A stretch of 64,000 bases of DNA from Curvularia clavata (taxonomy: Eukaryota): positions 806,001 to 870,000 of the forward strand of contig CP089279.1 in the NCBI GenBank assembly GCA_023920165.1, given 5' to 3'. Shown here piece by piece: positions 1-64,000 of the stretch; the first letter of the stretch is position 1, and each line of letters starts with the position of its first letter. The notes beneath the pieces were generated by a model. It had not been told where the DNA came from, did not search any database, and saw nothing but the letters and a program-made list of their open reading frames with translations. The translations under genes and the position numbers were made by a program.

Positions 1-257
1 TGGTCGTCAATTTCGTCTTCGTCGACCCCTTCTTCTTCCAGCTTGTCTCGCAACTCAAGGACCTTAACCTCAATTTCTCGCTTGGCCTCATGCTCGAGGA
101 TCTCGGCGTCTGGTTGTCGTGGGCGGTATTTGGCTTGGTCCCAGTCCTTTGGGTAAGGCTGAACCTTGTCGCGTGGTTTGAGGAGTGACCGGTTTTTCTG
201 TACATAGCCCGAGGTGCCACTGCCTCGTGGCGTGGAAAGGCCTACGTTGTCGGCCAT
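1..257 (-). CDS. CWC21: Pre-mRNA splicing factor Cwc21 (5' part only; runs off the left edge)
   Basis: Manual translation from ATG at 257: MADNVGLSTPRGSGTSGYVQKNRSLLKPRD...RQPDAEILEHEAKREIEVKVLELRDKLEEEG, the characteristic Cwc21/SRRM2 N-terminus and cwf21 domain. Not in the ORF track. Confidence 0.93.
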   Translation of the reverse strand, partial: MADNVGLSTPRGSGTSGYVQKNRSLLKPRDKVQPYPKDWDQAKYRPRQPDAEILEHEAKREIEVKVLELRDKLEEEGVDEDEIDD

Positions 258-527
258 GATTTGCGATGTGGTCTTGGTCGAGAAGTTTGTATTAGGGTGG
301 TTAAGACACTGGCCAGGATGGCTGCTAGGCTGCGGAGAGTTCGGAGGTGAGGCATGGTCCAAGCTTGGAGGGCGTGGCGTCCCAGCGCCGGTGGTGACGG
401 AATTCCCGTTGCCCCACCAAAACTTTTGGTCCGATGTGAAGACTCACGCAGCAATGGAGTCACCACTCTGCCTGGTGCATGTCCACCATTGCCTCAAATA
501 TATTCCTACATCCATAGACCTACCACC

Positions 528-1815
528 ATGAGCGCACAGGAAATAGCAAGCGACAGCGCCTCTGCTGGGCCTGTTGAGATGGGGTACACAGAGTTGCCTT
601 TTCCCCCAGTCACCAAGCAGCATATCTTGAACTGCTCCTACCATAGTTGGCACCCCAAGTCAGTCAGCCCCTGCCGTCTGCTACTTTATCCATTCTCATA
701 CTGCCAGATATCGCGCAGTAACGCCCAAGGCACGCCTCGTTCCTCTCCCACCCGCCTTCCTCGAATACCTCCGCTCAGATGGCATCGTCTTGCCTCCCGA
801 AGACCGCGACGACCCTTCGTGGTCAGACAACGACAGTGGAATCTTCTCTGGCGCTGATAACAATGAAGACGACGCTGAGGAGAGCCTAGATCCTAGCGCC
901 GAGTGGCGCGATACTCACGAAGCTATTGAGCGCACCATTGAGGAGCTGGGCGGTAGAGTTGCACCCAAGCTCAACTGGAGTGCGCCCAAGGATGCGACGT
1001 GGATAGCGGCAACCAACAGCATGGAATGTCGGACACCAAACGACATCTACCTACTCTTGAAATCCAGTGATTTTGTCACACATGACCTCGCTCATGCCTT
1101 TGACGATACAGCCGATGAATCCACAACACCAGACCCCGCGATACCGTACCATCTTGTGCTACGCAAGTGGATTACCCTCAACCCCAGTGTTGAGTTCCGA
1201 TGCTTTGTGCGCAACCGAAGGCTGATTGCCCTATGTCAGCGCGACCTGAATCACTTTGACTTTTTGTTCAACATGCAGGACAAGCTGCGAGACACGATCC
1301 AGGCCTTTTTCGACGCAAAGCTGCGCGACACATTCCCGGACCCAAACTTTACCTTTGACGTCTACGTTCCGCCACCGCACGACAAAGTCTGGGTAGTCGA
1401 CTTCAATCCATGGGCTGTACGGACAGATCCCCTGATCTTTTCGTGGATGGAGCTGCTCACCATGGAGGTACCCGAGCCAGCATCGACCGGGGAAACAACA
1501 GTGCGTCTGAAAATAGCTCAGCCTGGGGACAAGAGCGACACAGTTCCCGCAGCTCCTGAAGAACCAGAACAAAATGATAGCTCGGATGATGATGATATCG
1601 AGGAGGTATGGCAACCCGAATTCCGGCTGGTAAGGAGAGACGACCCAGAAGCATACGGTTTCACAACTCCACAATATAGCGCTCATAAACTACCCAAAGA
1701 TGTGGTAGACGCGAGCAGAGGAGGCGAAGGACAGATGCGAGAGTTCGCCATGCAGTGGGAGCAGGCTCAGAAGTTGGCGGAGCAACAGAGAGCAGAAGAC
1801 AGCGAGGACGACTAG
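528..1815 (+). CDS. CDC123: Cell division cycle protein 123 (D123 family, eIF2 assembly factor); intron 659-707
   Basis: Motifs [48 protein letters not shown] and DFNPW. A GTCAGT...CAG intron joins the MSAQEI exon to the 790..1815 ORF in frame. Confidence 0.93.
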
Positions 1816-2415
1816 ACTGGGGCAGTAGTGGGTCGTGTTACAGCTATCGACAAACAAACATTAGTCGAGCAGAACAACACATGCGCCGGCAAAATGACTA
1901 CTGCTTTTGTCTTGTGAAGAGTCATTACCTCTTACAGCTTGGCGCATGTAAACACCAGCTGGTGTTGCGTGATTGGGCATCCGGGCCATGTGCGCTGAGG
2001 CATGACTGGCTTTGTCGCGTGAAGCTGCCGGCCCGCCACCGTGACTCGCCCATGCAGGGCATTTGCTTGTTTCACCGCCGCGTCCCCCACGCATCCGATT
2101 CGACAGGACTCAACTTGTCCAGCATAACACACACTTTGTTCTTGACCTTTTGTTGTGCTTCTCATCTCGTGTGCTTTAAGATGCGCAATCTTCAGCTGCC
2201 GTAGAGCTGGCACGCTACGTACTTCCCGCGGTCCACCATTACATCTTGAATTGGACGACTAGCCACCTGCACCACCGCGCGTCACTACCTATTCCAAACA
2301 GCAGCCTACAACTCACCTCTTGACGTCGCGTTCATCCTTACTTCTGCTACTTGCTCTCTTCTCAAAACTCAATCCACAATCTACCGTTCGCAAACTACCC
2401 AGGTGCCCATCCAGC

Positions 2416-3642
2416 ATGCACACACCAGACCGTACTTACAGTGGCTTCTTGTCCCTGCCCACCGAGATACGATGTTACATCTACGATTACTTGCTTGCTG
2501 AACCATATGCCATTACCATCAGCGCTGGGTATGCCATTTCCTCTGGTAATCGGATACAAGACTGTGCTCGCAAGACCGAGATTCCGGGTTTGCCACCCCA
2601 TCTTGTTCCGCTGGCACGGCGTCGACACGATACATCCCTCCTCTCCGTTGCGAAACCTCCAACTATCGCCCTCGAAGATGGACAGATGAATGATACTGAG
2701 GGCGAGAAGCTGGGATATCCAGCACCATTGGCATTGTCATTGACTTCTCGGTTGGTCAATGATGAGCTGAGCGATTGTATACGGCGGCGGAGACACATCA
2801 CGCAGGCACGCTCAGTACTCGATGCGGATGGCGTGCCTCAAGATGATGAAGCAAATGAGGAAGGCATGTCACTCTATGTGTCATATCCGTACGGCGTGCT
2901 GGTGTTGAAGAACCAATATCCATACTTGCTGAAGCAAGCGCGGAAAGTTTACATTTCCGGATACTATACTGCTCTTATAGAAGACGAGTCTGCTGCTCCA
3001 GATTCTGGTGAAAACGAACACTTGACGCCATCCAACAGCATCACGGCACCCTCCTTCAACACTCCCGCGTCTGGTCCTACAACGAGCGTCATATCCACAT
3101 CCAGCATTTCCCCCAGACGAACGCCCCGCCACAACGCATCGGCGAACTCAACTCGTCCCCGCCTCCGCATGGGCCAGCCACTCCCACGCGAATCGCGCCA
3201 CGCGGCCAACATAGCCGCTGCATTCCCTGCCTTTTCCAAATCAACCGCAACCCACGCTCCTGTTGCTCTCGAACACCTCATGTCTACAATATTCCCCAAG
3301 AATCTTGTTCCTCTCGCCAAGTGCACAGCACGCATCCTTTTTCCAGGCGAGAATACATATGGAAGTCTTTGGGGAGATGACAATAGCCCGGTCCTTCATA
3401 TTCTGCGCAGCATGTGCGGCGGCAAAATCGATATGAAAGTGCTGCGATGTAATATGGGTACAGGAGTCAAACTGACGGCAAGACCGAAGCCCGAGGCCCG
3501 TATCGTAAGTACGAGTTGGGTTAATTGGAAGAAGGGGGACTTCAGGGTGGCAGGCAATCCCGGTCCACCAAGAAGGGCAAGCGAAGCATTAGGTGTAAGC
3601 GATCTGGATGAGTTTTTGAAGGGTACCGAATGTGGTGCCTGA
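2416..3642 (+). CDS. Hypothetical protein with an N-terminal F-box-like motif
   Basis: Long single ORF; first ATG at 2416; FLSLPTEIRCYIYDYLL resembles an F-box/2EXR-like start. Confidence 0.7.
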   Translation: MHTPDRTYSGFLSLPTEIRCYIYDYLLAEPYAITISAGYAISSGNRIQDCARKTEIPGLPPHLVPLARRRHDTSLLSVAKPPTIALEDGQMNDTEGEKLGYPAPLALSLTSRLVNDELSDCIRRRRHITQARSVLDADGVPQDDEANEEGMSLYVSYPYGVLVLKNQYPYLLKQARKVYISGYYTALIEDESAAPDSGENEHLTPSNSITAPSFNTPASGPTTSVISTSSISPRRTPRHNASANSTRPRLRMGQPLPRESRHAANIAAAFPAFSKSTATHAPVALEHLMSTIFPKNLVPLAKCTARILFPGENTYGSLWGDDNSPVLHILRSMCGGKIDMKVLRCNMGTGVKLTARPKPEARIVSTSWVNWKKGDFRVAGNPGPPRRASEALGVSDLDEFLKGTECGA

Positions 3643-3899
3643 AGGAGTCGAATGCTGGACACGTTCGCCGTCAAACCAATCAACGAATTCGATGTGATAT
3701 TCCCTCTCATAGTACAACGTCCTACCGTGGCTGCATTTACTTGAACTCTCGTGAGTAGAAGGAGGCCCACTCTACATAACCTGGTTAATGCCAAGAAATG
3801 TCCCAATCAAGTTCATCTCGCGACTCCAAGATGTTCATTCACGATGGATTTGCGATTTCCACTATGACTACGAACTCAGGACGCTCAAAGATAGAAAAA

Positions 3900-5841
3900 T
3901 CACCATGTAAACCACCTGACTGCACCAGGAACGCCTACAGCCAAATCTCTTTCGTCCGAGTAACCAACCCGCATTTTCCGATCGTCTTCCTCAGGATACG
4001 TCAACCAATAGGAAATGATACGTAGATGCTCCGGCACTTCAAGATCACCCATTGATCCATCGTCAAAAACACCCAACTCCGCTTTCGTGCGTTCCTGCTC
4101 CAGCGCCAACGCCTCCTCCGCTATCCTCCCCGCCATCATCCCATCCCAAAACCCCTCTCTTCTCGGATGTCTCAGCATCAACTCCACAGCGCGCCTCCGA
4201 AGTGCCTGGCAGGAAGCCGGAGCCCTCACAGCCACAAACCACAACGCCGCTGTCGGTCCCATGGACGTCATAAACACAGGCGTATCCTTATCCCCTGGGC
4301 CCACCAAAAGCTGACTACACAGCTCAAAAATCTTCGCAAAATGCGCTGCCTCGTCAAACGGTGTCTCAAATGGCTCTTTTGCTCCTTGGAATGCTGACAG
4401 GCAAGGGTATTTGCCGAGAAGATCTGCCCTCGGGTGACGCAGAAGATATTCTATCTGGGCCTGCAGGAGCTCGAGCGCGGTAAGGGGCTGAGTGAAGTCG
4501 TCGCGCGAGCTGCGACCTGCTTCATCCCACAGCTGGTGCATGATGTGTGCGCCGTGCTCAAAGAGACGGGCGAGATGGCGCTGCTCGAGCGCCACTTCAT
4601 CATGCGCGTTTTGCTCGTCGGGCTCGCGCAGAAAAGTCTTTTGGTTGAAGGCGTGGATCTGGCTGAGGAGCGACTCCATATGTTGCAGCACCGCGAGCAG
4701 GCTCGGCATATTGAGTTTCCCATGACTGCTATCTAGCAGCACGCAAGACGGTGCGGTTCGGGGCTTTGCGACCCATCTGCGGGACTCTGCCGACGGCATC
4801 ATGGCTCGGATTTGCGCGTCCATGGCTACGAAGATGGTGCGGAGGGAGTCGAGATCTTCGGCGGTTTCTTTCTGCGCCCCGGACTCGTCCATCTCGTTGA
4901 GCAGACGGATCCCGCTACGCAGGTGCTCGATGGCGTGCCGTTGATAGCCTTGGAGACAGCACATGCTGCTGAAGAGAATCGCGCATGTCATTAGCGTGAT
5001 CTTGTTCATTCGCGAATCTTTCGCGTCTGATGGTGACTCTGGCTTGTTCAAGAGCAGCTTTATCGCACGGTTGGATTGTAACAATGCGAATTGTAGATAT
5101 TTGTCCGACATGGCATTTTCTGTCAAGTGCGATTGCTGGCCTTCGTAGAAGCGCCGGTATATGGCGCCCATGGCGACGACGCAGTGTTGGATTGCGGGCT
5201 CGCGGTGGGCAGCCTGGAGGACTTCACGTTGCCAGAAGGGCGAATCGAGAAAGCCTCGTAATTTAGTGATGGCGTGGGAAGCGAAGAAGTCGAAGCTTTC
5301 TCGTTCTTCCTCGGTGCCAAGAGGAATGGCGGGCGCGAGGCTGATGGGTGACTGAGAGCGTAATGAGGTCCTGTTGACTACCTGTCGAGATGGACCTGGT
5401 CTTGTTTCTGGGGGTGAGGATCCGGGACTGCGATAGACTTGGAAAGTGGTGTCGTAGCCATCGCATTTACGGCCTGTCGAGGTGCAGCGTTTGCAGTGAG
5501 GCTTTTCTTCGTCACATTTTACTTTTCGTATTCTATATTTCTGTCAGTAGGTGGCAATTGAAAATCATGGCTCTGAAGAGCTGCTAGAGGGAATTCGTAA
5601 ATGTATTCGGCAGGAATGGGCTATTGGGAACGCTGCAAAATGGGCTAAATCCTTTATCTCTCTACCTTGGTCATGCTACAGGACGAGATATCTCAAACCC
5701 ACGCCAAACGACAATGTTTTGATCTAACACAAGGCGCATTTTCTGGCAAAGGGCTCAATCTACTTACTTGCATGTCTTGCACCCAGACCGAGCTTTCGGC
5801 TTCCAGGCCCTCTGCCGTGGCTTACCCGCCACCATCTCCAT
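3900..5841 (-). CDS. Zn(II)2Cys6 transcription factor; intron 5533-5767
   Basis: Spliced N-terminus MEMVAGKPRQRAWKPKARSGCKTCK|IRKVKCDEEKPHCKRCTSTGRKCDGY continues in frame into the 3900..5171 ORF. Intron has a GTAAGT donor, CTGAC branch and TAG acceptor. Confidence 0.9.
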
Positions 5842-6388
5842 ACCGATGACGACTAACCAGATACAATAGGAAAAGAAGTGTCTCAATACGAAACTGAGCA
5901 ACAGAAGCAAGCAACTCTATTATTAAAGCGATTGATGCGCGAGCATACAAATGGCACTGAGGAGGCTTTTTGAGGCTTGCATTTGCGGTACGCAGTAATG
6001 AGGCGTTGTCGCTAGGCATCAGGGCCTGCGGAGTATTTTGTCTATTTTAAGAAAATGTGGCCAATGGAGGGGTGTTTGGGGGCTGCATTTGACCGGGTGC
6101 CTGATCCTTCAAGCATGCACCGCAATTTTCCGAGCATCGTCCAAACGCTTAAAATATATGTCAGCTCTCTATGAGTAGGGCTAAATGCTCCAAGTATAAT
6201 ATATTGCTGCCGTGTCCAACAAGAATAGCTGTAGTGTTGTTGTACTGCTCGTGAGGCTGAGTTTATCAATACAGTACACGCAGTGGCTCTCTAGACGGAC
6301 CGAATGGGAAGAGCTGAACTTCGCATAAGAAAACGCAGCACCAATCACATGCCATTCTATAAAGTGTTCGATGTGACAGCCCCAGTAA

Positions 6389-7999
6389 TCACAACTTCCG
6401 CCAAAGACCCCGCAGAAACCCTGCTTTGCCCTGTTGTTCACTATGAGGCTCGCCATGAACATATTCGTCCCTCATATCCATGTCTTTTCTCCTTCCAGAG
6501 TCCAGATCAATCTCGTGGCTTCTCCAGAACCGTGTTTTGAACCATAACTTGTAACCGCCGTATATGACCAAGAACATGGGCAGCATGATATATGCGTCAA
6601 CAAAGTTTCCTGCATTGAACGGACTCAAGGTGGTCCAGCCTTGTACAAGTGCGAGGAAAATGTTGGCGAATAGTCCAAAATAGGCATTCCAAGGATATGC
6701 GATCGACTTGAATGGCAGCGCGTCCGGAGTTCGACCCTGAGCTTTCCATGCCTTTCTGAAGCGAATATGCGTGAATGATATGGATCCCCAAACCAGGAAA
6801 GTAGAAACACCACTCAGGTTGACAATGTAGGAATACGCCTTGCCGCCTCCAGTGCTGACGTTCATCATAGATATCGCTCCGATCAAGTTGGTGAATACGA
6901 TAGCATAGACTGGTACGCCGCGGCTATTTGTCTTTCCTAGGAATCCTGGTGCCATCTTTTCTTGTGCCATGAAGAGAAGCGTTCGAGAACCAATATAAAT
7001 GGAGCTGTTGGCCGCGCTCAGAACTGTGACGAAGATGAAAGCGTTGATGAGATGGACTCCGCCCTGCCAGCCGGCGTTCTGGAGTGCGATGGTCATGGGA
7101 CTCTTCAATGCACGGCTACTTCCATTCGCAAGTCCGTCCGCGTTCGAAGGGCAGGTGAGGCCAAAGAAGAACGCAACTCCAATGTAGACGAAGAGGATGC
7201 GCCATATGACCTGTCGGATTGCGAGAGGTACCGCCACAGACGGGTTTCTGGTTTCTGTTGCTGCGACAGCGACAGCCTCCACGCCTGCGTAAAAGGTAGA
7301 GGCAAAAACAAAGACCGTCGCTACTCCACGGAACCCATCTACCCATGGTCCTGGGTTATGCCAGTAGCGGAATCCAAGCGCCTCATCTTGGCCAATCAGT
7401 CCTCCTGAAGCATAGATGATCGCAAAAATGAAGTATGTGCATAGGCCAGCAAGCTTAATGAGCGCAAGCCAGAACTCTGCTTCTCCAAACGATTCAATAC
7501 CCAGCATCTGGAAGCCTAGGAATGCAAACCAGAAGATGAGAAAGTAGCCCCATAGCGGCACCTGCGGGCCCCAGAAGATCATAATCGACGAGATGACGTT
7601 GTATTCGTTGGCCAGAACACACGCCCACACCAGCCAGTACTGCCAGCCAACAGCAACGCCAAAAGCCTTGTCCACGAAGCGCTCGGAGAGCGTAACAAAA
7701 GCTCCACCAGTGGGATACAGCGTCGTCATTTCGCCTAGAGACTGTGTGATGCTGAAGGCGATGATGCCAATGACGCAGAACGCGATGAGCAAAGAAGCCG
7801 GACCACCCTGTGCGAGAGCGCCTCCCGTTCCAACCAGAATACCAGGGCCAATAATTCCAGCCAACGCCATCATACTCAAGTGGCGAGTCTTAAGCCCGCG
7901 CTTAACACCGCTGGGATCCATTCGTTGAAAGTCATCGTCGTTGTAGCTCGCCGTGGGCGAGGGAGGTCCGGCGGTGGCCTTGGAGTCGAAGAGGGCCAT
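6389..7999 (-). CDS. Amino acid permease (APC superfamily, YAT family)
   Basis: 536 aa, about 12 hydrophobic segments; KRGLKTRHLSMMALAGIIGPG, FGEAEFWLALIK and ETRNP motifs. Confidence 0.95.
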   Translation of the reverse strand: MALFDSKATAGPPSPTASYNDDDFQRMDPSGVKRGLKTRHLSMMALAGIIGPGILVGTGGALAQGGPASLLIAFCVIGIIAFSITQSLGEMTTLYPTGGAFVTLSERFVDKAFGVAVGWQYWLVWACVLANEYNVISSIMIFWGPQVPLWGYFLIFWFAFLGFQMLGIESFGEAEFWLALIKLAGLCTYFIFAIIYASGGLIGQDEALGFRYWHNPGPWVDGFRGVATVFVFASTFYAGVEAVAVAATETRNPSVAVPLAIRQVIWRILFVYIGVAFFFGLTCPSNADGLANGSSRALKSPMTIALQNAGWQGGVHLINAFIFVTVLSAANSSIYIGSRTLLFMAQEKMAPGFLGKTNSRGVPVYAIVFTNLIGAISMMNVSTGGGKAYSYIVNLSGVSTFLVWGSISFTHIRFRKAWKAQGRTPDALPFKSIAYPWNAYFGLFANIFLALVQGWTTLSPFNAGNFVDAYIMLPMFLVIYGGYKLWFKTRFWRSHEIDLDSGRRKDMDMRDEYVHGEPHSEQQGKAGFLRGLWRKL

Positions 8000-9061
8000 G
8001 GCAAGCCGTTTGTGGTGTTGGTCGAAACAAAAAGGATAAAATGCATAGCTTTTAAAGACCCATAGTTATAAGTGGCTTTCTAGTCTTGACTTGGCGGGCC
8101 GTAGGAACAGTTGCTCTGTGACGAATGACAACAGGCTAGGGCTTGGTGCATGTTGCGATTTTCAGGGCGAATTGCGCGATAAGAGGTATGGAGAGCCTTT
8201 TGGGACATTTTACCCGAATGGCGTTTTCTGGTGATCTTGGAAACAATTATGTCAAACCAACACGTATCGAATTCAACTGTGAGGAGAAAGGTATGTCTGT
8301 TTCTCGTGGAGACTGTACTTCTGCTATCCAGCGCGTGGGTATAGTGAAGGATCGGGTGGTGGGGAAGACGGCAAAAGAGATAAGCGCAACCTACTACATC
8401 CGGCCTAGGGTAATGCACCTTGGTCTTCTAACTAGGCGGCACTTCACCCAGCGGATCTTGCACTCGACATGATCCAGTGTTCTCGCCGTCATCGGCTGGG
8501 GTATATGCCGCGCCCCCATCAAAAACTAGACCGCGGTGAACTCTACAGGCACGGTGTTAAGTAACGTAAAAGCCGAGAAGGACTGGACATGGACTTTGCA
8601 AAATGGTTCAGAGATAGTCTCCGCAGACCCTGATCTCTTTCTTGACAACCTAGTCCTCGATGTGGTTTACTACTACTAGGAGATACGTATGCAGTGCTAG
8701 TCATATCTGATACAGTTTCTCTGGTTTGCATGATGTTTGGTCCCTGTGTATATTTCCCAGAGTTCACTCGATCTTGGCCAAACAAACAAACAAATCGCAG
8801 GGCCAGACTTCATTTCTTTTCTATTACTGTTTTTGGTTTGCATGATTGGCTTATGCAGTAGAGAGAACGCTCATATAGAAGATGTCACGTGACCATAATT
8901 CAACGAATACGAGGCTGATCTAATACCCATCATGCTCTATTAAAATCTTTTTATGCTACTATGAACATTTTCTCATATATCGTCGTTAGCCCTGATCCAG
9001 TCAGGCTATACAAAGCTCCAGGCTAGTAGTCTGTTCACTGCGTTCTCATCAAGCACGTGAT

Positions 9062-10084
9062 TTAGTTTCGGCCACCAATTGCCATGCGCTTCTTGAGCCT
9101 GTAAGCAAGGGCGCGCTTCCTGGCACCAGCGCTCTGTGTGAAAGCAACTGAGCCACCGAAAGGTCCAGCCGCGGCACCGTTGCGTACTCGCATGACGCAG
9201 ACGTTGTTGACACCGGCAACAGTGGCATCGCAAGTCATACCGGCGGGCATCTGAACCTTCATCTCGAACTCGGTGTTGGTAGCGAGTGAGATACCCTGAA
9301 CTCCGAGACCTGGAACATCCTTGACAACTGTTGCTTTCTGCATGGCAGCCTCGTCAGTGCCACCGGATGTACCATCGACATCAGCTGTGAAGGGACCCGC
9401 ACCATCTTGGTTGATCTAAAGAACATTAGTGAGTGATTTTACACTGCGGGTTCGGTATCTTACCTGTCGGAGGGTCATCGTGACAGTGCCATCTTCAGCA
9501 CAAGTGGGCATTCCGCTGGCAGCACCAGCACCGACAGCAGCGGCGACGCGAGACTCAGGAGGGCCGTTGACCTTGTCGCCGCCTCCACCAAGCAGTCCAG
9601 CGATACCGGTCGCACCGCCAGCGCCACCCTTGTTACCATTACCACCTCCAAGAAGGCCACTCAAGAACTGGCGCTTCCGCTGAGCTGACTGGGGAATGTT
9701 GTCCTCAACACCAACACTTCCGGAGGCTCCTTGGTTGGCAGGTGGTGCAGAACCAGCTCCCATGAAGGCTCCGATCATGACCGCAGCATCGACTTTTCCG
9801 TTGCCCTGAGTGCGGCCAAGAGGACTAGCCTTACCGCTGGCAATCTCGCGGTCCCTGATGATGGCAGTGTCCGCCTGCGAACCGCAGCCGCTGAATTTCT
9901 GTTAGTTCGATGCTTCGAGGTATGATGATTGTGTAGCTTACTTGGAAGAGCAGTCACGAGGAGTTCCATCTTGGATCGTCAAGCCAGGCATGGTGACGCC
10001 ATTGGCACCCTTGATCTCAGTGACAACACCGTGGGCCGAGACGGCAGCGGCCAGGGCAAGAATAAGTGCTGGTGAGAAGTACAT
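9062..10084 (-). CDS. Secreted gEgh16/GAS1-like (DUF3129) protein; introns 9891-9941 and 9416-9463
   Basis: Signal peptide MYFSPALILALAAAVSA followed by HGVVTEIKGANG, SQADTAIIRDREI, RQINQDGAGPF and CVMRVRNGAAAGPFGG, typical of the family. Confidence 0.85.
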
Positions 10085-11684
10085 ATTGAATATTTGTAAG
10101 ATTTGAAGACGAGATCAACTCGAGGTATTATATGCCAGGTGACTGTAAATAGAAGAGGTGAAGCGAAAAGCACCAGGCTAGAGAAGATTGTAGTATTAGT
10201 GAAGAGGATGTAGAATTGGAAGCTGATGATGGTTTATCAGTCGGTTTGAACAAGTCTTCTTATACACTTTGGCATCGCCGTAGATCTCTATCGCACCTCA
10301 TTCTACATTGGGTTGGTAGCCGCCCGCCCACTTCTCCACGACTTCGGGATTCCTCTCGTACCCATCAAACACCATACTGGGTATGGGTACAGGCCAGCAG
10401 CTGTGTCATGAAGCGTCTTCTGAGGCTTCTTAGTAAGGTCAAACAGGCTTGGCTGCGAGGAGGCGTTTCCCCGGTACGCTTGGCAATGGCGGAAGGCTGC
10501 ATTTCCAGGCGCTGAGAGGTGGCGATGTTCTGGCTCCTAGTTTCATTCTGACCCGTAGTAGAAACCTGCAGGCGCCAAGGCGAAAACCTTCAATGCGATA
10601 TTCCAAGATAGTCGAAACGCTCCGAGGGTCTGACAAGTAATGCAAAACAGGTAAATATAGACACTGATTGATCCTACAACACATGGCCTATAGCACAACT
10701 CTTACACGCCGCTGGATATGCCCATTAATGGATCTGAAGAAATGTACTGCAGCAGGAGAGGTTCGGAGACATGACATCGTATGTTGATCTGCACTGCATC
10801 ATGTATCAGTGATTCTCCCGACGGAGGGCTTAAGGCTAGGTCTGCAGCCAAGAAGAGATAAGCAAAAAGCCAATACAAATCCTCTTGTGCAATTCGCTCA
10901 AGCGATGAAGACTATTTGCAGATGTTCGCGAGTAAAGTCTCCAAGACCCACAGCCAACCCTAGTAGATGTTGCAGTCCCCGTCGCCGCTAGCGTTTCATC
11001 AAACAATACAGTCGATCTTCAAACTTGTTGTGCTTTGTTCCTAAAACTCGATACCTAGTCATTCATGCGACGACACCCTAGGCCAAGATGGCGAGGCTGG
11101 AGGTGGCTGTGTGGGACGGTTGCAGTTTGTGTTTGGTCAGTGGACCAGTCGAGATGTGGTTTGTGACTAAGGTGGAGGTGGTCTGAATGGGGAAAGAGGC
11201 GCGATTCTTGATATGGCTGGGATCTTAATTATACCATTCTGCAGGGGATAGACGATACTAGTTTTTGCTCGAGTGTGGTAGTAGGTGTATTCTTGTTCAC
11301 GTTCGACAGCATCAGGTAACGTCCGGCAACGCTAAACTGCGTCCGACACCCAACATCGTCACACCCGACGATACGCCCGGCAGCGCTAACCCACATCTAG
11401 CGAAATTCCGTCGCGCTCAAGTCACGTCGAACAGCGCAAGTCGCGCCCGAAAGCCTTGAGTCATGTGTAATAGATGTCGAGTTAAGTAACTCGCAGCATT
11501 TGTGGATCATACATCGGTCGGGCAAAATGCGATTCATAAAACCCGTGACACTCGCTTTATCGAAGTGTCTATAGGTTGTAGGATTTCACTTTTGAATCTC
11601 ATGTGCTTCAAGTGCTGGTGGCATGAGCGTCTTCTGCCCCCAACCCGCTATTCAAAATTGACAACCTCAGATCTCAGGAGATCC

Positions 11685-14158
11685 TCATATGGCGCCGACA
11701 GACAACAGAATCTGCACAACAGCTACCGCGACAGCCTCGCTTCCAACTATGAAGCTCGCAATCGAAAACCCATCCTGCAAACTCTTACATACCCCCCATA
11801 CCAGCCCGAATGTGCCTGCAGAAGCGATCCCGAAGAAAAGAACCAAAAAAATGCGTTGAAGGTCTAAGCCTTGCTCCAGATGCATTCCCCATCCAGTGTA
11901 AAAGTCTGGATCTATTCCCGGAGTCGGCCGCTCTCCAACACGCTTTGGAAATTGCCTTAGACAAATGTCGTCTTGAAAGCAATTGATCGGTGAGCTAAAT
12001 CGATGCATGAGAAAGTCGTTGTCCAGTGCAGGTTCACGGTGTGGTTTGCGAGGTTCACATGTGTAGTGTGCAGCGGTTTCCGGTGGCATGTCAGGTTTTA
12101 TTCCGTCGACTTCATAGCGCGGATGTAGGGCAAACTATAAGTTGGTCAGATAGAGGGGAAATATGTATTGCGTGTCTTACTTGGACAAAGCTGATTTTCT
12201 GTATCGTTTGGAAGCTGAATTGTCGATAGGCCCATCCGAACTTTGAGTGATATTCGCGGCGGAACGCTTCAAAGAGGTCGCGGTCACGAGTCATTGTCGA
12301 AACCTGGAGATCGTGGCGGGCTGTCAGGAACCTTTTGACTTTCATGCATAAGAGTATAAAATCTTCTGGAATATTGATGGCGGTAGTGTTGCCTTGAGTC
12401 TGGGTTGCAGGAGATGGCGACGGCCGACTTGATTGTGCTGGTGTGGTCGAAGTGCCTGCAGCTGCACCTGTCGCAACAGGGGCTTTTTGGTTGACACTGG
12501 GGGTGTTACTGCCATTTTTGTTTTGGTTTGAAGATGAAGCCTGATTCGTTGGCTCGGCAGCCGTCTTGAAAGAGGGGCTGCTATCGTTCACTGTGTCTGC
12601 ATTACGATTATGTCTCATGGAGACTGGAGGAGACCATTCTTTATTCCACAGCCATGCAGATGTGCAAACTCGGAGCCATGTATATAAGTTTGCAATGAAA
12701 ATCTGAAGTCTGACTAGTCTCAGATAAGTAGGATTGGGTCCAGACGGGCCGCAGCGTTCTATGAAAGCTTTGATACCGTGATTTTCAAAGACTTTTAGAA
12801 GATCTTGGATTGCGCCAGGCTGTAGCTCGTCATACTGACCGAATCCCACATGTCCACAGCTCTTTCGAAAAGTCAGTGGATAGTACTAGTGTGCTTCCAG
12901 AATGTTTCATAAAATCGGCTCATGCATCACGTGAACCACTTAGAGTAAGGAACCGTCAACCATGGCTAGAAAAGGAGACTTACGCATTTCCAAAACATAT
13001 TATAACGACTACTCCCTGTACCGACAGCTGTCAGTCTTTCAGTCCCTTGGTAAGCTTCGATTTGTGAAATTATCGACCACTTAGTCCACGAACTTTCAGA
13101 ACGGTAGCTTTGAGACGGCTTTCGCGCTGTATTAGCTGCCGGCGCTATGGTTGTTGACGTCTCGACCTCGTTGCTGCTGAGACTATTGCTGCTTAGGCTG
13201 ACCCACAGGCTTTCATTACGGATATATCTGGATCTTGTGTGACTCTTGTAACTCTCATCAGATCTTTCATTTGTTTTCTCCAGCCGCAAGGTCAAGGTCT
13301 GCAGTGGGAGAGTGGCCAAAATGGGATGTATCTTGCTCCAATATATTTTGTCCCCTATGTAAGATTCACCAAGAAGAGTAAAGTATAGCTGAGATTCTGA
13401 CTTTTGAGGGTTCTTGGGACTAAAGGGCCGAACAACTAAGAAAACGAAGTCTTGGGGTGCGAAGAATATCACTTTGAAGACGTTAGATTTACAAGAAACC
13501 AAACGGAAAAAACATGGTTTCACTCACAGTCTCCTTTTTGTATGTTGTGCGGACCAATGCCTAATCTTGATTGCATGGTTGTTTTGAACAATCGATTACC
13601 TAACGTGAGTTCCTTCATCTGTGTAAAGACATAGTCATATGCTTTATCCTGGGGAAAAAGATCTTGCTCGTTGTCGAGTTGAGAGTATGCACTCTCTAGA
13701 AGACGGACAGCACCTTCCATAGACGTACGATGGAGGCTGCGTTCTCCGGGGGGCCAAAGCATCTCCAGAATCTCTTTGATGCTACCAAGATCGATCCACG
13801 ACTTCAAGAATGGGCCACGGACGTACTTTTCTTCTGTGTCCATGTCACTAACATCGCTGATAGAGTCAACAAAGTATGCCGATATCGTTTTGAGGTCGCC
13901 ATCTGTCTTGAACATCAGTTCGCGGTTGAGATATGACCTCCATTCCGGTAAAGCCGTCTTTCCAGGAATTTTCGGTTTTGCCTGGGGCTCCTTTTGCGGT
14001 GTTTTGTATCTACGATCGTGAAGAAGGACACAGAAACGAAAAAGAAACGACACGCCGAAAACAAGACAGTAGAAGTAAATGCCTCGAACGCCGCTCCAAG
14101 AGATTAATAGAAAGACGAATACATAACATAAGTTATGAACAACTGCGAATTTGACCAT
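11685..14158 (-). CDS. Hypothetical membrane protein, 4 exons (introns 13472-13527, 12862-12983, 12135-12180)
   Basis: Three canonical introns with branch sites join four track ORFs in frame (..GD|LIFFAPQ.., ..FWKC|SCGHVG.., ..FVQ|FALHPRY..). Hydrophobic segments at both termini. Confidence 0.72.
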
Positions 14159-14865
14159 GGTAGTGGTAGAGCATGAGGAGAAGACGTGGGTGGGGGACGT
14201 AGGTTTATGTTCTCAGCTGGCTAGACCTTTGGAGCCTGCGCCACAAGTGTCTCGAATAGGTCTGAGACAGAGCGCAAGGCGTTCTCAGCCTCACGCCTCA
14301 CACCTCATAAGGCAGACCCCAATAGCGCTTGCTTCAGCAAACAGGTTCTCGACACACTTGAGAAGCGTTTAGTGAGGTACATACCTATTATATCCTCTAT
14401 TCAAAATCCACCCAATCCAATCAATACAGATCAACAACCTAGCAACACAATAATCAGATAAACAAGTCAATCACCTCTCCTAGAATCCACAATCCCAACA
14501 CCAGCACAGACTTTGATTATGCTATCTAAACAAATTACTCTAACTACACCCCCTTTGCGAGAAAACGCACAAAATCCACAACACCCGACTACGCCACCAT
14601 GCATCGTTTTCAAAGCATAAGCCGCCACCCCCACCCAATCCCATCCCCAACGCCTTCGCACAAACAAACAAACCACCCTCTCTATCATTGGTATCTAAAT
14701 TCCAATTATACACATACCCATATGATTCCCCCTCCCTCCACTGCAAAACCCCTTGTTTGGGAAAAAAGCAACAGTCCAAAGAGTATGAAAAGCCTTTACT
14801 TTGAAGACCGAAAAAAAGATGTTATATTTCCACTTTACCAACACTAATCATTCAACCATTACTCA

Positions 14866-17800
14866 CTACTCCAACCCGGCCCCTGTTCCCCTTCTCCCGC
14901 CCATGTTCTGTCTTCCGCCAGCAGTACTAAAACTCTCCCTGTGCCTCGCCATCCCCCCAGCTGCATTCCCAGTAGCCCCATGCATCAAATCCAAATCCAC
15001 GGGCGTCCCCGCTCCGAGCGCAAACCCGTATGCTTCCGGTCCCTGAGCACCAAATACGGCCTCATCGCCCAGACTATGTTGTGCCGGGGGCTCGACATTA
15101 AACGGAACAAAGTAGCTGCTCATGGGATCGAAGAAGTTCGTGTTGTTGGGCCCGAGGCCGAGCGTGTCGAGGTTCCAGTATGCGTTGTGGAAGTCGGTGG
15201 CTAGGTCGGGGAAGGGGGATAGAGTCGAGGAAGAAGGATCGAGCTGGTGGTGCGTGTTGTGAGAGGGGTGAATGAGCGAAGGGGAGGTGTTGAGGAGAGG
15301 GAGGGACGAGTGTTGGTGGGAGGTGAAGTCGGCGAGGAATTGTTGCGAGGTGGATTGTGGTTGTTGCTGTTGTTGGTGCTGGAGGTAGAGGTTGACTGAG
15401 TCGTAGCCGGCGGCCATGGCGCCTTGGATGTCTTCTGCTGTGAACAGGGTGGTTGGTTCCATGCGCTGCTGTGTTTGCATGTGCGCGGCGGAGTTTTGCT
15501 GGGAGCGGTTGCTGTGTTGCTGCATCCGTGGGTCGGGTTTCGAGATTGACTTTGTCTTATTTCTCCGCGCTTGCTTGCGATGGTAATCTGATTTTGATGG
15601 TGGTGACAGCGATGCGAAGAATTCTTCCACGCTCTGCAGGTCGCTCTTGTGTCCCAGAACTGCGTCGGTACCTGGCTCCTTTTGACTTGATTCGGCGGCA
15701 TCTTCGTAATCCGTCTTTGATACGCCATGTGGATATCTGTCGAACCAATCTCCATACTGAAAGATGTTACCCTTGTTCTCACCACTAGCACTGGGTCCCT
15801 TGAGCTGCGCGTCGGCGTGTTGTCGATACAATTCTTTGAGATTCTCCGCAATGTAGTGGAACATGCCCCAGTATTTCTTCATTTTTGTCAGGTACTTGAC
15901 ATTGTATGCCAGGTACTTTTTCGATTGCGCTTCCAGCTTTGGGTTTTTGGAGAAAACGCCATGGACATGTACGGTGGAGGAGAAAAAGGCCGAATATCCA
16001 GCAAATGGGGCAACAACATTATGGTCCATGGCTTCGTTGATGAGAATCGAGATTTGGTTCGCGGCGTCGAGTGCAGCTCGGGCGGATTCTGTTAAAAAGT
16101 CATGCGGCATGTCCTTGGGTGGTCTGCTTCCAGCGGTAGAAGGCAGCGCAAACCGATGCATGAAGAGCATGATTTGCTGCCATAATATGTGAAGGTAGAG
16201 GAAGGAATTGGCCGTCCTTCCAATAGCATGGCTCTTGAGATTCTCGGGGCTGTATACGAGCATCTCCGGCAATGCCGCTTTAAAGTCCTTGGCTTCTTGT
16301 TTGATAGCATGGAATGTTGACCCTGGAGACCACATGGTATCTGCCTCGCGTTCCTTGCCACCCAGGTTCATGTACTTGATAAGCTTGCCCCATGTGCAGA
16401 CCAATCTGATGGTATATGCCGAGACGCCCATGTTGTCGCGAGGGTTTGAAAGCTGTCCACTGTCAGGGGGAACCGGGTTGGGCACATTTCCCTCGAGATT
16501 CTCTGTCGGCGCATGTATTTCGTGGATGTAAAGATGCTCCTTAACCGGTAATTGCACCTCGATGTACTGTTCGTGGACGAAAATCGGTCGGTCGGAGCCG
16601 GAAGAATTGAAGCGATCCATCAAAAAGCAAGACCACATTGTCCGCCGCCGTATTTCCTTGTCGGTCGCACTCAGGGGTTGCCGGTCGGATTCGCTGACCA
16701 GCGGGTCGTACTCGTTCTCCTTGTGCAACTGCAGTGCATATGCCATTCTTTGTGCCATACCACCAAACATCCAACTCCGTCCGCCCTGACATGTGCCGAA
16801 TTCGTGCAGTCCAAGCAACAGATAGACTATTAAAATGGTGATGTTAGGTGAATCGTATCGTTTTAAAGAAATTTCCCGCGCCCGCTCTGCCCAATTGTCT
16901 CCGCGCAGAAAACAGGGTTCTGTCCGTAGTTGCGGATGGTTTGAGAATCGGGCTGAAATGGCACAAATTGCGAGGATTAGTACAGGCGGAACCTTGCCCG
17001 CAGCCAGTTTCCGCATGAAACTTGGCTTGTGAAGAAGGGGATAACTCTGGCCGTAGACATAGTCAAAATATACCTCTGCCAAATGCTCTTGTATTTCTTT
17101 TGATGGCAGACTCTCTGCACCCTCTGTGAGAAGTTTGTTTTCGTCTGATTCTTTACTACGTGTGGTTGAGCCGGCAGTGTTTGGATCCGCGCCTCGTGCC
17201 CTGGACCACTCGTCCAGTTCATTGCCAAAGGCCTCTTCTGCGGGGCGTTTCTTGGTAGTCGGTGTTTTGGGTGGGGCGCCGGGGATAGCGGGCTTAACAA
17301 CAGATCTACCCACATTGGCAACCGAAGGCAGACTTTCTTTTGGGATGAGCTTAATGACACGATCCTCCATGCGCTTCAGTCTCTTGTCTAGCATGGCCAT
17401 ATAGTCTGTCCTCGGCGCTGCTTTTCTTGTCGTGACCTTGTATACGCAAGGTATCCTGCTGCGTAGACAGTGCTTGCAGGCTGGCTTTTCGCCTGAGCAG
17501 CGAATCTTCTTCCTTCGGCAGGCAATGCAAGCCAGTGGTAGCCTTTTTCGCTCTTTGCCGGCCTTTGTTTTCATTTCGCTCCATAGTGGCGGATCCTGAA
17601 CATCGTCTTTGCTGCGTTTGGAAGTGGTAGATTGGTCTGCGCCGTTGGATCCGGGTGCTGAGGCGTCCTTCATAGTATCGCCCATGGCGAACATACCCAG
17701 GGCGGCTTGGGCACTCTCTGGGCTGGTGTGATTTCCGTCGTGACCGGGACTTCCGGTGACACTCATTCTATTTAGGTGGGCGCTGCTGCTACCGCCACCG

Positions 17801-18090
17801 CTCATATCTGCGTCGCTCATGTTGCCAACACTACCTCTGTGATTGGCAAAGCCGGGCTCCATCTTGGGCTGCAGGCCGTCAAAGCTGGAACCAAAACCGT
17901 GGGCGTGTGCAAACGTCATGTCATAGTCGGCCAGAGAAGCCATCATGTTTGCGGGACTGGTGCCGACCGTGTTTGGCGAGGCTCGGAACTCAGTGAGACC
18001 GTACTCGCTCAGCATGAGCGAATCGTCGGCGTCGAAGGGCGGACGTGAAGGCTGGGCTACGGAGGCAGCGGTGGCGCCGTTGTCGGCCAT
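14866..18090 (-). CDS. Zn(II)2Cys6 transcription factor with fungal-specific TF domain (Prf/VAD-3-like)
   Basis: 1074 aa single ORF; ACIACRRKKIRCSGEKPACKHCLRSRIPCVY; central EIRRRTMWSCFLMDR homology region; Q-rich C-terminus. Family name is from recall and not verified. Confidence 0.92.
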   Translation of the reverse strand: MADNGATAASVAQPSRPPFDADDSLMLSEYGLTEFRASPNTVGTSPANMMASLADYDMTFAHAHGFGSSFDGLQPKMEPGFANHRGSVGNMSDADMSGGGSSSAHLNRMSVTGSPGHDGNHTSPESAQAALGMFAMGDTMKDASAPGSNGADQSTTSKRSKDDVQDPPLWSEMKTKAGKERKRLPLACIACRRKKIRCSGEKPACKHCLRSRIPCVYKVTTRKAAPRTDYMAMLDKRLKRMEDRVIKLIPKESLPSVANVGRSVVKPAIPGAPPKTPTTKKRPAEEAFGNELDEWSRARGADPNTAGSTTRSKESDENKLLTEGAESLPSKEIQEHLAEVYFDYVYGQSYPLLHKPSFMRKLAAGKVPPVLILAICAISARFSNHPQLRTEPCFLRGDNWAERAREISLKRYDSPNITILIVYLLLGLHEFGTCQGGRSWMFGGMAQRMAYALQLHKENEYDPLVSESDRQPLSATDKEIRRRTMWSCFLMDRFNSSGSDRPIFVHEQYIEVQLPVKEHLYIHEIHAPTENLEGNVPNPVPPDSGQLSNPRDNMGVSAYTIRLVCTWGKLIKYMNLGGKEREADTMWSPGSTFHAIKQEAKDFKAALPEMLVYSPENLKSHAIGRTANSFLYLHILWQQIMLFMHRFALPSTAGSRPPKDMPHDFLTESARAALDAANQISILINEAMDHNVVAPFAGYSAFFSSTVHVHGVFSKNPKLEAQSKKYLAYNVKYLTKMKKYWGMFHYIAENLKELYRQHADAQLKGPSASGENKGNIFQYGDWFDRYPHGVSKTDYEDAAESSQKEPGTDAVLGHKSDLQSVEEFFASLSPPSKSDYHRKQARRNKTKSISKPDPRMQQHSNRSQQNSAAHMQTQQRMEPTTLFTAEDIQGAMAAGYDSVNLYLQHQQQQQPQSTSQQFLADFTSHQHSSLPLLNTSPSLIHPSHNTHHQLDPSSSTLSPFPDLATDFHNAYWNLDTLGLGPNNTNFFDPMSSYFVPFNVEPPAQHSLGDEAVFGAQGPEAYGFALGAGTPVDLDLMHGATGNAAGGMARHRESFSTAGGRQNMGGRRGTGAGLE

Positions 18091-18712
18091 GACTGTCTTT
18101 TGCGACGAATGCGCCTTTGGCTTTGCCTCTTCGCGTTGTTGCGCAGAGCCGAGGCAATGTCACATTAGTGTTCCAAAACTTGGGCCGAGCTGGACAGGAT
18201 AGTAACAGGTCATGTGAGCGTGAACATGGCAGGCCGAAGCAACATTGTACGACGAGTGTATGCGTGTGTATGCAGTATGTATGAAACGGGCGTTTGTGTC
18301 GGAACAACGGACAAGGAGATTTTGGAGGCAGATGGGGAGGCTCCGACTTCTCCACAGGATAGTCACGGCCCTTTCCTGCAAAGCCAGTGGGGCGCTAGCT
18401 TTGTATATCAGAGCAGGGCCTGCAGTATGTGGGGAGGAGAAGAGAGAGAGGAACGTCAGCACGCGGCGCAAACTGGTGGGCAGAGCAATCACAGCACTCG
18501 ACGGCCAGGCTGGCTGGGCAAGGGGAGGCGGGCGGCGCTTTGCAGAAGCAGGAAACGAGGTGCACAATGACGGTGAGCCATGTAATGGACAAACGACGCA
18601 GCCAACACGTTAGCAGCAACGAGGCAAAGGCGGGAGCTGCGGCCCTGTCTCACTGTCGGTACGGCGGCTGGTCGCTGCGTTCGGTCCTATGATGCCGCGC
18701 TCTCCCATCATC

Positions 18713-18751
18713 AGCATTGTCGTCGTCGTCGTCGTCGTCGTTGTCATCGTC
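18713..18751. repeat. Imperfect (GTC/GAC)n trinucleotide microsatellite
   Basis: ttgtcgtcgtcgtcgtcgtcgtcgttgtcatcgtcg. Confidence 0.8.
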
Positions 18752-20640
18752 GCCTGGGGCTGAAACGCCATGCTCCTTTACTGGGACTCCAGGGTCTCTG
18801 AATGTGAGGCTCGATGCAGACTGGTTGGTGGTCGGGTAGAGAGGCCACTGGCCGCACGTTGGCCGGATGCGAGGGCGCCATGATGCTTTGGGGCTTCCCC
18901 ACATGGCTGCGTTGTGGACTAGCGGGCGGTTGATTACTCAGGCATCACCAAGCAGCCTGGTTCTGGTCCGAGTCCCCCTGTCCGCGCCCGGGCGATCATT
19001 CAATTCGCAATCCCTCTTAGACAATCTCATTACTCGCTCTCTCGACGACAATCTTTCCCATGCAATCACAGCCGCCCAGTATGTCACCAGCACATACATA
19101 CTATGTTCCTTCGTTAACGCGGATGCTGTCTTCCTACTACGCCTAGCTCCATCTCTCAGCCCCAGACGCCCAACCCGTGACCAGCCAACACATGGACGCC
19201 TATTTGCTCTGGCTGCCTGGTCAGCTACTCGACTCCCTACATCTAGGCAGAAACCCTCGATTCAAACTCAACCACTCACTCCAATCGGAGCCGAACCCCG
19301 TCATAGCCGTCCAGTTTGGTGCGGGGCCTAGCCCACCGTCGCCCGCCATGCCCTGCCCTGCCGCCACCAGCACAGCCCGTCCCTATGGTAGACATGCACA
19401 CCTCGACCCAGACAACAGGCGAACATGACCATCGAGCCACGTGAATATCTGCACCGGTTTTCCTTTTTGCCAGCCACCAAACTCTATTGCATACAAGGCC
19501 AAATGACCCTTACGCCTTACATACATACTCCTATTCATAATGCCTGAATACCCCGCAAATCCCATATTATTTTCCGATTCGACCAGCAAATACCCTTTTG
19601 CTGTATCAGGAGACGACTTCCCCCCCTCCTTCTCATTGCTCTTTTCTGCCTATAATGGAATCTTCCGAGACCTACTAGGGGCGCACATCCACGTGTCGAA
19701 CTAACCATGCCAATGCTAACGAGCCGTTCCTCGAGGGTGCTTCTAGGTCTTGACTTGCCAAGCCTTTTACGTGGAATCCTACTCCATAGATACTTTTAAC
19801 GTTTTCGAACACGTGACAATATGGATGCGGACTTCCTATCTCACTTGAAGCCTTTTTTATCGATTTTTTTTTCGCGCGCCCAGAGTAAAAAAAGTGGATG
19901 GGATAACCCCCGTTGTACCCTCTTTCTAGTGGAGAGTGGGGAGTTTGAATAGCGTGCGTGCGCGCGTGCCTGTCGCAGATAGCGAGGAACTCAACTGCTC
20001 CTCGGAGTATGCAATACGGTCAATCCCCCTTTTTTTTGCTCTTGGTTCTCCCATCTCTCCCTTTCTCGGATCATGGCGTCGAACAAGCATCTTCCTGCGT
20101 GGCGTTGCATTCCAACAACGTGGCCAATCTAGCATAGATTGCCCAAGACACCTTTTTTCCTTCCCTGCCATGTGCTTCCCGTTCGTCCGTCGTGGCGCAG
20201 CATACACAGACTGGGATTGCAATCCTAGAGGGTGTTGGCTGCGGGTCAAGCCAATGGGGTTGTCTTCCGTGGTTACATATGGACCCATGTGTTGTTCAAT
20301 CTTGTATGTGGGCCTCTGGTAGGTGACGTGCAGGAATACGACATTGTGGATCAGAGTGTCAGAGTAGAAGGCACACGATAGTTTGTCGCAGTGAAATGTA
20401 TTTTGTTTTGGATGAGTTTGTGCATTGATTGACCGTTTGATTGAGTTATTGAGCCATGAAAGAAAAAAAAGAGGAGAAGAAAGGCGGCGGCTAAAAAGCA
20501 CCGTCAAGGACAGAAGCTCAGCAACAAGTACGCGGGGCAGTTGTTCCCATCTCAAGGAGCGTAGAGTCCTGCTCATAACTCGCCCTTGTTATTTTAGAGT
20601 ATTCTAGAGCATTGCGGGTTGTACCACCACAAGTTGACCA

Positions 20641-21272
20641 TCATTCCTTGGCTGCTTCAACTTCAACTGCACGTGGGTAGTTGGAGTAGGACGAGTATGG
20701 ACTATGTTGGAAGCAGCCAGCATGTCAGCAAGAGTCAAATTTGAGTGAGAAAGGAAGAGGTGGACCTACTTATACGACTTGTAACTGAAGTCTTTGGAAG
20801 CATGCTCAGTCTCCATCACAACAGACATGTCCCGCTTCTTTGTCACGTCTGCCTCCCCAGCAGTGTGCATAATCAACTCCTTTGGCATAGCCATGACCAT
20901 GTCGCGCTTCATATTGTCCGCTTTCATAGCTTCAGCCTCAACTGCTGCTCCATAAATACAATAGGGCGAGTACGTTCCGTATCCTCTCTTCTGCGTGACG
21001 CGAGATTCTGCCATCTTGGCCTCCATGGCCACAGGGTACGGCGTGTATGAGGTGTAGCATGAGTACCCGCGCTTGGTGAGAGATATGGCGGCTGTCTGGG
21101 CCTCCTCTACTGAAGGATAGTTGCCATATGAAAAGTAGTAGGTACCATAGTTTCCGTAACTCTGTACTTGAGGCTGACTCGTCTCACGCTTCACGGAGGA
21201 GTCCATGCTTCTGCCCAGCGGAGCAGCGACTGCAAGGGCAGCGAGAGCTGCAATGATGCCAGCAATATGCAT
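20641..21272 (-). CDS. Secreted Kex2-processed repeat protein, putative RiPP precursor, 187 aa; intron 20702-20769
   Basis: Signal peptide MHIAGIIAALAALAVAAP, several KR sites and four Tyr-periodic units: SYGNYGTYYFSYGNYP, GYSCYTSYTPYP, GYGTYSPYCIYG, SYKSYNPYSSYSNYP. The last is restored by a GTAGGT...GCTGAC...TAG intron. Confidence 0.85.
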
Positions 21273-22263
21273 GGTGGTGGACGTCGAAAAAGCAGTGTAC
21301 GGCAGAAAGTAAGGGATGGATTTGATTCGGAAATGCTGCTTGTACAAGTCGTGATGGTGCGATGAATATGCTGCGAAAGCGACCCTTTTGTATACACCCG
21401 CGTTTACTCTGTCATCCAGAACATCTGGACATGTTCGACAATTTCGGGGATGTAACATCGTGTCTCGTCTGGTCATGACATTGCTGTGCTGGCTTGATTC
21501 TGCCGTCAGCTCAGCAATCACATATCGAAAAACCTGCAATCTTGTACCAACAATGTTACCTCATGTTACGCACGGGTCTTTCTATGATTAAGTCAACCCA
21601 TTGTATCGGGAGAACGCGATCCGGAATATTAGAACAGTGTACCTGGTACGTATGTAGAACAAACATTTTGTGCTCGGTACTGTGAAATCTGCCTTTGGTA
21701 TGACGAGGAAAGTCGGAACACGAGTGGGGTTGTGTGTTGAGCCCAGAAAGGGAGCAAGATGTCTTGAAACAGTGCTACGAGGGTTGGGCTACATGACAAT
21801 TCGACTGGTTTCAATAGCATAACGTAGCCACTGTGATGAAGACACTATATCCTAAACAAACTGTGCGTGATGATGTGGCTGGTCGAATAAATCGAGACAG
21901 GGTGTTTGATAACACCGCTCGGCAGTGACTAGTTTGACTTGGAATGTTTGTTCAATGTTGCACCATCACCGTCAGTACGCAGTGGGCAATGCTCGAGATC
22001 AGCCTATGTCAGTGAAACTGCACTCATCATCTTTGGCCTTTGTGTGCCAACTTGTTTGAGAAGTTTGTCAACTGTTGCAGTGCTACCGTCTGTCCCACAC
22101 GGTTACTCCGTAGTACTGACTGATTCGTACAGTCGATAGTACTCGGGAGTAGGTGGGACATTGCAGTATTAGATGATCCTACTAGGAAGCTTTGGAATTT
22201 TATGTGCTCCATGCCACCATCAGAGTAATATCTTCATTAATCTTCTGGCTCATACTTGGGCAA

Positions 22264-23384
22264 ATGCATACTCCTTTCGCTATGTTGAAGATATTTAGCA
22301 ACCGCCCTAGCCGTACTCGCCTATCTCAAGACTCTGAGAGCCAAGATGGCTTGCTGCCTACCTCTACAGCGTCACCACCCCTCAAGCACACTGCTTCGGA
22401 TCACTCGAGGCGTGACGTCTGGATCGCTGTAAGGACACACGTGCTGTGTACTGTTGCATATGTATGCGCTACGCTGTGGATGACATTTCACATACGCAGA
22501 ACTACACCCGTAGCTGATCCTGACAAATTCTGCATCCATCATGTCTCGCAATTCTGTAAGTGTAGAGGAAGAGAGGCCGGACGTAGTTGCTGACCTCCGT
22601 AGCTCCTGTTGTCAGAGACGTGAAGCCCAACTGGCACACACAAACATTCAACGGAAGCTTTTTGCACCAGAACATCTACCGGCAAGCGGCAGGCCCAGAA
22701 GTCGACGCGGCTTGGGATGCGCTTGGTATAAATTGTGAGTATCAATGATGTATGAAGATGCTTGTTTTAACGAATGCCAAAGACCGAAGCGTGGTGATTG
22801 CAGAGACCGAAGCAGAACAAACAGGACTGCGCCATGACCAAGTCAAAGTCAGCCAGGAGTACGGGGGTGGCTTCCCAGCCAATGTCGAAGGCTTGCATCA
22901 TCTGCATTGCTTGGCAAGTAGCAAAGTCTGATTCAACCAGGAATTGATACTGATTGCTTGGAGGATCTCCTTCGCAAGACGTTGCATTGGAACTACGACT
23001 ACTGTCTGGCGCAAAAGCAAGGCGCCTTCTTGAACAGCGAACATATCGTGCGTGTGCACACGACACACTGCCTGGATACTCTAAGACAGGTCCTCATGTG
23101 CGTCTAGGATGGCCCACTGCTCAAGCGACGACTGACCAACTAACGACTATCGTTGTAGGTGCAACCCCGATGTGGGCGTACTGGGCCAGGTATGGTGGCA
23201 GCCCGAGAACGAGCCAGAGCCGATGCCGTTTGTTGACTTCAACACGAGGCATCGGTGTCGCGACTATGAGGCTATACGGAGATGGGCAGAGGCACACCAA
23301 CTGCCGCCAGAAACGGAGGTGGATATGCAGCGCTTCTACGAGAAACCGAAGGCGGGAGACACAATCTTGAGAGAGATCCCATGA
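22264..23384 (+). CDS. DUF3328/UstYa-family oxidase; introns 22556-22602, 22735-22782, 22914-22963 (GC-AG), 23098-23158; start could instead be the ATG at 22282
   Basis: N-terminal TM helix, PEVDAAWDALG, GGGFPANVEGLHHLHCL, HTTHCLDTLRQVLMCNPD and FNTRHRCRDYEAIRRWA. Both HxxHC motifs are intact after splicing. Confidence 0.92.
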
Positions 23385-23408
23385 AGGCATGAGGGGGCGC
23401 TGGGGTAT

Positions 23409-23447
23409 GTCAGTCAGTCAGTCAGACAGACAGGCTGGGTAGTCAGT
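23409..23447. repeat. (GTCA)n/(GACA)n tetranucleotide microsatellite between convergent genes
   Basis: gtcagtcagtcagtcagacagacagg...gtcagtc. Confidence 0.7.
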
Positions 23448-23491
23448 CGGGCAATGTATGTTTTTCTATTGCTCGCCCGAGTCGCAGAGAC

Positions 23492-24088
23492 TCAGTTCTG
23501 GCGAGGCTTGACTACGCCATCGTGCACTATGTAGTAGACGACGGTACTGTCCGTGTCGACTGTTGCCAGGACCACGCGCTTGGTGGTCCGCCAGGGGTTG
23601 GCTGGGCTATCGACGGTCGTGCTCTTGTCGTCTGCGGGCGGGAGGATGCTGATGGCATCAAAGACGCCGGCCAGGTCACGCAGCGTCCACCGCTCCTTGA
23701 GTCTGGTAGGCAGAATCCATTCGCGCTCGGGCTGGGGCTTGATATCGAGGGGAACAGGCTCGCCGGCGGCGCGGGCTTTTCTCTTGCGGTCGGCCTTCTC
23801 CAACAGGTCGTCCTGCTCGTCGGGATGGATGTAGAGGCGCTGGGGCGGGAGGCCAGAGACGAGTGGACGGGGCAGCGGGCGGTTGGTGATGGGCGAGTGG
23901 GTGTGAATGCGCAGCTGGGACCAGTAGTGCTGGTGCTGGAGATTGTGCAGGATCTGACGGGCGAGCGACGTCTCATTGGGAAGGTGAGATGAGGGCGTGT
24001 CTGGCGTGGACGGCGCTGATACGAACGTCTGCAGCGGGGCCGGTGCGATGGCGGGTTTCACGCCGGCGTGCACAGCAGACGTCGTCAT
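23492..24088 (-). CDS. SEN15: tRNA-splicing endonuclease subunit Sen15
   Basis: ILHNLQHQHYW, SGLPPQRLYIHPDEQ, EREWILPT and the C-terminal KRVVLATVDTDSTVVYYIVHDGVVKPRQN. Confidence 0.92.
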   Translation of the reverse strand: MTTSAVHAGVKPAIAPAPLQTFVSAPSTPDTPSSHLPNETSLARQILHNLQHQHYWSQLRIHTHSPITNRPLPRPLVSGLPPQRLYIHPDEQDDLLEKADRKRKARAAGEPVPLDIKPQPEREWILPTRLKERWTLRDLAGVFDAISILPPADDKSTTVDSPANPWRTTKRVVLATVDTDSTVVYYIVHDGVVKPRQN

Positions 24089-24379
24089 GGTCGGGCCTGG
24101 GCGCTCGAGATTAATTGGCGGTCTGAGGTTTCGCGCGGCGCTGGGGTGAAGGAGAAGCTATGCGGTTGCGGAAGGAGCGAAGATCTTGCCTCGTCTCCCC
24201 CACCACTCACGAGAGCATGCCCACCCCAACTAGGCAACGGCCGTGGCGCCTCTGCTTCTTTTATACTGGGCACTGCGGTCAGGACACGCGTACTGCTATC
24301 TGCTGCCATTCTTCTTTGCGCCCTTGAAAAGACTCCCAATATCACCATCAAAGGCCAGTATCGAGACAACATCGTCACC

Positions 24380-24998
24380 ATGCGCGCATCCATCTCCAGC
24401 TCCGTCGCCATCCCCACATTGCTGCTTCTGGCTAGCGCAGCCGTTGCACAAGACGCATCCACATCCGTCTCCGTCGTCACCTCGCCCTTTGTCAGCCCCT
24501 CGCCCACCGACGAGCAGGTCTACACTATCCAGACGGACACAACCGCCGTCGCCTCGGACCCATGGGCCTGCTACCAGGACTGCTTCATGCCGCCTTGCCC
24601 GCCATTGGCGTGTAAGTACAACCACCATGTACATATATGTACAGCATCACATACTGACTCGCCCAGGCACCAATAGCGGTGGTGTCGACTCAGCGACGCC
24701 GATTCCCTTGCCCCGGCCCGTCTCCGAGTCTATAGTGTCAGAAATCACAGATGCATCCCTCTCCACCGTCTCTGGCTTCATGTCGATTCCCGTGGGTGAG
24801 ACACCCATCAGTTCTGGCGCCATTGTCACTTCTGCCAGTGGCTCCCCCACCGCCAGCGCGTCGTCGGCCGGGAGCAGCGCAGGAACCCGGACTACCTCAG
24901 GACTACCCCAGGCAACGTCCAATGCGGCAGCACTCAATGCCAAGGCTGACCAAATTCCCCTCGTCGCAGCCATTGCTGGTGCTCTAGTACTGCTTTGA
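24380..24998 (+). CDS. Small Ser/Thr-rich, probably GPI-anchored cell-surface protein; intron 24612-24666
   Basis: Signal peptide, short Cys cluster (WACYQDCFMPPCPPLAC), S/T-rich stalk, SNAAA omega-like site and hydrophobic tail. Confidence 0.8.
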
Positions 24999-25603
24999 GC
25001 AAGTAGTATATAGCAGCACGATAGGGCTGAATCACAAAATTGCGCATTGCTAACGGCAGTTCTATGTATGTAGTCTGGTTCAACTGGCGTCTATGGCAGC
25101 TAGGTGTATTGTTGGCGAATCTTCTCACGAGTATGATAAACGACAAATAGATAGTACGAAGCAAATCAAACATATTACCCCAGTTGTACACCTACTCCAG
25201 ATTGTGGCGCAGTGGCTGAACACGTAGTCGTGCTGCACAAGCGATCCAACGTGCCATTAGCGCGTGGCGTAGACAACGCAGGGAAGTGGATCCAGGGCCC
25301 AACTGCGCGTCCAACACAGTCTAGCCCGCCTCCTTCCATCCTATCCTCCGCAGTCTCTCCGCCGGTAAAAGGTTTCAATGGCGCCCACAGGGGCATGCCC
25401 GCTCTTCTTCTCCGCGCCCTCGACCTCGGACGTCATATACCATCCCAAGTCGTGACTCAACAAAAGCAAAATTCTTGCCAAGGCACCACGGAATTGCACT
25501 AGCCACCGTCCATCACCTTGGCTGCCAGATTGAGCCACAAGGGGATACGCTCCAATTGTACATAACCAAGGACGCCGTGCAGCTACTCTCTGCACTGCTG
25601 CTC

Positions 25604-27108
25604 ATGGCGCCCTCCAACAGCACCGTCTCGACGCCCGTGCCCTTTCCACAGCCTCAGGATATCACCAACCAGGACGCATCGACTCCTGCCCCGGATGTGC
25701 CTCGCACCAATGCCCGCGACCGAAGCTCTACAAATGCCTCAACCGTTTCGAGTAGACTGCGCAGTGCAACCGGCAAGCTCATGGAAGCAAGCCCCCCACC
25801 AGGAATGTGGGCAGCGACTGGTACCACCGTTGCCAGGGCACCCTCTCTCGCCGACATTCGGGTAGGCTCGTTTGGGTCAGATGGCTGGAACGAGCACGCG
25901 CAGCGCAGTCGAGCAGGCTCTCGGGCAAGCCAGCGCATGTCTGCACCACGAACGTCTGCGACTGCAACAACAACAACAACAACAATGTCAGACCAGCCGG
26001 AGCGCCCGGGTGCTGCAACACAGAAGACAGTGTCAGCTGATGCGTTCAACACCAAGACCTTTCCCGTCTTGGCTGAGGAAGACACTCATCAGACCGCGGA
26101 ACACGACACACAAAATAGCAGCTCTGCACCTAGCGCACTATCGAAGAGAAGTTGCGATATAGCGGCAGAGCAGGTCGATGGCGACCGACCACAGCAACCC
26201 AAGAGGACATCTTCAGGACGGGTATGTCAAAAGGCTGGACCTTTCTTTCCTGCTGTACTGATGCTAACAACAAACAGTATGCGAACGGCTATGTTCCGCC
26301 CCCCAAGCTTCCCTGGAAACGATCCCTTGCCATCGGTCTTAAGAGCTTCTGGAAGTGGTTCCTGACCCCTGCCGGCTTCCTCATCACACTTTACAGTCTC
26401 AACGTAGTTGCATGGGGTGGCATGCTGTTCCTCCTTCTCTGCAATGCTGCGCCGGCCATGTGTACGCCTACCTGCGATGACATCAACTCCCCACGGCGAA
26501 AGTGGATAGAGGTAGACTCGCAAATCCTCAACGCTCTTTTCTGCGTTACAGGCTTTGGACTGGCTCCATGGCGCTTCCGTGATCTCTACTGGTGGGCATG
26601 GTGGAGGATTGGCGGGTCGGCGCGCAAACAAACGGGCATTCGACGATTAGCCGGCATACATCGAGGATGGTTTCGACTTCCTGGCTCAGATCAGTTACCA
26701 GACGACGCGGACGCGACTACCGTCGATCCCGAGAACCCCGCTGTACCCATCCCCGTTAAGACGATCCCAGACCCACCGCCCACTGCAATTCGCGCCCCGC
26801 CAACCAAGAGCTGGACCATGGATGTTGTCGTCTGGTTTAATGTTTGGAACACTCTGTTTCAGATATGCTTGTGCTTCTACATGTGGCACTATGACCGCAT
26901 ACAGAGGCCGTCATGGGCCACGGGACTATTTGTTGCATTAGCTTGTACTGTGGCTGGTGCGGCTGGTGTCATCATGTGGCAGCAAGGCAAAAGAGTTAAG
27001 GAAATCGAGGGAGTGCCCATGCGTAAGGACTATGGCGAACAACCGACAGATGCAGAGGCATCTTCCAGTGTGCCATTGGTTAGAACGGGTGTGGCGACCA
27101 AATCCTGA
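25604..27108 (+). CDS. DUF2985-type membrane protein; intron 26222-26277
   Basis: YANGYVPPPK, NVVAWGGMLFLLLC and WIEVDSQILNALFCVTGFGLAPWRFRDLY; canonical GTATGT...CTAAC...CAG intron. Confidence 0.85.
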
Positions 27109-27689
27109 TATTATTGCCCAGCATTCTGCGTGGCGCAAGTGTGCACTGTTTTCTTGGCGCGCACTTTGGCCTGCGACTCGCCGCGGCTGACATCGTCAAC
27201 TTATTCTGAACCATTACCATAGTCTGCAGACTACATACGTCACATCAACAGTACATAATTGCTCGCCTACCACAGAAGTGTCGCTTTGACTCAGAATATG
27301 CCCATGGTATTCATTACGTCAGCAATGTGTCTTCTACTTGCAGCACAAGGAACCCTCCGGACGATTCGGCCGGGCTTCCCCATAGATCACCAGCGCCTAT
27401 CATAATCGCAATGACAGCCCGGCCAAGCTCTCCCGGACAGTCCGATATGCACACTAAGCAGATTGAGAACCGACCTGTTGACTAGCATGACGTAGATCTG
27501 GCAAACTAATCAGTGACTGGTGACAGATGCACGAGACCTTCAGGGTTCGATTGGTATATATTGCCCAGCCAAGGCCCTCCAAGACGTCCGGTTCGCCTTG
27601 CGATATTTTAAGTGCTGGCTATTTCTGCTATCGCAACGAGCGTGAGAGTGAATATACGACTTATTGCAAAAAAAAAAAAGCTGCAAGAC

Positions 27690-28613
27690 ATGGCAGCACA
27701 AGAATACTACCTAGGCACGCAAGCTGCCCAAGAGCTTCAAGGAAGCCAACCACCCAACCCATACCAGTCGCAAACATCAAAGCCGCCACAATATCATCAA
27801 CCATACGGCGCACCGTCATATGCGAACACGCCGCCTCCATCGTACTCTGTACAGCCTCAACCACCACCAGCACTATCACATCAACGATCTCATGGCTATT
27901 TTCCCCACCAAACGTATCCTGAGAAACCGCCTCAATCACAGACAATGACAGCGCCCTATCCACAAACCCCGCCAGCAGGCTACAATCCTTCTGCACAGCC
28001 AATGCCACAAGCACAGCGCCAACCAAGTAACTACCTTGGTGTACCACTCCAGCATCACAGAAGCCACTCGCAGCCTCCGCGCGTCCACTTTGCAGACCAA
28101 GACTCCGACCGCAGCACAAGCCTGGGCTCGATATCTGACGACGAGTATTCCCCTCGCCGCCATCACCACCACCACCGCCATGAACATCGCCACAATAGTT
28201 CCCACCGCCACAGCAGCCGCTCGCGCCCCCACGAACGTACCTACGACTCAGACTACAGCGACCGCGACCGCGACCGCGACTACGACCGCTCCTCCTCCTC
28301 GCGCCACCGCCGCCACAAACCACACAAGTCGCACTCATACGAGGATTCACACAAGACACGCGACACGTTTCTCGGCGCCGGCGCGGGAACCATAATCGGG
28401 GACGTCATTTTCCCTGGCCTGGGCACTGCAGCGGGTCTAGTGCTAGGCGGATACGGTGGGCGCAAGTACGCGCAGGACAAACTGCGGAGTGAGGAGAGCA
28501 GCGACTCTGGGGGAAAGAGTAGACGGAGAAATCATGGGGGCAGTAGGAGAGCGGGAGATGATGGGTGGGATGAGAAGACGAGGACGTATAGGAAAGGAGC
28601 GGCTGTGAGGTGA
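27690..28613 (+). CDS. Pro/Gln-rich, His/Arg/Ser-rich protein with a C-terminal glycine-zipper-like segment
   Basis: MAAQEYYLG start, low-complexity body, RDTFLGAGAGTIIGDVIFPGLGTAAGLVLGGYGG. Confidence 0.8.
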   Translation: MAAQEYYLGTQAAQELQGSQPPNPYQSQTSKPPQYHQPYGAPSYANTPPPSYSVQPQPPPALSHQRSHGYFPHQTYPEKPPQSQTMTAPYPQTPPAGYNPSAQPMPQAQRQPSNYLGVPLQHHRSHSQPPRVHFADQDSDRSTSLGSISDDEYSPRRHHHHHRHEHRHNSSHRHSSRSRPHERTYDSDYSDRDRDRDYDRSSSSRHRRHKPHKSHSYEDSHKTRDTFLGAGAGTIIGDVIFPGLGTAAGLVLGGYGGRKYAQDKLRSEESSDSGGKSRRRNHGGSRRAGDDGWDEKTRTYRKGAAVR

Positions 28614-28877
28614 ACACGCCCTTCCTTTTTCTCTTTATCCGCCGTCTTTCTTGACGTCTTATGAATGATGAATGTGAGGCCATGGACCGGGGAGAAAGAT
28701 AGAGGAGATTCGCGATGTGTAGTAAGACCTGCTGCTGGTTCAGCTATGATAGAGCAACGATTTTCATAGAGTACATGTAATATAATCCGTGCATCACGAT
28801 ATCGAAGCCTGTAATCTTTTTTAAAAACCTCAAACAAAGGGTTTTCATTCAAATCTTTTGGTGTGTAAACTAACATC

Positions 28878-29228
28878 GGATGTATGTCTTCAACCATTAT
28901 ACAGACGCGGTAGCATTCCATCCATCGTAATTTTTTTTTCAGAAGCAGGAGAAGAAAAGAACAAGAGTAGAAAAATGATGTGTGTCTTCAACCGTGCCCT
29001 GAAACGGTAGCATGCCATCCTGTGTCTAGAAGAAAGGAATTACGTGGAAAAAACAATTGAGGTGATGTGATGTATGTCTTCAACCGTTGCGGTAGCATTC
29101 CATCGTAAATGTCTGAGCGACAATACTAAAAAGGCAATAGATGTAAAAGCGCAACATGGAAGGATGCGCGTAGATGGATGGATGGATGCACGTCTTCAAC
29201 CCTGGAACGACACGGTAGCGCTACATCC
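28878..29228 (-). repeat. Four copies of a conserved hairpin motif in the presumed ERG24 3' UTR (28879-28922, 28977-29019, 29069-29104, 29185-29227)
   Basis: Plus-strand consensus GATG-YR-YGTCTTCAACC-N(5-13)-GGTAGCR-NNN-CATC, with unrelated spacers between copies. Confidence 0.85.
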
Positions 29229-29255
29229 TCAATCCCTCTGGAGGAAAACACTGGT

Positions 29256-30845
29256 CTAGTAGATACCAGGAACGATCCTCCAAGGGACAAGCTCGACGTA
29301 GCGGTCCCAGTCCTTGCCGTACTTCTTCCTGCACTTCTCCTCGTCACGGCGCTCGCGGTGGATGAGCAGAATGGCAAAGTAGACCATGAAGAAGTAGGTG
29401 AAGATCATTCCCCAGCCCTTGGCCTCACCAGGCACTACGTACTTGCCGTAGCTGTCCTTGAAGAAGTAGGCATCGGTTTGGGTGGCGGTGATTGGGTCCT
29501 TGGCGGCGTTCTTGATCACGTATCCAGACATGGCGGTTGGCAGGACGTAAGACCAGCTCATAAACCAGTCGCCGAGGTAGTTGATGTGGCGGGCCATGCC
29601 CCACCAGCCGCTGACCAGGAGCTTAGAGCCAGCAGCCGTCTCGATGTACTTGAGGTGCTTGACGCGCGGGTCTTCTGGGTTGGTCCTGAAGCGGTTCTTC
29701 TCGTTGTTGACGGCGCGGAAAATGTAGTAGCCAATGCCCTGGACGGCCAAGACGCCAGCCACACCGGTCAGGCCGAGTTCGACGGGGTAGACGGAAAGGT
29801 AGCGCGTCTGGAGAGAGTAGGTGAAAGGAACCCAGACAAGGTCGCCAAAGGAAAGCATCATACCGAAACCATCGGCAATGATGTCGATGGTGGTGAGAAT
29901 GGCAGGCTCCATGTACAAGGCGTCAAAGGTGTAGACGGCTTGCGCGACCGTGATGAGGATGATGGAATCGGTGACACGGCCAAAGTTGCGATATTGTTGG
30001 ACAATGAAAGCAAGGTCCAAAATGATCCATCCCAGCATTCCCGGGCGAAGTTCGCACCAAGCTTTGATGTCTACCTCACCAAAGATGGGCAGCTTAACGC
30101 GCGGGTTAAGTTCACGTCCGATGAACCAGTCATACAGCATATTGCCAGTGTGGCCACCGGCAGCAAGCTCTCGCATGGAGGGATCCTTGGGGTGCTTAAC
30201 ACTGAAAGATGCAACATAGACGTAAATGGCCAGTGCGTAGGAGATGAGGATGTTACTGGTGAGAATGCCGGCGTAGTTGTCGTGAATGAATGTCCAGACT
30301 GGAAAATCGGCGCCCTGAGCAATGGTTCCTGCGGCGAGGATGGTCACGATGAAGAGAGCCGAGTAAAAGGCTATATCGAGTCAGCGCAGTCGACTTTTAG
30401 CACTTGACTTAACTTACAATTGAACCTGTACTTGAGTCTGCCGCCTGTCCTGAGCTCAGTACCTTCGTGCTCCCCGCCAGGGAGGATGCTGTACAGGACC
30501 AAGCTCAGGAAGTAGTAGCCCAACGTACCAAGGAGCGCCTCAGTGCTGAGCAGACCAGAGAAACCAGGCCATCCGACCTCTTTCTTCAGCTGTTCAAGGC
30601 TGAAGCTGTGAGGGTGCAAGAGTACAGGGGCAGGGCATCCAGAGATGTCATTGCACAGGAAAGTGAAGACATAGACCAGAACCGGAAGTCCAAAAGAGAT
30701 GATGAAAGCTCCAGGACTGCCAATGGGGTTAGCGCGAGGATGGCTGGGGTGCTCAATTAGAAAACACGTACGGTCCGAGGAATTCGTATCCGTGAGGCTC
30801 TCCGGCGAGCTTCTTGACGCCCTTTTCGGCGCTTGCTTTTGCCAT
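29256..30845 (-). CDS. ERG24: C-14 sterol reductase (ERG4/ERG24 family); introns 30717-30771 and 30371-30417
   Basis: HGYEFLGP|PGAF, LKYRFN, GNMLYDWFIGRELNPR, ELRPGMLGW, LLVSGWWGMARHINYLGDW and HRERRDEEKCRKKYGKDW. Confidence 0.95.
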
Positions 30846-31320
30846 TCTTTCGGCCGTCGAGATGTACTTTCAATCTCTTTCAATTGCGGGTGGTGTCGCG
30901 AACAAACAAACAAACAAATTTGGAGAAAAGGGGGTCCGATGCGTTCCGCTCCACAACACAACAGATGATCCCAGGCTCTTTCTGACCAATGCTCGACGCG
31001 CCGCCTAATGGAAGAACAGCTGGGAAGGCAGGGTCTTTTTATGTGGTCGAATGGAAGACGGCGCACATCAGTCGATAGGAGAGGCCGCCGGAACACTCGC
31101 AACCGTGATGACGCGCACACACCAGGCTTGGCTGCACTAGCCGCACCAAGCCCTAGCCGACCAGGATGCTGCCGCTGCAAGCCACTGCGAGCCACTGCGA
31201 CATGGGGTGGCAGCTCCGGAAGTCAACGTGTTGCGAAGGCATTAGGCGATCGATCCAGCGCTGTCTTCACCGTCACCATCGAGTATCATCCCATTGCGCT
31301 GCGCGCAGACCTCGCCTGCC

Positions 31321-32586
31321 ATGATACACATCCTCCGAGCCCTTGTGCTCCTCGCAGCGTCGGCGTCCATTGCGACGGCCGCCTCGGACAAGCCGCTCAA
31401 GCCATGTACCGTCATCTCGCCGACTACCGAACGCTTCTTTGACCTCAATCCCATGCGGCGCCTCGCTCCCTCGGAGTCAGACGGCAAGAAGAATAGCAAA
31501 AAGGAGGGCGACGAAGGCAGCTGGCATGCCAGAGGTTACGACTATGGTGCTAACTTCACCATTAACTTCTGTGGTCCCGTCGTAGAGGAGCTGGACGAAG
31601 TACAGGATCTCGACAAGTCGCTCTGGAAAAACGTCAGCGCCTTCTACGAAAAGGGTAGCAAGCAATGGGCTATTGGGTGAGTTTTCTCCCCGTAAAGAAA
31701 CATCGTACGGGAGGGAGACTGGTTGAGGCGGGGGAGGGGGAAGTCGCCATAAGCATCTGCAGGCAGAAACATACACGTCTGAAATGCGCCATGCTGACAT
31801 AACTCGCGCAACAGCCTCGAGAGCTCAGAACCCATTTTCCGCGGTCGCAAACTCATCCTCAATTATACCGGCGGTTCGCTCTGCCCCTCCTCGCCGTCAA
31901 AGTCCAAGCGCGCGCTCGAGCCAGTCTCTCTCGACGCGCGGGAGATCATTGATGGCGACGACGATGACAAGGACAAGGACAAAGATAAGGGTAAAGAGGG
32001 AAAGAAGAAGAAGGAGACTGAACGCCGCAAGACGACCGTCATCTCCCTCCTCTGCGACTCCGACCCGCTCGCCAAAACCTCCGTATCCTTCGTCGCCGCA
32101 GTCGATGATTGCGCATACTTTTTCGAAGGCCGCTCGCCTTTCGCATGCGGCGGCGTACACCAAGAAGCACAAGCACTGAGCCCTGGCGGTGTGTTTGGCG
32201 TCATGGTCATGATTGCCGTCCTGGTGTACCTCGTCGGTGGATGCGTCTACCAGCGCACCGTCATGCACCAGCGCGGATGGCGCCAACTGCCCAACTACGC
32301 AATGTGGGCTGGCATCTGGCGCTTCTTTTCGGTGAGTCTCCTCAGATGCTTTCGCAGGAGCAGCAGCATAGCCATGCCATGATGTGATGCATTTCCTCTG
32401 CCCTCGTGGAGTGCTGACGTTGCAAAGGACATGTTCATCATCTTGACTTCTTCCTGCGCCCGCTTTATGCCTTCCCGCCGGGGCTATAACCGTGTCTCGT
32501 TGGGTCAGGATAACGCAAGGAGAGGACGGCGCAACGAAGATGAAGATAGGCTGATAGATAACTTGGACGAGGAGTGGGATGATTAG
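31321..32586 (+). CDS. MRL1: Mannose-6-phosphate receptor-like vacuolar sorting protein; introns 31677-31814 and 32332-32427
   Basis: Signal peptide, SWHARGYDYGANFTINFCGPVVE, PIFRGRKLILNYTGGSLC, TM helix followed by YQRTVMHQRGWRQLPNY, and C-terminal DEDRLIDNLDEEWDD. Confidence 0.88.
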
Positions 32587-33055
32587 ACATTGTTGATTGC
32601 TCGGATATTGGCATGGCATCAAAGCTCGGCGTTCATAGGTCTGGTTTCTGGGTATCATCTCGCCTCGGAGTGTAGTTTCTTCAGGCGTAGAATAGGGCAT
32701 TTGCATAGGCTTCACTTGTTGCAATATGTGTCACACTTTGGTATTACCGTGCATTGAATGTCTGTCTGTCTGCGCTACTGTGGAGTCATGCTAAGTACAT
32801 GCAGAGACTAAACTTATCGCGCGCCTGAGAAATACTAATGCAATTTGCAACGCACTTTCTCATGTTCCCCTTAAACACTGCCTCGTCAAAGGGATTTGCT
32901 CAACCGATCAAACTCACTCGCGTTAAGACACATCGGAAGAAAGGAGGTATTGAGTGCTATCATTACATTGTGTTACCATGGTCGTAAAATGATGGACAAG
33001 AGGGAGTCTCCTAGTTCAGCTGAGAATGGGTTTCAACTGGCATGAATCGACCAGT

Positions 33056-36000
33056 CTACTCGCTATCACTCATGTCGTCCTCGTCGTACACTTGGTTGCG
33101 CGGAGTGACTCCATAGAGTCTAGACTTGAGCTCATCCAGCTTGAATCTGTCTATATTGTCGTTCCCATGGTCTTCTTCTTCAGAAGACTCTTGCGCTGAG
33201 CCATCAGTGCTCCCCTGCTTGCCGTTGCCATCGTGGTTCGGTTCTTTGCCTTTGACACTAATTTGCATGGCTTTGTCCTCCGACCTGATATCTCTATCGG
33301 CAATGGCTTCAAATTGTGCATCTACACTTTCCAGGATCCGATGAACCGCTGATAACAGATCCTGATTTTCCTTGGATTCTTGTCGCGTGAGTTGGTTACA
33401 AGCCTTTCCACCAGACGAAACCATGTAGTCAGCACTCATCTGGTCACAGACTTCGGTGATATTGGCCTCTATCAACTCTCGCAGCCTCTCGCACATGTCG
33501 TTGAGGCGCTTGTCTACCTTTTGTGCCAACTTTTGAAACATGGTGCGTCTTGCGAGCTCAACATGGTCTGTCATGCGTTCTTTCATCTGCTTGAACGCTC
33601 CAGTGCCATGCGCAGCAGCACAAGCATTATATCCAGGACGCATCGCGTCTGCGATGCAAGGTGCAAACTCCCGATTGGCTTCGCGTTGTAGCTCGTTCAT
33701 TTGGGCGACAAGGCAAATTCCAAGGTCCTTGAAACGCCGTTCGTAGTTAGGAACTTTTCTGCTCAAGATAGATAGAATCGTTTGCCTAATACCAATCATT
33801 TGGGCGTGAGTTTCGACAGCTTCATGGAATTGACTGGGATGCTTGCTGAGTCGTTCAACGTGTTTAGTAATTGCTCCAGGGAGATACGTATGGAAGACAT
33901 GATCCCAAATCGGAGTGAGCGGTTTCATGATAGGCTGAACAAGCTCCAAGTTGAAGTCACGGTGTCCCGCTATTGGAGAATAATAGACACCATCGTGACG
34001 GATAACGGCTCTGTAAGAAGCCCACATGAGACCGCCTTGCTTCTTCTGCCCCCAGGAGTAGGCTGTCTCAGGTGCGGCTTCGGTGGCGGCATTGATGAGT
34101 TCTGAAAGGTTGCCGGATATTCTAGAATTCATCTCGGACTGCACTTCCTCGATACAGTCGTGAACGATCTTATCAAAGTCGGATCTCAAATTTCTTAACA
34201 TCTGTTCCAAAAAGCCAAGTTGCTGTTGTTGCGTTTCTTCGCCAGTCATTTTCAAGGTCGGGTCCATCGTCCACAACCTCAAATCAATCAACAGCTGGTA
34301 GAAATCTGTTAGGAAAGACCGACTCGTCTGAATACGACCAGCCTCTGTCAGCTTTCGACAATGATCTTGTAGCTGAGGAACTTCCGTCTCTTCGGCAGTT
34401 GTGAATCCTGCTACATCGTCGTCCTTCTGCATACGTCCGCACAACTTTTGATATGCGCGAGTGCTGACGCAGAAAACGGGCAACGACTTTGCAACCTGCT
34501 CATAATCCCGTATTTCCTCTTCGGGGTCGATATGATCCTCATCTGCCTCAGCAGCATTTTCTTGATCAAGTTCTCTGATTCCTGCAGCAAAATCCCGCTG
34601 AATTGCAGACTTTGAGTAGTGATTACGTCCAGAAATGCAGATACGGCTCACTTCCGCTTTGATTCTGCTCTTTTCGGCGTCTAGCTTGCGAATATGATCT
34701 TTTAACAGGCCAATGGTATACTGTGATTCGTTTCCTTCGTGTTGAGCGTTTTTCCTGGTGGCCTTTAACTCTTTGAGCTTTTTCTTGATAGCCGATTCAG
34801 ATAATTGGACTCGCTCAGACTGAAGTTCGACTTCCCCTTCGCTGCTCGACGATTGACGGCTGGTGCAGAAGAATTCGTCGTCGGAGTCATCTTCAACTGC
34901 CTGTCTTTTCTTTCGTCGTTCATCATCGGCACTGGCCCTTTTTGGCTGAGTGACAGGTGCGTACACTCGTTTGCCTTCTTCCAGTTGCTCTTGAAGCGTT
35001 TCCCAGGTCTCAATATCGTTTGAAGCGTTTGTAATGATGACTTTTCGAACATTTCGCAACTCTTTCAGTTTTTCAATTTCTCTCATAGCGTGTTCGATCT
35101 GTTCGTTACAATTGCGTCCTTGCTCGTCGAGCTTTCCAACCTCATCTTCCAACCTGAGGCTGCCAATCGCCTCCATGATGGAGATGTTATCCGTCTTTGA
35201 ACAGATGAACGTCACATTGGAAAATCCACCGTCGTACTTTAATTGTCGTTTGAAAGAGTCGCCAAGAAGGGTCTTGGCTGATTTGTCGTCTACCGCGCGA
35301 GAGATGGGAGCGACGATCCACAAGCCGGTGCATTGCTTCATATAACCCTGGGCTACGGCAGCCCTAGCAGCATTGCTATCATGAACGCCCGGAAGGTCGA
35401 CAAGGACAGCGCCTGTTGACAGTGCCGAGCTAGTAGTGTAGATCTTGACGACTTTGATCAAAGGCCAGTACTCTATCTCAAGTGAGGGTTTCGGTGCACT
35501 GCTGTTGATTCTGTCAGTACCTTTATTCTTGTCCTTTTCGGGCAATTTCTCTTTGCTGTCAACGTATTCTAGAAGTGCGATGTAGAATTCCTCTGCACTA
35601 TCCATGGAGATCTGTTTGGTAGTTCCGAGGACGCTGTTGACCGACGTTTGGGACATAAGAGTAGGTATGATGCTTTCCTGCAACTCACTCTTCGCTACCG
35701 ATGGATAAACAGCACGGAACTTTGCCCATGCAACACCGGATTCAGAGGTTGGGTCCTGGACTTCGTGCGAGAGAGTACCGTTTCCAGACAAAAGCTCTTG
35801 CATGAGGATTGAGAGCTCTTTTTTCCAATCTTCTGGGCCGATGAATTCAATTTCTGCGCGATATCTGGAAACACTGGCGTTGCTATTCCATGAAATCTCA
35901 GTAACGACAGCAGTGCAAGCACGCATACAGTTTGTTGGGACCAGACGCTCTTCGTCAAGTATTGCGTTGATGACGCTGCTCTTGCCAGCGCCCGTATTGC

Positions 36001-36912
36001 CGACTACACCTATGATGGTGCGTTTTGGCTCTGCCTGCAGAAACAATTTGCTCATAGCCTTTATCCAGGTAGCGACTTCCGCATTTTCCCCGAGCGTATA
36101 GTGATGAGAGAAAGTCTGCTTGAGATTTTCTAGGATTTGAATCGATCGAGCGACGCCAGCATCAAGGACATCGGCATCTTGGAGGTCGATGACACGCCCG
36201 ATTTGTCGATCGAGAGGGACAAGGTTTTCTTGGACGTTCTTCGCCGGAGAGAATTTGGAGATGGTGCTGGAGTCGAAGGCCGTAACCGTATTCAGGATTT
36301 GATCATTTGAAAGCAAAGAAGTTTCTCCGAATGAGGACGGCGTTTCTTCCTTGACACCGTCTTGCTTCACTTCCGGTACAGTGCCGCCAGCGCAATTGCG
36401 TAATTTGGTAGATGGGCTCGCGCTATGACTACGACCTCGCTTCTGGGTTACTTGCGTGTCTGACCGTTCTCTGAATTGTAGTGCAGATGTCGAAGGTTGC
36501 GCTTCAGCTTGTGCAGGATCTACAGCCGCAAATACGACGAAACGGTCGCCTGGTTTAGTGAAGCTATCGACGGGGTCGCTGTCACTGACAACTGTATCCT
36601 TAAAGTGGAGCTGAATGGACGGCACGCGCGTGCGCTTCTGATACTGCTCACGGACTCTTTGGGCTAGTGTCTCCTACAAACTTGTTAGCATATCGAGCGA
36701 TGAACAGAGCAGTTGTACTACGCATCACACCTGCATGTAGTGTTTCGGGAGAACTTTGTACTTACCTCACTGCACTCGAACCAGTAGAAATCCGTTTTTC
36801 CCAGCTTGTCGTGCATGGATTTTCGGTGATCAAGTACGCCAATCAAATAAGGTTTGGCCTTGTGCTGAGGCGCAAGCTTTCTTGCGCGCTGCACGAAGTT
36901 ATCCCAATCCAT
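33056..36912 (-). CDS. Large dynamin-like / SLIP-GC-like GTPase, about 1254 aa; intron 36674-36765
   Basis: G1 GNTGAGKSS, G2 ACTAVVTE, G3 LVDLPG, G4 SKTD and a long helical C-terminus. A 49-codon upstream exon (MDWDNF...ECSE) splices in frame by GTAAGT...CTAAC...TAG. Confidence 0.88.
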
Positions 36913-37878
36913 CGTGATGTGATGATGGACTGGTGGTTGAAAGGTCTGTAGTTGTTGGTTGCAGTCGGGGGAATTGGAGTGAAGGGTCTTGGAGAGTAAG
37001 ATATGAAGCCTTTAGATAGCCCGTACTGCGTCATCTTACCTGCGGGGGGAGTGAAAGAGTGGCAAATAGCAAACAAACGCCGTCACGTGGTAATTGTAGC
37101 GCAGTGAAGGCGCGCTATGAATCTGATAGCACGTGACGGCGTGCGGCCAGCAGACTAGTGGTCGCTTTACATAGTCCTCTTTTTGGCGACTGCCTTATTG
37201 AGGCCCTTGTATGTTAGTCTCAAAGTGCTGTGCTCACTTCACTCACGAGGACGTCATGCTCACTTTCAAACTGTACCTACAGATGCCCAAATCAAGTGAC
37301 AGTCCCAGTACCTAGTCTTCATCCTGGAGTACGAAACCTACATGTGCTGCCTCTTTAGGATCGCCAAGTGTGCTACATTCTTATTGCATCCCTATGCGAT
37401 TTAGCAAATATGACAGTTGAGATATCTGCATGGACCATTTAGTCCTTGTTTAGCTACACGTAGAGGCCTTAAAGCAACTTTCGTTACATCATTGAGCCAT
37501 GCATGTAGTGGTACAAAACGAGAAATCGCCCAAGAATTCTAAAGAACCCCATTGAAACTCTAGTATCCGGCATGATTCATGCTTGGGTCATAAGGCATTT
37601 TCAGGGTGCGGTTCTGTAACAAAGCATATCATAGGTGTGCATGCGCTTCACATCTCAACTTGAGGGCTCTACTGAAATTGTGGGCACATTGTACAGTTTT
37701 ACTTTGTTGAAATATATGCATTGTAAATTTCATGATTGGAGAGATGCCTCTTCATTTCGAGCTTTGTCTCATGCTGTTACTGTTAAAACCAAACAATGGC
37801 CTTGTCTGCTGTATGTATACCATGCGAAAAGTTCCGCAGTGCAGATGAAAAACCTCAGTTCAATCATCGATATTAGCA

Positions 37879-39246
37879 ATGAATTCGATACCACGACAGA
37901 AGCCGACGGCCTCAGGGGCCAAATCCGGGATTAACGGAATCATCGCAGCATGCAACAAAAACGATCGTTTCAAACTCCTAGAGGATGACAGCGTTCTCCC
38001 AGGTAACTTGAACAACCCTATTCACCCTATTTTTACCAGATTAGATTGCCGAGGGCCAATGCAGCAGGCACTACGACTAGCTTCGCATTTCCTTGCTCAC
38101 GATACGCTTCTTTCCTTCTTTGTACCCTTACTGTACGGCCGAGAAGTGACAGGTGTTATTGATGGCACATTCAAAACTTACCTTTCTAATCCTTTGAACG
38201 GCACATCTACAGAGAAGCATCAAGCATATTTGTCCGGTGTACGTAGCGTTTTAGAAGCGCTCAATCAAAACCTCTCGTTTGAATTTCAAGAAGCTGGAAA
38301 GCGGGTATATGCTCGCACTTTGCTTGACGTTAGAACTTCAGCTGAACATAATTCACATAGTTATTCCAGTCGAATCGAGTTGGCGGACTTTCTCCGAAAC
38401 TACTATACTAGTGGTAAGTACGCTGCAGCGTCTCACTGCGCACAGTTTCGACACGATTTCATATTCGCCACTACGATTGTGCATGAAATTGTCCACGCCG
38501 TCGGTGTGGTACGACGGGGTAATCTGGACGAGCCATTCGTCCGGGCGGACTGCCCAGAGAGTGAATGGGGCTATAGTTGGGAGAATTTCATGTTCGGTTG
38601 TATTATCAACCTGCAAGATAAACCGGGGCTTGGGACACATCTCTTGGTGCGCAGGGCTTGGGCGGATGCTGACCTGGTCGATGAGGCTGGAGGAAAAGAG
38701 TATTCAGATGTGCCCATGTCTTACATTGCACAGTGGTTTCGCAACGAAACATGGGACATTGTGTGTGAGCAAGGACCAACTGCTATCGCTCCTCCTGTTG
38801 CACATTTCAAAATTCAGTCATCGAAAAAATTCGAGGCTTGGGTGGTACAGAGTGACCAGCTGCAGATGAAGAAAGACTTGAAACTGCTCTATGCAAGATG
38901 GAAAGAGGAGGCGAAGGAGCTTGAGAGGACATCAAGTTCTTTGATACCGCTAAAACGCCGTGGGCGGGCAAAGATCATATGGAAGCCCGTAACTACCAAG
39001 CAACTCCAGAAGAACAATGTACCCATACCGGCACGTGCAATTCCAAGCCCATGGTCTTTTCTATTTTGCTTTCAATACGGTCTAGAAAGCCAATCGGCAG
39101 GCTGCAAACACCCACAGACAGTACTTGCATGCAACAAAGCAGACAGTAAGATCGAAAGCACATGCTCCAGCCTCGATATATCGCAAAAGAGGCGTTCAAG
39201 TTCTTTGGAAGAACCTATACAGGTGAAAAGATTTAGAAAAGTATAA
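37879..39246 (+). CDS. Hypothetical zincin-like protein (HExxH)
   Basis: 455 aa ORF; FATTIVHEIVHAV followed by ESEWGYSWENFMFG. Confidence 0.72.
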   Translation: MNSIPRQKPTASGAKSGINGIIAACNKNDRFKLLEDDSVLPGNLNNPIHPIFTRLDCRGPMQQALRLASHFLAHDTLLSFFVPLLYGREVTGVIDGTFKTYLSNPLNGTSTEKHQAYLSGVRSVLEALNQNLSFEFQEAGKRVYARTLLDVRTSAEHNSHSYSSRIELADFLRNYYTSGKYAAASHCAQFRHDFIFATTIVHEIVHAVGVVRRGNLDEPFVRADCPESEWGYSWENFMFGCIINLQDKPGLGTHLLVRRAWADADLVDEAGGKEYSDVPMSYIAQWFRNETWDIVCEQGPTAIAPPVAHFKIQSSKKFEAWVVQSDQLQMKKDLKLLYARWKEEAKELERTSSSLIPLKRRGRAKIIWKPVTTKQLQKNNVPIPARAIPSPWSFLFCFQYGLESQSAGCKHPQTVLACNKADSKIESTCSSLDISQKRRSSSLEEPIQVKRFRKV

Positions 39247-39638
39247 TGCAGCATAGTAATAATATATGATTATACGAAACAATTCTTCTCATCTAGCTCC
39301 AAATTTCAATTTATGTCGTGCGATTTCAACTTCATGGTTTGGCCACTGCAGAGACTCTTCTGAACAACATGGTTGTGCGTCAATTGCTTGTGTAAAATGA
39401 TTAAGCTTTGAGTATACGATAGTTAGGTGAATTCAGAGAAAGCTGCATATCGCAAGGATGCGGCGAGCTAAAGATCATTGTCTCGGAAACTGACATCAGC
39501 AAACACCTCAATCATATCTGGAGATTCACAATTGTCTCATTTCATGAACACCAATTGCTATAATATGTGAAGATGATCAAGCGTCGTTCCTAGATTTCAT
39601 CTCTCAAAATCATCGCTTTCATCGCAATCATCTCCGTC

Positions 39639-40379
39639 ATGATGCCGTCCAGATCCAAGCTACCTTCTCGGAAAGCCCTTATCGAAAGCTTAGTTTCCAT
39701 CGCACCGTCCTCAGCAGAAGATTCCTGCTCAATATGTAAAGAAGACTATAATGAAACACATTCCCCTACCCGTCTTCCATCGTGCGGGCATGTCTTCGGA
39801 AAATCATGCCTACTGTCGTGGTTTGAGGAAGGGACAAACACATGCCCTTTGGATCGAAAACAACTTTTCGCTTCATCCATAAAAGGAGAAGAAATCGTAC
39901 GGAGACCCTTGACTCCGTTTGGCGAAGTTCGGAACCGGCCCAATGAAGTTCCGCCTAGCAACAGGGGAGACGAGCGTTTGCACCCAAGGCGTCCAAGCGT
40001 GGCCTTCGTATTGTACTCTAGCGGCGAGATCATCGCCATCGATGGCTACATAACCCCTAACGGCTGTCGACACCTAGTCCAGGATCTCTGGTATCACACT
40101 GGCTTCCTGTTTGACCGGTTGCAGTCCCACTGTGGCTTACCTGGTTCTCAGTCAGTGGGAGAAGATGACATCCACGGCTCCATCGTTGACGCACTGCCTC
40201 GAGGCATTCATATTCAGAGAGCAGCATGGCCACTCCTAATATACATTGTGAGAATGATGTTGACGTGCTACGCAACGGCGCGAGCAGAGGGTACTGAGGC
40301 GACAATGTTGACTGAGGATGTCGTGAGCTGGGAGACAGAGATTTGGACCATCTGCAGACCTGGAAACATTCGTGAGTGA
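39639..40379 (+). CDS. RING finger protein (a short extra 3' exon ending near 40471 is possible)
   Basis: CSICKEDY...LPSCGHVFGKSCLLSWF...CPLDR; GTGAGT at 40372 could open a final intron. Confidence 0.82.
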   Translation: MMPSRSKLPSRKALIESLVSIAPSSAEDSCSICKEDYNETHSPTRLPSCGHVFGKSCLLSWFEEGTNTCPLDRKQLFASSIKGEEIVRRPLTPFGEVRNRPNEVPPSNRGDERLHPRRPSVAFVLYSSGEIIAIDGYITPNGCRHLVQDLWYHTGFLFDRLQSHCGLPGSQSVGEDDIHGSIVDALPRGIHIQRAAWPLLIYIVRMMLTCYATARAEGTEATMLTEDVVSWETEIWTICRPGNIRE

Positions 40380-41456
40380 CGGGAGACGCACGCAGATTTC
40401 TCTTTGGGCACATATCTATACACTAGTACCTGACCGTTCTCATAGTTACAATCATATTTACTTTTTCTTAGACGCGAATGGTGGAAAATCACTGATGCCA
40501 TGACTCCAGACTCCTTGCACATATATGCCCTGGTGCTCATATATTTGTTTGCCACCGCAGGTATTATGGGGCTTTCATGGAGTTTATGCACAAGACTTGC
40601 TTTCATCGCGAATATGCTTGGTGAGTATGTATACCTAGATGGCCTGGGCCCAAACTACTGTGCCAGACGCTCTTGAGCATTGGTTTTCAATGAGTTGTGC
40701 TTCATGCGATGTTTACTAAGTTTCTGACTGCTTTGAAAATATGCCAAACATAAATTCTTTTTGTCCACAGCCTAGATCAACATACCCGGCTTAAGCATAA
40801 TCGAGCTGCTTACCCGGTAATCTCTGTACGCAAATGGTCAGTCGCGGCATACCTCCGGCTCTCCAACCGCCCCCACACCTCAATTGGAACGCTCGGGCCG
40901 TACGTGAGTTGTGTCTTTAATTCTCAGCAGCTTTTCAAGACGTTTGGATAGTTCAGAATTCACAAACTTATCCCTTAATCACTGAGTCTCGAGTGGCAAG
41001 TGCGTTGTCACATGATGACGTTGTAGCCGTGCTGAAGTCTCCTAGAAAGCTACGGAATTTCTGGAACGAGGCACGAGCTAACCCTGATCAGTCTTTCACC
41101 CCCCACATTTCGATCAATACCTCCAGGACAATAAAACCTTTTGACGTACGTCAATAGGCTATTCTGCTCACCTTTTAAGTGAGCAGCCTCGGTCGCACAA
41201 ACTTTCTAACAGTTTGCGCGGTGCTGGCGTTCCAAGTATTGTTCCACTTGGCCACAGTCCGGTCAAAAATCCTCACCGCCGACGATTTCTGGTTGCGCAA
41301 CAATAGCAACACCTGGATACTTTCACAACCTCACTTATCAGAAGTTGCATACCGCATTCATCTTCTGTACTCAGTACATCGAAGTCTGCCTTCCACAAGC
41401 AACGCCCACCCATAGTACCAAATCAAGTATAACAATTTGAACTGGCCTGAGCGACC

Positions 41457-44003
41457 ATGGGGCCTAGCCCAAATATCCCCTACAACCCTTCAGCCCAGGG
41501 CGCACCGCCTACACTACTTCCTGAAGAGGTGTTTGGCCATATCGATGTCGCAACCCTAGCGGACATACATCGATATCTTCGGGAAAGCGAAGCACAGGAC
41601 GACATTGACCTTGCGGCATGGATCCAGGACAACTATTTATACAGCATTGAAAAAGATCAGGCTACCGCAATCATACGCACTTCTCACGGCTTCGCCCAAT
41701 TGGATCGGGCCTATCGCCGAGTACGATCTCTCACTAACAAGGCTCAAGACAAATGGCCATTCTTCGACAAGAACTTTAAGGAGATGTCATCAGCCACTGT
41801 TAGGAACAATGCACGTGGTGAGGCCGCTCCAGGAGTGTTGTATCCGATTGATAGCCCACAGAGGGCCACACCCTCAACGCAACAGCTGGGCACGGCACCT
41901 GTATCTAACGGCTTGGATGCGCCGGATGGTGAGTACATTACACTTAAACATGACTTGCAGTAGACTGAAAAGTGGTTCTTGTAGCTTCTTCCCCAAAACT
42001 TCAGACGCCGTTTGTTCCGGTGAAGCCAAGCGGCGACCAGGGATACAAACAACAGTGTATTGGTCTAGCGCCACAGACTCCCGCTCCTCTTCCATCTCCT
42101 CCTATTCAGCGACCAGGATCTGAGACACGCTCAATTCATTCAGAAAACTCAGCGAAAGACCATTCTAATTGTTCAGGTACGTTTGTGCTCCAGAACAAAG
42201 CGCAAGTACTTTACTTTGCCCTTCTACACATTTTCATGAGTCACTATTGACAGCATTTCACCGCACAATACCTTGTTCAATCAAAAGTACTTCAAACTGA
42301 TAAGATGTACACAGAGATGAATGCCGAGGTCGAAAACCGAGCAACGATTGGATCTGAAGAGCGACAGCCCATGGCATCCTCGGTCGAAGCCATGCATGAT
42401 TCGGAAATTGGAGTGGCCCATGCTGCTATCAAAGACATTGGAACAGAAAGTCCAAGTGCTACCGAAGCAGTCCTGTCCGGCATAGATGGTGAGGACGTCA
42501 AACCGGACCACATTAGGGATGCTGGTCGTGGTAAAGTTCGTGGTCCAAATGGACAATACCTGCCGAAGGACAAGGTTCTGCCTAGTGGAAAGAAAGCCAA
42601 GAAGCCAAAAGGAAAAGGTGGTAAATCGAGTATGAAATCAGTCCAACCAAGTAAGTTTCATATATGTCTCTGGCACTGGGCGGCTTATGTCGCTGGTTCG
42701 TATAATCCAGACAGATTAGAAGCGGGGGTGACCAGAATTCTTTGTACATGGGCTAATTGCTAACGAATTTTAGGTGGAATGGATACTGTGCAATCATCTC
42801 CTGAGAAACCGGACAATATTTTTGTCCAAGTCCAGACACCTTCGACGCCTCCTCCTGATCAAAAAGCAGGGGACCAAAGCGGTGCGTATAGAATATCTGA
42901 TGAAAGTACTTTGACTAACGCACTTTAGCCACAACTGCAGCTCACATGCTTGCGGTCACCGACACCACGCCGCCTCTTACTGCTGTGAATGAGGCTGAAA
43001 ACCGTATGGTTTCATTGGCTGCGCCTACCCCTGCGTACCTCCTCGCAGCTGAAGCTGAAGCAGTGCCTTCCAACCTGGATAGGCTGCCTCCTAGTTCACG
43101 CAAAGGCATCAAGAGGAAGAGCGAGACAACTGTCCAAGAAGGAGAGCGCAAGCGTGGTAAATATGGCGGCATAGTCGGTCGCCCACGGAAATCCGAACAG
43201 CGTGAGGCCCGCAAAGGTGTCGATGAGCAAGGTCTGAAAACTGAGACCGAGTCATCCTTACAGATGACGACACGCCGCAGTGCCAGGCGTTCTGCCGTGT
43301 CGAACCTAGATGCTCCGCAATCCGCTGAAGCAACAGAAGATGCCGCAGGCAACGACTCAGAGCAAGCAAAAAACCAAGAGACAGCAGAAGATACTTCCAT
43401 CAACGAGAAGATCGCTGAGACAGAAGATGTGACTATGGGTGGTACGGAAGAGAACACAACTACCGGTCACAATGACACCTCGACTCCCGCCCGTAACTCT
43501 AGAAAGAAAGGCGCGCGTTCGTCAGCTGATGCTCAACCACCATCAGCTACGCCCAAAAACAAACATGCAACTAACGGTCCCGGTCAACGACTTAAACTCA
43601 ATCTCGATAAGACCCGGCTTGCAAGTTTAGGTGTTCAGGATGTAACGTCTCGCAAGGACATGGAGAATAAAGCAAGTAAGATTGGCAGCCGCCTTCCCTC
43701 AGCGACACACAAATCCGCGACACCTCCTAACTAAACCAAGCAGGTCCATCCATCACAGCTGCTCCTGAAGGCATCAAAAAAACCAATGGAAGGAAGAAAA
43801 CACACCATGCCGGTCACGTAGAGCTATTCGCTCGCCTGACCACTAGCAATGGCACCATCGAAGTTCCCGTCCCTGCCGACCAGCTCAACAGTGACGAAAT
43901 CAGCATGCTCGAGAAGTACGCTGAATGGAACGCGCAGCCTAATGCAGCACCAGTCCCTTATGACCAGTTCCGACAGATTGTTTCGTTCGCGAAGAAAGAT
44001 TGA
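41457..44003 (+). CDS. Multi-exon hypothetical protein, largely disordered and basic, with an AT-hook-like GRPRK; internal exon borders approximate
   Basis: Consecutive + strand ORFs are bounded by splice-like sites (GTGAGT near 41929, GTAAGT near 42651, GTAAGA near 43676). The last exon ends ...YDQFRQIVSFAKKD*. Confidence 0.6.
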
Positions 44004-44360
44004 ACAAGAGGTCTTTAGTAGTGGGGAAGGCTTTCCCAGGCTTTGCGGCGAATCTTGGAAGGAGGGAAAAAAATGTACAAATAGATGAATGGTTATTTCG
44101 TATACCTGAAATGGCTCGCGATGACACGACATGTCATGATTGCGTAGCAGGAGCTATGCGGCTACTACCATGTGGCAGGAAAAAGTCAACTTTCAGCTTT
44201 TATCAGAAACTTCAAGTTCTCATATCATAGCATCATGTATTCCATAGCTTTATATTAGTGCAAATTCTTTGTTTCTCTGAACGAATCCCATGCTTTCATG
44301 TTGCTCTTCACTCTCCATACTTTTCTTCTCTTCCCTTCTCATCCAAACATTTTTCTTCAC

Positions 44361-45125
44361 TCAGTACAAGTCCCTTCTTGTTCTCCGTCCCCGTCTCCGT
44401 CTGGACTCCATGGGAGCCCTCGTCTCACCTCTCTCAGACCGTCCATACCTCTCTTCATCGGCGCGGCTCCAGTCTCTTGTCATTGTACCGCGGACACCGC
44501 TATGGCGTGACTCTGCATTAGTATGGCCCGGTGCGCGTGTATTCATATGGCTGGGCAAGATGCTGCCACCACGAGTAGCAGTTCCTTGCGGAAAAACACT
44601 ACTACCGCGAGTGACAGTGTCTCGTGGAAAGACGGTGTCGCCGCGGGTAGTAGTGCCTGGAGGGAGGAGGCTACCGCCGCGGGTGCTGATGCCGCAGCCG
44701 AAGGTGCTGGGGCCTTCAAGTGTGTTTCCAAAGGGGCCGTTGACGGCAATATTGTAAGGGCAGCTAGGCTTGTTGCACCCGCCTGCCATAGCATGTACCT
44801 GATAATAATACCCGTCTACAATGGAGACGAGAGAGTCTACAGCGGCACCGAACTCCGCGATTGGGTTCATGGAGGGAGTGTAACGGCGGTCGCCTGGAAA
44901 CATGGTGAGTCTCAGTTGTGAGATTAGTCTTCTGCGGTGATTGATGCTTTGTAGTAGAATCGTTGTATCGTAGCGCTTTGATAATGTGTGTGGGAGAAGG
45001 AAGCCGCGGATTTGGATGCCATTTATATAGAAGGATCGTGGGTGATTGATGGCATAAGGTGTGAATTGGAATTCAATGTGTGTATAGCGATCGAAGGGGG
45101 TGGTGAGAGGTATATGTAATGTCAC
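44361..45125 (-). CDS. Hypothetical protein with four 12-aa tandem repeats
   Basis: 254 aa ORF containing GISTRGGSLLP-PGTTTRGDTVFP-RDTVTRGSSVFP-QGTATRGGSILP. Confidence 0.55.
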   Translation of the reverse strand: MTLHIPLTTPFDRYTHIEFQFTPYAINHPRSFYINGIQIRGFLLPHTLSKRYDTTILLQSINHRRRLISQLRLTMFPGDRRYTPSMNPIAEFGAAVDSLVSIVDGYYYQVHAMAGGCNKPSCPYNIAVNGPFGNTLEGPSTFGCGISTRGGSLLPPGTTTRGDTVFPRDTVTRGSSVFPQGTATRGGSILPSHMNTRAPGHTNAESRHSGVRGTMTRDWSRADEERYGRSERGETRAPMESRRRRGRRTRRDLY

Positions 45126-46831
45126 AGTGTGATTCGAGTTTGTGGGTATTTGAAGTAAATGCAGGTGTCGGAGGAGATGCTAGGGATATCGGAGGTTCTA
45201 CAATGAATTACTCACTCTTCAAGGGCATTCTTCATCAGAGTGAATACTTGATCCTGTGTTGTTCGATGCTGTATAAGCCAACGCAAGAGAACGTGATACA
45301 CTCGTTGTGTTTGAAGTCACGTGCATTCCTTTACCATGCATCAGATCTCCAATCATTTACCTGGAGGACTGAGAGCCTGACAATACAGCTACTAAAGCAT
45401 CGGATCATCTTATATCGTGTTCATTTACACTATTGTCATACACGCACTGTTTCTCTCCAGTTCTTATCACAAGCATAATCAGCAAAACCATAGCCAGTCA
45501 GCCAGCGATAATCCTCTCCTAAAGAAGCAATGTGGCATCAAAGGTTATTTAGTAGCGGGCCCGAAGATCGAGCGTCGGCATCTGCCGTTGCGGGCGCAAT
45601 GCGGACACACCGGAGAGTAGGGCCGAAGGTGTTGGTCCCTTCAAAATTGCGTAATTCATCAACCGTTTGAACTGGAATCTCAGGTCACTCAGGGACACCA
45701 TCTCCATACCCACTATGCATGAAATTAGCATGGCTCTTCCATCCGTGCGGTGGTCAGCCAGTTATATGGCATTGGGTACGCCGCGCCGCATTGATGTACT
45801 ACCACAATTGTTGTCAATGCGAAACTCCTCAGACGTCAATTCTGTGGCGAGAACAGTCTTTTCCTAGCTGTATCAGGCTGCATGCATCTGGATTTGCCCT
45901 CTTTCAAAGCTAGGTATTGGTCGAAGCAGCGGTTGATGTGAATAGTTATCCTGCAATCACACGCACGTACGTGATGGTCCTCAGTCAAGCATAACCCGCT
46001 TCATTAGTATACTTGATGTGTGATGGGTTGATTCTACAATCATGACAAATTCCTAAATATGGATTGTGGGCTGGGGAAAACGGGGACCGTCGGGCCTTGC
46101 AGGTGGTTGATGGTAGTCGATGCAGGATGGATTGCTGTTTCCTATATGTTCCAACTGACCTCCACGTTGTTTCTCTAATATCTGGATGATGTGCACGGTG
46201 AATTGCACTGCTGCTTTTCCCTTGCATATAGGAATTTTCTTTGACACAAGTAGACAACATACAGCGGCCAGGCTGTAGAGACATACTTTTGAGTGATTCG
46301 GCGATGACGACAGCAACAACTTGGGTTGTGGGGTAACTCATCCGTACACGGTAGCGGGTAGGATGAGCCACTGGTCGAATAGGATTGCGATACCCCATTC
46401 CTGAGGTTCCGAACGCCCCGCACTCCAAGCGATGAGATATACGAGGCTTGGATAGCAAGGCTGAGGAGGATGGAGACCGCCCCGCTGGTGAGCGTCACGC
46501 CCAAGTGTGTGTTTCAACGCTTATTCGCTGAAGTAACCATGCCTCAGTGGATGAAATTTAGGCTAGCGTTACAACGCAACAGTCCAGCAATCTGAAGTTC
46601 CCATGTGCTGCTTGATAAACAGTGATGCGAGGCTGATTCATAGCTGTGGACACAGTGATGACGCCGACTGAGATAGGAGGGGCTTAGCACAAAGAGTGAC
46701 TATGTACGTGGACCGTCAGCAGCCAAGACACCGATCAGGATGAGAGTGAGCAAGAAATGGATAGAATCTGGACATACCTGAGCAGATTCCAAAGTCAAGC
46801 CATGGTGTTTCTGGGTGTGATGGTCGGGGCT

Positions 46832-46848
46832 GGGGGGGGGGGGGGGGG
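46832..46848 (+). repeat. G17 homopolymer with flanking G-runs
   Basis: ggggct(g)17caatgacaggggg. Confidence 0.85.
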
Positions 46849-47756
46849 CAATGACAGGGGGTGGATAATGGGGCCTCGGTTAGTTAGTAGCACCATGTAG
46901 TTTGGACGCCGCTGTCTATAATTAGCAGAGGCAGTGCACGCGCGCTGTGTCTTTCATCTCATTGTGGATGGTCGCCTTTTTTGTCGCCACTGCCACCTGC
47001 ACGACTTGTTGCATTGCCAGAGAGCCGAGGGATGGTATCCGCGTGCCCATCCCACGATCCGTACCCGCTCAGAGCTCAGGTGGCCGACTGGGTAGACCAA
47101 GACCGAGTAGCATGGACCAGCTTGAGCCTCACCGCTTGCTCCGCACACTCTATGCCGCCGACAAACGGCGCATTAGCAGCAGAGCTTCTATGCCGTATCC
47201 GTGTCGACGATGATAAGCGTCATGTGAGCCTTGGCCTGAGGAGGAGTCAGGCCAGCAAGCCGGGCCAAAACCCTCTCAGATAGTCCGCGACATGAACAGT
47301 CCAAACTCTACTCCCCTTTCGCCTTTCAGCTGGGCTTTGCCCCCGCACCCTTCTGGCTGGTATCATCATGACATGCACCCGACCAGGCGATTTTTGGATC
47401 CTGCAGTAAGGATGCTCCCTTGCCACATTTACACATAGTAGCCATTGATCACTTTCCGCCCTGCCCCTGCGCGCTCTTGGCTACGCCACACGAGCCGCTT
47501 CGCCCATATACTTCGCTATCGTCCCGTCTGAGAATGCTGCACCTCCGATACGTTGGAGCCATGAAAGAATTTGTCTTGTCTGACTGCGGTTCGGTTGCTG
47601 GGAATTTCTGAATTCCTCCGAATACTACAGTTGCAGTAGCGCACCGCCGTCACGCTGCGTCCAGCACTACAAAACCACCACCCCCTTGGGCCTAGCCTAC
47701 ACACACCCAGGCGCCCAGCCCTGCATTCATCTGCATGCGACCCAGCTTTCTTTGAC

Positions 47757-49112
47757 ATGCGACCTACCTCCCAGCTGCCTACTACCCCGATGACATCTTC
47801 CGACTATAAGTCCAAAAACTTGTCGTCTGCGCCCAAGTTGGTCACGCCCACCGACCTGTTCCTTTTCCACGTCCATCTCGACTCGACACCGAACCAACAC
47901 ACGAGGACCATGGCGCCCCAAAGCCACAGAACTAGCCGTTCAGAAACTCCAAACAGGCATTGTTACGACATATCCGCTTCTGCAAGGCGGAATCAAGAGC
48001 AAGACGACATAGCACAGCCGTCGGCACAGCGACCAACGTCATATCGGTTTAGCTCATGCTCCACGCCCTCGAGATCACCACCAATCTCCAGCTCAGACCT
48101 CAACAAGCCCTTACCACCATCGCCTACCAGTTCAGAAAAGAAGTCCCGCAAATCAACAGCGTTGCGTGGCTTTCTCCGCCGCGAACCTTCGCGCCAACCA
48201 GACTCAGCATTCCTTCGGCCAGAGCCATACCAGCCAAACCAACAGCATTCTGCAGGTTTAGCTGTAGACACACATAGTCCTTACATACATGCACATTCGT
48301 ATAGTATGCCCAGTTCGCCTCATCCGTTTAACCAGTCCCCAAGCAAGAGCACGGAGCAACTTCCTAGAAGCCAGTCTCCAGCTTCGGATTTCTCAGGCAC
48401 ATTGCAACATCAGCCGTACTCGATATCATCACAACACCAGCCATCACCACACCAATGGCGCCCTGTTTCCTCGGTCCCTCGTATCGAAACAACACCCCGA
48501 TCTCGCACTTATCCCGATACAACCCTCAGCCCGACACAACGCGAATCTGCAATTGGTAGACCACGTCCGCATACAACTTGCTTTTCGCCGTCAGAACCCT
48601 TTACAGACATGTCACAATTTCACCTCTTTGCAGAGGCAATGACTGGCCTGCCGAGTGATTCCGAGTGTCTCTCTCCTAACGGACCACCACAGCTTCAAGG
48701 TTCACTTTTCGCAAGGCGCAGCGCCAATGATAGCATTCCTTTACCCCTACAGCATCCGCAGAGTTCATCAGATATACCACCAATGCGACCGCCTCAACGA
48801 GAACAAAGAGACGACTGGCAGAATTTTGAACCGCCACCACTTATTTCGACTTGGGCAACACCCGCTCTTCATCATCCAGTACCTCTGCCAGGCCCCCCTT
48901 TGGAGCCGTATTCGCAGTGGCAGCCACCTCCACAGATGGACGGAATTACAGCGGAACTTGAACTTTTAGGGCTGAACGATCCTTCACGGCAAGATGATGA
49001 ACTACCCAACTACCAACAAAGTCAGGCAGAAATGGCGGAGATAAAAAGATTAGAAGCGGCAGCAAGAGCACGAGAGTTAGAGGCACGTTGGAGAAGCACA
49101 CGGAGACGATGA
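47757..49112 (+). CDS. Pro/Ser-rich hypothetical protein (start may be the ATG near 47910)
   Basis: 451 aa ORF; DLNKPLPPSP, FHLFAEAMTGL and C-terminal DELPNYQQSQAEM...AAARARELEARW. Confidence 0.75.
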   Translation: MRPTSQLPTTPMTSSDYKSKNLSSAPKLVTPTDLFLFHVHLDSTPNQHTRTMAPQSHRTSRSETPNRHCYDISASARRNQEQDDIAQPSAQRPTSYRFSSCSTPSRSPPISSSDLNKPLPPSPTSSEKKSRKSTALRGFLRREPSRQPDSAFLRPEPYQPNQQHSAGLAVDTHSPYIHAHSYSMPSSPHPFNQSPSKSTEQLPRSQSPASDFSGTLQHQPYSISSQHQPSPHQWRPVSSVPRIETTPRSRTYPDTTLSPTQRESAIGRPRPHTTCFSPSEPFTDMSQFHLFAEAMTGLPSDSECLSPNGPPQLQGSLFARRSANDSIPLPLQHPQSSSDIPPMRPPQREQRDDWQNFEPPPLISTWATPALHHPVPLPGPPLEPYSQWQPPPQMDGITAELELLGLNDPSRQDDELPNYQQSQAEMAEIKRLEAAARARELEARWRSTRRR

Positions 49113-50434
49113 AATGATGCCGATGTATACGACAAATCATTGAGGATAAATGCTCAGGATATAAATGTCCTGTGGAGCATTACAAAAATACGAATTCTAC
49201 TACTATCTACCTTTGCCTAGATGTACCTATATGGACATGATATTCAGACATTCAATGCTGGCGCAATGCTGTCAAGATATGGCCATCATAGGCCGGTGAA
49301 TACGTCTTTGCAAATAAAGTCATCCTCCCCACGAAGCAACCCCTGGATACGATCATCTTATTATCCAAGACTATTATCAACTTACCCAATGGGCATAGCC
49401 ACATGGTCATTACAAGCTACACAGCGTCCGAGCTTATAGCCGAGACCTTGTGCATCCTTTGCGCACCGATACGAGCATTCTAGAATACGGTCAGCCGCTC
49501 ATAACGTGAATCAAGTTCTCCTCATCATTACCCCTTTCACATGCAACAAAGAGCCCCTGAACCTGAATGTTGTTGGACGTTCCCAAAGCGGTCTTTGTGT
49601 TCTCTCTGCTTACCACATTGGGTAATATGGCCCCCACATACAAACAGGCACGCCATCCGTGAATACGAGGAATCACTTAATCAACGACCAGGTACTTAGC
49701 CCCTCAGGCACTCTTTTGCATATTATGCAGCGTCATCCGTGTCTCGTTTATAGAGAGTAGAGGCAGAACGTGCAAGCGGATTGGAGCTGACGTATAGACG
49801 AAGACTAGAGTAGTTTGCCTTATGGAAGACTTGAGCAAAGGGAAGTTAGACAGCAAGATGGAGCCTGGTTATCAAGTACCTGTTCCATGTAATAAACAGA
49901 GAAGCAGGTGTACTCGGGTATCTTCAATGCGCTCTCTTGTATCAATCTCCGAGCTGCTGATAGCTCAGCAACTAAGCATAGCTATCAGAGCTCAGCGCGT
50001 CAGAAAAATCAACAACTTCGTACCAGATCGCCAAGTACAAACATGCATCACTGAACTTGCGACATCGGCCATGGCAATTTACAAACTGCCACAAATACCA
50101 GCGGCATCAGTGAACCATGCAAGGAATATACCCCCAAATCTCCGAACTCTTCACAACCCCAGCCTTTCCGCGGGGACCAACTTTTGGGGGCCAGAAACTG
50201 CACCATCACCTACGCGACTCACCAATCAACTAATCACCTACCGTGTACCTACCTATAGAAAACGAAACATCAAAATAACCGGTAGCTGCCTAGTATCAAC
50301 CTTAAACCCTAAAAAGATATCCTAGCCTTTCCTTATTCCCCCCTCTCTCCGTTCACGCATTATCCCCAACATCCGCGGACATTACATACTACTATCTACG
50401 GCAACAACACCCCACACCTCTACCCACCTCCCAA

Positions 50435-50782
50435 CTACGCTCCAAACACACCTGCCAAATACAACACACGATCGACAGACTGCGCAAACCCAAGGTAACG
50501 TTGCACGGTACCACAGTAACGCTCTTGCGTGTGGGTCTTGTCGTGGGCGATCACGCTGCACTGCAGAAATCCCGGTGTTGGGATGGAGAATTGGGGCGGT
50601 GCACATGCAAATGCAGGTTGCTGCAGGACGGAGGTGGGCAGGCGGGGCCCGACGGAGCCGTGGATATGGAGCGGAGTAGAAGGGGGCAGGAAAGGGTGGG
50701 TAAGAGGAAAGATTTTTTGGGATGAGGGTGATGAGGATGAGTGTGTTGGGGATGGAGATGGGTGCATGGGGGTGGTGGTCAT
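50435..50782 (-). CDS. Possible small hypothetical protein
   Basis: ATG-initiated 115 aa ORF in low-complexity sequence; no recognisable motif. Confidence 0.3.
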   Translation of the reverse strand: MTTTPMHPSPSPTHSSSSPSSQKIFPLTHPFLPPSTPLHIHGSVGPRLPTSVLQQPAFACAPPQFSIPTPGFLQCSVIAHDKTHTQERYCGTVQRYLGFAQSVDRVLYLAGVFGA

Positions 50783-51529
50783 GTGTAGGTGTGCACATGC
50801 GTCAAGGTACAGCTGGCTGGGTATCGTGATTCGGATGCGTGAATGCTTGCAGTGCTGTTTAGATTAGTGATATCAGGCGGTGTGTTTGAATTTTCGTTAC
50901 AGTCGCGTGGGTTTTGGCATTGAATTTTGGTAGTTTGGTCCAAAGCTGTGGATAGGTATGGCTTACAACGCGGGCCTGGTCGTCACAACTAGTGTTGTTG
51001 AACCTCTCTGATAGTTAATTTAGATGCATAGTGGCTCGCTTGACAGCTTTCGGATGTTTTTACCAGCTGTTAAGAGCGTCTAGCGGTTGCTAGTACCGCA
51101 CGTGACCTGGTTGCCAACAAATCACCTGACAGGTGCTAGACGTTCCTAGCCTACCCACTATTGTTGAACGACTCTCTGCAGCACTCTCACTACCAGATGT
51201 GCCTAGTTGTTGAGTCAATCAGCTGAAAATGTCCAGACTGAAATGTAAACCTTTTGCCTGTACCTTTGTTGGTAACTGTACAAGACGAAGGACTCGGCTG
51301 GGTAAATGTGAATCTTACAACACTGCTGCCTAGCATAGCCCCACCAATACAGCCTTGTTACTCTATCTATCCTAAAGAATACAGCCTTACATACAATAAA
51401 GAAGGCTGGATGATGCCCTATAGATCTGCGATATTTATTGTCGAGGTCCATGCTGACACTCTTTATTCAAAACTCTCGCACACCGTTTTGACTGCACAAC
51501 TAAGAAGTTCTTTTTGATAACTGGAAGTC

Positions 51530-53983
51530 ATGGCTTCTGTGCCGACTGTACATGCCCACCAAGCTTTGCAGCAATTTTCTGAGTCCGAGAATCTTTCGGG
51601 TACGAACAACAGAGAACACAACGAAGACTCAATCGTATTTATTCCGGATATTTCTCAGGAAATCGACCCTGTGCCTTCCTCAGACGACGTTCTTTGTGCA
51701 TCATGTTCCGAGATTCATTCTGAGTGCAGTTGCACGGTAGCAGAAACCTCAACTATTGGCGCTACTATATCCAATGGAAAATGTCCTTCATGTCGGCTCA
51801 TAGCTCAGTGTATAAGCTCTTCTGCAAGAGCACGGTCAATGCCTCTCGATTCAAAGATCTTATTATGGAGAGCTCCGTTATTTTTGGAAGACCCATCTGA
51901 TCGTCAAGGCGAACATGCAAATGTTCTGACAAAACGCGTCGAGATCCGATTATGCATGCAAAAGCCGGGAAGTGAGGAACGAATTGTGATCGATCATTGC
52001 GACATAATCGGAGTGCTGTTACCTGTAGAGGGTAACGAATTCAGTGACAGCAGCAAACCGACAGGCCATGAAGTACTCTTCAAGACGTTAAAGTGTCAAG
52101 GCTCCGTTTATGCGCGCCCAATTACCTACACAGTTGACGTAGAATTGATCAGGACTTGGATAGACTTCTGCACTGTCTCCCATAGTTTCTGCAGAATAAC
52201 CAAAACACCTAATCCTGCGAACACAGGCGTACGCCTTATAGACGTGGTGGAAAGACGCTTGTTTGATGCGACCCTGGTCGAAGAATACATCGCACTTTCG
52301 TATGTGTGGGGGTCCGATAACAACAAAGTGCTCACGAAAAGTACTTTGAGGCATCTCCAAGAAAAAGGAGGTCTGTCCTCGACTACCATCCCTCGTTTGG
52401 TCGCTGATGTCATGGATTTTGTTGCTGAGATTGGGGAAAGATATCTTTGGATTGATACAGTGTGCATTGTCCAGGATGATCCTTTGGACAAATTACGTCA
52501 GCTTCCCAATATGCCCTCCATCTACGACCATGCAAAACTCACTATTGTAGCAGCGGTAGAAAGCGCAAATGACCCCCTGCCAAGATGGAACAAATGCCAC
52601 CACAAGGTATCAGTGCCTACTGAGTTGATACGAGGCATTGCTCATACAATCGGAGAACCCCCTTTAGTGACAGCTCTGACACAGACCACTTGGATCAGAC
52701 GTGGATGGACGTTCCAAGAAGCATTTTCAGCGAGGCGATTGCTAGTCTTCACTCAAGACTTGATCTATTGGAGTTGTCACGAGGAGTCTTGGTGTGAAGA
52801 CCAGTATACCGAGTTTCACAACGTCAAGAACGAGCCGACACCAGAAACATCGTTATTCCTAACAAGTGTTTGGGAGAATTCCTGCAATGGCAATAAATCA
52901 GTAACCAAGTTATGTGCCATGGGGCTGTACGTACGACATGCCCAAGACTACTCTCAAAGATTGTTCAGCAACTACTCTGACGTAGTTAAGGCCTTTATAG
53001 GTATTCTCAAAGCCATGAAAGAGTACTTTCCAAACGGATACATCTGGGCTTTGCCATACGATAAACTGGATGCTGCATTACTTTGGTTGACATGCTGTGA
53101 AAAGACTGAGTTTCTAGAACACCAGTGCGATCTCAGTCCCGAAAGTCGTTTACCAATTCCATCATGGAGTTGGATTGGAAAAGGACATAAGGTCGAGTTC
53201 CGGTATGGAATTTGCGAAACTAAGTCTCGCATCACTTGGCACGAACCGGTGAAGTGCTGGTCATCGAACACCGACACCGTTGATCATGACCAAGAGCTAA
53301 GGCATCTTCCTCAGGCGTCCGTAATGTGTGGTCCACAAACTATAACGGAAGACGGTGTTACACTTGACTACGCGTTTCTTCACTTTACTGCTCAGACGGC
53401 TATGCTCTCCATTGAGCTAGAACCTGACCCAAGAAATTTAGAAATTTTCAACGCCTACATCAGGAACGAACAGGCGAATTCTAAAAGCCATCAACTTGTC
53501 GCTGCCAACATATTTCTGTCCTCCAAAAAAGCAATCGGCCAGATTTTGGTCCCAGCACACATGTTCCAAGACAGTACACAGCAGCTTCAGGAGTTTGTAC
53601 TACTCTCTGAATACCCCGGCCGACTTCATAACGAAGTTCTCAACAATAAAACGCGTCCCGTCGAGGGACAAAAGCCTGGAAAGAGCTTCGACCGTGATCG
53701 CCATGACCATGACAGTGGGAGCTCGCACCAAGAAGAGGAAGAGGCCTGTGGAATTGAAGATGAAAAGCACCAAAATCAAGAGTTTGTGGATGCAAATGAA
53801 AGCCTTGTTCCAGAGGGACGTAAGGATGGCTTCAGACACCACTCCGCGCTGAATGTAATGCTGATTGAGTGGGATGAAATGCACGATATAAAGAATTTCG
53901 CTCGACGGGTGGGTATCGCCCGCATTGATCCTTCCGCGTGGGAAGAGGTGGAGAAAACAGAGAAGACAATCATCTTGGGATAG
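51530..53983 (+). CDS. HET-domain (heterokaryon incompatibility, TOL-like) protein
   Basis: RLIDV, YIALSYVWG, ERYLWIDTVCIVQDD, MPSIYDHAKLTIVAA, WIRRGWTFQE and PSWSW. Confidence 0.93.
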   Translation: MASVPTVHAHQALQQFSESENLSGTNNREHNEDSIVFIPDISQEIDPVPSSDDVLCASCSEIHSECSCTVAETSTIGATISNGKCPSCRLIAQCISSSARARSMPLDSKILLWRAPLFLEDPSDRQGEHANVLTKRVEIRLCMQKPGSEERIVIDHCDIIGVLLPVEGNEFSDSSKPTGHEVLFKTLKCQGSVYARPITYTVDVELIRTWIDFCTVSHSFCRITKTPNPANTGVRLIDVVERRLFDATLVEEYIALSYVWGSDNNKVLTKSTLRHLQEKGGLSSTTIPRLVADVMDFVAEIGERYLWIDTVCIVQDDPLDKLRQLPNMPSIYDHAKLTIVAAVESANDPLPRWNKCHHKVSVPTELIRGIAHTIGEPPLVTALTQTTWIRRGWTFQEAFSARRLLVFTQDLIYWSCHEESWCEDQYTEFHNVKNEPTPETSLFLTSVWENSCNGNKSVTKLCAMGLYVRHAQDYSQRLFSNYSDVVKAFIGILKAMKEYFPNGYIWALPYDKLDAALLWLTCCEKTEFLEHQCDLSPESRLPIPSWSWIGKGHKVEFRYGICETKSRITWHEPVKCWSSNTDTVDHDQELRHLPQASVMCGPQTITEDGVTLDYAFLHFTAQTAMLSIELEPDPRNLEIFNAYIRNEQANSKSHQLVAANIFLSSKKAIGQILVPAHMFQDSTQQLQEFVLLSEYPGRLHNEVLNNKTRPVEGQKPGKSFDRDRHDHDSGSSHQEEEEACGIEDEKHQNQEFVDANESLVPEGRKDGFRHHSALNVMLIEWDEMHDIKNFARRVGIARIDPSAWEEVEKTEKTIILG

Positions 53984-54747
53984 AGAATGATGGATGTGAT
54001 AGCCAATCACGTTCAAGGAAACCCCAGCTGGCTCGAGTTTGACATTCTGCTTCGGTCTTTTTCATGGTGTATTTGGGAGTGTCCTGTATGAAGACTATCT
54101 CATAAGTGGCCCAAGGGTTCTATTAAATAAATCATATTGCAATAGTGGATTCTCTTGCTGTATTCAACGTATTCACGTCACTTGGTGAATTCATGCCTCA
54201 ATCTAAACTCGCACATTGGACTTAAAGTTTGGCTGGGATATGCAACATACCATAACTAAGAAACAACATTATTGAAGCCTTGACGTGGTAAAATCCCAGG
54301 CTCTTCGAACAAGAGCTTATATCCAATTATGATTACGTGTCATGTGCTCTGTGAATGTACCAAAAAATACAAGAAATCACAGTCGTGTAGTGAGTGCCAT
54401 GTCATAGCCTGGCTGTCAATGTATACTTCACATGTCAAATTCCACATATCGAGTCCACTTCCAGATGTTGAAGTCCGGATACGTCACAGCGCACGTTAGA
54501 AATGGAAAAAGACTGTACATACGTGCAGATCAAGAGATGTAGAAGGGTAAGATAATTACCGATGTGATACGTGCATCATGTCAATGACCACTGATAGCTG
54601 TGAAGAGGCATCTCCTTTAGTATAGATAACTAAATATCCTTCCCCGCAGTCAGTTCGAAATCCACGTTCGAACTACAATCCATTTACACTTACACCCTAT
54701 CTTCCCCTGAAGTGGTTAGATCCCAGTTACCAGCGCAACCTCGTACC

Positions 54748-55770
54748 ATGGTCGAATACTGCAAAAAGCTCGCAATACAATACCAAAGCCGACCTAAGCA
54801 ATCTTGGCGAGTGATCGAAGATCTCGGCACAATGAACGGGGGCCTCAATGCCGGTATCGCCAAAGTACGCTGCAGCAACCCTAACGCCCGAGGCATTGTC
54901 TTCATTGAAAAGCGCTTTGGGGAGAAAGAACTCAAACACAAGATCGCGCATCGCGAGATTCAGCTACTACACCAGATCAGCGACCACAAGAATATAGTAA
55001 CGATGGTGGACCATTTCCTAAACGAAACGTACATGAGAGCAGCCTTGTACCTTGAATTCTGCGATATAGGCAGTTTGGACAAAGTGGTGTACGAAGTAGC
55101 GCAAGGGCGCCACATCAACGAGCGCAAGGTGTGGAGATGGTTTTATCAGATATGCAACGCCATTGCATATTGTCATTGCGGTCCAGACCCGAGAATGAGT
55201 GACGATGAAATTCTCCAATCTGGATGGGGTAGGATTTACCATCGGGATATCAAGCCGGGGAATATTCTGCTGACGAGGGAGGACGGCCAGATAGTGGCGA
55301 AGCTTGCTGACTTTGGATGTGCCGTTTCTGAGGATTACCTGGCTCAAGAGAAAAACGAACAACGCGCCAAGAGGCAGCAGGTAGGCACGAAGGGGTATGA
55401 TGCCCCGGAATACCCGTATTTCAGTGGGGCGTCCGACGTCTGGCAGCTCGGAGTGACTATTATCTGCGTGTGCACGGGTATCATGTGGCCCTGGAGTAAC
55501 ATGAACCCCAGCGGCGAGAGATGGGACGAATCGCGACCAGCTGAGATCAAATACTCACGCACATTGAGTTCGATAATCAAGCTATGCTTGGTCAGGAACC
55601 CTCGTATGCGTTCCACAGCATACCAGGTTCTGAAGGCGTTGGACGAAGAGAGTGTGATAATGACGTCGAAGCTGCCCAAGGATGAGTTTCCGTTGCAGGT
55701 GTTTGATCCGTACGACCAGCAGAGTCTTGTGCCAAGACACCCGGGGCTGGTGTTCCTGCCAGGTTATTGA
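54748..55770 (+). CDS. Ser/Thr protein kinase with a divergent glycine loop
   Basis: FIEKR, HREIQLL, LYLEFCDIGSL, YHRDIKPGNIL, LADFG, GYDAPE and SDVWQLG. Confidence 0.9.
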   Translation: MVEYCKKLAIQYQSRPKQSWRVIEDLGTMNGGLNAGIAKVRCSNPNARGIVFIEKRFGEKELKHKIAHREIQLLHQISDHKNIVTMVDHFLNETYMRAALYLEFCDIGSLDKVVYEVAQGRHINERKVWRWFYQICNAIAYCHCGPDPRMSDDEILQSGWGRIYHRDIKPGNILLTREDGQIVAKLADFGCAVSEDYLAQEKNEQRAKRQQVGTKGYDAPEYPYFSGASDVWQLGVTIICVCTGIMWPWSNMNPSGERWDESRPAEIKYSRTLSSIIKLCLVRNPRMRSTAYQVLKALDEESVIMTSKLPKDEFPLQVFDPYDQQSLVPRHPGLVFLPGY

Positions 55771-56010
55771 GAACAAATGCTTCCGATTCCAGGGGTGAGG
55801 AAAGCCATCAGGTGATGGTATCCGATTATTGATTTCTTTGAGTTGGGCTTTCTGGCGGTAAGAGAGAGCTGCTTCCATCGTTCTCCACGCGTTTTAACTA
55901 ACAGATGTCTAGTGCGGAATAAATTTTGACGGAACATAACCTCTCCCGCCATTCCAGGGAAAGACAAGGATACGATGGTTTAGTCCATTATTGTTACAGA
56001 CTACTCGCAA

Positions 56011-57989
56011 TCACTGGTTGTGCCACCCCCACGATTCCTCGAGTTGGGCAATCATCGCAGTAGGAGGAAAAGCATGTGCTTCTTCACACCTATACCACAA
56101 ATCACGGAGGCTCTGCTGCTCCTCTAGTACGGTAAATCGATCACCCACTGCTCGTGTCAGAAAAGTAAACGAACAACAGCAGGAAAAGGAAAAAGATTTT
56201 GAGCATGCTTAGGAAAACTACGTACCTAGTGCAATCGCATAGCATGCGACAAACTTGCAAGGGAATACTTTTGGATTTGACTGGGCAACACCGCAAAGTA
56301 CGCGTACATTCTCTTGTACTGCTTTGTCCACGACCGCACGTGAGGCCTTGTGCGCGGGACCAAGCTGTGGTAATGTGGGATCATGTACGATTAATAACGT
56401 ATGAGCCAAAAGATTGTACTGCATTCCCATTACGTGCTCCTTGCGATGTAAGCGGATGTCCGGGAAGTTGTTCCCATTGGATGAACTTTTCTGGCGGAAG
56501 TAATATGGATCGAAGCTGGACGGTCGGCACTGGTTCCACGATTTATTTTCATCCATAAGCTGGTTGTAGCGAGCGACGCTGTTCCTGTCTTCACCAAAGA
56601 CAAAATTGCTCACATCTCCGAGATGGGCAATAGTCCGCGTAGCCCACATTGCGTCAGTGGCGGGCTCGAGTGAGCGATCTGCGGGGAAGATGTGTAGCTT
56701 GAAAGCTTTCTGCGTCATGAGTGAAATCCATAGTTCCTGGCGGAAAGCGGCCCAGTATATAGCTTGGCGCCAATCTGGCCCTGAAGTCGCAGCGTAAGAC
56801 TGTTCAGCGGCGCGAATGATAGCTTGAGTGCCGAAGAGATGGCCTTGGGGATCAGTGCCCACAACCGAGATGTTCATCTCCTCTAAAAGCCGCAATATGA
56901 TGGTCGCAGCGAGCAGCGGTTCTTCCTTAATAGTTGAGTTATCATTTAACGCAGGGATCAGAGTGTCAAAGCATCTCTGGTAATATGCATCTGCAATGTA
57001 AGGATCAAAGTCTGCAATTCGGCTGAGTTGACGTGCAGACAAGGCAAGGATGGCATTCCTGTATTAGTTAGTTTTCAGTTCATACTTGTATGATTTCTTC
57101 GCAGGATTGCGCACATGAGTGTACTATTCTGCTTGGCCATCTGGACGATATGTACGCCGAAATGATCTCTAGAATCCATCATGTCAAACTAGCAATTGTG
57201 AGTAGAACGTCTTTTCCCTTTCTTTGCAACTCAAGACTCACGAACAATGCAACGTTCTCAATATAGTGCTGGAGTAGCATAGCCTCCTGCTCATGTTCTA
57301 GTGGCCATAGAACCGGCTCACCAGGAGGCTGTTGGTAAACAAAAGTATTAGCACTCGCTTCGTCCTGCCGCTGGTACCCGCTTGTGTTTAGTTGCTGATC
57401 ATGGGTCATAGGTGGTGCAGAAGTCTGCTGCTGCACCGGCGACTCAGAATTCAGCAGCGACAAAACGGTCAGGCCCTCTGTCGGAGTGTATAGAGTCGAA
57501 CCTGGGGTCAAGTTACTCTGGCCACTTGCAGAGGTGGGTCCGGGCGAGGGATAGACAACAGAAGAGCTACTAAACGGCGAATCGCCGTCCTGAACGTACT
57601 GGGATCGAATCTCAGACGATTCGTCCAGAAACTGAACTGGCGCGCACTGTCAGCAGGAGCCCTAGCACATTGCTGTCGCGTCCCTTACTTCGAGGAGGGA
57701 ATGAAACCCAGGGTTGCTCAGAACTGAACGAGTTTGATATCGAAGATCGTCGGAAGCGCCTACCGCTCTCGTAGACGCATTCCTTTTTCGAATGCTCGCA
57801 TTTGCCGCATTTTGGCTGTTTTCCATCGCCTAACGCAGAATTATCAGTTAACGCGGGTCTGCCTAGCCAGAGTGTAGCGTTGAGACTTACATCGGTAATG
57901 ACGCGAGCGGCATCGATTGCTAGATACAGTCAACACGAGCCGTGTCTGTGACACTCAAGGGTAAAATAAGGGTATTCGCACCATGGCAT
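56011..57989 (-). CDS. Zn(II)2Cys6 transcription factor, about 7 exons including 8-nt and 29-nt first exons
   Basis: Spliced MP|CNRCRSRHYR|CDGKQPKCGKCEHSKKECVY (introns 57920-57981, 57830-57890, 57637-57688). Later exons give EAMLLQHYIE, NAILALSARQL and AIYWAAFRQE, ending EESWGWHNQ*. Confidence 0.88.
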
Positions 57990-58446
57990 TTGCGACAGGC
58001 CACACGTTAGACGTGTGGCAGTGGGACCGTGTTCAAGGAGCGGGCTAATTTACGACTGTTGGACATGCGCGAAGGATGCTGTACAACAGGCTCCAGGATG
58101 AGAAAGACACGCCGGTATCAGCGATGCAGGATCCAACCATGGTTTGCGTGTTAGTAACGACGCGATCACAATCGCTACAGCGGGGGCGGGTATTAGCAGA
58201 AAAACCCGGATCATTCGCCGCACACCCCTCAAAGTACGCCCCACATGCTGCTGTGCCGAATGAGGAAACTTCGCCCGACCCGTGTGGTAATGAATTCCGA
58301 AGACACGCTTATTCCCCGCGGGGAAACCATATACTAGGTATCTGGCATCAGCTCTTACCAGCATCGGAGGCGCTAGCAGGTTTAAAGACCAGGACCCTGC
58401 TGTACAGTGCTACAATCGACAAAACCAGGTCAGACTATCCATCACC

Positions 58447-59613
58447 ATGCCCCACGCACTACCACCAGAGCAAGATGTATCAAGTCTCGAAGGCAAGAAG
58501 CTCTTCGTAAACGATGGCCTACTTCAACCCGGCCAGGTCAGCCGAATGCAAGAGTCGTCTCCAGACCTTCCCATAGACGAGCTGCGTCGCCGCTACAATG
58601 AGGATGGCTATCTCTTCCTCAAGGGACTTTTGCCCCGAGAAGACGTCCTGAAAGCCCGAGAAGAATACTTCAAAATGCTTACACCAAGCGGCGTATTGAA
58701 ACCAGACACGCTACCTGTGCAGGGTATCTTCGACCCTGAAAAGGACCCCGCAGACTTCCCTGGCATCGGCGCCGGAGCCGCCCCCGGCAACGGCAAGCCC
58801 GGCGAAGCTACGGCTGAGAAGTTTGTGGATCTGGCACTGCAAGCCCACTATGCAGACTGGTACAAGGAGACCTTTTGTAAGCATCCCGCGTTGAAAGATT
58901 TCATTGCGAGGATGACGGGCTGGGGCGACGATACCCTCGCCGTTCGCAGAAGCCTGTTGCGGAACAATACGCCGGGCAACAAGGCCATTGGCGTGCATTA
59001 CGATCAAATTTTCCTACGCCATGGCGAACCCACTTCGGTCACTGCTTGGGTTCCAATGGGTGATATTAGTCTGACCGGCGGCGGACTGATCTACCTAGAA
59101 AACGGTGCGTTGTGCATGACATAATCTCGCAACATCTAGGTGGGAATTAACACTCACTGCAGGACATACCCTCGGTCGCGAGGTAGAAGCAGACTTCACT
59201 CGCAAAGCGGCGGAAAGCGGTTTGAGCGAACAAGAAACAAAGGACGCGTTCAATCAGAATATGATGTCCAATGGGCTGCTGGCTGACGGTCCACGAGAGT
59301 ACTCAGACACGTTTGGGAGGCGATGGTTAGTGACAAACTACGAGGCCGGCGATGTGGTGTTGCATACGCCTTATACTGTAAGCCCACCAATAACGCTATA
59401 CTTGAAAGAAACAAGCACTGAAACCGCAAAGATTCATGCATCGACAATGAATTACGACCCAGAAAACGTGATTCGAGTGGGCACTGATTTGAGATTTGTT
59501 GATAAAAGCAAGCCTTGGGACACAGTGAGTAAAATCCTCATCCTAGATTCTGAGCATTGGAGTAACATTTCTAGCGGTGGGATAAGGATTACGAATTCAA
59601 CGACGGAGTTTGA
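58447..59613 (+). CDS. Phytanoyl-CoA dioxygenase family Fe(II)/2-oxoglutarate oxygenase; introns 59105-59162, 59378-59431, 59525-59574
   Basis: DGYLFLKGLL, VHYDQIFLR (HxD), TAWVPMGD, YEAGDVVLH...IHAS and IRVGTDLRF. Confidence 0.92.
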
Positions 59614-59809
59614 ATGGCTGTTCTTGATTCTCTCACACATGGCGGCTGAATTTTCAATGGAGGGTATCCTTTATTCACCAGAGAAATCAGCCGTTGGCAG
59701 CTCTTCCCTACTACTTCTGAATTTTCGAAACATTATTAAATCAGTCGTAAAGAACAGCATCTCAAAGAAGAACTGGAATGATTGATCCCATCTCCAGGCC
59801 GCCACAGCC

Positions 59810-61051
59810 TCAAACACTAACCCACTCATACGGCGGCAAGTTGGACTCATCAGGCTGATCACCCGGCAACAACTTGTATGCCTTAGACTTGCACAATGTC
59901 CACGCAATCGCGTCTCTTACTTTAATCCCCCACGCCGTCTGGGGAAACGCCAGCTGCGGGTACCCAGGCGGCAAATCCCCCTCCTTCGCTATGACAGCTT
60001 GAAAAGCTTTTTCATAGGCCTTCAGCGCACCAGGAACATCATCGGTGGATTTGATCTTGGATAACTCTCCAGCGAGAAAATAGGCGCCCTCGATAGCCAG
60101 CGTTGTTCCCACTCCAAAAGTAGCATGTGCCGCGTCGCCCAGCAAAGTAGCACGGTGTTTCGTCCAAGTAGGAAGTCTGACGCGTGCCATCCTGCTCATG
60201 TAGAAATCGTCACACTCATCCATTCCTGCCAGGATCCGCTCAGCCTGCCATCCAGCGTCTTTGAAGTACTCGTGCAAGAAAGCTTTCTGGGCATCTGGTC
60301 CCGCGTCCATGGCTTTCTCGGCAACGGGATCACGCTGCCCGTGCTGGGGTGTTGTTACAACTATATAGCATCCTACTGTCTTCTCATTGCGGTGCGGTCG
60401 CGTCATGAGTCCTCGGCCTTTCGTTGCGTTGTACCAGTACCAGTGTTTTGTATCGGTTGACTGGCGAGGAATGCTGAAGAAAGCGGTGTACTGTCCGATG
60501 AAGTTGTAACTATCCTTTCTCTCCTCTTCACTTAGAATCAATGATCGAATCCTTGAGGTTGAGCCGTCTGCGCCCACGATCAAGTCGAAGCTTTCCTTGT
60601 CCCCATTTTCAAACTCCACATCTACTTTTCTTTCGGTCTGCTCGATTGCCCTAACGTAGTCACCGTACGTGTACTTTACGTTTTGGCGATTCTTTGTCGC
60701 GTCTACAAAAAGACTGCACAGATCTGCTCTCAGAATCTCGTATTCAGCCGTGGCGGATCTTCCTTTGCCAAACTCGGCAATGACTTTGTTGGATGAGTCT
60801 ATGATGCGTGTCCCTATTTCTGTGGTGTTGTACGCGCGGATGGCCTCGAGCAGATTCATTTTCTGTACAATGGAAATAGCTGGACCTCGAATATCGATTG
60901 ACTGGCCTGTTGCTCTAGGGGTAGGTGAGCGTTCAAGGACGGTAATTGATGCATTGAGATTTGTTCTGCTGAGCCAGTAGGCAAGGCAAGAGCCGGCGAT
61001 TCCAGCACCATTGACGAGGATTTTTAGTTGAGGGGCTGTAGCTAACGACAT
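59810..61051 (-). CDS. FAD-dependent monooxygenase/oxidoreductase
   Basis: GAGIAG, GQSIDIRG, DLIVGADG and LLGDAAH. Confidence 0.93.
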   Translation of the reverse strand: MSLATAPQLKILVNGAGIAGSCLAYWLSRTNLNASITVLERSPTPRATGQSIDIRGPAISIVQKMNLLEAIRAYNTTEIGTRIIDSSNKVIAEFGKGRSATAEYEILRADLCSLFVDATKNRQNVKYTYGDYVRAIEQTERKVDVEFENGDKESFDLIVGADGSTSRIRSLILSEEERKDSYNFIGQYTAFFSIPRQSTDTKHWYWYNATKGRGLMTRPHRNEKTVGCYIVVTTPQHGQRDPVAEKAMDAGPDAQKAFLHEYFKDAGWQAERILAGMDECDDFYMSRMARVRLPTWTKHRATLLGDAAHATFGVGTTLAIEGAYFLAGELSKIKSTDDVPGALKAYEKAFQAVIAKEGDLPPGYPQLAFPQTAWGIKVRDAIAWTLCKSKAYKLLPGDQPDESNLPPYEWVSV

Positions 61052-61602
61052 GTTTGCTGATCGATTATTTTTTAAAATGCGGTTCGGGTGCAGATTTCAT
61101 CGAGCGGGATGGTGATTATATACGCTCGACTTGTTGCAGTAGTCTTTCAGGCATCCATAATACAAGCGGGAAAGACCATCCGACCACCAGGTTCCTGTGC
61201 ATCCATAGAAGGCACGTTGCCATGCGCGTAGCGGCGAAGCATATCCCCGGGTCCCGACACTTGTCAAGATTGAACATTCTAAGAAGAGATAAGCATCATA
61301 TCAAATCCCTGCGCTCTGGTCATGTTTCATGGCTTGTACAGATTGTGGAAGCTTGCCAGACATGTCGGTGTTTTGAAGTTTCCGCAGCCAATCACAGCTC
61401 CTAAAGACGTCCCTGCTTGACCCGGAATCCCCGAAAGTCCGACAAACCTCTGGATTATGAGCTTGCAATCATACATGGTATCCCTTCTGGAACATTGATG
61501 ATGTCATTGGGCGAGAAAAAAAGGCGGGCAAGGCGTCCCTTCGTGTCCCCATCGAGATGATGACTCCAGTAGACCCCTCCTCAACACACCATTATCAACA
61601 CT

Positions 61603-62376
61603 ATGGCACGCATTCTCATCACAGGCTCTTCTGATGGCCTGGGCGCTGCCGCCGCCCAGCGTCTAATCGCCAACGGCCACTCTGTTGTCCTGCACGCCCG
61701 CAATGCTCAGCGCGCAAAGGATGCTACCGCTGCGTGTCCAGGCGCAGAAACTGTCGTAACCGGCGACCTATCGAGTCTCTCCGAGACCAAGAAGATGGCA
61801 GAAGAAGTCAACAAACTAGGTACCTTCGACGCCGTTATTCACAACGCCGGTCTGTTCCGAGGCCCTTACCGGAAAACACCTGAAGGCATTCCAGCACTCG
61901 CAGCCGTCAACACTATTGCGCCATACGTCCTCACTGCACTTATCAAACGTCCCAAGCGCCTGGTATTTCTCTCTTCAGAGATGCACCAGCATGGTTCTCC
62001 GGACCTGGACGATGTTCTTTGGACCAAGCGTGGGGAGACGGCGTACAGCGAAAACCCTGCCTACTGCGCAAGCAAACTCCATAACGTCATGTTCGCAAAG
62101 GCATTTGCTCGCAGGTGGCCAGAAGTCAAGAGCAATGCACTGGATCCTGGCTGGGTTGCAACCAAGATGGGCGGTAGTTCTGCACCTGAGAGCATCGATG
62201 CGGCCGTTGAGAGCTATGTCATGCTTGCCGTTGGCGAAGAGCTGGCAAAGAAGAGTGGATGCTATTTTCATCCAAGCAAGCGGGAGGGCCGCCCACACAA
62301 GGCTACCGAAGATGAACAGGCTCAGGACAAGTTGTTGGAGATTTGTGCTGAGTTTTCTGGCGTTAAGCTGTCATAA
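61603..62376 (+). CDS. Short-chain dehydrogenase/reductase
   Basis: TGSSDGLG, HNAG, YCASK and PGWVATKMGG. Confidence 0.94.
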   Translation: MARILITGSSDGLGAAAAQRLIANGHSVVLHARNAQRAKDATAACPGAETVVTGDLSSLSETKKMAEEVNKLGTFDAVIHNAGLFRGPYRKTPEGIPALAAVNTIAPYVLTALIKRPKRLVFLSSEMHQHGSPDLDDVLWTKRGETAYSENPAYCASKLHNVMFAKAFARRWPEVKSNALDPGWVATKMGGSSAPESIDAAVESYVMLAVGEELAKKSGCYFHPSKREGRPHKATEDEQAQDKLLEICAEFSGVKLS

Positions 62377-62498
62377 AAATCTCCCCTTCAATGAAAACAT
62401 GACCACGAATAGCCTGCCTGATAAATACATGGGTTATCAGATACATACAGTTCCATAGTCGAAGATTTGAACCGGAGTTCCACATCTGTGGGGAGAAA

Positions 62499-64000
62499 TC
62501 ATCTCAGGCCCCAATTAAACCACACCTTTACCTCGTCATCCCTTGAGTCATTCTCTCCGTCTTTCTGCTCCTCATCTTCCTCCTCACCTTCCTCCTCTTC
62601 TGCCCATGGTTTGTATCCAGTGTTTCTCGCAGCAAGCCTTTTTGCAACTTCGTTTGCTTCGACCAGACTAACCAGTCGTCTCTTATGACCCTTGCTTTGA
62701 CCTTCAGCAAAGTCTTTGCAAACTTGCAATACCTTTTCCGTGCTAGAGCGGCCATCCCCAGCCTCCTGCACGAAGGAACTCGGATCCCTTCCTAGCATAC
62801 CCTTGATTTGATAATACATGTAAACTGATATACCATGTCTCATCCGATCTCTATACCGTCCATCGGTTGAAAGGGATGGCGGGTTGCTGAAGATCTCTTT
62901 TGAGAGATACGAGTCTTCTGCAATCTCAAATGGGGTACGTCCTGATGCATTCTCGTAGAAAAGGATTTCAGGGCGATAGCTGAGCATGGTTCGCAGCAAG
63001 GTATCGGCGCCGTACCTTACAACGGCATGGATGGGCGTGTCCCCATCACCATTGATAATTCCGAGGTCTTCACCTTTGCTGAACTCAAGTAACAGCTGTA
63101 CCACTGTCTCTCCGTATTTTTTATCAGGGCGTCGTTCCCACTCCTTCACATTACCATGGATCCAACATGCAAGCGGCGTAGCTGCGTTCTGGGTCCTCTC
63201 GAAGAATAAGCTGGGAAGAAGACGAGCATCGATCAAGCCTAACAGCTCACGTAGAATTCCGGGAGTACTCTCGGTAGTGTTGTAACCATCCAACATAGAG
63301 TGTATGATGTTGTTCCCGTCGTTATTTCGTGTCGTCTGATCAGCCCCAACTTCTAGGAGAATCTTGACCATTTCAACCCGGTGAAGAGCAAATGCGATAT
63401 GCAGTGGCGTCATACCACTCGTAGAGCGCTTTTCAAGCGCTTCGGGGTAATTTCTGCACAAATTTCGGAGCATCAACAAGGATTCTTCGCTCTTTGCGCC
63501 CATCACCACGCAATGAAGCAGCAAGTGAGAATGCAAGTCAAGCCATTTAGTAATGGATGCCTCAACACCGCCCTTTGCCTTTGCTAGATTCTGAATTCGA
63601 ACGTCGTCGCGGTGAGTATCCGCAAATTGCAAATAACAACGAAGAGGCGCATCCCCCAAGAACCATTCAACACTCTGCAAGCTTCCGGAGTAAGCAGCCC
63701 ACAGCAAGGGTGGATGTCGCATGTCGGGAACTCTGTGCCCAGCTCCTCTCGCAGCATTTGCCCAGTCGGCTCGCTTCTTCCCGTGGACAGAGAGTCCTTG
63801 ATAGTACGCGGGCTTCATGGGTATCTCAATACCACTCTGCTCAACAAGATCGTTCAATGGAAAGCCTGCTCCAGTTCGCTGTATAATCTTTTCAAGCAGC
63901 TGAACTCGTCCAAGACGAAGGGCATAGAGGAAGTCGGCCTCAGGAAAATCGAAGACCTTCGGACTGGCTTCGTTGGAAGTCCAAGGGGTGGGATGGGCAT
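62499..64000 (-). CDS. Ankyrin-repeat protein (3' part; reading frame stays open to the window edge)
   Basis: PPLLWAA, GMTPLHIAF, GDTPIHAVV and GRTPFEIA; no stop codon between 63857 and 63998. Confidence 0.88.
   Translation of the reverse strand, partial: AHPTPWTSNEASPKVFDFPEADFLYALRLGRVQLLEKIIQRTGAGFPLNDLVEQSGIEIPMKPAYYQGLSVHGKKRADWANAARGAGHRVPDMRHPPLLWAAYSGSLQSVEWFLGDAPLRCYLQFADTHRDDVRIQNLAKAKGGVEASITKWLDLHSHLLLHCVVMGAKSEESLLMLRNLCRNYPEALEKRSTSGMTPLHIAFALHRVEMVKILLEVGADQTTRNNDGNNIIHSMLDGYNTTESTPGILRELLGLIDARLLPSLFFERTQNAATPLACWIHGNVKEWERRPDKKYGETVVQLLLEFSKGEDLGIINGDGDTPIHAVVRYGADTLLRTMLSYRPEILFYENASGRTPFEIAEDSYLSKEIFSNPPSLSTDGRYRDRMRHGISVYMYYQIKGMLGRDPSSFVQEAGDGRSSTEKVLQVCKDFAEGQSKGHKRRLVSLVEANEVAKRLAARNTGYKPWAEEEEGEEEDEEQKDGENDSRDDEVKVWFNWGLR

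What the first reader, a model, noticed from the sequence alone, without database searches (positions are those of the whole stretch)
20641..23384. Divergent two-gene RiPP-like locus: Tyr-periodic Kex2 repeat precursor plus DUF3328 oxidase
Seen: a signal-peptide protein with KR sites and four YxxYxxYxxY units, each followed by an acidic/Ala spacer (PSVEEAQ, PVAMEAK, GAAVEAEAMK, PRAVEVEAAKE). It is transcribed head-to-head, about 1 kb apart, with a DUF3328 gene carrying both HxxHC motifs. Established: dikaritin RiPPs (ustiloxin, phomopsin, asperipin-2a) come from Kex2-processed repeat precursors, and UstYa/DUF3328 enzymes carry out oxidative cross-linking through Tyr. Inference: this pair makes Tyr-cross-linked, possibly polycyclic peptides whose cores match none of the characterised dikaritins I know. 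No tyrosinase, methyltransferase or transporter is adjacent, so it looks like a minimal system. Similar pairs may already appear in genome-mining surveys.
Basis: partly seen in the sequence, partly recalled or inferred. Interest (0 to 1): 0.85.

Follow-up and report, generated by a model that had tools for sequence, protein, structure and literature searches.

The report
Tyrosine-periodic peptide precursor beside copper oxidase
A fungal gene for a small secreted protein with a tyrosine at every third residue sits head-to-head with a gene of the enzyme family that cross-links tyrosines in fungal peptide toxins, so the pair probably makes a new, still uncharacterised kind of cross-linked peptide.

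Summary
On the minus strand, 20641-21272 encodes a two-exon, 187-aa protein. It has a hydrophobic N-terminus, 5 KR sites and four Tyr-periodic units. On the plus strand, 22264-23384 encodes a five-exon UstYa/DUF3328 protein with both HxxHC motifs. The genes are divergent and about 1 kb apart. The window matches Curvularia clavata (UstYa = yc1106_07915).

The periodicity is far beyond chance: 14 of 19 Tyr have a Tyr at +3, against 1.8 in shuffles (0 of 2000 reach it). The precursor belongs to an unnamed family with no Pfam match. A profile search found 28 members, and all 25 members I scored show the same periodicity. In all 6 species where I saw identifiers for both genes, they are neighbours: Curvularia, two Bipolaris, Exserohilum, Alternaria and Parastagonospora.

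Best reading (0.62): a Pleosporales-wide, minimal dikaritin-type pair. The Golgi-lumen copper oxidase cross-links the Tyr units of the Kex2-processed neighbour. Asperipin-2a is the closest known case.

Three caveats apply:
- The whole block, including a highly conserved Zn2Cys6 factor, is microsyntenic, so adjacency alone is weaker evidence than it looks.
- Co-expression and chemistry are untested.
- The RNA traces found are unspliced.

Verdict: a new variant of a known kind, moderately interesting.

The parts
20770..21272 (-). Precursor exon 1 (aa 1-167 plus two bases): signal-like N-terminus, three Tyr units, a Met-rich segment and the start of the fourth unit
   Evidence: Translation; the same 168-aa open frame is stored as P0001
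20702..20769 (-). Precursor intron (68 nt, GT..AG) inside the last Tyr unit
   Evidence: Splicing keeps the Tyr period across the junction. The spliced NCBI models P0054, P0008, P0126, P0098 and P0101 continue in the same way. One RNA-type contig (X9) runs 52 nt into it unspliced.
20641..20701 (-). Precursor exon 2 with the stop codon (NPYSSYSNYPRAVEVEAAKE)
21213..21272 (-). Signal-peptide-like N-terminus (aa 1-20, MHIAGIIAALAALAVAAPLG)
   Evidence: Highest Kyte-Doolittle 15-aa stretch, aa 3-17, mean 2.62; conserved across the family. No SignalP was run.
21114..21161 (-). Tyr unit 1 (aa 38-53, SYGNYGTYYFSYGNYP): two Y-x-x triads with a one-residue phase slip
   Evidence: This double triad recurs in most family members listed.
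21033..21068 (-). Tyr unit 2 (aa 69-80, GYSCYTSYTPYP), directly after KR 67-68
   Evidence: 10 of its 12 positions are invariant in 8 close homologues
20949..20984 (-). Tyr unit 3 (aa 97-108, GYGTYSPYCIYG), directly after KR 95-96
   Evidence: 9 of its 12 positions are invariant in 8 close homologues
20868..20903 (-). Met-rich segment after KR 122-123 (DMVMAMPKELIM; family consensus KRHMxMxMPKEM)
   Evidence: The loose pattern I wrote for it matched 18 of the 25 family sequences scanned.
20674..20789 (-). Tyr unit 4 (aa 162-177, FSYKSYNPYSSYSNYP), split by the intron
21273..22263 (.). Shared divergent intergenic region (991 bp; 1009 bp if the oxidase starts at the second ATG, 22282)
   Evidence: Coordinates; orthologues start at the position of the second Met, MLKIF
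22264..22555 (+). UstYa exon 1: cytosolic tail and membrane anchor (best hydrophobic stretch aa 52-70, 22417-22473)
   Evidence: In the AF2 model of the B. maydis orthologue, helix 49-77 is the only block with pLDDT above 70.
22603..22734 (+). UstYa exon 2
   Evidence: PF11807 positions 58-90, 24.1 bits
22783..22913 (+). UstYa exon 3, ending in the first copper motif HHLHC (22896-22910); followed by a GC..AG intron at 22914-22963
   Evidence: PF11807 positions 95-137, 27.4 bits. It aligns to GFPANVEGLHHLHCL in all 9 orthologues, whereas the GenBank model P0009 skips this stretch.
22964..23097 (+). UstYa exon 4, with the second copper motif HTTHC (23057-23071)
   Evidence: PF11807 positions 138-176, 25.1 bits
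23159..23384 (+). UstYa exon 5 with the stop codon
   Evidence: PF11807 positions 179-220, 43.2 bits; 100% identical to yc1106_07915 of Curvularia clavata

Best explanation
This is a minimal two-gene RiPP-type module of the dikaritin kind, conserved across Pleosporales.

Proposed pathway:
1. The 187-aa precursor enters the secretory pathway.
2. Kex2 cuts after its five KR sites. Two cuts leave a Tyr unit, G-(Y-x-x)3-Y-[PG], at the new N-terminus, followed by an Ala/Glu-rich tail (AAVEAEAxK).
3. The divergently transcribed UstYa/DUF3328 protein oxidises C-beta-H bonds in the Tyr units. It is a single-pass membrane enzyme with a lumenal two-copper HxxHC...HxxHC centre. The oxidation lets a Tyr phenol oxygen close an ether ring.
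4. Because Tyr recurs at i+3, each Y-x-x-Y could close a ring on the pattern I recall for Tyr3-Tyr6 of asperipin-2a. A 12-residue unit could then give up to three fused rings.
5. The tails are trimmed by proteases encoded elsewhere.

Shown: the gene structures, family membership of the oxidase, the periodicity, the KR enrichment, conservation of the Tyr residues, and the linkage.
Inferred: secretion, Kex2 cutting, that the oxidase acts on this neighbour, the ether chemistry, and the ring pattern.
For: Oxidase:
- Exons 2 to 5 match PF11807 colinearly.
- The B. maydis orthologue scores 175.8 bits, E 1.5e-51.
- H178, H179, H181, C182, H215, H218 and C219 are invariant in 25 orthologues.
- Published work on CctR, which also reports AprY, shows DUF3328 enzymes are membrane-anchored, lumenal, dimeric, two-copper, O2-dependent enzymes that use exactly this motif (PMC12435403, passages read).
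- AprY makes the Tyr-O to Phe-C-beta ether of asperipin-2a (PMC12186524, passages read).
- The asperipin cluster has only four genes, and aprY is essential (PMC6514808, passages read).

Precursor:
- Tyr at i+3 is extreme in the window protein and in all 25 other family sequences scored; 0 of 2000 shuffles reach the observed count for any of them.
- 5 KR sites against 0.51 expected.
- 'KRG' is the commonest tripeptide before a Tyr run in the family, seen 21 times.
- All 16 Tyr of the 168-aa frame are invariant in 8 homologues whose mean column identity is 45%.
- Repeat number varies between species, as it does in Kex2-processed repeat proteins.

Linkage:
- The two genes have consecutive accessions or locus tags in B. 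maydis, B. oryzae, E. turcicum, A. rosae and P. nodorum.
- In C. clavata the precursor lies between tags 07913 and 07915.
- That makes 6 of 6 species with identifiers for both genes.
- DUF3328 genes are enriched beside Kex2-repeat genes generally (PMC7329392, heading of its section 7 and a passage read).
Against: - No product, no co-expression data and no enzyme assay exist.
- The block is microsyntenic. The Zn2Cys6 factor two genes away is 85-95% identical across most listed Pleosporales. It lies within 2 to 5 locus tags of the oxidase in P. teres, A. rabiei, C. glycines, Kalmusia and P. minitans. Conserved adjacency could therefore be passive.
- The oxidase is unusually conserved for a secondary-metabolite gene: 45-94% identity over its full length in 25 orthologues. 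Named precursor homologues were seen in only six genera.
- KR is replaced by KG or KH at some sites in some homologues.
- The B. oryzae model lacks both Cys-bearing units.
- No cluster peptidase, transporter or reductase is present.
- RNA-library contigs over the genes run into introns unspliced: X17 covers 23105-23442 and X9 covers 20718-21165.
- DUF3328 enzymes also hydroxylate and halogenate (PMC12435403), so the chemistry need not be ether formation.
Confidence: 0.62

Rival explanations
1. The Tyr-periodic protein is not a source of small diffusible peptides. It is a secreted or wall-associated structural protein. Its Tyr ladders are cross-linked, within or between chains, by the neighbouring copper oxidase or by other oxidases, in the way plant extensins are. 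The KR sites serve only for maturation.
For: - The oxidase and the module are conserved order-wide like housekeeping genes.
- The x positions are mostly small or polar residues (G, T, S, P, C, K) and vary freely, while Tyr is fixed. This is typical of low-complexity structural repeats.
- The first and last units are not flanked by KR on both sides.
- There is no cluster transporter or peptidase.
Against: - KR is enriched tenfold, and the KR sites just before units 2 and 3 are kept in the close homologues (K67, K95 and R96 invariant; one KH at the first).
- Copy number of the units varies as in Kex2-repeat precursors.
- In the papers I read, DUF3328 substrates are all small peptides (PMC6514808, PMC12435403).
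Confidence: 0.17
2. The two genes are neighbours only because the region is microsyntenic. The precursor yields unmodified Kex2 peptides, or peptides modified by unlinked enzymes. The oxidase acts on some other substrate.
For: - The conserved Zn2Cys6 factor is within 2 to 5 locus tags of the oxidase in five further species, and on a contig of the same length in several more.
- Named oxidase orthologues were seen in many more Pleosporales genera than precursor homologues were.
- There is no expression evidence for coupling.
Against: - The head-to-head arrangement shares a 1-kb region.
- The match between a Tyr-ladder substrate and an enzyme family that cross-links Tyr is specific (PMC6514808, PMC12186524).
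- Small precursor genes are easily missed or truncated by annotation. The GenBank model here lacks exon 2, so their apparent narrower range is weak evidence.
Confidence: 0.17
3. The Tyr-periodic frame is not a real gene; it is a chance open frame or a low-complexity artefact.
For: No Pfam family matches it, and there is no clean spliced RNA evidence.
Against: - The profile search found 28 homologues at E <= 1e-3, 6 of them at E <= 1e-30.
- All 16 Tyr are invariant in 8 homologues.
- Independent NCBI gene models exist in Bipolaris, Exserohilum, Alternaria, Pyrenophora and Parastagonospora.
Confidence: 0.02

Closest known systems
Asperipin-2a system of Aspergillus flavus (aprA precursor, aprY DUF3328 oxidase)
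   Same: - A Kex2-repeat precursor with a Tyr-rich core (FYYTGY).
- A single DUF3328 enzyme makes ether links from Tyr side chains to beta-carbons.
- A small cluster without a tyrosinase (PMC6514808, PMC9233826 and PMC12186524, passages read).
- As I recall, its second ring spans a Y-x-x-Y stretch. A review likens its ring system to the Leu-Tyr-Tyr di-ether of selanine A (PMC11253845).
   Different: - The cores here are 12-16 residues with 4-6 Tyr in strict i+3 register, often with one Cys, against a 6-residue core.
- No transporter (aprT) or reductase (aprR) lies nearby.
- The pair is conserved across an order rather than being sporadic.
- The product is unknown.
Ustiloxin and phomopsin clusters (classical dikaritins)
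   Same: A signal peptide plus KR-separated repeats, UstYa-family oxidases, and a Tyr-O to C-beta ether ring (PMC6514808, PMC9233826).
   Different: Those clusters need a tyrosinase (UstQ/PhomQ), two or more UstYa paralogues, a methyltransferase, S41 peptidases and a cluster regulator. None of these is adjacent here. Their cores are 4-6 residues with a single Tyr.
Epichloecyclin cluster (gigA, gigB DUF3328, gigC, kexB)
   Same: A compact cluster built around one repeat precursor and one DUF3328 gene, giving a Tyr-linked ring (abstract of PMC10540207; passages of PMC9233826).
   Different: It has its own methyltransferase and kexin. Its cores are nonapeptides with one Tyr, and it is grass-induced in Epichloe.
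Plant burpitide selanine A (core VLFYPSY, BURP-domain copper cyclase)
   Same: A copper enzyme with four planar His residues, and a chained di-ether Leu-Tyr-Tyr in which the second ring spans Y-P-S-Y (PMC11253845 and PMC12435403, passages read).
   Different: The enzyme fold and the kingdom are unrelated, the precursor is fused to the enzyme, and there are only two rings.
Kex2-processed repeat proteins (KEPs) catalogued by Umemura 2020
   Same: A secreted repeat protein with KR sites and a DUF3328 gene next door, the association that paper reports.
   Different: The accessions of the B. maydis and E. turcicum members (EMD87469, ENI06668, EOA88465) are absent from its Table S2, although the rows for those three strains appear complete in the held file. 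The family therefore seems to have escaped that survey.

Membership tests
UstYa / DUF3328 (Pfam PF11807) | Match to the family profile above the curated cut-off | tested here: met
   Exons 3, 4 and 5 score 27.4, 25.1 and 43.2 bits (cut-off 25). Exon 2 scores 24.1. The hits are colinear over model positions 58-220. The B. maydis orthologue scores 175.8 bits.
UstYa / DUF3328 (Pfam PF11807) | HxxHC(x)nHxxHC two-copper motif | tested here: met
   HHLHC at aa 180 and HTTHC at aa 217 of the 304-aa model; invariant in 25 orthologues. The motif is defined in PMC12435403.
UstYa / DUF3328 (Pfam PF11807) | Disordered N-terminus, one transmembrane helix, lumenal C-terminal domain | tested here: inconclusive
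   The best hydrophobic stretch is aa 52-70, but its Kyte-Doolittle mean is only 1.46. The AF2 model of the orthologue has a helix at 49-77, yet the model as a whole is poor (mean pLDDT 46.5). No topology predictor was available.
UstYa / DUF3328 (Pfam PF11807) | Copper- and O2-dependent activity as a disulfide-linked dimer | not testable with these tools
   This needs biochemistry. Invariant extra Cys residues (C88, C229, C261 in P0056 numbering) are compatible with it.
Dikaritin-type RiPP locus | [quoted passage not shown] | tested here: inconclusive
   The hydrophobic N-terminus is conserved in the family. No signal-peptide predictor was available.
Dikaritin-type RiPP locus | Perfect or imperfect tandem repeats separated by kexin (KR) sites | tested here: met
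   Four imperfect Tyr units and 5 KR sites. Units 2 and 3 begin directly after a KR. Units 1 and 4 do not: they start 8 and 14 residues into their Kex2 fragments.
Dikaritin-type RiPP locus | DUF3328 gene close to the precursor gene | tested here: met
   Divergent and 991 bp apart; neighbours in 6 of 6 species with identifiers for both genes.
Dikaritin-type RiPP locus | Ether cross-link from a Tyr to another side chain in the product | not testable with these tools
   No product is known.
Ustiloxin/phomopsin subclass | Tyrosinase (UstQ/PhomQ), methyltransferase and S41 peptidase in the cluster | tested here: not met
   No such Pfam domain was found in the 195 frames of 90 aa or more scanned across the 64-kb window.
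Asperipin subclass | Four-gene cluster with transporter (aprT) and isoflavone-reductase-like gene (aprR); core FYYTGY | tested here: not met
   Neither gene type lies within 10 kb. The cores differ.

The most novel reading that the evidence does not exclude
The strict (Y-x-x)n register encodes an iterated reaction. One copper oxidase walks along each unit and joins every Tyr phenol oxygen to the beta-carbon of the Tyr three residues upstream. The result would be a ladder of three to five fused 17-membered rings, a peptide topology not yet described in fungi. The family-wide Met/His-rich segment (KRHMxMxMPKEM) would serve as a copper-binding or enzyme-docking follower. The product would have a conserved physiological role in Pleosporales rather than acting as a sporadic toxin.
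Probability: 0.22. Interest if true: 0.85.

Novelty: new variant of a known kind. Interest (0 to 1): 0.6.

Why it matters
DUF3328 enzymes have only recently been shown to be two-copper C-H oxidases, and few of their natural substrates are known. A precursor family with invariant i+3 Tyr spacing is a clean natural test of whether one such enzyme can work iteratively. The family is conserved next to one orthologous oxidase in many cereal and crop pathogens, including Curvularia, Bipolaris, Exserohilum, Alternaria and Parastagonospora. It also points to a peptide of conserved, non-accessory function in these fungi. The pair is small enough (two genes, about 2.7 kb) to express directly. Finally, it shows that current gene models can hide such loci: both GenBank models at this locus are defective.

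Tried and rejected
- Complex prediction of the B. maydis oxidase lumenal domain with precursor residues 62-128: no verdict. The score was 0.00, the controls were not run and my alignments were not used.
- AlphaFold2 model of the oxidase orthologue from 25 close orthologues: mean pLDDT 46.5. That is too poor for a fold search, so none was run.
- Profile search of solved structures with the oxidase alignment: 0 matches at E <= 1.
- ESM Atlas look-alikes of the precursor: best scores 0.78-0.80, which is the noise range.
- Metagenome scan with the precursor alignment: 2 loci from 62 pattern matches. Both are bacterial contigs with chance matches. They are not held as genomes.
- No whole genome is held for the window, so other DUF3328 genes, kexin and peptidases of this fungus could not be examined.
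- RNA evidence. Of the 24 runs listed, only one is on record as RNA. Laying X17, X9, X22 and X23 gave only contigs:
  - X17 covers 23105-23442 and X9 covers 20718-21165. Both run into introns unspliced, so they show neither splicing nor co-expression.
  - X22 and X23 are low-depth fragments of near-identical DNA and say nothing about synteny in relatives.
  - Parts without cover are not evidence.
- Earlier findings of this scan: none by sequence or by words.
- Literature. Ten searches found no description of a Tyr-periodic UstYa-linked precursor, and no paper naming six locus tags of the orthologues. One search was spoiled by a surname match.
- Papers not held and so not read: Ding 2016 (PMC4822579) and Chiang 2025 (PMC12143957). 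Nagano 2016 and Ye 2019 were not sought. Any of these could list this family.
- Supplements of Le Marquer 2019: the held files give only counts per genome and no protein ids. Whether that survey caught the family is open.
- The Zn2Cys6 factor as a cluster-specific regulator: rejected. It is 85-95% identical across most listed Pleosporales and about 70% in Botryosphaeriales, which is the behaviour of a core regulator.
Full report
**What is in the sequence**

The minus strand between 21272 and 20641 encodes a 187-aa protein in two exons: 21272-20770 and 20701-20641, with a GT..AG intron of 68 nt. After a hydrophobic N-terminus (MHIAGIIAALAALAVAAPLG) it contains five KR dipeptides, at residues 28, 67, 95, 122 and 146. 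It also contains four units in which Tyr recurs every third residue:
- SYGNYGTYYFSYGNYP
- GYSCYTSYTPYP
- GYGTYSPYCIYG
- FSYKSYNPYSSYSNYP, which is split by the intron

The plus strand between 22264 and 23384 encodes a five-exon protein of 304 aa, or 298 aa from the second ATG, where the orthologues start. Its exons 2 to 5 match Pfam PF11807 (UstYa) colinearly over model positions 58-220 of 220. It carries HHLHC and HTTHC. The two genes are divergent, with 991 bp between their ATGs. The coordinates of the finding are therefore exact.

**Is it more than chance?**

Yes.
- In the window protein, 14 of 19 Tyr have another Tyr three residues on. Composition-preserving shuffles give a mean of 1.8 and a maximum of 7, and 0 of 2000 reach 14.
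- KR occurs 5 times against 0.51 expected, and 0 of 20000 shuffles reach 5.

**Where the window comes from and how good the deposited models are**

The last exon of the oxidase is 100% identical to yc1106_07915 of Curvularia clavata. The Zn2Cys6 gene at 14869-18159 is yc1106_07913. The precursor is therefore the gene between them.

Both deposited models look defective:
- The 290-aa oxidase model skips GFPANVEGLHHLHCL, and so loses the first copper motif. All nine orthologues aligned keep that stretch, and it is encoded in the window if intron 3 is read as GC..AG.
- The precursor is stored as the unspliced 168-aa frame. It thereby loses the end of the fourth Tyr unit.

**The precursor is a family**

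A word-based search found 7 homologues. An exhaustive profile search of 1.84 billion representatives found 28 proteins at E <= 1e-3, 11 at <= 1e-10 and 6 at <= 1e-30. None of the four members scanned, nor the window's own frame, matches any Pfam family.

The members aligned share one architecture:
- a signal-like MHxxxxLAxLAxxAxAAP
- a first unit YxxYGxYYxxYGxYP
- one to six units, usually beginning KR-G-Y, that often carry one Cys
- an AAxEAEAAKM tail after each unit
- a Met-rich KRHMxMxMPKEM segment
- a last unit interrupted by the intron at a conserved place

All 25 other family sequences I scored show the same i+3 excess; 0 of 2000 shuffles reach the observed value for any of them.

Among eight close homologues with a mean column identity of 45%, all 16 Tyr of the 168-aa frame are invariant, as are most positions of units 2 and 3. 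Across the wider family the x positions vary while the Tyr register does not. The first x is mostly G, T, S or A; the second is mostly S, P, T, C or K. Repeat number varies: E. turcicum has two extra units, and the B. oryzae model has lost both Cys-bearing units.

**Linkage**

Fungal genomes could not be searched here, so I used identifiers. GenBank accessions and locus tags follow gene order; treating them as positions is an inference. The precursor/oxidase pairs are:
- B. maydis: BM1_07518/07519, EMD87469/70, ENI06668/69, KAJ5035253/54
- B. oryzae: EUC40199/98
- E. turcicum: EOA88465/66, and ACJQWK_02165/02168
- A. rosae: J4E91_007197/007196, and KAH6868333/32
- P. nodorum: KAH4058143/44

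With the window itself, that makes 6 of 6 species in which I saw identifiers for both genes. For Pyrenophora tritici-repentis I saw only the precursor's identifier.

There is a caveat. The Zn2Cys6 factor two genes away is 85-95% identical across most listed Pleosporales. It lies within 2 to 5 locus tags of the oxidase in P. teres, A. rabiei, C. glycines, Kalmusia and P. minitans. The region is therefore microsyntenic, and adjacency alone is weaker evidence than it first appears.

**Surroundings**

I ran Pfam scans of 195 of the 210 stop-to-stop frames of 90 aa or more. Near the pair they found only the Zn2Cys6 factor, Sen15 (23495-24157, convergent with the oxidase), DUF2985 and an ERG4/ERG24 sterol reductase. 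There is no tyrosinase, methyltransferase, peptidase or transporter.

**How it most likely works**

Passages I read in the CctR paper (PMC12435403), which also reports AprY, show that DUF3328 proteins share these features:
- a cytosolic tail, one membrane helix and a lumenal helical domain
- location in Golgi, endosome and vacuole membranes
- disulfide-linked dimers
- two coppers bound through HxxHC(x)nHxxHC
- a requirement for O2

AprY makes the Tyr-O to Phe-C-beta ether of asperipin-2a (PMC12186524). That peptide has core FYYTGY and two ether links from Tyr side chains to beta-carbons, and it comes from a four-gene cluster (PMC6514808, PMC9233826).

The oxidase here has all the sequence features. 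The motif His and Cys residues and three further Cys are invariant in 25 orthologues. The anchor is only weakly supported.

I therefore propose this pathway:
1. The precursor is cut by Kex2 in the Golgi.
2. The neighbouring oxidase oxidises beta-carbons in the Tyr units.
3. Tyr phenols close ether rings.

The i+3 register fits the Y-x-x-Y span that I recall for the second ring of asperipin-2a. A review likens that ring system to the Leu-Tyr-Tyr di-ether of selanine A, whose core is VLFYPSY (PMC11253845). A four-Tyr unit could then carry up to three fused rings. All of this pathway is inference.

**Evidence against, and what is missing**

- Nothing shows the two genes are co-expressed.
- The only RNA-library traces are one 338-nt contig over 23105-23442 (X17) and one 448-nt contig over 20718-21165 (X9). 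Both run into introns unspliced, at low depth.
- In the same runs the neighbouring gene at about 24.3-25.0 kb is clearly spliced, 24611 to 24667.
- KR is KG or KH at some sites in some homologues.
- DUF3328 enzymes also hydroxylate and halogenate (PMC12435403).
- The oxidase is far more conserved than a typical accessory metabolite gene. This suits a structural or developmental role as well as it suits a toxin.

**Novelty**

The kind is known: a Kex2-repeat precursor plus a DUF3328 oxidase. Pipelines such as fungiSMASH flag UstYa-containing regions as 'fungal-RiPP-like' (PMC13159263, passages read), so this locus has probably been flagged generically.

The precursor family itself appears undescribed:
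- It has no Pfam family.
- Its B. maydis and E. turcicum accessions are absent from the KEP catalogue of Umemura 2020.
- Ten full-text searches found nothing on Tyr-periodic UstYa-linked precursors.
- Ding 2016, Nagano 2016, Ye 2019 and Chiang 2025 could not be read, and they might mention it.

I rate it a new variant of a known kind, with interest 0.6.

Noticed in passing
window 22864-22963: The GenBank model of the oxidase (yc1106_07915, 290 aa) drops GFPANVEGLHHLHCL, the first copper motif. All 9 orthologues keep it, and the window encodes it if intron 3 (22914-22963) is read as GC..AG.
   Followed up: yes
window 20641-20769: The deposited precursor model is the unspliced 168-aa frame ending SYK. 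With the 68-nt intron removed, the Tyr period continues (NPYSSYSNYP), as in the spliced NCBI models of five relatives.
   Followed up: yes
window 20868-20903 (precursor aa 124-135): A Met/His-rich segment (family consensus KRHMxMxMPKEM) is the best conserved non-Tyr part of the family. It resembles Cu(I)-binding Met motifs, which is suggestive next to a two-copper enzyme. Its role is unknown.
   Followed up: partly
window 14869-18159 (-): A Zn2Cys6 factor (yc1106_07913; the GenBank model is 1470 aa against about 1030-1080 aa in most relatives) is 85-95% identical across most listed Pleosporales and about 70% in Botryosphaeriales. It stays within a few genes of the oxidase in several species. 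It looks like a core regulator, not a cluster-specific one.
   Followed up: partly
window 24318-25000 (+): A neighbouring gene for a Ser/Thr-rich protein with a hydrophobic N-terminus has a 55-nt GT..AG intron (24612-24666). Spliced contigs in two runs (X17, X9) confirm the intron.
   Followed up: partly
P0098 (Bipolaris oryzae, COCMIDRAFT_30820): This homologue keeps only the first and last Tyr units and the Met-rich segment. Both Cys-bearing KR-GY units are missing, through either a real deletion or a gene-model artefact.
   Followed up: no
names: UniRef calls the oxidase orthologues 'Tat pathway signal sequence' and the B. maydis precursor 'SPOR domain-containing protein'. Both look like automatic misnomers.
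   Followed up: no
window 9065-9901 (-), 51521-53980 (+), 58294-62373: Other genes in the window: an Egh16-like virulence-factor homologue; a HET-domain protein; and a PhyH-like dioxygenase, an FAD monooxygenase and a short-chain dehydrogenase close together at 58-62 kb, which may form a separate small metabolic cluster.
   Followed up: no
window 22692-22734, run X9: A divergent contig matches only the last 43 bases of oxidase exon 2 and departs exactly at the exon end (22734). This is what a spliced transcript of a paralogous DUF3328 gene from another organism, with the same intron position, would look like.
   Followed up: no

Follow-up and report, generated by a model that had tools for sequence, protein, structure and literature searches.

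We analysed a 64,000-nucleotide stretch of Curvularia clavata DNA (hereafter the window), in which a gene of the ERG4/ERG24 family (Pfam) lies on the reverse strand. Its last coding exon (29256..30370, −; stop codon 29256-29258) matches PF01222 with E = 2.2e-136, and the best named relatives of the gene are Delta(14)-sterol reductases of Pleosporales (Plenodomus lindquistii, 91% identity; Alternaria rosae, 90%). The upstream border of this exon was taken from the spliced joint of a 47-nt GT..AG intron (30371..30417, −). Facing ERG24 is a convergent gene (26152-28613, +) with a DUF2985 domain in the frame 26152-27108. A second frame of 333 codons (27612..28613, +), the 3′ part of this gene, had no Pfam match but is 56% identical to its counterpart in one metagenome locus (L004); it ends at 28613, outside the element described here, for which the gene had been named as an alternative host.

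Just behind the ERG24 stop lie four direct copies of a bipartite repeat, all in one orientation. On the plus strand of the window each copy consists of a 20-nt 5′ block (starting at 28879, 28977, 29069 and 29185) and a 16-nt 3′ block (starting at 28907, 29004, 29089 and 29212), with 5-13 unrelated bases between the two. In ERG24 sense each copy forms a hairpin. Copy 1 (29183..29228, −; 47.2 bits against the covariance model introduced below) is nearest to the ERG24 stop; copy 2 (29067..29105, −; 49.8 bits) has the shortest apical part; copy 3 (28975..29020, −; 48.0 bits) has an A-C mismatch at pair 8:47 in the C. clavata window; and copy 4 (28877..28923, −; 50.3 bits) is the last of the array. 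Copies follow one another at distances of 92-116 nt. A preliminary description of this DNA, made from the letters alone, had reported four copies with an invariant loop and complementary stems, the first about 28 nt past the stop, with apical inserts of 13, 12, 5 and 12 nt and unrelated spacers. Every detail was correct: copy 1 starts 27 nt past the stop, the inserts have exactly these lengths, and the spacers are indeed unrelated. The exchange of a U-A for a C-G pair that it had noticed in the copy nearest the stop is likewise real and falls at pair 9:46, where the other three copies have U-A.

A GATG microsatellite of four units (29173-29188) adjoins copy 1; it is longer by one unit (at 29172) in contigs of runs X3, X10 and X14. 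The units have the same letters as an outer-helix strand and can pair with the outer strands of other copies, as seen both in the inverted repeats I6 and I7 and on folding the entire UTR.

The composite pattern TCTTCAACC-N3-25-GGTAGC was matched four times in the 64-kb window, always within the array and on one strand, and never in 100 shuffles. The 10-mer alone, with one mismatch allowed, was not enriched in the window (6 matches vs. a shuffle mean of 4.24). A covariance model built from 31 copies and run on both strands of 108,042 bases, comprising the 64-kb window and all ten metagenome loci described below, gave 48 matches of 44.2-59.8 bits, all within arrays; the window itself contained none outside its array. 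This search gave strong matches only in arrays linked to ERG24. The idea of a dispersed, transposon-derived repeat finds no support in these data, since no match fell outside arrays in the 108,042 bases and nine of the ten loci recovered by pattern lie at ERG24.

The copies are present in spliced ERG24 RNA. The intron positions (30371-30417) are skipped in contigs of all four runs at the joint 30370>30418; the skipped piece has ends CT..AC on the plus strand, hence GT..AG on the ERG24 strand. Because the ERG24 intron is absent from them, those contigs derive from spliced RNA; the runs carry no RNA record and the contigs are unstranded, so they are silent on the strand and the end of the transcript. 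Record 19 of run X3 (3705 nt) covers 28817-30370 joined to 30418 onward, and so unites spliced exons with all four copies. Record 2 of run X1, from a study other than that of X3, covers 28870-29921 and again all four copies. The ERG24 transcript therefore reaches the copies, with intron-less contigs covering all four in two runs; a transcript that ended before them, with no stable RNA over the copies, would by the preliminary description have refuted its proposal. The 3′ UTR extends at least over 28817..29255 (−), the part of an RNA contig continuous with spliced ERG24 exons, which sets a lower bound on the 3′ end. We did not take the contig limits on the ERG24 side (28817 in X3 and 28870 in X1) as transcript ends, nor those on the neighbour side (28807 in X3 and 28783 in X1) as a sign that neighbour RNA stops short of the array. 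A diverged relative in run X10 has a slightly different joint (30368>30419, with three other letters between), and further joints in X10, a mixed sample, lie within the coding region and at 28611>28867 and also stem from diverged relatives.

The array recurs behind ERG24 in other fungi. A strict pattern specifying 24 bases, scanned against metagenome contigs, matched ten loci; the same pattern had no match in 596 Gb of prokaryote genomes. In nine of the ten loci a tblastn search placed an ERG24 orthologue (81-90% identity over 361-363 aa) directly upstream, with gene and element oriented to each other as they are in the window, and the first copy starts 14-39 nt past the ERG24 stop across loci. 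The tenth locus (L003), with a match of 24.6 bits inside an open frame on a GC-rich contig without ERG24, was set aside as chance. Since L002 repeats L005, and L007 and L009 repeat L010, six distinct lineages stand beside the window. By their ERG24 proteins, L004 and L006 are near Alternaria (97-99%), L001, L008 and L010 near Ophiobolus and Ampelomyces (89-92%), and L005 near Periconia (84%). Mutual ERG24 protein identities among the lineages fall to 78% (up to 22% different), and judged by these distances the six lineages cover much of the order Pleosporales. The motif is thus present in orthologous UTRs, where its absence had been set beforehand as a possible refutation.

At a threshold of at least 44 bits, the arrays have four copies in the window, three in L001, five in L004, six in L005, four in L006, five in L008 and five in L010. 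A looser scan found several copies in each lineage, including some in which the first apical pairs are jointly changed from ACC/GGU to AUC/GAU and others that differ in the first two loop letters. In L001 a truncated copy (2950-2976), comprising the 3′ half only (a CGAAGA-variant loop strand and the outer strand), sits where L008 and L010 have a full copy, and shows copy loss.

The gene on the far side of the array varies. The convergent DUF2985 gene is found in the window and, among the other lineages, only in L004. In L008 a 571-codon open frame of ordinary composition (1226-2938, −) starts directly past the array on the ERG24 strand; it matches no Pfam family, and neither the window nor any other locus has a relative of it. 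The 3 kb that follow the arrays of L005 and L010 hold nothing recognisable, and ten open frames found behind the arrays of L005, L008 and L010 belong to no Pfam family. Across the loci, ERG24 is the sole constant partner of the array.

Two further observations concern the flanks of the arrays. In five of the six other lineages an A/U-rich block follows directly after the last hairpin, in forms such as ATAATGTTTAT or ATAATATCTAAT (L004 1521-1560; L006 190-227; L008 about 2900-2943; L010 3104-3130; L001 3101-3135); it is a candidate polyadenylation signal, and is not obvious in the window. In L005 a tRNA gene (3450-3589, −; RF00005, 40 bits) lies about 340 nt beyond the array, and its 140-nt span suggests an intron.

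We aligned 31 copies from the seven lineages in ERG24 sense. The element is about 40-54 nt long. It begins with an outer helix of 5-6 pairs (columns 1-6 with 48-53), followed by a one-base bulge (column 7; A in 20 and G in 9 of 31 copies) and a three-pair helix (columns 8-10 with 45-47) that is closed by an invariant G-C pair (G10-C45). Next comes an asymmetric internal loop, with CU (columns 11-12) opposite (U/C)GAAGA (columns 39-44), and beyond it an invariant A-U pair opens the apical helix (columns 13-17 with 34-38), whose stem-loop is free in sequence and length. Eleven positions (G10, C11, U12, A13, C15, G36, U38, A41, A42, G43 and C45) are identical in 31/31 copies, and A44 is kept in 30/31. 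The remaining loop columns vary slightly, column 39 being U in 26 and C in 5 copies and column 40 being G in 29 and A in 2.

The helices of this structure are supported by covariation. Standard pairs occupy 88.7% of the 434 pair cells, compared with 24.0-39.0% when the 3′ partners are slid by one to three columns. Double changes occur in 10 of the 14 pairs; 52 cells carry them, vs. 22.7 ± 3.8 after shuffling (0/500 shuffles reach the observed value), although this control overstates independence because the copies and lineages are mutually related. The slid-partner control and a comparison of orthologues are the fairer tests. Part of the pairing in the outer helix carries no covariation information because its sequence is strongly conserved (G2 in 25/31 copies, G5 in 30/31). 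Pair 9:46 covaries, with G in column 46 of 21/31 copies and A in 10/31.

Positional orthologues gave 228 pair cells, of which 184 are unchanged and 44 changed or unpaired. Pairing survives in 30 of these 44, through 24 one-sided and 6 double changes; 13 cells switch between paired and unpaired, four of them in a single bulge-less copy misaligned by one base, and one cell is unpaired in both copies. A clean compensatory case is a C-G to U-A exchange between copy 4 of L006 and copy 5 of L004, whose host proteins are 96.7% identical.

RNAalifold, run without an imposed structure, returned the same three helices and in addition the pairs C11-G43 and U12-A42 (CU:AG), leaving bulges of three nucleotides (columns 39-41) and a single A (column 44), with compensatory changes in 7 of its 13 predicted pairs. 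Folded singly, every one of the 31 copies forms the CU:AG pairs, and 27 of them recover 11 or more of the 14 consensus pairs; the minimum-energy fold of copy 1 in the window has 12 of 14. According to these predictions, the internal loop is most simply seen as two C-G/U-A pairs with a 3-nt bulge on one side and a single bulged A on the other. Folding z-scores of the four window copies on the sense strand (+0.05, −0.51, −1.81 and −2.00) gave no significant signal, and neither did a fold of the whole 439-nt stretch, in which only copy 1 takes the consensus shape (z = −1.17). By these models, folding energy alone does not set the hairpins apart.

We next consider which strand folds. In ERG24 sense, the pair cells include 29 G-U and 14 A-C, or 25 vs. 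4 when the outermost and innermost pairs are left out; RNA of the opposite strand would reverse these counts. The excess of G-U over A-C in the core helices therefore identifies the ERG24-sense RNA as the folded strand. The sense fold was also lower in energy in 22 of the 31 copies (means −13.9 vs. −12.0 kcal/mol; Wilcoxon p = 0.007). The preliminary description had assigned the element to the ERG24 strand from proximity, and this assignment was corroborated by the pair counts, by the sense energies, and by the constancy of ERG24 while the downstream neighbour changes.

Sequence comparison behind the stop tells the hairpins apart from their surroundings. In two three-lineage alignments, 52% and 55% of stem and internal-loop columns are invariant; the corresponding values are 14% and 12% for spacer columns, more than half of which contain gaps, and 9% and 23% for the apical parts. 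The stems and internal loops are thus conserved islands among decayed, indel-rich spacers. Contigs from the runs show where close relatives differ from the window: in spacers (28865, 29137 and the extra GATG at 29172) and in apical loops (28898; 29086-29088), with the insertions in copy 2 of a relative in run X14 confined to the apical loop. The single helix difference (28982 G>A in X3, X10 and X14) gives copy 3 an A-U pair in place of its A-C mismatch. The preliminary description had favoured selection on RNA structure over simple duplication, and both the covariation in three helices and the conserved stem and loop islands in decayed spacers agree with this view.

Several known elements resemble the hairpin in part. 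In the iron-responsive element (IRE) array of the transferrin-receptor 3′ UTR, a regulatory protein gains multivalent access to a metabolic mRNA through several hairpins, and each IRE is recognised via its apical loop and a bulged C. The ERG24 array is like it in having several similar hairpins in one 3′ UTR, with invariant unpaired bases on a covarying stem. Unlike the IRE, it has a free apical part, carries its invariant bases in an asymmetric internal loop, has no sequence relation and belongs to another kingdom. Since the apical parts differ in sequence and length across all 31 copies, loop-read elements such as the IRE were rejected. Kink-turns consist of a 3-nt bulge followed by tandem sheared G-A pairs, which draw purines from both strands. 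The ERG24 hairpin shares with the kink-turn and box C′/D′ a 3-nt bulge between two helices and a purine-rich long strand, but its short strand is an invariant CU (31/31) that pairs canonically with A-G. It offers no purines for G-A pairs, and a kink-turn or box C/D-type motif was therefore rejected. Among further families, sarcin-ricin/loop E, SECIS, the Smaug/Vts1 loop and the hammerhead core were rejected on sequence.

The array also has no counterpart in the collections and studies that we searched. With E values up to 10 allowed, Rfam 15 gave no match in the window between 27500 and 30500. For the six distinct metagenome loci the limit was E = 1; no family matched the arrays there, and the only matches, outside them, were an unrelated tRNA and a sub-threshold lncRNA. 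Among fungal RNA-structure screens, the main text of PMC5640933 does not mention ERG24, and that of PMC8216456 mentions neither ERG24 nor sterol; the main text of a 2025 language-model study (PMC12513839) does not mention ERG24 either. Further full-text searches of the open-access literature found no description of an ERG24 3′ UTR element, and nothing relevant by title. This agrees with the earlier remark that the element was not recognised as a described family, as judged by Rfam and the main texts of the fungal screens.

The closest relatives in kind are the 3′ UTR structures reported in the main text of PMC8216456 (Gao, Jones and Rivas 2021) for thioredoxin, RING-finger protein and thioesterase genes in Pezizomycotina and for GLY1 and MET13 in yeasts. 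As far as that text describes them, they too are supported by covariation, accompany a single orthologous gene in its 3′ UTR in many fungi, and are suspected of having a protein partner. For the most part they occur once in each genome, unlike the three to six tandem copies per mRNA of the ERG24 array, and the queries came from five model species, no Dothideomycete among them. The features that mark conserved gene-specific fungal 3′ UTR elements, namely association with one orthologous gene across lineages, compensatory pairs and presence in the mature transcript, are all found here. The general kind is thus known, that of conserved 3′ UTR hairpins specific to one gene, but the motif itself is apparently undescribed. 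What is unusual is its tandem multiplicity and its host, a drug-target gene of sterol synthesis.

What might such an array do? Its spacers, apical loops and copy number drift while the internal loop is held, and it is on this contrast that we read it as a multivalent binding platform in the 3′ UTR, for one specific factor that would set the stability, translation or location of ERG24 mRNA. We give this reading a probability of roughly 0.6. A factor acting in trans, most likely a protein that binds RNA, would recognise the kinked internal loop together with the invariant pairs on either side of it; one protein domain would read this site, and the three to six copies would be used multivalently; and the bound factor would then set how long the ERG24 mRNA lasts, how well it is translated or where it goes. 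In this respect the array may work like the IRE array of transferrin-receptor mRNA. Both the binding of a protein and its effect on the mRNA are inferred from the anatomy of the array.

Foremost among the alternatives, though unlikely, is that the hairpins are processing or decay signals, cleaved by a structure-specific endonuclease (RNase III-like or other) with decay of the ERG24 mRNA or small RNAs as the result. The hairpins are bulged, have 14-18 pairs and stand in tandem, and their invariant kinked loop could position a nuclease. Yet record 19 of run X3 crosses the four copies without a break and at a depth equal to that of the coding region, and the helices are short and interrupted for Dicer-type processing. 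The RNase III-type enzymes of yeasts, moreover, use apical loops for recognition, and these are unconserved here.

The array could also be a passive structure without a specific partner, either a barrier to 3′-5′ exonucleases or a spacer or terminator aid between packed genes. The intergenic space is short: the window and L004 have a convergent gene, and in L008 a frame on the same strand follows the array immediately. Even so, we consider a passive role improbable. A barrier needs stable helices, and these are weak at the mean sense energy given above (−13.9 kcal/mol); it does not need ten invariant unpaired or loop-flanking bases across seven lineages. The array also stays in place while the neighbouring gene changes.

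Mex67-Mtr2, the fungal counterpart of NXF1-NXT1, is the general mRNA export receptor, and the internal loop might bind it directly, giving ERG24 mRNA an adaptor-independent route of export. The model for this would be the constitutive transport element (CTE), which we compared as it occurs in simian type D retroviruses and in NXF1 intron 10, according to excerpts of PMC4330393 and PMC4338338. In the retroviral CTE, as given in the excerpts of PMC4330393, each symmetrical unit has a conserved AAGACA in its internal loop and takes one Tap-p15 heterodimer. The ERG24 hairpin likewise has an AAGAC core in an internal loop that is invariant, and multivalency, with more than one binding unit per RNA, is common to both systems. 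The likeness amounts to five letters, however, and there is no Rfam match. AAGAC is kept, but the sixth position of the hexamer is a paired and covarying base (G 21/31, A 10/31), so that AAGACA itself is not conserved; the C before it belongs to the invariant closing pair and not to the loop. Unlike the CTE of those excerpts, the array has no two-fold symmetric pair of loops in one long hairpin, and its context is the 3′ UTR of a spliced cellular mRNA. Direct export by this route is, in our estimation, quite improbable.

Small hairpin aptamers typically combine an invariant loop with a variable periphery. The ERG24 hairpins show this pattern, with a compact invariant asymmetric loop, invariant flanking pairs and a freely variable periphery, and their host gene is metabolic. 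One could therefore imagine riboswitch-like sensors of a sterol-pathway or redox metabolite that act on mRNA stability or translation. Each 45-nt unit would then hold a small molecule with a link to the sterol pathway in the pocket of its invariant asymmetric loop, and the copies together would give a steep response of ERG24 mRNA stability or translation; if true, this would be the first eukaryotic metabolite-sensing RNA outside the TPP class. We regard both the sensor and this version of it as very improbable. No expression platform is evident in the sequence, and three to six independent copies of variable spacing and number fit protein avidity better than ligand sensing.

Finally, action at the DNA level, as a binding-site array or hairpin-forming DNA, or neutral tandem duplication is the least probable reading: hairpins can be drawn on both strands and all copies share one orientation, but the G-U to A-C counts of the core helices and the sense energies favour folded RNA, compensatory double changes separate positional orthologues, half-site spacing ranges from 5 to >20 nt, and the element is kept across lineages whose ERG24 proteins have diverged as far as described while their spacers have decayed.

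We return to the multivalent platform as the preferred reading. The step that ERG24 performs is essential to ergosterol synthesis, morpholine-type antifungals target this enzyme, and the Pleosporales include many important crop pathogens. To our knowledge, nearly all that is understood of ergosterol pathway control concerns transcription. That an array of hairpins is kept behind this one gene despite about 20% divergence of ERG24 points to an unrecognised layer of post-transcriptional control. A small motif with covariation support, ten invariant bases and natural multivalency would make a ready bait for a new RNA-binding protein specificity. More broadly, the ERG24 array shows that RNA motifs conserved at the level of a fungal order were missed by screens seeded from few model genomes.
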